DNA of 27,830 bases from a virus. Lineage: Duplodnaviria > Caudoviricetes. The notes beneath the pieces were generated by a model. The model searched no databases, was not told the origin of the DNA, and was given only the letters and a program-made list of their open reading frames with translations. The DNA lies in the IMG/VR virus record IMGVR_UViG_3300039191_000291, positions 1 through 27,830 of that record. One strand, 5' to 3'. Position numbers and translations under genes: made by a program. Positions 1 through 27,830 of this stretch are shown here, piece after piece. Each line of letters starts with the position of its first letter. Position 1 is the stretch's first letter.

Positions 1-130
1 CCGAACACGCCTCGGAGGAACTGGCGGGCCAAGCCCTTGGCGAGATCAGCGAGGGCCGCGCGCATGGCACACACCGCCTGTGAGACGTGTCAGGCCGCCC
101 CCGGTGTGCGTTGACACCTGTTCTTTCAGA

Positions 131-180
131 AGGCCGGAAGAGACCGGCAGAGGCCGGATGAAGGCGGATGAGGCCGCAAA
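131..180. repeat. Five degenerate 10-bp tandem repeats near the putative left end
   Basis: aggccggaag / agaccggcag / aggccggatg / aaggcggatg / aggccgcaaa. Confidence 0.6.
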
Positions 181-391
181 AACAGAGGTTTACGAGGGGT
201 GCGGCGGGAGCGGACCGAGGTCGCGTGAAATTGCAGAGATACGCGAAAATCGGCCTGTGCGGCGGGTGTGGTGAGCTTCCGGTGGCGTCACGGGCCTCGT
301 GCGGAGCGATCCGGCTAAGTGCCGTTTAACGCGGCATAAATCGCGCTCAAAAAGGCGTTGAAGTGGGTGTTTTGCGCGCGACCCCGGAGTT

Positions 392-510
392 TGGAACATG
401 GAACCGGGGTTCCAGCTTAGGGGTGGAGTTCCACCTTAGGCATTTTATTAAACAAGACAAGGCGTTAGAGGGGTTTAGCCTTGGGGGCGGGGCGCGCGCA
501 AGATGGAACC
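392..510. repeat. Cluster of TGGAAC/GTTCCA motifs and palindromes (candidate end-region protein-binding sites)
   Basis: TGGAAC at 392, 399, 504 and GTTCCA at 409, 428. Palindromes tggaacc-gg-ggttcca (399-414) and ggtgga-gt-tccacc (422-435). Direct repeat gttcca(g/c)cttagg at 409 and 428. Confidence 0.6.
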
Positions 511-514
511 GATT

Positions 515-1003
515 TCAAGGGCAGATCGATCGAAGAGGAAGCTCATCGTCAGGCCATGAAGCCATCTTGGGTTGGCCTGCGATGTTGGCACCGCCCGCGT
601 CAGCAACGTTCTGGACCGTCACTGAGAACGTGATCTGATCCTCATCCTCAACAATGCCTCGGATGCGAGGGTCGATATGCATCGCGACGCGCCCGGTGGC
701 ATCCTCCCCCGGCAGTAGTGCGCCTCCAAGGGTAATAAAGTCGGTCACCGCCCTGCTCGCCAGCGGCGTGGGGCGGCCTGGGTAGTGCGCTGCTACCTCG
801 ACATGCAACCCGGAGAACGCAATCCCTGACCGGTTGGTAGCGGTGACGTCCGCTCGTATCAGGCGCTCATCAATCGAGTAGAGCGAACCCTCAGAAACCT
901 CAACGGCTTGGCTCAAGCAGTCAAGGATGGGATCAGCTTGGGCCGCTGACGACAAGCTGAGCGCCAGGGTGGCAGTCAAAGAGGTGAGGGTGTTGCGGGT
1001 CAT
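515..1003 (-). CDS. Exported/periplasmic hypothetical protein downstream of the repressor
   Basis: GGAGG RBS before ATG 1003. Sec-type signal peptide MTRNTLTSLTATLALSLSSAAQA. One Cys near each end of the mature chain. Confidence 0.75.
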   Translation of the reverse strand: MTRNTLTSLTATLALSLSSAAQADPILDCLSQAVEVSEGSLYSIDERLIRADVTATNRSGIAFSGLHVEVAAHYPGRPTPLASRAVTDFITLGGALLPGEDATGRVAMHIDPRIRGIVEDEDQITFSVTVQNVADAGGANIAGQPKMASWPDDELPLRSICP

Positions 1004-1030
1004 GATGCCTCCATTTTCGCCTAGGTACAT

Positions 1031-1705
1031 CTAATCCAACCAAGTGTGAGCGGACCACACAACCTCCCCAAGAAGCTGCAGGCTATCCATGTCGGGGCCT
1101 TCGCGCAACTCGGTCTCGTGATCAGGGTTATCGGAAAGCAGAAGGATCATGCGCCCCGGTATCGCCTCGAGGCGTTTGACACGAGCCTCGCCATCCCGGT
1201 CGACGAAGGCGTAGATGCGCCGGTTTCTAACCTGCTTTCGACGCACGTCGATCATCACGAGATCGGTGTCGTATAGAGTTGGCCGCATGCTGTCCCCGCG
1301 AACGGATAGGATGTAGGCGGAGGTAGGAGATATGCCGCTGCGCGCCAACCAGTCACGCCGGAAGGCGAGGGTCGATGTTGGTTCACCCTCGTCGTTAAAC
1401 GCCCCGCCGCCGGCGGCGAGTTGCGCATCGTATCGCGGGATCGAGGCGAACTCCTCACCATCTATCTCGGTCGTGTAGATGCGACCATCTTCGCGCGGCG
1501 GGCCGATATAGAAGTCCAGGCCCAACGCATCGCAAATCTGCCTGGCACGGTTCAGAGGGGTCCCAGCCTTCTTTGCGCCCCTCAGGACATTCCGGATAGC
1601 GTCCGGCGGCAAATTATATTCCTTTTCAACGGCATACGCCCGCTTGCCGAGCTGCTGTAAGCGCTCGGAGACGATATCCGCAAAGGCTTTTTCGGCGCGC
1701 TCCAT
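1031..1705 (-). CDS. CI-like phage repressor (HTH + S24 peptidase domain)
   Basis: N-terminal HTH-like region, LAAGGG cleavage-type motif, VRGDSMRP (catalytic Ser), RVKRL (catalytic Lys), C-terminal LLGEVVW. Divergent from the early operon. Confidence 0.92.
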   Translation of the reverse strand: MERAEKAFADIVSERLQQLGKRAYAVEKEYNLPPDAIRNVLRGAKKAGTPLNRARQICDALGLDFYIGPPREDGRIYTTEIDGEEFASIPRYDAQLAAGGGAFNDEGEPTSTLAFRRDWLARSGISPTSAYILSVRGDSMRPTLYDTDLVMIDVRRKQVRNRRIYAFVDRDGEARVKRLEAIPGRMILLLSDNPDHETELREGPDMDSLQLLGEVVWSAHTWLD

Positions 1706-1708
1706 GAT

Positions 1709-1783
1709 TCGGGGAATTTACCGAACTTAGCTCGTCTTGACTATCGGTAAATCTACCGGCATAAATATCGGTAAGGTTACGGA
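1709..1783. promoter_or_regulatory. Lysis/lysogeny switch: three 16-bp operators plus early promoter
   Basis: tcggggaatttaccga (1709-1724), tcggtaaatctaccgg (1744-1759), tcggtaaggttacgga (1768-1783); consensus TCGGTAA-nn-TTACCGA. TTGACT -35 at 1737-1742 with cataaat 17 nt downstream. Confidence 0.8.
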
Positions 1784-1795
1784 TTGAGGCGAGCC

Positions 1796-2041
1796 ATGAA
1801 CAAAACAATGCTGATCAGGCTTGGCGAGGCATATGGGCAGCACTGCGGACTGAAGCTATCCACCGTCTCGACCTACGCGGCCGGCGACGGGAAGTTTTTA
1901 GGCAGCCTGAAGGGCGCTGCTGGATGCACGATCCGTCGCGCAGATCGCGTCCTGAACTGGTTCGACGATCACTGGCCCTGCGATCTCGAATGGCCCGCCG
2001 ACATTCCGCGCCCCTCCGGCAAGTCGGAGGACGCCGCATGA
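1796..2041 (+). CDS. Cro/Ner-like small DNA-binding protein
   Basis: First early gene, divergent from the repressor, 81 aa. LSTVSTYAAGDGKF...TIRRADRVLNWF..WP..LEWPADIPRP resembles alphaproteobacterial phage Cro-like proteins. Confidence 0.8.
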   Translation: MNKTMLIRLGEAYGQHCGLKLSTVSTYAAGDGKFLGSLKGAAGCTIRRADRVLNWFDDHWPCDLEWPADIPRPSGKSEDAA

Positions 2042-2073
2042 TCCACCCCACCCCAACCCGCAAGGAGACCTTC

Positions 2074-3231
2074 ATGCAGATGAATGACGCAATGGAGACC
2101 CGGTTATACCTGGTCAATCGCGCCCTCGACGCCGGGCTGCAGCCAGCCGAGGCGCTGGGGCAGGCCCGCGCGCTGTGGGATTTCGTGCAGGGGCCATATG
2201 GCGCCGATGGCGCGATCGAGGCGGTGGATTACCGCGGCGCCATCGGCGCGGACGGCGGTGTCGTCGGCATTGCCCTGCACGAGAATGGCGCCTGGCGGCG
2301 CGTGGATGCGGCGGGTCGCACGCTTCATCATGAGCGGACGTATTTCGACACGCATCCGGTCTGGGCGGGCATCCGCGACGTGCCGACACATGTGGATGTG
2401 GCCACCGTGGAAATCCCGTGCTTCTGGGTGCGCAGCGAGCGGCGCGGCGACGAGCGGCTCTGGCTGGTCTCGCCCTGCGCGCGCCCCGGCTACCGCCTGC
2501 ACCCGGCCTTCCTGCGCCCCGACGGCACCGCCTGTTCGGTGCTGCGCGTCGGCAAGTATCCGGCTTCGGAGCGCGAGGGTCGCATCGCCGGAGAGGCGGG
2601 CAACAAGCCCTGGACCGGAGTGACCATCGATGACGCGCGCGAGCGCTGCGCGGCGCTGGGTCAGGGCTGGCGGCTCTATTCGATCTACGACCTGGCGGCG
2701 ATCCAGCTCTTGATGCTGATCGAGACCGGCGATCCGGATATGCAGGGCGCGCTGGGGCGCGGCAATGCCGACGGCGGAGGGGTCAAGCCCACCGGCGAGA
2801 CATCGGCCGTCTGGCGCGGCATCCATGATCTGTGGGGCAATGTCTGGCAGTTCATCGACGGGCTGCAGCTGGCCGAGGATGGCGAGATCGTGCTTTGGAG
2901 CGCCGACATGCCGGGTGGTGACGACTGGGTCGCGACCGGCGCGCGCTACGGCCCCGGCGAGAAGGATGGCTACCCGGTCGACTTCCACGACGAGCGCGGC
3001 TCCGGCTTCGACCTGTCGCCGCTCTTTCTGCCCTCGGAGGTCGAGACGGACAAGGAGGCCGCGGTCATCCCCGATCGGGTCTGGGGGCACTGGTCGGGGC
3101 GCGCCACCGTCGCCCTGAGTGGGGGCAGCTGGCTCCGCGGCTCGAATGCCGGCGTGTTCGCCCTCGCCCTGCTCTCCCCGCGCTCGGACGCGGGTTCGAG
3201 CATCGGGTTTCGGCCCGCTTTCGCACTCTGA
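2074..3231 (+). CDS. FGE-sulfatase/C-type-lectin-fold (Mtd-like) protein; putative DGR target
   Basis: AAGGAG RBS before ATG 2074 (alternative ATG 2038). Motifs VEIPCFW, HPAF, VGKY, GIHDLWGNVWQFIDG and C-terminal GGSW...AGVF...RS...IGFRPAF. Confidence 0.85.
   Translation: MQMNDAMETRLYLVNRALDAGLQPAEALGQARALWDFVQGPYGADGAIEAVDYRGAIGADGGVVGIALHENGAWRRVDAAGRTLHHERTYFDTHPVWAGIRDVPTHVDVATVEIPCFWVRSERRGDERLWLVSPCARPGYRLHPAFLRPDGTACSVLRVGKYPASEREGRIAGEAGNKPWTGVTIDDARERCAALGQGWRLYSIYDLAAIQLLMLIETGDPDMQGALGRGNADGGGVKPTGETSAVWRGIHDLWGNVWQFIDGLQLAEDGEIVLWSADMPGGDDWVATGARYGPGEKDGYPVDFHDERGSGFDLSPLFLPSEVETDKEAAVIPDRVWGHWSGRATVALSGGSWLRGSNAGVFALALLSPRSDAGSSIGFRPAFAL
3109..3231 (+). other. Putative DGR variable repeat (VR)
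   Basis: Encodes VALSGGSWLRGSNAGVFALALLSPRSDAGSSIGFRPAFAL. Putative variable codons are all NNC/NNT. Only 7 adenines in 3121-3228. The 5' boundary is approximate. Confidence 0.7.
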
Positions 3232-3248
3232 AATCCGCACCCCTGCGC

Positions 3249-3268
3249 CCTGCCGGTCCGCCGGCAGG
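3249..3268. other. GC-rich hairpin/cruciform just downstream of the VR
   Basis: cctgccgg-tccg-ccggcagg: perfect 8-bp stem, 4-nt loop, no U-tract. Confidence 0.7.
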
Positions 3269-3312
3269 CGGGCCGATCACCGCCAACGAAACGCCAACCC
3301 GGAGGAAATCAA

Positions 3313-3534
3313 ATGACCCACCCCAAACGCGGACTGCCCGGGGCGCTGGACGCGCCCGACGTGGCCCAGGACATCGCGCGCATACCGCAGGCCGACCGCG
3401 TCAAGCTGGCGATCCTGCTGGTGCGCGATGTGGAGGACGGGCGCTGCATCGGCCCGCTGAGCCGGCTGGCCGAGGAAGCCACGGCCGCCAGCGGCCGCAT
3501 CCTGCGCCGCCAATTCGAACAGGAGTGCGGATGA
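3313..3534 (+). CDS. Small hypothetical early protein
   Basis: GGAGG RBS, 73 aa, GC-rich codon usage. Confidence 0.75.
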   Translation: MTHPKRGLPGALDAPDVAQDIARIPQADRVKLAILLVRDVEDGRCIGPLSRLAEEATAASGRILRRQFEQECG

Positions 3535-3824
3535 TGGAGAGCGGTTTCTTTGATCTCGAGAGCGCGAAAGCCCACGCGAAAGCCAGGGCACGTTGGGTTG
3601 CTCGGGAGCGAGCGGCCGCGCGGGCCGCTCGCGCTACCCGGCATTCATTCTCTGCCGACAAAATCGACCACGCGGCGCTTGAGGTCAGCTGCCGCGTCGG
3701 CCTGCTCGTCACTAACGGAATTGCCGGCGGTGAGCAGTGCGTCACGGTATCTGTCGAGGCTCGTCAGCATCCGCTCACCCAGCCCATCGAGGTCAGTGTC
3801 GATGTGCAGAATGAGGGTCGCTAG
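3531..3824 (+). CDS. Possible hypothetical protein overlapping an antisense gene
   Basis: ATG overlaps the previous stop (ATGA), but the 3' part is antisense to 3645-3890. Confidence 0.35.
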   Translation: MMESGFFDLESAKAHAKARARWVARERAAARAARATRHSFSADKIDHAALEVSCRVGLLVTNGIAGGEQCVTVSVEARQHPLTQPIEVSVDVQNEGR

Positions 3825-3890
3825 CATGTCTTCGAGGACCTCAACACGCCGCTCCAAAGGTGCGGAGCCCAAGTTCTCCAGTTCGTCCAT
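3645..3890 (-). CDS. Antisense-oriented small acidic helical protein (moron-like)
   Basis: GGAGG RBS before ATG 3890; MDELENLGSAPLERRVEVLEDMLATL..., 81 aa; lower GC; TACCAT -10-like element upstream on the minus strand. Confidence 0.7.
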   Translation of the reverse strand: MDELENLGSAPLERRVEVLEDMLATLILHIDTDLDGLGERMLTSLDRYRDALLTAGNSVSDEQADAAADLKRRVVDFVGRE

Positions 3891-4098
3891 GAGTTTCCTC
3901 CATCTGGTTGTTGGCGCTTCCGATGGTAGGGAACGCCCCGGCCGCACGCCACCACTCACGGAGCCCCGCGGCCGGGGCGGCTTTATCCGGCGCCTGATCC
4001 GGTATCTCGACAACAGCCTGCTGGGCGATGCGCTCGGCGCGGTGGCGCTGTTCGCCCTGCTTTTCGCGGCGCTCTGGTTGCCGGAGGTGCTGCGATGA
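3889..4098 (+). CDS. Small membrane protein (start uncertain)
   Basis: C-terminal hydrophobic helix LLGDALGAVALFALLFAALWLP; stop overlaps the next ATG (ATGA). Confidence 0.5.
   Translation: MSFLHLVVGASDGRERPGRTPPLTEPRGRGGFIRRLIRYLDNSLLGDALGAVALFALLFAALWLPEVLR
3934..3979. other. 12-bp perfect inverted repeat (stem-loop)
   Basis: cgccccggccgc (3934-3945) / gcggccggggcg (3968-3979), 22-nt loop, followed by gcttt. Confidence 0.6.
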
Positions 4099-4343
4099 TC
4101 TTCGAGATACGCAAGCACGGCTTCGGCTGGGCTGTCTTCGAGGGCGGCAAGCCCGTGACGCCGGAGGTGTCGACCCGGCACCTGGCGGAGACCAAGCGCG
4201 ACCGGCTGGTGGCCGAGCGCCAGCGCCGCCCGCGCGACTGCCTGCGCTGCGGCGCGGAGTTCCTGTCGACCGGGCCGGGCCACCGCATGTGCAACCACTG
4301 CCGCCAGGTCGCGGGCGGGGTCGACCCGCAGATGGTGCCGTGA
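4095..4343 (+). CDS. Small zinc-ribbon protein
   Basis: CLRC...MCNHC (two CxxC motifs); coupled start/stop overlaps. Confidence 0.8.
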   Translation: MIFEIRKHGFGWAVFEGGKPVTPEVSTRHLAETKRDRLVAERQRRPRDCLRCGAEFLSTGPGHRMCNHCRQVAGGVDPQMVP

Positions 4344-4573
4344 TGCACGCCGCGCCGCTCACCTCCCCGCGCCTGCAGCGCGTGCTGGCCGTCCTGAAGG
4401 ACGGGCGCCCGCACACGACGCGCCAGATCGTGCGGTCGGCCGGGGTGTGCGCGGTGAACAGCTGCATCGCCGAGCTGCGCCAGCACGGCGCGGAGATCAC
4501 CTGCACGCGCGAGCGGCGCAAGGACCGGCTGATCTGCCGATACACGATGACGAAAGGACCGAGGGATGCGTGA
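4343..4573 (+). CDS. Small winged-helix DNA-binding protein
   Basis: TGATG coupling; RLQRVLAVLKDGRPHTTRQI...VNSCIAELRQHGAEI. Confidence 0.75.
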   Translation: MHAAPLTSPRLQRVLAVLKDGRPHTTRQIVRSAGVCAVNSCIAELRQHGAEITCTRERRKDRLICRYTMTKGPRDA

Positions 4574-5393
4574 CGCCAAACTGATCGACCTGCCTGTAGA
4601 TGAGATCGACACGAGCCGCGTGCGCGTGACGCCTCTGCATGAAAAGGCGGTGGAGATCATCAAGGCGTCGGTTGAAGAGGTCGGCGCGATCCGGGACCCG
4701 ATCCACGTCAGGAAGGCCAGGGATGGGTACCAGCTGATCGACGGCCGGCACCGCCTGGAAGTCGCGCGCCAGCTCGGACACGAGACGATCTCGGCCAAGG
4801 TTTGGGAATGCACCCTCGATCAGGCGCGGCTGATGGAGGCCGACGCGAACGTGTCCTTTACGCACATGCAGCCGCTCGATCTGGCGGTGAGCCTGGCGGC
4901 GCGCAAGGACATATACGAGACCTTGCACCCGGAGACTGCACGCGGCACGGCGGGCGCGCTCGCCAAGCACGGCATGCAACGGACAAATTTGTCCTTTGCA
5001 GAATTCGTGGGCGATCTGGTCGGCCTTTCGCCACGTCAAGTCCGGAGAATTGTGTCGGCGGGGGCGGCTCTGACTTCCGATCAGGTGCGGTGGCTTCGCG
5101 CGGCACCCAAGTCGCCAACCATGTCCGACCTTCAGGCTATCTCGAAAATCACGGACGACGCCGAGCGCGCAAAGGTCTGCATCGCGCTCTCGAACGGTGA
5201 GGCCGGGACCGTCAACGCCGCCCGCAAGGCGTATCGCCAGGGCGATGTCGAGCCCGCGCCCAAGGACCCCGTTGAAGAGGGGTTTCAAGGACTGATGAAG
5301 GCATGGACGCGCGCGCCGATGGCGGCGCGGCGCCGGTTTCTCGACCACATGTCCGAGGACATCGAGCAGATGGGGTGGGATCGCGATGAGTGA
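4566..5393 (+). CDS. ParB/Sulfiredoxin-domain protein with HTH
   Basis: PIHVR...YQLIDGRHRLEV ParB box; HTH-like FVGDLVGLSPRQVRRIV. Confidence 0.88.
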   Translation: MRDAKLIDLPVDEIDTSRVRVTPLHEKAVEIIKASVEEVGAIRDPIHVRKARDGYQLIDGRHRLEVARQLGHETISAKVWECTLDQARLMEADANVSFTHMQPLDLAVSLAARKDIYETLHPETARGTAGALAKHGMQRTNLSFAEFVGDLVGLSPRQVRRIVSAGAALTSDQVRWLRAAPKSPTMSDLQAISKITDDAERAKVCIALSNGEAGTVNAARKAYRQGDVEPAPKDPVEEGFQGLMKAWTRAPMAARRRFLDHMSEDIEQMGWDRDE

Positions 5394-7530
5394 GCGCCGC
5401 CCGGATCGCGAATGGTGGACCGCCGCCGAGCTGGCGGAGGCCGCGCTGCCGGACCTTCCGGCCACATGTCGAGGCGTTGACAAGACCGCCAAGCGGCAGG
5501 GCTGGCGGCAGGCGCCGGGCGCGGCGCGACGGCGCAAAAGCCGCGGCGGCGGGTGGGAGTATCACTGGACGCTGCTGCCGAGCCGCGCGCAGCAGGCGCT
5601 GCTGGCGCAGGCCGCGCCACCCCCCGTCACCCCCGCGCCGGTGGACCGCGAGGCGCTCTGGGCGCGCTTCGACCGGCTGGCGGAGCACACGAAGCGCAAG
5701 GCGTACCGCGCCCTGGAGGCGGTGCAGACCGTCGAGGCGCTGGAGCGCGGCGGGATGACGCGCGATCTGGCCTGCCACCAGGTGGCGCGCCAGTTCGATT
5801 GCAGCGCGCGCACGGTCTGGAACTGGCTGGGCCGGGTCGAGGGGGTGCGCAGCGACGATCGCCTGCCCCATCTGGCGCCCCGCCACGGCACCGCCGTGCG
5901 CGGCGAGACATCGGCCGATTGCAGCCCCGAGTTCTGGGAGGTGCTCAAGGCCGATTACCTGCGGCTCGAGCAGCCGAGTTTCTCGGCCTGCTATCGCCGC
6001 GCGGTGCGCATCGCCAAATCCGAAGGCTGGACCACGCTGCCCGAGCGCACGATGCGCCGCCGGCTGGAGGCGGAGGTTCCCGAAACCACGATCCTGCTCT
6101 GCCGCCAGGGCGTCGAGGCACTCAAGCGGCTCTACCCGTCGCAGATCAGGGACCGCACCGCGCTGCACGCGATGGAGGCGGTCAACGCCGACTACCACCG
6201 CTTCGACGTGTTCGTGCGCTGGCCGCGCTACGAGGGCGACAATGAGTGCGAGATCATCCGACCCCAGCTGGTCGCGTTCCAGGACATCTATTCGGGGCGC
6301 ATCGTGAGCTGGCGTGTCGACCGGACGCCGAACAAGGTGGGCGTGAGCCTCGCGCTGGGCGACATGATAGAGCGCTTCGGTATCCCCGAGCACATCCTTC
6401 TCGATAACGGCCGCGAGTTCGCCAACAAGTTCCTCACCGGGCAGGTGCCGACGCGCTACCGCTTCAAGGTCAAGGACGACGACATTCCCGGCATCCTCAA
6501 GACGCTGGGATGCGAGGTCCACTGGGCCATGCCCTATAGCGGGCAGTCCAAGCCGATCGAACGCGCCTTCCGCGATTTCTGCGACGACATCTCCAAGGAT
6601 CCGCGCCTGGCCGGCGCCTATACCGGCAACCGGCCCGACGCGAAGCCGGAGAACTACGGCAATCGCGCGATCTCGCTGGAGGACTTCCTCGCGGTGCTGG
6701 CCGAGGGCATCGAGGAGCACAACGCGCGCCCCGGCCGCCGCGGTCAGACCACGCAGGGGCGGAGCCTGCTGGAGACCTTCGAGGACAGCTACGCGACCGC
6801 GCCGATCCGCAAGGCGACCGAGGAGCAGCGCCGGCTCTGGTTGATGGGGGCCGAGGGTCTGCACGCGAACAGCCGCAACGGCGAGATCAAGCTCATGGAG
6901 AACAAGTACTGGGCGCCCTGGATGCACCAGATCGCCGGGCGCCGCGTGGTCGCGCGGTTCGACCCCGCCGACCTGCATGCCGGGCTGCATCTCTATGGGC
7001 TCGACAGCGCCTATATCGGCCACGCCGAGTGCATAGAGAAGGGGGGCTTTTTCAGCCTGGAGGATGCGCGCAACCACGCCGCCGCCAAGCGCCACTTCGT
7101 CAAGAAGGAGCGCGCCGCCGCCGATGCGCTGCAGCGGATGCGCGCCGCGGAGGTTGGCGGCTACCTGGATGCCGCCCGGCCGACCGGCGAGACGCCGGCC
7201 GCCGAGGCGCAGGTCGTTCGCCCGACCTTCAACAGCAAGCCCAAGGCGGCGGCCGTCTACACGCCGCGCGAGCGCAGCCCCGAGGAGGATGCCGCGCACC
7301 AGGCCGTAGTGGCGGATTTCGAGGCGAAGCGGCGGCAGGCCGAGGCGACCCGCCCGCGCGCCGAGACCGAGCGGTCGCGCTTCCGGGCGGCGATCGAGCT
7401 GGAAGCGCGCCTGGGGCGCGGAGAGGAGATCGGAGAGGAGCAGGCCGCGTGGCTGCGAAGCTACCAGTCGACGGCCGAGTACATCGCGCAGCGCGATGTG
7501 CTGAGGAAGCATCCCGACATGCTGGGGTGA
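5386..7530 (+). CDS. MuA-like DDE transposase
   Basis: Mu-type N-terminal HTH (WWTAAELA...GGGWEYH); catalytic motifs VNADYHRFD, LLDNGREF, KPIERAF; C-terminal RFDPADLH; 714 aa. Confidence 0.95.
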   Translation: MSERRPDREWWTAAELAEAALPDLPATCRGVDKTAKRQGWRQAPGAARRRKSRGGGWEYHWTLLPSRAQQALLAQAAPPPVTPAPVDREALWARFDRLAEHTKRKAYRALEAVQTVEALERGGMTRDLACHQVARQFDCSARTVWNWLGRVEGVRSDDRLPHLAPRHGTAVRGETSADCSPEFWEVLKADYLRLEQPSFSACYRRAVRIAKSEGWTTLPERTMRRRLEAEVPETTILLCRQGVEALKRLYPSQIRDRTALHAMEAVNADYHRFDVFVRWPRYEGDNECEIIRPQLVAFQDIYSGRIVSWRVDRTPNKVGVSLALGDMIERFGIPEHILLDNGREFANKFLTGQVPTRYRFKVKDDDIPGILKTLGCEVHWAMPYSGQSKPIERAFRDFCDDISKDPRLAGAYTGNRPDAKPENYGNRAISLEDFLAVLAEGIEEHNARPGRRGQTTQGRSLLETFEDSYATAPIRKATEEQRRLWLMGAEGLHANSRNGEIKLMENKYWAPWMHQIAGRRVVARFDPADLHAGLHLYGLDSAYIGHAECIEKGGFFSLEDARNHAAAKRHFVKKERAAADALQRMRAAEVGGYLDAARPTGETPAAEAQVVRPTFNSKPKAAAVYTPRERSPEEDAAHQAVVADFEAKRRQAEATRPRAETERSRFRAAIELEARLGRGEEIGEEQAAWLRSYQSTAEYIAQRDVLRKHPDMLG

Positions 7531-7591
7531 AAGGTGGCGCGGCGGGCCAGCCCGCCCGACCGCGCCGGTGCTTAACACAAGCGAGGTGAAG

Positions 7592-8335
7592 ATGGCAGAG
7601 ACAAGAGCTTTATACAATACACTGGCGCCGATGCGGAACGTGACCGCGTTCCTGACGCTCGTGCGCCGACTGGAAAACCGCGGCCACGGGCTGCCCGGCA
7701 TGGGCTGCTTCTACGGCCCGTCGGGGCTGGGGAAGACGACCGCCAGCGTCTACGTCGCCAACGAGGAGCAGGCATGCGTCGTCCAGGTCAAGTCGGTCTG
7801 GACCCAGAAGAAGCTCTGCCAGGCGATCCTCGCCGAGCTGGGCGTGCATCCCGCGAAGGTGATCGGCGACATGGTCGACCAGATCGCCGAGGTGCTGGCG
7901 CGCGAGGGCGTGCCGCTCCTGATCGACGAGGCCGACTTCCTGGTCAAGAAGGGCATGATCGAGATCGTGCGCGACATCTACGAGAGCTCCTTCGTGCCGG
8001 TCATCCTGATCGGCGAGGAGCTCCTGCCGCAGAAGCTGCGCAAGTGGGAGCGGGTGCACGGCCGCATCCTGAGCTGGGTCGCGGCCGAGCCCGCGGACGA
8101 TGACGACTTCGACCTGCTGCGCCGCATCCGCTGCCCCGAGGTCGAGATCGACGCGCCCCTGCTGGCCAAGATGCGCACCGCCTCGGGCGGCTCGGCGCGG
8201 CGGATCGTGGAGAACCTCGAGCTCGCCCGCGAGATCGCCGCCACCCGCAACCTCGACCGCCTGACGCTCGAGGACTGGGGGCGGCGCGACTTCTTCACCG
8301 GCATCACGCCCGACGCACGGAGGATTTCGGCATGA
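7592..8335 (+). CDS. MuB-like AAA+ ATPase (transposition protein B)
   Basis: Walker A GPSGLGKT, Walker B LLIDEAD; follows the transposase; GAGGTG RBS before ATG 7592. Confidence 0.93.
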   Translation: MAETRALYNTLAPMRNVTAFLTLVRRLENRGHGLPGMGCFYGPSGLGKTTASVYVANEEQACVVQVKSVWTQKKLCQAILAELGVHPAKVIGDMVDQIAEVLAREGVPLLIDEADFLVKKGMIEIVRDIYESSFVPVILIGEELLPQKLRKWERVHGRILSWVAAEPADDDDFDLLRRIRCPEVEIDAPLLAKMRTASGGSARRIVENLELAREIAATRNLDRLTLEDWGRRDFFTGITPDARRISA

Positions 8336-8697
8336 CGCAAGACCGGAACCCGAAGGACACTGCCGTGCGGGGGGTGCGCCGGGTCCGCGCCGCCACGCCC
8401 CAGGGCAACATGTGGCGCGCCATTCGCGGGCTGGGGGCCTTCACCTACCGCGACGTGGCGATGCACGCCAACACAAGCAGCGTGCCGGTCTCGGAAGGGG
8501 CTGCGCGCGACTACTGCCGGATGCTCGCCAATGCCGGCTATCTGCGGGTCGAGCGCAAGGCGCAGCCCAAGGGTCGGCTGGCCGTCTACCGCCTGGTGCG
8601 CGACACCGGCCCGCGCCCGCCGCGCGAGAAGCGGGTGCGCGCCGTCTGGGACGACAACCGCGGCGAGTACGCCTACATCGCCGGAGGTGTCGCATGA
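8332..8697 (+). CDS. Winged-helix-like Mu-like phage protein
   Basis: MWRAIR..FTYRDVA..AARDYCRMLANAGYL..YRLVRDTGP; typical position after MuB. Confidence 0.8.
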   Translation: MTQDRNPKDTAVRGVRRVRAATPQGNMWRAIRGLGAFTYRDVAMHANTSSVPVSEGAARDYCRMLANAGYLRVERKAQPKGRLAVYRLVRDTGPRPPREKRVRAVWDDNRGEYAYIAGGVA

Positions 8698-9083
8698 ACC
8701 AGGTGACACCGATCGAGCGCGCCCGCGCGGCCTATGGCGGCGATATTCCCGACTGGGTCGAGGGGTTGGCGCGCGCCTGCGCGGAGACCAGCCAGAACCG
8801 CGTGGCCAAGCGCATGGGCGTTTCCGCGGCGCTGATCTCGAACGTGATCGCGGGCAAGTACCCGGGCGATATGGCGCGGGTCGAGGACCTCTATCGCGGC
8901 GCGTTCGAGGCGCAGACCGTCGATTGCCCGGCCATGGGCATGATGCCGCTGGACGAGTGCCGGCACTGGCGCGCGAAGTCGCGCAAGCTGTCCAATGCCA
9001 ACACCCGCAACGTGACCATGTTCCGGGCCTGCAACCGCTGCCCGATCAACAAGGGAGGCGGCGATGGCGGCACCGATGGCTGA
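8694..9083 (+). CDS. HTH transcriptional regulator with Cys-rich C-terminus
   Basis: SQNRVAKRMGVSAALISNV HTH; CP..C..CNRCP; GGAGG RBS and ATGA overlap. Confidence 0.8.
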   Translation: MNQVTPIERARAAYGGDIPDWVEGLARACAETSQNRVAKRMGVSAALISNVIAGKYPGDMARVEDLYRGAFEAQTVDCPAMGMMPLDECRHWRAKSRKLSNANTRNVTMFRACNRCPINKGGGDGGTDG

Positions 9084-9414
9084 ACGCGACGAGATCATCG
9101 CGCTGGCGCGGCAGGGCAATCCCCCGCGCGAGATCGCGGCCCGCATGGGGCTGGATGCGAACACCGTGTCCTGCCTGCTGAGCTACGAGCGGCGCAAGGG
9201 TGCCGACATCCCGCACGCCCCGCCCGGGTCCGGACGCATCGGGCGGACCCGCTTCGTGATCTGCGACCCGCCCGCCGGGCTGCGCGAGGCGCTCGCCCCG
9301 CATGCGGCCGCGCGCGGCATGTCGATCTCCGAGCTCAGCGGCGCGCTGCTGCTCGCGATCACCCGCGACGACCTGGTCGACGCGGTTCTCGACGATGGAG
9401 GCGCCGATGCCTGA
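9064..9414 (+). CDS. HTH-containing hypothetical protein
   Basis: PREIAARMGLDANTVSCLL; GGAGG RBS. Confidence 0.75.
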   Translation: MAAPMAERDEIIALARQGNPPREIAARMGLDANTVSCLLSYERRKGADIPHAPPGSGRIGRTRFVICDPPAGLREALAPHAAARGMSISELSGALLLAITRDDLVDAVLDDGGADA

Positions 9415-9631
9415 GCGGTTCACCGAAGGCGAGATGCTGCGCCTGGCGGCGAAGGCGGTCCACAAGATCGACCTGCTCGGCGCGCGCGGCACCACGCTCT
9501 GCACGATGGAGGAGATCGACGCGATGGCCTGCCTGCTGGTGCTCTCCGGCGCGCTGGCCTCGTCCGAGGAGCTTCACAAGGGGGCGATCGCCGCCCCTTC
9601 AACCCCCTCTTCAACAGGAGACGATCAATGA
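9407..9631 (+). CDS. Small hypothetical protein
   Basis: GGAGG RBS; overlaps its neighbours in operon fashion. Confidence 0.7.
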   Translation: MPERFTEGEMLRLAAKAVHKIDLLGARGTTLCTMEEIDAMACLLVLSGALASSEELHKGAIAAPSTPSSTGDDQ

Positions 9632-10278
9632 CGGAACATGAGCCAGCCCCGATCCAGTCGGGCAGGATCGAGATGGACGGCAAGACCTACATGCGCGACG
9701 CCAAGGGCGCGCTCGTGCCGGTCGAGGTCGTCAAGGCGCAGGATCAGCTGCAGGACGAGACGGTGCGCAAGATCGTCGGCTATGCCAAGGCGCTGAGCGC
9801 GCAGATGCAGCGCTTCAAGGCGCATGTCTTCGAGGATGTGGGCGATCTGGAGGCACTGCTCGCCCAGGAATACGAGCTCACGCTGGGCGGCGCGAAGGGC
9901 AACAAGACGCTGATGTCCTATGATGGCTGCTTCAAGGTGCAGATCGCGGTGGCCGACCGGGTGGATTTCGGGCCGGAGCTGCAGATCGCCAAGACGCTGA
10001 TCGATGAGTGCCTCAACGAGTGGGCGGCCGACGCCCGCCCGGAAATCCGCGCGATCGTCACCCGCGCCTTCAACACCGACAAGGAAGGCCAGATCAACCG
10101 CTCGGAAATCTTCATGCTCCTGCGCCTGGAGATCGAGGACGCCCGCTGGCAGCGCGCCATGTCGGCGATCCGCGACGCGATGCGGGTGGTCGGCTCGAAG
10201 ACCTATGTGCGCTGCTACATGCGCGATCACGCCGAGGCGGCGTGGGAGCCGGTCGTGCTCGACCTGGCGAGGGTGTGA
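9628..10278 (+). CDS. DUF3164-family Mu-like phage protein
   Basis: YMRDAKGALVP, GGAKGNKTLMSYDG, FGPELQIAKTLIDECL, GSKTYVRCY. Confidence 0.88.
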   Translation: MTEHEPAPIQSGRIEMDGKTYMRDAKGALVPVEVVKAQDQLQDETVRKIVGYAKALSAQMQRFKAHVFEDVGDLEALLAQEYELTLGGAKGNKTLMSYDGCFKVQIAVADRVDFGPELQIAKTLIDECLNEWAADARPEIRAIVTRAFNTDKEGQINRSEIFMLLRLEIEDARWQRAMSAIRDAMRVVGSKTYVRCYMRDHAEAAWEPVVLDLARV

Positions 10279-10307
10279 GCCGTGAACACAAACAGGGAGG
10301 ACTGACC

Positions 10308-10451
10308 ATGAAGGCCGACAAGATGGACGAATACTGGCGCATCCAGTGGGGTATCGCGGTGGCGAACGACCGCGGCGACGTGGGCCGCGAGCTCGAACTG
10401 CTGGCCCGGCAGGAACAGCTTCGCGTCGAACTGGGCATGGGCGGGGCATGA
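10308..10451 (+). CDS. Small hypothetical protein (47 aa)
   Basis: GGGAGG RBS; fills the gap before gemA. Confidence 0.65.
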   Translation: MKADKMDEYWRIQWGIAVANDRGDVGRELELLARQEQLRVELGMGGA

Positions 10452-10452
10452 C

Positions 10453-10908
10453 ATGGGCGCGCGCGACCTTCAGAAGCTGATCCATGTCGGGTGCCGCGAG
10501 CTGGGCCTCGATGCCGATGCCCGCCGCGACCTCCAGCAGGCCGCGACGGGCAAGGCGAGCATGCGCGACATGACCGAGGCCGACCTGCGGCTGGTGGTGG
10601 ATCGCCTCAAGGCGTCGGGGTTCGACCCCGGCTCGGGACGTGTCCGCCATCCGCGCGCGCCGCGCGCCGACCTGCGCCTGGTGCATGTGCTCTGGCGGAT
10701 GCTGGGCGATGCGGGCGAGCTCAAGCAGCCCGGCCGCGCCGGGCTCAACGCCTTCATCCGTCGCCGCTTCGGCGATGCCTGGGGATCGGTGCCGGCCGAT
10801 ATCGACATGCTGCGCGACTGGGAAAAGATCGACACGGTCATCCAGGCGCTGCTGGACTGGTGCGAGCGCGCCGGCATCGAGGTGGACGAGCAGGAGCGCG
10901 GCCGATGA
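10453..10908 (+). CDS. gemA: GemA/gp16-like regulatory protein (DUF1018)
   Basis: LIHVGCRELGLD...TGKASMRDMT..DL..VVDRLKASGF. Confidence 0.85.
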   Translation: MGARDLQKLIHVGCRELGLDADARRDLQQAATGKASMRDMTEADLRLVVDRLKASGFDPGSGRVRHPRAPRADLRLVHVLWRMLGDAGELKQPGRAGLNAFIRRRFGDAWGSVPADIDMLRDWEKIDTVIQALLDWCERAGIEVDEQERGR

Positions 10909-11165
10909 AAAAGCCGGTCGCCGAGGTCTCCGATCACGCGCTGCTGCGCTACCTGGAGCGCGTCCTGCGCATCGACGTCGAGGCGCATCGCTGCGAGGTC
11001 GGACGCAAGGTCGATCGCGCCATGGTGCATCCCGGCGCCTGCGGTGTGCGCGTCGGCGGCTTCACCTACAAGCTGCGCGGCCAGGTGGTCACCACGGTCG
11101 TGCCCAGCCACAAGCCCAGCCACCGGACGCCGCGCCGCCGGCCCAAGGGGGCGGGCGATGGGTGA
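10905..11165 (+). CDS. Small hypothetical phage protein
   Basis: VSDHALLRYLERV...VVTTV; ATGA overlap. Confidence 0.75.
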   Translation: MKKPVAEVSDHALLRYLERVLRIDVEAHRCEVGRKVDRAMVHPGACGVRVGGFTYKLRGQVVTTVVPSHKPSHRTPRRRPKGAGDG

Positions 11166-11538
11166 CTTCCTGCCTGCCGTCGCCGCCGAGATCGCCGAGG
11201 TGATCGGCGAGGCTGCCGCCCTGCGTCTCCTGGAGGCGCGGGGCGGTACGCAGATCTCGATCCCCGTGCGCGCGGAAGGGTCCATGCTGGCCCGCCTCGT
11301 GGGCGAGACGGAGGCGCAGGCGATGATCGACACCTTCGGCCCCGGCAAGCTGACGCTGCCCACGGCGGGCGCGCGTGGCGTGGGGGCGCGCCGGGCGCGC
11401 GCCATGCGCATGCTGCGCAAGGGGCATTCACTCCAGGAGGTCGCGCTGGCCTGCGATCTGCACATCCGCACCGTGTCCAACTACCGCGCCCAGATCGATC
11501 GCGACAACGGTCAGATGGAACTGCCCTTTGACAGCTGA
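11158..11538 (+). CDS. Mor/C-like transcription activator
   Basis: EIAEVIGEAAALRLLEARGGTQISIP plus C-terminal HTH (SLQEVALACDLHIRTV); last gene before the lysis module. Confidence 0.82.
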   Translation: MGDFLPAVAAEIAEVIGEAAALRLLEARGGTQISIPVRAEGSMLARLVGETEAQAMIDTFGPGKLTLPTAGARGVGARRARAMRMLRKGHSLQEVALACDLHIRTVSNYRAQIDRDNGQMELPFDS

Positions 11539-11545
11539 GCCGCGA

Positions 11546-11640
11546 CCTGCAACCTTGCAGGGCAGCGCCGGGCCGGCTGACCGCCCCTCCCCCTGAATAC
11601 TTTCGAGACTGAATTGCCGTGCCGCCGCATGCCAGTGTCG
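11546..11640 (+). promoter_or_regulatory. Putative activator-dependent late promoter (lysis/packaging operon)
   Basis: Dyad cctgcaa-cc-ttgcagg (11546-11561); 22-mer ccctgaatactttcgagactga (11591-11612), 18/22 identical to 19405-19426. Confidence 0.65.
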
Positions 11641-11663
11641 GGTTGTAAAACCCGGAGGCGCGC

Positions 11664-12521
11664 ATGCAGCTCAAGAATGGCCGGGTCGAGGGCGTTTCCT
11701 TCCAGGAGGCGCGCTGGACCGGAGGGCAGATCACACCCACCGTCGTGGTGCTTCACGACACCGCCAGCCGCCTGACGCCGGGCGCGGCGGCCAGCTACCT
11801 GGCCGACAACGCGCGCAAGGTGTCGGTGCATTTCGTGGTGGAGCGCGACGGCCGGATCACCCAGCAGGTGCCCGTCGGCGTGCGCGCCAACCACGCGGGC
11901 CGCTCGCACTACCACGGCCGCGATCACGTCAACGCCTTCTCGGTCGGTATCGAGATCGTCAATCCCGGCCGCATGGAGGCCGCGCCCGGCCACCTTGCGC
12001 GGGCCTGGTATGGCGAGGAGTTCGACATCGCCACCTACCGCATCCGGGAGATGCGCACCGAGGCGCACGGCCACGGGTTCTGGATGGCCTATCCCGAAGA
12101 GCAGATCGAGGCCGTCCTGCATCTGCTGGAGGCGCTCTTTGATGGCTGCGACACGCTCGAGGATATCGTCACCCACTGGTACGTATCGCCCGGCCGCAAG
12201 GTCGACACCAACCCGCTCTTCCCGCTGAGCCACGTTCGCGCGCGCATCCTCGGCCGCGAGGAGCCCGCCGAGTGGCAGGCCGATGCCGCTGCGGATGAGA
12301 TCGACGGCGACGAGCTGATGCAGGTCGACACCCGCGGCGGCCCGCTCAACATGCGCCGCTGGCCGAGCTTCAACCCCAACATCATCGACCGCATACCCGA
12401 CGGCACGCTGGTGCCCGTCATCAAGGCGGGCAGCTTTTCCGGGCGCCGCTGGGTGAAGGTGGCCTTCGGCGGCGCCGAGGGCTGGGTCGTGGAGACCTAT
12501 CTCAAGGAGCCGCCGGAATGA
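11664..12521 (+). CDS. Endolysin: N-acetylmuramoyl-L-alanine amidase (Amidase_2) + SH3-like domain
   Basis: VVLHDTA, SVHFVV, ANHAG, SVGIEIVN, THWYVSPGRKVD; C-terminal LNMRRWP...WVKV..EGWV. Confidence 0.92.
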   Translation: MQLKNGRVEGVSFQEARWTGGQITPTVVVLHDTASRLTPGAAASYLADNARKVSVHFVVERDGRITQQVPVGVRANHAGRSHYHGRDHVNAFSVGIEIVNPGRMEAAPGHLARAWYGEEFDIATYRIREMRTEAHGHGFWMAYPEEQIEAVLHLLEALFDGCDTLEDIVTHWYVSPGRKVDTNPLFPLSHVRARILGREEPAEWQADAAADEIDGDELMQVDTRGGPLNMRRWPSFNPNIIDRIPDGTLVPVIKAGSFSGRRWVKVAFGGAEGWVVETYLKEPPE

Positions 12522-12772
12522 GCGAGACCGCCCCCGAACTTCCCGCCTGGCATGCGCGCAGCTTCTACGCCCAGGTCCTGCTGATCGTCACCGTGCTCGC
12601 CCAGGCGGCGGGCATCGACCTTGCCGGCTGGATCGAACGGCTCGGATTTACCGGCGAGCGCCAGCTGCTCGACTTTGTCGTCGCGGTGATGCCGGCGCTC
12701 TTCGGGCTCTGGGCCTGGCTGGAGCGCCGCGCGCCGCGCTTCCGGCTGGTGTTCCGGAGGGTGCTGACATGA
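12518..12772 (+). CDS. Putative holin
   Basis: 84 aa with two hydrophobic segments and a basic C-terminus, directly after the endolysin. Confidence 0.65.
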   Translation: MSETAPELPAWHARSFYAQVLLIVTVLAQAAGIDLAGWIERLGFTGERQLLDFVVAVMPALFGLWAWLERRAPRFRLVFRRVLT

Positions 12773-13011
12773 CCGGCCTCGTTGAAATCCTGCTGGCCAT
12801 CGGTGCCGGGGTGGCGGCGCTCTTCGCGCTGATCGCCCGATCGCGCCGCAAGGGGCGCCGCGAGACCGAGCAGAAGATCGAGGCGCAGGCGGCGGAAGAC
12901 TACCAGGAGACACGCGAAAGGATCGACGATGCGAAAAGCCGCACTGATGGTGCTGATGATGATCGCAGCTGGCTGCAGCAATACGGAGACGGCGATACGC
13001 CCAAGCGGTGA
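12769..13011 (+). CDS. Putative inner-membrane spanin (Rz-like)
   Basis: Single N-terminal TM helix followed by a charged helical region. Confidence 0.6.
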   Translation: MTGLVEILLAIGAGVAALFALIARSRRKGRRETEQKIEAQAAEDYQETRERIDDAKSRTDGADDDRSWLQQYGDGDTPKR

Positions 13012-13147
13012 GGCCATCTGCTCGGCGCTGGACCCGCTGGCCCGCGCCCATGCACGGGCGCTTGCGGCCTCCGAGGACGCGGCGGCGGTCGAGACCGGCG
13101 CCCGGCTCCTGCGTGGTTTTGCGGCCGGCTGCGAGGCGCCGGCATGA
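12929..13147 (+). CDS. Putative outer-membrane lipoprotein spanin (Rz1-like)
   Basis: MRKAALMVLMMIAAGC lipobox; overlaps the preceding gene in a different frame. Confidence 0.65.
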   Translation: MRKAALMVLMMIAAGCSNTETAIRPSGEAICSALDPLARAHARALAASEDAAAVETGARLLRGFAAGCEAPA

Positions 13148-13497
13148 CGGCGGAGCTGATCGATACCGGTTTGAAGCTCGCGAGCTTCGCGCTGTCGATC
13201 GCCGCGATCGCTTTTGCCTACGTGCGCACGCGCCGCAAGGATGTCGACGGCCGGCTGCACGAGGGCTCGAAGCGGATGGACAGCCAGGAGGCGCGCATCG
13301 CGCGGCTCGAGCATACCGTCCACGACATGCCGGGGCGCGACGAGACACACCGGCTCGAGCTGCGGCTCACGGAGATGGCCGGGTCGATGAACGCCATGTC
13401 GGCGTCGATGAGTGGACAGAATGAAATCCTCGCCCGGCTCGAGCGGGTCGTGACGCGGCACGAGGATCACCTTCTCGAGGGGGGCAGAAACAGATGA
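13144..13497 (+). CDS. DUF2730-like membrane-anchored coiled-coil protein
   Basis: N-terminal TM helix; RIARLEHTVHDMPGRDETHRLEL; Mu gp25-like position. Confidence 0.75.
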   Translation: MTAELIDTGLKLASFALSIAAIAFAYVRTRRKDVDGRLHEGSKRMDSQEARIARLEHTVHDMPGRDETHRLELRLTEMAGSMNAMSASMSGQNEILARLERVVTRHEDHLLEGGRNR

Positions 13498-13793
13498 GCA
13501 GTTATTCCGAAACCCTGCGGCGCCACCGCCGCCTATCCATCCTGCGGCACCTGGAGCAGTGCGCGGAGTACACCTCGAACGCGGCGATCCTGGCGGATGT
13601 CCTGGCCGGGCTCGGCGTCACATCGACCCGCGCCCAGGTGATCACCGAGCTCGCCTGGCTGCGCGAGAACGGCTTCGTCGATTACGATGACCGCGCCGAC
13701 TTCCTGGTGGTCACCGCGACCGGCGACGGCGTGGAGATCGCGCGCGGCGCGTCGAGCCATCCCGACATCCAGCGCCCTCGCCCAAGGAGCTGA
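13494..13793 (+). CDS. Mu gp26-like winged-helix protein
   Basis: RRLSILRHL...QVITELAWLRENGFV...GVEIARG..HPDIQRP. Confidence 0.8.
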   Translation: MSSYSETLRRHRRLSILRHLEQCAEYTSNAAILADVLAGLGVTSTRAQVITELAWLRENGFVDYDDRADFLVVTATGDGVEIARGASSHPDIQRPRPRS

Positions 13794-13796
13794 CCC

Positions 13797-14333
13797 ATGC
13801 CGCAGCCCCGCAAGATCGACCTGCTGCCGTCGGAGCTGCGCGGGTGGCTCCAGGAGGAGCTGCGCGCGCGCGGGTTCGCCGGCTACGAGGATCTGGCCGA
13901 GGCGCTGAATTTCCGCCTCGAAGAGGCCGGGCTCGAGCTGCGCGTCGGCAAGTCCGCGCTGCACGCCTACGGCCAGGAGTTCCGCGACTACGCGCGGATG
14001 CAGGATCAGGCGCAGGAGGAAATCCGCACCTTCCTGGAGGAGGCCAGCCTCAAGGAGGAGGTCGACGTGACCTCGGCGCTCTTCCAGCAGCTCACCACGA
14101 TCCAGTGGCGGTTGCAGATGATGCTGTCGGACCCGGACGCGATGCCCGACCCGCGGGGCATGAAGGACCTGACCACGGCGCTCAACAACCTGATCCGCTC
14201 CACCTCGCTGCGCGACGGCATCCTGAGGGCCGAACGCGAGGCGCAGTCGGCGCGGCTCGACGAGGCGGTGGCCGACGGGGCGATCGACGAGGCGGCGGCG
14301 ACCAAGGCGCGCGAAATCATGGGTTTCGGCTGA
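13797..14333 (+). CDS. DUF3486 / Mu gp27-like protein (putative terminase small subunit)
   Basis: RKIDLLPSELRGWL..GKSALHAYG; upstream of the large terminase. Confidence 0.85.
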   Translation: MPQPRKIDLLPSELRGWLQEELRARGFAGYEDLAEALNFRLEEAGLELRVGKSALHAYGQEFRDYARMQDQAQEEIRTFLEEASLKEEVDVTSALFQQLTTIQWRLQMMLSDPDAMPDPRGMKDLTTALNNLIRSTSLRDGILRAEREAQSARLDEAVADGAIDEAAATKAREIMGFG

Positions 14334-14349
14334 CAGGAGGGAATGCGGC

Positions 14350-14538
14350 ATGCTGGCAGGGATCATTCACATCATCGGGGCGCTGGCGCTGGCCCTCGTG
14401 CCGGCGATCGCATTCCTGCTGGCCGGCATCCGGGTGGCCGACCGCGCGGGCACGTTCTGGCGGCATGTGCATCTGCTGATCGTCGCCGCGGCCGGTGTCT
14501 GGTTGCTGGTGGCCGCGCTGCTGATCGGGGGGACGTGA
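14350..14538 (+). CDS. Small two-TM membrane protein
   Basis: AGGAGG RBS; two hydrophobic helices. Confidence 0.7.
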   Translation: MLAGIIHIIGALALALVPAIAFLLAGIRVADRAGTFWRHVHLLIVAAAGVWLLVAALLIGGT

Positions 14539-14735
14539 TGGAGCCGGAAGCCGATCTGGCCTATGGCGCGGTCGTCCTGGTCGGCGATCACAACTGGCGG
14601 CGCGGGCCGAAGCTCGCGGCCGCGCTGGCCTTCCTGTTCGGCCAGCGCCAGCGCTTCGAGCATCTCGGCATGCGCTGCCTGGTCGCGTGGCGCAAGGGCG
14701 AGCCCTACCTGATCTCGATCCGCGAGGGCGCGTGA
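14538..14735 (+). CDS. Small hypothetical protein
   Basis: TGATG coupling at both ends; 65 aa. Confidence 0.65.
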   Translation: MEPEADLAYGAVVLVGDHNWRRGPKLAAALAFLFGQRQRFEHLGMRCLVAWRKGEPYLISIREGA

Positions 14736-16117
14736 TGGCGCAACCCGTCATCACCTTCCTGCCCTACCAGAAGGCGTGGATATCGGATGCCGCGCGCTTC
14801 AAGATCGGCATGTTCACCCGGCGCGGCGGCAAGACCTTCGGCTCCTGCGGCGAGATCGTGGACGACTGCATCCAGGCGGAGATGCAGCGGCGCAAGGTGC
14901 GCTGGACCATCCTGTCGCGCTCGGAGGCCACCGCGAAAGAGGCCCTTGAAGACGCGTTGAAGCCCATCACAAGGGGGTATTACGCGGTCTATAACGAGCT
15001 CGCCCGCCAGGGCGCGCCGGAGTTCGGCGAGGGCGAGTTCTACGCCCCGGAACTCGATGCGCGCTACAAGACGCACGAGGTGCGCTTTCCGGGCGGCAGT
15101 CGCGTGACCGCGCTCTCGGCCAGCCCCGACGCGGCCCGCGGCTTCGGCGGCAACCTGCTGCTCGACGAGTTCGCCTTTCACCAGGACAGCCGCCGCATCT
15201 GGGCCTCGGCCTTTCCCGTCGCCGCGCGCGGCGGGCACAAGATCAGGGTAATCTCGACGCCCAACGGCAAGGGCAACAAGTTCTACGAGCTGATGACGGC
15301 CGAGGACAACACCTGGTCGAAGCACACCGTCGATATCTACCAGGCCGTCGCCGAGGGGCTCGATGTCGATATCGACGAGCTGCGCGCGGGCATCGCCGAC
15401 GAGGATGCCTGGGCGCAGGAGTTCGAGCTCCACTGGATGGACGAGGCCACGAGCTGGCTCGACTACGAGCTGATCTCCGGCTGCGAGAGCGAGGCCGCGG
15501 GCGAGCCCGGCCACTACCAGGGCGGGCCGTGCTTCGTGGGGGTCGACATCGCCGCGCGCAACGACCTCTTCGTGATCTGGGTGCTCGAGCAGGTCGGCGA
15601 CGTGCTCTGGACCCGCGAGATCATCGCCCGCCGCCGCGCCACCTTCGCCGAGCAGGATCACCTGCTGGCGGATGTGTTCGCGCGCTACCGCGTGGTGCGC
15701 TGCGCGATGGACCAGACCGGCATGGGCGAAAAGCCCGTCGAGGACGCCAAGCGCACCCATGGCGAAAGCCGCGTCGACGGGGTCATGTTCACCTCGGCCG
15801 CGAAGCTCGACATGGCCACAGGGCTCAAGGACCGGATGCAGGATCGCAGGATCCGCATTCCCGCCGGCGATCCGCGACTGCGCGCGGACCTGCACGCGAT
15901 CAAGAGCCAGGTGGGCGCCACGGGCATCCGCCGCCTGGTGGCCGACGGCGAGACGGACGGGCACGCCGACCGCTTCTGGGCCGGCGCGCTGGCGGTGGCC
16001 TCGGCTCAGGTCGACTACCAGCCCTTCGACTATCGCCCCGTCACCCGCGGAGCGCGCGACGTCGACCGGCCGGTGCGCGCCACCGCGGGCTTCGGCGCAG
16101 GCCGGGGGGTCTGGTGA
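14735..16117 (+). CDS. Terminase large subunit (Mu gp28-like)
   Basis: FLPYQKAW, TRRGGKTF (Walker A), LLLDEFAFH (Walker B), ISTPNGKGN, GVDIA, DQTGMG, GHADRFWA. Confidence 0.93.
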   Translation: MAQPVITFLPYQKAWISDAARFKIGMFTRRGGKTFGSCGEIVDDCIQAEMQRRKVRWTILSRSEATAKEALEDALKPITRGYYAVYNELARQGAPEFGEGEFYAPELDARYKTHEVRFPGGSRVTALSASPDAARGFGGNLLLDEFAFHQDSRRIWASAFPVAARGGHKIRVISTPNGKGNKFYELMTAEDNTWSKHTVDIYQAVAEGLDVDIDELRAGIADEDAWAQEFELHWMDEATSWLDYELISGCESEAAGEPGHYQGGPCFVGVDIAARNDLFVIWVLEQVGDVLWTREIIARRRATFAEQDHLLADVFARYRVVRCAMDQTGMGEKPVEDAKRTHGESRVDGVMFTSAAKLDMATGLKDRMQDRRIRIPAGDPRLRADLHAIKSQVGATGIRRLVADGETDGHADRFWAGALAVASAQVDYQPFDYRPVTRGARDVDRPVRATAGFGAGRGVW

Positions 16118-16812
16118 TGGAGCGCTACGTGGAAAAGCGACAGATCGGCACCGCTACGCTCTATCGCGGCGACTGCGCACGGATCATGCCCTTCCTCGAA
16201 GGTGTCGAGGCGGTGGTGACCGACCCGCCCTACGGCATCGGCCAGGGTTACGGGCATCGCGGCGGCGGGTACTCCCGACGCAAGAACGGCAAGAAGGTGC
16301 CGCGCACGGCGCGCCGCTACGCCCGGGGCAGCTGGGACGTCGCCCCCCCCCCTATCGTCTTGCAGATGTGCGCGCAGCTCGCGCCCGAGTGGATCATATG
16401 GGGTGGGCAGTATTTCGCGCGGCACCTGCCCCAGGGCGGGCGCTGGCTTTACTGGGACAAGCGGCAGGGCATGCCGTCCTATTCCAAGGGCGAGCTCGCG
16501 ATTACCAGCCTGAAGGGCACGCGGCTGGACGCCTTCTCGCTGTGCTATCACGGGCGGCACTCGAACCGCGACGGCACCCGTCAGCACCCGACACAGAAGC
16601 CGGTCGACCTGATGCGCTGGTGCCTGGAACAGGTTCCGAAGGCGAACCTGATCTGCGACCCCTTCATGGGCGTCGGCTCGACCGGCGTGGCCTGCGCGCT
16701 GGAGGGGCGGCGCTTCATCGGCATCGAGCGCGACCGGGCGTATTTCGAGGCGGCCTGCGACCGGATTGCCGCGGCGCTGGACGCGCCGCCCGACCCGGCC
16801 GGCGATAGGTAG
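16117..16812 (+). CDS. Orphan DNA amino-methyltransferase (N6-A/N4-C, beta class)
   Basis: Motif IV VTDPPYG precedes HPTQKP and motif I DPFMGVGSTG; FIGIE. Confidence 0.92.
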   Translation: MERYVEKRQIGTATLYRGDCARIMPFLEGVEAVVTDPPYGIGQGYGHRGGGYSRRKNGKKVPRTARRYARGSWDVAPPPIVLQMCAQLAPEWIIWGGQYFARHLPQGGRWLYWDKRQGMPSYSKGELAITSLKGTRLDAFSLCYHGRHSNRDGTRQHPTQKPVDLMRWCLEQVPKANLICDPFMGVGSTGVACALEGRRFIGIERDRAYFEAACDRIAAALDAPPDPAGDR

Positions 16813-16820
16813 GAGAGACC

Positions 16821-18353
16821 ATGGCCCGAACCCCGACACTTCTCGACCCCCACGGCCGCCCGGTGCGCCGGGCCGAGCTGACCAAGATGCAGGCCGAGCC
16901 CGGCCTGACCGGCGTGCGCCAGGCGTTCGGCCCGAGCGTGGCGCCGGGGCTCACGCCCCAGCGGCTCGCCGCGATCCTGCGCGCCTGCGACGATGGCAAC
17001 ACCCACGACTACCTGGTGCTGGCCGAGGAAATGGAGGAGCGCGATCCGCACTACGCCTCGGTGCTGGGCGTGCGCAAGCGCGCGGTCTCCGGGGTGGAGC
17101 CCGTCGTCGAGCCCGCCTCCGAGGACCCGCGCGATCAGAAGATCGCCGATGACGTGCGCGAGACCATCGCGATGAGCGATGCCTTCCCCGACCTGATCGA
17201 GGACATGCTCGACGCGCTCGGCAAGGGGTTCTCCGCGATCGAGATCGACTGGAAGCGCGGTGCGCAGCGCTGGACCCCGCGCGCCTATATCCACCGCGAC
17301 CAGCGCTATTTCCGGTTCGACCGCGCCACCGGGCGCGAGCTGCGGCTGATCGACGAGCAGGACCCGGCCGAGGGCATCCCGCTCGAGCCCTTCAAGTGGA
17401 TCGAGCACCGCACCCGCCTGAAATCCGGCCTGCCCGCGCGCGGCGGCCTGGCGCGCCTCGTGGCCTTCGGCTGGATGTGCAAGGCGTACACCCTGAAGGA
17501 CTGGGTGGCCTTCATCGAGACCTACGGCCTGCCGCTGCGCCTCGGCCGCTACGGCGGCGAACACTCCGCCCAGGATATCGAGAAGCTGTTCTCGGCGGTG
17601 GCCAATATCGGCACCGATGCCGCGGCCGTGCTGCCCCGGGGCATGGAGATCGAGTTCCAGGAGACCGGCTCGGTCAACGGCGACCGGATATTCGAGAGCC
17701 TCGCGCGCTATGTCGACGAACAAACCTCGAAGGCGGTGCTGGGCCAGACCATGACGGCCGACAACGGCTCGTCGCGCGCCCAGGCGGAGGTGCACGACAA
17801 CGTGCGCCACGACATCGCCTCGGCCGATGCCCGCGCCGTGGCCGGCACGCTCAACCGCGACCTGGTCAAGCCCTATGTCGACCTGAACTACGGTGTGCCC
17901 AAGCGCTACCCGCGCATCACCATCCCGATCGCCGAGCCCGAAGACACCGACATGATCATCCGCAACGTCACGCGGCTGGCGGTGGCGGGCGTGCGGTTCA
18001 ACCAGTCCGAGGTGCGCCAGCGCCTGGGCTTCTCCGATCCCGAGCCCGGCGACGAGGTGGTGGGCGGCCCGCCCGAACCCAGGAAGCCCGGCTCCGGCAC
18101 CGCGATGAACCGCGAAGCGCCCGGGCCGGCGGACGTGCTCGACGAGCTCGAGGCGGAGATGTTGGAGGACTGGCAGGAGGTGATGGGCGAAACCCTCGAT
18201 CCGATCGAGGCGATCATCGAGGGCGCGGGCAGCTACGAGGAGGTCATGGGGCGGCTGGCCGGGCTCGACGGCCTGCCTTCGAGCCGGATCATCGACACCC
18301 TCGTGAAGGGCATGTTCAAGGCGCGCGCGCAGGGTGACGTGACCGATGAATGA
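16821..18353 (+). CDS. Portal protein (DUF935, Mu gp29-like)
   Basis: LAEEMEERDPH, DALGKGFS, ETYGLPLRLGRY, SKAVLGQTMT, AQAEVHDNVR. Confidence 0.93.
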   Translation: MARTPTLLDPHGRPVRRAELTKMQAEPGLTGVRQAFGPSVAPGLTPQRLAAILRACDDGNTHDYLVLAEEMEERDPHYASVLGVRKRAVSGVEPVVEPASEDPRDQKIADDVRETIAMSDAFPDLIEDMLDALGKGFSAIEIDWKRGAQRWTPRAYIHRDQRYFRFDRATGRELRLIDEQDPAEGIPLEPFKWIEHRTRLKSGLPARGGLARLVAFGWMCKAYTLKDWVAFIETYGLPLRLGRYGGEHSAQDIEKLFSAVANIGTDAAAVLPRGMEIEFQETGSVNGDRIFESLARYVDEQTSKAVLGQTMTADNGSSRAQAEVHDNVRHDIASADARAVAGTLNRDLVKPYVDLNYGVPKRYPRITIPIAEPEDTDMIIRNVTRLAVAGVRFNQSEVRQRLGFSDPEPGDEVVGGPPEPRKPGSGTAMNREAPGPADVLDELEAEMLEDWQEVMGETLDPIEAIIEGAGSYEEVMGRLAGLDGLPSSRIIDTLVKGMFKARAQGDVTDE

Positions 18354-19245
18354 CCGGCCGGGTTACAGCTTCAGGCCGGGGCCGCCCCCCGAGGCGTCCC
18401 GCTTTCTCGCCAACAAGGGCTGGCAGCCGGCCTTCTCCTGGCGCGATGTCGAGCCCGAGGAGCACGCGGTCTCCTTCACCGTGGCCAAGGCGATGCAGGT
18501 CGACGTGCTTTCCGATATCCGCGAGGAGGTGCAGCACGCCCTCGACGAGGGCGTGCCCTTCGAGGAGTTCCAGCGCAGCCTGCGCCCGCGCCTCGAGCGG
18601 CTCGGCTGGTGGGGGCGGCGCGAGATGGTCGACCCCGCCACCGGCCTGACCGAAACCGTCCAGCTGGGCTCGCCGCGCCGGCTGCGCACGATCTACCGCG
18701 CCAACCTGCGCGCCGCCCGCGCCGCCGGGCAGTGGGATCGCATCGAGCGCACCAAGCAGACGCGGCCCTACCTGGTCTATCGCCTCGGCCCCAGCGAGCG
18801 TCACCGCCCCGAGCACGCGGCCAAGGCCGGGCTGGTCCTGCCGGTGGACGACCCGTTCTGGGATCGCTGGATGCCGCCCAATGGCTGGGGCTGCAAATGC
18901 TGGGTCCGCCAGGTCAGCCGCGAGGAAGGCGAGCGCCTGGGCGTCAGTGAAAGCCCCGAGGTGCCGGTGCGCCGGGTGGTCAACCGCCGCACGGGCGAGG
19001 TGCGCGACGTGCCCCGCGGCATCGACCCGGGCTGGGAGCGCAACCCCGGCGCCCAGCGGGTGCGCGCGGCGATCGACTTCCTGGACGGCCGGCTGCGCAG
19101 CGCCCCTCCGGAGGTGGCGCAAGTAGCCGAGCGCGATCTGCGCAGCGGCTGGATGGCCGAGCGCGCGCGCCAGCATCCGGAGTGGCGCGAGGACCTGCCG
19201 TTTCTGGATGCCCTGAGGCGGATTTTCGGGGGCGGGGCGGAGTGA
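18346..19245 (+). CDS. Minor head morphogenesis protein (Mu gp30/F-like)
   Basis: SFTVAKAM, RRLRTIYRANL, RHRPEH, DDPFW..PPNGWGCKC. Confidence 0.92.
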   Translation: MNDRPGYSFRPGPPPEASRFLANKGWQPAFSWRDVEPEEHAVSFTVAKAMQVDVLSDIREEVQHALDEGVPFEEFQRSLRPRLERLGWWGRREMVDPATGLTETVQLGSPRRLRTIYRANLRAARAAGQWDRIERTKQTRPYLVYRLGPSERHRPEHAAKAGLVLPVDDPFWDRWMPPNGWGCKCWVRQVSREEGERLGVSESPEVPVRRVVNRRTGEVRDVPRGIDPGWERNPGAQRVRAAIDFLDGRLRSAPPEVAQVAERDLRSGWMAERARQHPEWREDLPFLDALRRIFGGGAE

Positions 19246-19404
19246 GACGGCGACCGGGGCGCACAGCACCGCCGCAGCGCGCCGTTAAATACCCATTTAA
19301 TACCCTTGCCGGGTTTTCCCGGACCATCTACCCTCTGGGAGGTAGCGGCGCTCCTCGGCGCGCTGAGCGGCTCTGACGCAACCGCCCCCGACGCGATCCC
19401 CCGC

Positions 19405-19452
19405 CCCTGAATTCCTTCAAGGCTGATACGCCCGCCCGCCTGCGCGAGTGTG
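19405..19452 (+). promoter_or_regulatory. Putative activator-dependent late promoter (head operon)
   Basis: ccctgaattccttcaaggctga, 18/22 identical to 11591-11612; agtgt follows 20-21 nt later in both copies. Confidence 0.65.
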
Positions 19453-19457
19453 GCCGC

Positions 19458-20426
19458 ATGGCAAGGACGCGGTACACACAAATCCAGGCGGTTGCGCTGA
19501 ACCTCGAGGGGGCTTCGGCCCCGGAGTGGATCCAGCTTACGCCCGCCGGCCCCGATATCCAGGGGCGCGACGGTCGGCGCTGGACGCTGCCCAGCCCCGA
19601 GGAGGTCGTCGCGGCCTTCCAGCGGCACGGGGCCGAACTGCCGGTCGACATCGAGCACGCCACCCAGATCAAGGGCGCGAAGGGCGAACCCGCCCCGGCC
19701 GTCGGCTGGATCTCGGAGCTGGAGGCGCGCGATGGCGCGCTCTGGGGGCGCGTGAGCTGGACCGACGAGGGCGCGGCGCTGCTGAGCTCGCGCGGGTATC
19801 GCTACATCAGCCCCGTCTTCGCCTTCACCAAGCCCGCGGGCGAGATCGTCAAGATGGTCTCGGCCGCACTCACCAACAGCCCGAACCTGCAGCTCGCCGC
19901 GCTCAACAGCGTGCGCGAAGAAGAGGAGACGACGATGGACAAGGCTGTCCTCGAGGCCCTGGGCCTCAACTCCGACGCGACGGCCGCCGATGCGGTGGTC
20001 GCGATCAACGCGCTCAAGGAGCGTGAGACGACCGCCCTGAACCGGGCGCAGTCGCCGGACCCCGAGAAGTTCGTGCCCAAGGGCGACTACGACCTGGCCA
20101 TGAACCGCGTCCGCGAGCTCGAGCAGGCGGAAGCCGAACGCACCGACGAGGCCATCAACGCCGCCGTCGACGCGGCGATCGAGGCGGGCAAGATCGCCCC
20201 CTCCAGCCGCGACTTCCACCTCGCGGCCTGCAAGGCCGAGGGTGGGCTGGAGCGGTTCGAGGCCATGATCGAGGCCGCGCCCGTGATCGCGCGCAACTCG
20301 GGCCTGGACGACAAGACGCCCGGCACGAAGGCCGGAACACTCACCCAGGAAGAGATCGCCATCTGCCGCCAGCTGGGGATCGACCAGAAAACCTTCGCCG
20401 AGGCGAAGGCAAGCGAGGAGCAGTAA
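19458..20426 (+). CDS. Prohead protease I (Mu gp32-like) with probable nested scaffold Z (ATG 19935)
   Basis: GRDGR, LPVDIEHA, APAVGWI, YRYISPVF, ALTNSPNL; internal GAGGAG RBS before ATG 19935. Confidence 0.92.
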   Translation: MARTRYTQIQAVALNLEGASAPEWIQLTPAGPDIQGRDGRRWTLPSPEEVVAAFQRHGAELPVDIEHATQIKGAKGEPAPAVGWISELEARDGALWGRVSWTDEGAALLSSRGYRYISPVFAFTKPAGEIVKMVSAALTNSPNLQLAALNSVREEEETTMDKAVLEALGLNSDATAADAVVAINALKERETTALNRAQSPDPEKFVPKGDYDLAMNRVRELEQAEAERTDEAINAAVDAAIEAGKIAPSSRDFHLAACKAEGGLERFEAMIEAAPVIARNSGLDDKTPGTKAGTLTQEEIAICRQLGIDQKTFAEAKASEEQ

Positions 20427-20429
20427 CCG

Positions 20430-21353
20430 ATGGCCATCATCACCGCATCGCTGCTTGAGGCCCTGCGCACGGGGTTCAAGAAGACCTTCGAGGATGCCTA
20501 TTCCTCGATGAAGGCGTCCACCTTCTACACCGACGTCGCGACGATCGTGCCGTCGACCACCGCCTCCGAGACCTACGGCTGGCTCGGGGACTTCCCGGAC
20601 CTGCGCGAATGGGTCGGCGATCGTGTCGTCAAGGACATGAAGGAGAGCGGCTACCAGATCCTCAACAAGGAGTGGGAAAGCACGGTCGGCGTGAAGCGCC
20701 CCCAGATCGAGGACGACAATCTCGGCATCTACACGCCGATGGTCCAGTCCATGGGGCATTCCGCGGCGCGCCACCCCGACATCCTGATCGCCGATCTGAT
20801 CAAGAACGGCAACGCCAACGAGTGCTACGACGGGCAGTACTTCTTCGACACCGACCACCCGGTCTACCCGAACCACGACGGCACGGGTGTCGCGGCGACG
20901 GTCGCGAACTACGACGACAACGCCGGCTCCGGCACGCCGTGGTACCTGTTCGACACCTCGCGCCCGCTCAAGCCGTTCATCTTCCAGGAGCGCAAGCGGC
21001 CCGAGTTCGAGGCCAAGACCGACCCGCGCACCTCGGATGCGGTCTTCACCTCGAACCAGTTCCAGTACGGCGTCTATGCCCGCCACAACGTGGGCTACGG
21101 CTTCTGGCAGTGCGCCTATGCCTCGCGCAAGACGCTGAACTCCGACAACCTCGACGCCGCGATCCAGGCGATGATGGAGTTCACCGCCGATGGCGGGCGC
21201 CCCCTGGGCATCATGCCGAACCTGCTGGTCGTGCCGCCCGCGCTGCGCTCGGCCGCGAACAAGACCGTCGAGGTGATGCTCGGAGACGGCGGGGCCTCGA
21301 ACCCCAACTACAAGGCCGTCGAGGTCAAGGTCATCCCCTGGCTGGCAGCGTGA
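20430..21353 (+). CDS. Major capsid protein (Mu gpT-like)
   Basis: YGWLGDFPDLREWVGDR, CYDGQYFFDTDHPV, LKPFIFQERK, GYGFWQCAY, LLVVPPAL. Confidence 0.95.
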   Translation: MAIITASLLEALRTGFKKTFEDAYSSMKASTFYTDVATIVPSTTASETYGWLGDFPDLREWVGDRVVKDMKESGYQILNKEWESTVGVKRPQIEDDNLGIYTPMVQSMGHSAARHPDILIADLIKNGNANECYDGQYFFDTDHPVYPNHDGTGVAATVANYDDNAGSGTPWYLFDTSRPLKPFIFQERKRPEFEAKTDPRTSDAVFTSNQFQYGVYARHNVGYGFWQCAYASRKTLNSDNLDAAIQAMMEFTADGGRPLGIMPNLLVVPPALRSAANKTVEVMLGDGGASNPNYKAVEVKVIPWLAA

Positions 21354-21364
21354 GGGGGTAGCCG

Positions 21365-21736
21365 ATGAGCATGTACCTGATCAGCTCCACCCGGCCGAGC
21401 GGCTTCTTTCGCTGCGGAACCTTCTTCCCGCGCGAGGGGCGCCGGGTGGCCGAGGACGCCTTCACCGAGGCGCAGTGGGAGCGGCTGCACGCCGAGCCCG
21501 CCCTGAAAATCGCGCCGGCCCCGGACGACACGCCGGGGGCGGACGCCGAGGCGCGCGCCGCCATCGAGGAGGCCATCACCGACCTCGAGGCATCCGCCTA
21601 CCAGCAGGACGGAAAGCCGAAGGTCGCCGCGCTGCGTGACGTCCTTCCGGACGATGTCCAGATCACCGCCGCGATCCGCGATGAGGTCTTCGAGGCCATG
21701 CAGGCCGAGGGCTTCGAGCCGCCGGAGGGGGCGTGA
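21365..21736 (+). CDS. HI1506-like head-associated protein (paralog 1)
   Basis: GFFRCG..F...FTEAQWERLHAEPALKI; follows the major capsid gene. Confidence 0.75.
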   Translation: MSMYLISSTRPSGFFRCGTFFPREGRRVAEDAFTEAQWERLHAEPALKIAPAPDDTPGADAEARAAIEEAITDLEASAYQQDGKPKVAALRDVLPDDVQITAAIRDEVFEAMQAEGFEPPEGA

Positions 21737-22158
21737 CCATGGCCGCGCGTGTATCGGCCCCCGGCATCGCGGGGCACATCTGGCGCTGCGGCGTCCGGCT
21801 CACCGACGCGGGCGCGGTGTTCGAGCGCGGCGCCTTCACCGCCCGCGAATGGGCGCGGCTGCGCGCCGACCCGGCCGTCAAGGTCGAGCCGCTGGACGAG
21901 GCGGTGCCCGAGGGTGCGGACGAAGCCGAGGAGATCACCCTTGTCGAGGACGAGGCGCCCGGCCCGGTCGACGAGCTGGTGCGGGTGATCCCGGGGCTCG
22001 AGCCCGGGGATTTCACCCAGGACGGCCAGCCGCGCATGCGGGCGCTGCGTGCGGCCCTGCCGGAGATGGACGATGCGCTCATCACCGACGCGGCCCGCGA
22101 TGAGGCGATGCGCCGGCTGGCGCAGAGCGGCTTCCGACCACCCGGCGAGACCGCCTGA
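21733..22158 (+). CDS. HI1506-like head-associated protein (paralog 2)
   Basis: IWRCG...FTAREWARLRADPAVKV...DFTQDGQPRMRAL; start GTG 21733 or ATG 21739. Confidence 0.72.
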   Translation: MTMAARVSAPGIAGHIWRCGVRLTDAGAVFERGAFTAREWARLRADPAVKVEPLDEAVPEGADEAEEITLVEDEAPGPVDELVRVIPGLEPGDFTQDGQPRMRALRAALPEMDDALITDAARDEAMRRLAQSGFRPPGETA

Positions 22159-22266
22159 CGGCCGCACGGCCGAGGGAATACCCGGGAGGGGGCGTCGCCG
22201 ACCCCCGCAGCGTGAGGCGGGTCCTGGGCAGGACCTTAAAAGGCCCGTTTTGAAGAGGTTTCACAC

Positions 22267-22707
22267 ATGGCCTATGCCACGCAGAGCGACATCACCGACC
22301 TCTACAGCGCCGACGCGCTCTACGTCGCCGATCGCGACGGCGACGGCACGGTCGAGACCGAGGCGGTGACCCGCGCGCTCGAGCAGGCCAGCGACGAGAT
22401 CGACAGCTACCTCGCCGTGCGCTACCACCTGCCGCTGCCCGAGGTGCCGGGCATCCTGCGCCAGATCGCCGTCGACTTCGCGCTCTACCGCCTGGCGCTC
22501 TCGCGCGACGTGCTCTCCGACGAGCACCGCCGGCGCTACGAGGACGGCCGCGATCATCTAAAGCGGATCGCCGAGGGCCGCGCCGCGCTGCACCTGCCCT
22601 CGCTCGAAGCCGACCCCGACGGCGATGGCGAAGGCGACGGCCCGACCCCGGTCGTGCGCCACGGCCCCGAGCGGCTGTTCTCGCGCGACAAGATGCGGGG
22701 GTTCTGA
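22267..22707 (+). CDS. Mu gp36-like head-tail adaptor (DUF1320)
   Basis: MAYATQSDI, ASDEIDSYLAVRYHLPL, RRYEDGRDHLKRIAEG. Confidence 0.92.
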   Translation: MAYATQSDITDLYSADALYVADRDGDGTVETEAVTRALEQASDEIDSYLAVRYHLPLPEVPGILRQIAVDFALYRLALSRDVLSDEHRRRYEDGRDHLKRIAEGRAALHLPSLEADPDGDGEGDGPTPVVRHGPERLFSRDKMRGF

Positions 22708-23186
22708 TGGCTGTCACTCTGACCACCGAAGGCATGGAGGCCGCGCTCGACGGGCTGCAGCGCCTGGCGGGCTTCGACGCCGCGCAGATCCTCGATGAGG
22801 TCGGCGCGATCGTCGAGGACAGCACCAAGGTGCGCATCGCCGACGAGAAGACCGCGCCGGACGGCACGCCCTGGGCGGACTGGTCGGCCGAGTACGCCGC
22901 CACCCGCCGCGCCCAGCACTCGCTGCTCGTGGCCTCGGGCAACCCCGGCCTGCTGGAAAGCATCCAGCGCTACGCCAGCCCGACCGAGGTCGAGGTCGGC
23001 AGCAACATGGTCTATGCCGCGGTGCACCAGTTCGGCGCCGCCCAGGGCGCCTTCGGCAACACCTCGCGCGGCAGCCCCATCCCATTCGGCGACATCCCGG
23101 CGCGCCCCTATCTGGGGCTGTCGGACGATGATCGCCAGGAGATCGAGACCTTCGTCGCCGACCGGCTGGGAGACCTGCTGCAATGA
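22707..23186 (+). CDS. Virion morphogenesis protein (Mu G / P2 S family)
   Basis: APDGTPWA, VGSNMVYAAVHQFG, IPARPYLGLS. Confidence 0.9.
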   Translation: MAVTLTTEGMEAALDGLQRLAGFDAAQILDEVGAIVEDSTKVRIADEKTAPDGTPWADWSAEYAATRRAQHSLLVASGNPGLLESIQRYASPTEVEVGSNMVYAAVHQFGAAQGAFGNTSRGSPIPFGDIPARPYLGLSDDDRQEIETFVADRLGDLLQ

Positions 23187-23740
23187 GCGAAGTGCGCGAC
23201 GATCTCCTTGCCACGCTGCCCGACGTCATCGCCACGCAGGTGGCCACGCGGATCCCCGATCTCGCCGAATGCCGCGGCATCGCGGGGCGGTTTTCCGTGG
23301 GCGAGCTGCGCAAGCAGTCCATCCGCCACCCGGCCGTTCTGGTCGCCCATCTCGGCGCGCGCCAGGAGCAGGACTGGACCGGGCCGCATCACGGCTTCCT
23401 GCTCGACATGGCGGCCTTCATCGTCACCAAGGACCGGCTCGGCCTGCCTCGCGACGCGGCGGCGGCCAATATCGGCCAGGTGCTGCTGAGCATGATCCCC
23501 GACAACGCCTGGGGCGAGAGTGCGCTCGGCCAGGCGCGCGCCGTGCGCCTGCAATCGCTGGTCACCCCCGAGACGCGCGACGCGGCGACGAGCCTCTGGG
23601 CCGTCACCTGGTCGCAGCCCGCCGTCGTGCAGGGCTACACGACACCCGAGCCGCTGGCGATCGAGCTCTATCTCGGCCAGGCCCCGGAGGTCGGCGCCGA
23701 GCATGAGGGCGACTACACCGAGATTGGAGGGGCGAGCTGA
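23183..23740 (+). CDS. Putative tail terminator/completion protein (Mu gp37-like)
   Basis: Position and size; GRFSVGEL..PAVLVA..SLWAVTW. Confidence 0.65.
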   Translation: MSEVRDDLLATLPDVIATQVATRIPDLAECRGIAGRFSVGELRKQSIRHPAVLVAHLGARQEQDWTGPHHGFLLDMAAFIVTKDRLGLPRDAAAANIGQVLLSMIPDNAWGESALGQARAVRLQSLVTPETRDAATSLWAVTWSQPAVVQGYTTPEPLAIELYLGQAPEVGAEHEGDYTEIGGAS

Positions 23741-24189
23741 TGGCTGGGTTCCAGCACGCCGAGGCCGATCGCCGTGCCACCAATATCGTCCAGGTCGGCG
23801 CGGTCACCGCGATCGACACCGGCGCCAACCGTGCCCGTGTGCGCATCGGCGGGCTCGACACCCAGCCGCTGCCCGTCACGCAGCTGCGCTCGGGAACCGT
23901 CCGGTTCCAGTGGATGCCCTCGCCGGGCGAGCAGGTCGTGGTCTATGCCCCGCGGGGCGACATGGAGCGGGCCTTCATCGGCCCTTCAATCCCCGTTGAC
24001 GGGGGCGCCGTGGCGCCCGATGCGGCCACCCCGACCATCGATCTCGGCGGCTCGATCCTGTCGATCATCGGCGACATCAAGATCGACGGCACCGTCACGG
24101 TCACCCAGGACGTGATCGCGAACGGCATCAGCCTGGTCAATCACATCCACCCCGAGAGCATCGGCTCGGTCACCGGGAAGCCGCAGTGA
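23740..24189 (+). CDS. Baseplate spike (P2 gpV-like)
   Basis: NIVQVGAVTAID, PSPGEQVVV, DVIANGISLVNHIH (HxH metal-binding tip). Confidence 0.9.
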   Translation: MAGFQHAEADRRATNIVQVGAVTAIDTGANRARVRIGGLDTQPLPVTQLRSGTVRFQWMPSPGEQVVVYAPRGDMERAFIGPSIPVDGGAVAPDAATPTIDLGGSILSIIGDIKIDGTVTVTQDVIANGISLVNHIHPESIGSVTGKPQ

Positions 24190-24527
24190 TGGCGGGGCTT
24201 GCAACCACATCCCTGCGCCGGATCGACGACGCCGCGCACCTGGAGCAGTCGATCGCGGATATCCTGATGACGCCGGTGGGCAGCCGGGTCATGCGGCGCG
24301 ACTACGGCTCGCGCCTGGCCGAGATCGTCGACCAGCCGATGAACGGCGAGACGGTCGTCGACATCTTCCTTGCCACCGCCGAGGCGCTCGCCGAGTGGGA
24401 GCCGCGCTTCCGCGCGCGCCGCGTCCAGGTGGAGCGGGCCGAGGCCGGGCGCTTCGACCTGGTGGTCGAGGGCGACGTCGCCGGCGTCACCCGGGCGGTG
24501 CGCACCGCCCTGGGAGGTGGCGCATGA
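24189..24527 (+). CDS. Baseplate wedge protein (P2 gpW / T4 gp25-like)
   Basis: HLEQSIADILMTPVGSRVMRRDYGS...WEPR. Confidence 0.92.
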   Translation: MAGLATTSLRRIDDAAHLEQSIADILMTPVGSRVMRRDYGSRLAEIVDQPMNGETVVDIFLATAEALAEWEPRFRARRVQVERAEAGRFDLVVEGDVAGVTRAVRTALGGGA

Positions 24528-25426
24528 GCCGCTTCGTCCAGATCGACCTGTCGGCACTCACACCCCCCGATGTCGTCGAAACCCTCGACTACGAGGCCAT
24601 CGTCGCGGCCATCAAGGCCGATGTCGAGGCGGCCGCGCCCGAGCTCGCCGATGTGCTGGCGCTGGAAAGCGAGCCGGTGGTCAAGCTGATCGAGGCATTC
24701 GCCTATCGCGAGCTGCTGCTGCGCCAGCGGGTCAATGACGCGGCCGAGGCCGTGATGCTGGCACGCGCCAGCGGGGCGGACCTCGACAACCTCGCCGCGC
24801 TCTTCGGTGTCGAGCGGCTCACGATCTCGCCCGGCGACCCCGACGCCGTCCCGCCGATCCCGGCGGTGATGGAGGCCGACGACGCGCTGCGCCGGCGGGT
24901 GCAGCTGTCGCTCGAGGCGCAGAGCGTGGCCGGCCCCGAGGGCGCCTATCTCTTCCATGCCCGCGCCGCCGACGAGCGCGTGCGCGATGCCAGCGTGATC
25001 TCGCCGGGCGCCGGCGAGGTTCTGGTCACGGTGCTGGCCTCCGAGGGCGACGGCACCGCGCCGCAGGACCTGGTGGACGCGGTCGAGGCGGCCGTCGGCG
25101 CCGAGGACGTGCGCCCGCTGACCGATCATGTCACCGTGTCCAGCGCGGCCGTGGTCGACTACACGATCGAGGCCGAGCTCACGCTCTATCACGGCCCCGA
25201 CGCAGACGTGGTTGCCGCCGCGGCGCGTGCCTCGGTCGAGGCGTTCGCGACCCGCCACCACCGGATCGGCCACGACATCACGCGCTCGGGCCTCTTTGCC
25301 GCGCTGCATGTCGAGGGCGTCCAGCGCGTCGAGCTGATCCAGCCGGCCGCCGACATCGTGGTCGACGACACCCAGGCCGCCCATTGCGGCAGTATCTCCG
25401 TGAGCGTGGGAGGTCGCGATGTCTGA
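24524..25426 (+). CDS. Baseplate protein (P2 gpJ-like)
   Basis: IDLSALTPPDVVETLDYE, AYRELLLRQRVNDAA, SVAGPEGAY, VRPLTDHV. Confidence 0.93.
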   Translation: MSRFVQIDLSALTPPDVVETLDYEAIVAAIKADVEAAAPELADVLALESEPVVKLIEAFAYRELLLRQRVNDAAEAVMLARASGADLDNLAALFGVERLTISPGDPDAVPPIPAVMEADDALRRRVQLSLEAQSVAGPEGAYLFHARAADERVRDASVISPGAGEVLVTVLASEGDGTAPQDLVDAVEAAVGAEDVRPLTDHVTVSSAAVVDYTIEAELTLYHGPDADVVAAAARASVEAFATRHHRIGHDITRSGLFAALHVEGVQRVELIQPAADIVVDDTQAAHCGSISVSVGGRDV

Positions 25427-26432
25427 GTTCGCCTCTCTCCTGCCGCCCAACGCCACCGAGGCCGAGCGCGGCGTCGAGCGTGCCGGCCTGCGCCTCGACG
25501 AGATGGCGGTGCCGGTGCGCCACCTGTGGAACCCCGACACCTGTCCGGCCGCGCATCTGCCCTGGCTGGCCTGGGCGCTCTCGGTCGACAACTGGGAGAC
25601 CGACTGGCCCGAGGCGGTCAAGCGCCAGACGCTGCGCCGCTCGGTCGCCGTGCATCGCCGCAAGGGCACGCCGGCCGCGCTGCGCGATGCGCTCAAGGCC
25701 ATCGGCTTTGCCGAGGTCGAGATCGACGAGGGCCTGCCGGTTGCGCGCTACGACGCCACCGAGACCCATGCCGGGGCCGAAACCTATGGCGGCGGCACCC
25801 GCTGGGCCATGTTCACCCTGACCCTCGACCTTGGCGAATGGCGCGGGCTGAGCGACGAGGGCGTGGCGCGCGTCATCGACGCGGTCGGCCGGGTCAAGCC
25901 GGTGCGCTCGCACCTTGCCGATCTCGCCTTCCGGGTCGGCGTGGCCGACACCGCCGAGCTGGCCGAGGACATCGAGACCGAGGTCGCGCACACCGCCTCC
26001 GACGTCCTGCCCTGGGGGCGGCGTTATGACGGCACGACGCAGCACGAGGATGCGATGCGCCTCGCCCATGACGGCGCGCAGGATCACGGCGGGGCCGTGG
26101 CCTATGCCGGCTGGACCGACATCGAGGGGCGTCACGACGCCGTGCGCGTGCGCACCCGGATCGGGATCGACCTTGGCCAGTCCGACCGGATGGAGATCGC
26201 GCCGGCCCATGACGGCCGGTTCCGGCATTCGGGCATCACCCATGGCGCGGGCCAGCCGCCGGCGGCCGACACGGCGATGCCGATCACGCTCACGCGCCAC
26301 CGGCTGCATGACGGCCGGCACCGGCATGCGGGCGCGGTCCACGACGGCGCGCTGAGTTTCGACGCGAGCCAGCCCTACTGGGCGGGCATCTACCACAGCG
26401 GGGCAGAGACCGCCGCGATGACGGCAATGTGA
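25419..26432 (+). CDS. Phage tail protein I (P2 gpI-like) with His-rich repeat extension
   Basis: SLLPPNAT, LWNPDTCPAAHLPWLAWALSVD, HRRKGT, KPVRSHL; C-terminal (H/Y)DG repeats. Confidence 0.9.
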   Translation: MSEFASLLPPNATEAERGVERAGLRLDEMAVPVRHLWNPDTCPAAHLPWLAWALSVDNWETDWPEAVKRQTLRRSVAVHRRKGTPAALRDALKAIGFAEVEIDEGLPVARYDATETHAGAETYGGGTRWAMFTLTLDLGEWRGLSDEGVARVIDAVGRVKPVRSHLADLAFRVGVADTAELAEDIETEVAHTASDVLPWGRRYDGTTQHEDAMRLAHDGAQDHGGAVAYAGWTDIEGRHDAVRVRTRIGIDLGQSDRMEIAPAHDGRFRHSGITHGAGQPPAADTAMPITLTRHRLHDGRHRHAGAVHDGALSFDASQPYWAGIYHSGAETAAMTAM

Positions 26433-26440
26433 GGGGCACG

Positions 26441-26878
26441 ATGCAGGCAACCGACAGGCTGACAGTGAGGGGCGCGCTCGACATCACCGTGCGCAGGGAT
26501 GGCGTGATCATCGAGCGGATCGCCATGCCCAACATGATCCTCGGGGCCGCGCGCACGGCCATGGCGGCGCTGATCGCGGGCGACGGGGCGGGCAAGCACA
26601 TCGCCGAGATCGGCGTGGGCACCAACGGCGACGGGCCGGCGCCCGGCGATACCGGGCTGACCGGCGCCTTCACCAAGCCGGTGAGCGGCTTTGCCTACCC
26701 GGCCGCCGGCGAGGTGCGCTTCGACTGGCGGCTCGAGACCACCGAGGCCAACGGGCTGGCGATCCGCGAGTTCGGGCTGATCACGGCCGACGGGACGCTG
26801 TTCGCGCGCAAGACCCGCGCGGCGATCGAGAAGGCCGACGACATCAGCCTCGACGGCAGCTGGACCATCATCTTCTAG
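26441..26878 (+). CDS. Tail-collar / fibre-associated baseplate protein
   Basis: IGVGT...EANGLAIREFGL..DGTLFARKTR..IEK..GSWTIIF; GAGGGG RBS. Confidence 0.75.
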   Translation: MQATDRLTVRGALDITVRRDGVIIERIAMPNMILGAARTAMAALIAGDGAGKHIAEIGVGTNGDGPAPGDTGLTGAFTKPVSGFAYPAAGEVRFDWRLETTEANGLAIREFGLITADGTLFARKTRAAIEKADDISLDGSWTIIF

Positions 26879-26891
26879 AGAGGACACACAC

Positions 26892-27809
26892 ATGGCGAAC
26901 CTATCCGAAAACGCCTCATGGCCGAGCGGCATCTACCAGATCGAAACCACCGACCCCGTGGTCGGCGGCCCGGACGGGATTTCGAACGTCCAGGCCAAGC
27001 AGCTGGCCAACCGCACCGCCTGGCTCAAGCAGAAGGCCGACGAGCTGGTCGAGGCGCGCGGCGACGAGGCGACCCTGGGCGACCGGCTCGACCTGCTCCA
27101 GGCGCTCTCGCCCGAGCACCAGGTGGCCATCATCGGCGCCGCGCAGGAGGCGCTCGGCCTGGCCGGCGTGCTGTCGCGCGAGATCGACGTGATCCGCAAC
27201 CGGGTGCTCGCCCAGGGCGAGGTGGTGCTCAAGAACAAGCACGTCATCTCGGGGATGGTGCTGAGCAAATCGGGGATCCGCGCGCTCGACCTGTCGCAGA
27301 GCGGCACCGTGGGCAGCGGCGCGTCGCGCGCCTGGATCGACGGGCTGACCATCACGCTGGCCGACGAGGCGAACCATGTCTCGGTGCCGACCAACGAGAC
27401 CGACGAGGCGGTGAGCTACTACGCCTTCCTGCATGACGGCCCCGGCGGCTACGGCGTCGGCGTGGCCCAGGAGGTGCCCGATGACGGGCTGGTGCTCTAC
27501 CGGCTCGACCTGCCCGCGAACGACACGGCCGGCGACCTGTCGGCGGTCACCCTGACCGATCTGCGCGTCGTGCGCCCGCAAAGCGGATGGTGGGTCGACG
27601 CAGCGCCCTTCGTCTCGGTGGCGTTCGCCGAGGCCCTGCCCGCGGCCGATTACGGCGTCGCGCTGGAGGTCGAGGGCGCGACCAACCTCGCCGGGGTCGG
27701 CGCGCTGACCTCCTACGACAAGGCGCGCAACGGCTTCAAGATCAAGGCCAGCGGCTCGGCCGACAACATCCGCATCCGCTGGACCCTTCTCAACCCCCGC
27801 TACCAGTGA
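26892..27809 (+). CDS. Tail fibre-related protein
   Basis: N-terminus MANLSENASWPSGIYQIETTDPVVGGPDGISNVQAKQLANRTAWLK resembles myophage fibre N-termini; GAGGA RBS. Confidence 0.75.
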   Translation: MANLSENASWPSGIYQIETTDPVVGGPDGISNVQAKQLANRTAWLKQKADELVEARGDEATLGDRLDLLQALSPEHQVAIIGAAQEALGLAGVLSREIDVIRNRVLAQGEVVLKNKHVISGMVLSKSGIRALDLSQSGTVGSGASRAWIDGLTITLADEANHVSVPTNETDEAVSYYAFLHDGPGGYGVGVAQEVPDDGLVLYRLDLPANDTAGDLSAVTLTDLRVVRPQSGWWVDAAPFVSVAFAEALPAADYGVALEVEGATNLAGVGALTSYDKARNGFKIKASGSADNIRIRWTLLNPRYQ

Positions 27810-27816
27810 GGCTTAA

Positions 27817-27830
27817 ATGGACGTTCAACA
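27817..27830 (+). CDS. Start of the next tail-region gene (truncated by the window edge)
   Basis: GAGG followed by ATG GAC GTT CAA. Confidence 0.4.

Follow-up and report, generated by a model that had tools for sequence, protein, structure and literature searches.

Wu et al. 2018 (PMC5758913) state that a DGR associated with a phage often has, besides its adjacent target, a second one that is not adjacent but lies within 50 kb. The cases catalogued there include Rhodospirillum centenum SW, with a non-adjacent target at -27.2 kb. Benler et al. 2021 (PMC8008677) describe a distal second DGR target in Quimbyvirus, and Dahlman et al. 2025 (PMC12629997) report four gut prophages with a double VR. 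In the parts of these two papers that deal with them, the distal targets are apparently non-structural and lie near counter-defence genes. The second VR gene of Toutatisvirus is a remote target that was kept without its DGR (Egorov et al., bioRxiv 10.1101/2024.10.15.618418), and small targets have been noted in the Faecalibacterium phages Lelie and CP11 (PMC11792537). TaqVP (PDB 5VF4; Handa et al. 2019, PMC6328139) is the protein diversified by a DGR in a Thermus aquaticus prophage.

The stretch of DNA analysed here, referred to as the window, is 27,830 nucleotides of a Caudoviricetes record (IMG/VR IMGVR_UViG_3300039191_000291). It carries what is almost certainly a further target of this kind, called the early gene below. 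The novelty of such a target was overrated in the original prediction, since distal, apparently non-structural second phage DGR targets had already been published. The two-target layout is already known from other phages, and the early gene adds a Mu-like alphaproteobacterial case. As in the cases of Wu et al., a target-avd-TR-RT cassette is accompanied by one non-adjacent target less than 50 kb away in the same prophage. R. centenum SW is an alphaproteobacterium with the same target spacing as the early gene; its row in that catalogue lists a CLec3-class repeat and carries no gene context, protein family or role. The Quimbyvirus and double-VR systems, as described, also have a single TR together with two targets, a tail protein and a distal CLec protein encoded away from the structural module, and a role in phage-host conflict has been proposed for the distal targets, as it is here. 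However, those are gut phages with targets near methyltransferases, whereas the phages considered here are Mu-like, alphaproteobacterial and from saline and other habitats. Unlike the targets in those accounts, the early protein has a full-length tail-tip-type CLec body and a hairpin N-terminus, and is encoded in the early region. The Toutatisvirus, Lelie and CP11 targets resemble the early gene in being remote second targets (17 kb from the TR) that are retained in phages lacking the DGR, but they are reported with a DUF6273-type domain, in gut Firmicutes hosts and as a core gene, whereas the early gene is optional. TaqVP, Bordetella BPP-1 Mtd and Treponema TvpA share with the early protein the FGE-subtype CLec fold, predicted in its case, and a C-terminal variable region. 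TaqVP and the early protein are 20% identical with a TM of about 0.5; TaqVP adjoins its cassette, whereas the early protein is remote and has an added N-terminal hairpin.

The role of distal second phage DGR targets is a question that has so far been raised mostly for gut phages. In searches of open-licence papers no functional study of such targets was found, and no paper on the early-gene family in Rhodobacteraceae Mu-like phages. The present case offers three natural alleles whose surroundings hardly differ, together with a confident structure model, and relatives in named cultured hosts make function testable. Natural controls also exist, namely prophages that have the cassette and not the gene, prophages that have the gene and in which an RT was looked for and not seen, and one head-less prophage that has the gene and the cassette. 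Should the protein bind a defence factor, DGRs would drive counter-defence in phages in a targeted way, in addition to altering host range.

Setting of the early gene in the prophage

Pfam and PHROG scans of 42 ORFs place a Mu-like prophage in the window, with matches to a repressor, ParB, MuA, MuB, DUF3164, GemA, Mor, lysis, terminase, portal, capsid, baseplate and tail-fibre proteins. The left flank (window 1-104) differs from the flank of a near-identical relative, G002. On the right the window is cut off 21 bp past the tail-fibre gene and the prophage is incomplete. The features discussed below are collected in Table 1.

Table 1. Features of the window that bear on the early gene
Feature	Position	Strand	Basis
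Mu-like prophage left end, starts TG	105..140	+	G002 identity begins at 105
CI-type repressor (Peptidase_S24)	1031..1705	-	Pfam/PHROG scans
Divergent control region	1716..1774		Direct reading of sequence
Cro/Ner-position gene, unnamed phrog_7669	1796..2041	+	Cro-like by position only
Early gene, very probable remote DGR target, 385 aa (P0001)	2074..3231	+	ORF; TR match; G002 comparison
Predicted N-terminal helical hairpin, residues 5-39	2086..2190	+	Structure model; dN/dS; no named family
Predicted FGE-type C-type-lectin body, akin to tail-collar-fibre C-terminal domain	2251..3228	+	PHROG, PDB sequence match, model, Foldseek
Variable repeat	3119..3219	+	Gapless G002 TR match
Constant 3' segment, IMH by analogy	3203..3223	+	TR comparison
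Downstream hairpin region	3249..3274	+	Folding and direct reading; GRNA rule from PMC3240598
Tail-fibre gene and first codons of next gene	26892..27830	+	Pfam/PHROG; G002/G001 comparison

The early gene is the second gene of a rightward unit opposite the repressor. It lies ahead of the transposase and 23.6 kb upstream of the fibre gene, and is not encoded in the tail module. Its location in an early operon, as first proposed, is supported. The span originally given was 2074-3268; the start stands, but the gene stops at 3231, and an inverted repeat beyond it extends to 3268. An alternative start is possible at an in-frame ATG at 2038, which overlaps the stop of the preceding gene, and a relative, P0002, is called from the equivalent ATG. 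The description of that preceding gene as cro-like fits its position opposite an S24-type repressor, but the gene itself matched just an unnamed PHROG. The control region between the divergent genes contains a perfect 9-bp inverted pair (1716-1724 and 1744-1752), an additional half-site at 1766-1774 and a -35-like hexamer at 1737-1742, which may act as operator and promoter. A consensus promoter scan of 1600-4700 returned no sites, and the consensus scan also gave no forward terminator before 4041. The early gene would be co-transcribed early, under the control of the repressor.

Several other features of the window were observed. An N6/N4 DNA methyltransferase gene (14687-16812) lies between terminase and portal, and two neighbouring, partly similar small genes (21365-22158, FluMu_N-like) follow the major capsid gene. 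The gene order in 23183-27830 is unusual, with baseplate and fibre genes ahead of sheath, tube and tape measure; the latter three follow the DGR cassette in G001 and G002, and in other relatives the cassette is at the prophage end. Downstream of the repressor, 515-1030 on the minus strand encodes a product with a hydrophobic signal-like N-terminus that has no family match and was not found in G001. It is a candidate lysogenic-conversion or exclusion protein.

Adenine footprint and the cassette in close relatives

The original prediction of a DGR target relied on a C-terminal motif, codon endings and adenine content. The C-terminal motif that it quoted is at the gene end, the GIHDLWGNVWQF motif is also present in the gene, and the nine codons and the 7 A in 3121-3228 are as described. 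Equally A-poor sequence occurs in 0.5% of 108-nt windows, in 5 regions, one of them within the early gene itself. The ending of all nine codons in C or T has a P of about 0.007 from the gene's own third-position usage, for codons chosen post hoc. Taken alone, these two signals are modest.

The near-identical relative G002 is a prophage in Antarctobacter heliothermus DSM 11445 that is 99.7% identical to the window across 105-10649 and 99.9% identical across 22384-27830. It has a complete DGR consisting of a tail target, which begins 344 bp past the last base of the window, avd, TR and RT. The avd product scores above the cut-offs of NCBIfam DivGenRetAVD and Pfam bAvd, and the RT above that of RVT_1. 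A copy of the repeat differing at adenines and lying beside an RT and avd had been predicted, and the G002 TR is such a copy; the part of the TR that had been written out in advance differs from it by one base. Against this TR, 3119-3219 of the window aligns without gaps and mismatches at 14 of the 20 adenines and at none of the 81 other positions, as read from assembled contigs. The second-best of the 55,460 windows scored over the two strands has 38 non-A mismatches. The 20 TR adenines map to 3127-3202 and fall in 11 variable codons, with a capacity of up to about 6e11 proteins. Comparison of the window with G002 over 10,545 aligned columns gives 33 differing columns. Twelve of the substitutions are in the 101-nt repeat, all at TR adenines, and change 7 residues; the remaining 10.4 kb contains 9 substitutions and one 12-nt indel. 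A third allele, L105, also departs from the TR at adenines only.

G001 is a complete 39.6-kb provirus that is 89-93% identical to most of the window, and right after the point at which the window stops it has a CLec tail gene, avd, template repeat and RT. The early repeat of G001 has 10 A mismatches and no others against its own TR, and the window's repeat has 5 non-A differences from the G001 TR. Each repeat tracks its own TR, and the remote repeat is therefore likely to be rewritten from the resident template. The early repeat varies independently of the tail repeat. Because the 3' end of the early gene differs from the TR of near-identical prophages only at adenines, there is very little doubt that it is a second, distant DGR target, and its description as a DGR-diversified FGE-type CLec protein is borne out by the TR match at adenines and by the predicted fold.

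The signals for homing were also compared. The constant 3' segment is identical to the TR through 3219, and the first non-A departure (IMH*) is at 3220, the same as in the tail target. In phage-type DGR targets the rule given in PMC3240598 calls for a GC-rich stem of 7-10 bp that bears a GRNA loop and lies downstream of the repeat, and in the account given there this hairpin is a signal required for BPP-1 homing. In the window, 3255-3274 can form an 8-bp stem (one T-G pair) whose loop, GGCA, is of the GRNA type; its distance from the stop equals that of the GRNA hairpins in relatives. A perfect 8-bp inverted repeat at 3249-3268 overlaps this hairpin and is preferred by the folding program. In most relatives a clean GRNA hairpin with a GC-rich stem lies about 23 nt past the stop.

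No TR or RT is visible in the window, as had been noted from the start; none was found by family scans, by comparison with relatives or by matching the TR to the 55,460 windows. Diversification in trans, as originally suggested, is not supported, since the near-identical relatives carry the cassette in the same prophage, with the TR about 26.6 kb in window terms from the 3' end of the early gene, and the window stops just short of it. A trans-acting host DGR is unnecessary when relatives carry the cassette in cis. Lake metagenome runs with near-identical pieces of the window also contain pieces of avd, TR and RT; G002 may itself derive from one of these runs, X1, which does not count as independent. 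No piece among those listed bridges the window end by 31 letters on each side, so we infer the window's own cassette from G002, to which the final 5.4 kb is 99.9% identical; the cassette likely lies just past the right end. Contig ends at the first variable adenine (runs X4 and X5) were rejected as evidence of variation, since the repeat itself can cause them.

The G002 prophage (contig C66) is without the 11.7 kb corresponding to window 10650-22383, which includes most of gemA, Mor, lysis, terminase, portal and capsid genes. It retains tail genes, the DGR and both targets and is head-less, possibly as a tailocin-like remnant or through an assembly gap.

Predicted fold, selection and spread

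No Pfam or NCBIfam family matched the early gene, and the Pfam FGE-sulfatase profile was also not matched. The protein matches phrog_5302, a 'tail protein', with an E of 5e-34, and 5VF4 is its sole PDB sequence match at E up to 1. An initial model built on 18 sequences scored poorly (pLDDT 50) and gave way to one based on 124 sequences with a pLDDT of 92.5. In this model a helical hairpin (residues 5-39) is joined by a loose linker (46-58) to a compact body. Foldseek ranked TaqVP first (E 1e-16), followed by Mtd, TvpA and FGE, and the viral fold matches were mostly tail-collar-fibre C-terminal domains. The early protein is thus predicted by modelling to have an FGE-type C-type-lectin fold with a C-terminal variable region. 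Body homologues form 2,126 clusters at E 1e-10, many with long N-terminal extensions. A family search with the hairpin gave one 39-aa match among 259 candidates of 23-79 aa, and there was no convincing match in PDB, PHROGs or the ESM Atlas. Two labels for other N-termini were dropped: 'P-loop-like', which had sub-threshold Pfam matches only, and 'MazG-like' for G019, which had no MazG match in Pfam and no PDB match. The early protein is soluble and acidic with a net charge of -16. The original statement that it has no signal peptide or membrane segment holds, as none was found and the highest 19-residue hydropathy (1.21) is in the core helix.

The body and hairpin are under purifying selection. 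In five of five pairs dN/dS is 0-0.35 for the first 40 codons and 0.15-0.40 for the body. For the last 37 codons it is 2.1, 1.2, 1.3 and 0.66 in the four DGR-bearing pairs (above 1 in three of four), the 0.66 belonging to the pair with G015, and in the G007 pair, where no RT was found, it is 0.28 in the one-time repeat, which is thus also under purifying selection. G007 is a Neomegalonema MAG with two Mu-like prophages (contigs C23 and C5, L118-L121) that have the early gene intact. The more complete of the two has a different fibre and no cassette, and C23 has lost the clean GRNA hairpin.

The early gene led to 23 records, 15 of them with an RT, including all seven virus records that are at least 90% complete. 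Ten non-duplicate records have the gene and an RT in one stretch (G001, G002, G012-G016 and G018-G020); they were found through the early gene and several are close kin. In all ten, the remote and the tail repeat each match the record's own TR, with 6-15 A mismatches and 0-4 others for the early repeat, the 4 non-A mismatches occurring in G015. L114 is an eleventh record with both repeats. Named relatives from cultured strains are in Antarctobacter heliothermus DSM 11445, Pseudoruegeria aquimaris CECT 7680 and Devosia elaeis S37. A scan of viral contigs for the TR pattern gave six contigs of at least 27 kb, of which four have the remote repeat, G026 starts inside one, and G025 has the cassette and no remote repeat. 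Among 401 genomes of the family of G002, the early gene is in G002 only, and G073 has the cassette without it. The gene is therefore common among these DGR phages, yet optional and rare overall.

The early gene is upstream of terminase in all 13 Mu-like records compared. In 12 of these it occupies the accessory early region, ahead of GemA/Mor or of terminase and close to DUF3164, Gam or GapR; the position directly after the cro-position gene is confined to the window's group. Two records without Mu hallmarks, G019 (C1:14194-15405) and L114 (10040-10987), have second DGR targets amid CII- and CI-type regulators, which were apparently recruited separately from tail genes.

In phylogenetic analysis, a FastTree of 65 sequences, which left out three tail targets that were too short, gave the early-target clade a support of 0.973, and in an IQ-TREE of 31 sequences the early targets and the same-type tail targets were separated with a UFBoot of 86. 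A single early-target clade was not retained, as the long-branch outgroup of the IQ-TREE rooted inside the early targets. When the repeat was left out, early targets of the Mu type did not cluster with their own tail targets, and the second target of G019 clusters with tail targets. Mu-type early targets occur alongside two distant RT groups and two repeat types. The separation from their own tail targets, though with two RT groups and repeat types, suggests that the early gene may have been re-coupled to new cassettes; the rooting of the tree is ambiguous.

Proposed mechanism and alternative roles

Adenine-error copying and homing are the established chemistry of BPP-1 and by analogy would apply to the early gene. 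Avd and RT would copy the TR RNA with adenine errors, and the cDNA would replace the variable repeat at two sites that share the constant 3' segment and hairpin, namely the tail receptor-binding gene beside the cassette and the early gene 26.6 kb away. Homing would occur in cis from the tail cassette. Variation in the eleven codons may then reshape the lectin binding face. The body may be derived from a tail-fibre tip domain in which the shaft was replaced by the 35-residue helical hairpin, and this hairpin would likely serve as an oligomerising handle.

The early protein is probably not part of the virion, and a cytoplasmic location is suggested. The variable binder may neutralise a host protein in transposition-replication early in lytic growth, probably a defence factor. 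A counter-defence or host-takeover binder is the role we tentatively favour, at somewhat short of an even chance. It draws on gene context, namely the DUF3164, Gam, GapR and GemA neighbours in Mu-like records. PADLOC gave no match for the anti-defence reading, and two findings count against it: the closest viral folds are tail-fibre tips, and the gene is optional, since G025 and G073 have the cassette without it. It has also been considered that Mu-like proteobacterial phages keep an old antibody-like intracellular lineage, so that one retroelement would randomise both a surface key and an intracellular inhibitor of a host immune sensor. This wider proposal is speculative and on balance doubtful; so is the accompanying picture of a tail-tip lectin domain in the early operon, with exchangeable N-terminal handles and re-wiring to whichever cassette is resident.

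The resemblance of the body to tail-collar-fibre tips could also mean that the DGR target is a virion part, either a second adhesin or a head or tail decoration that is made early and docked via the N-terminal hairpin. According to PMC8144416, the majority of viral DGR targets carry a tail-protein annotation, and second targets of gut phages have been proposed as receptor binders (PMC10743442). However, the gene is always upstream of terminase in the 13 Mu-like records, and the model has no fibre shaft. The short N-termini of early targets fall into at least three unrelated types, and some targets have none at all, which argues against a single conserved virion docking site, and a virion role appears unlikely.

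Somewhat less likely again is a binder in the cytoplasm, or released on lysis, whose effect would be directed at rival phages or mobile elements, or at the tuning of host physiology, and not at host defence. The early-operon context with GemA and GapR, the soluble acidic nature of the protein and the intact copy in the head-less G002 prophage are all consistent with such a binder. However, the position of the gene would imply repression in the lysogen, when exclusion matters most, and there is no export signal. The independent variation of the early and tail repeats also counts against it; the early repeat therefore would not share the tail's receptor.

It is improbable that the early gene is a passenger, that is, a duplicated tail gene hit via retained target signals, with no selected role or serving as a store of repeat variants. 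Its optional occurrence and the clustering of the second target of G019 with tail targets would fit a passenger, but the purifying selection on body and hairpin, the identity of only about 30% to its own tail target, and the intact copies in the two G007 prophages with the low dN/dS of their one-time repeat do not. That there is no active DGR target, only GC-driven codon bias or a frozen relic, would agree with the third-position C favoured by high GC and with a window without an RT, but is largely refuted by three alleles that appear to differ solely at TR adenines while the surrounding sequence is almost unchanged.

A further variation was seen in G016 (C1:41114-42129, L065), where the DGR RT aligns in two frames, through a frameshift or an assembly error; both repeats of this record still match the TR at adenines.
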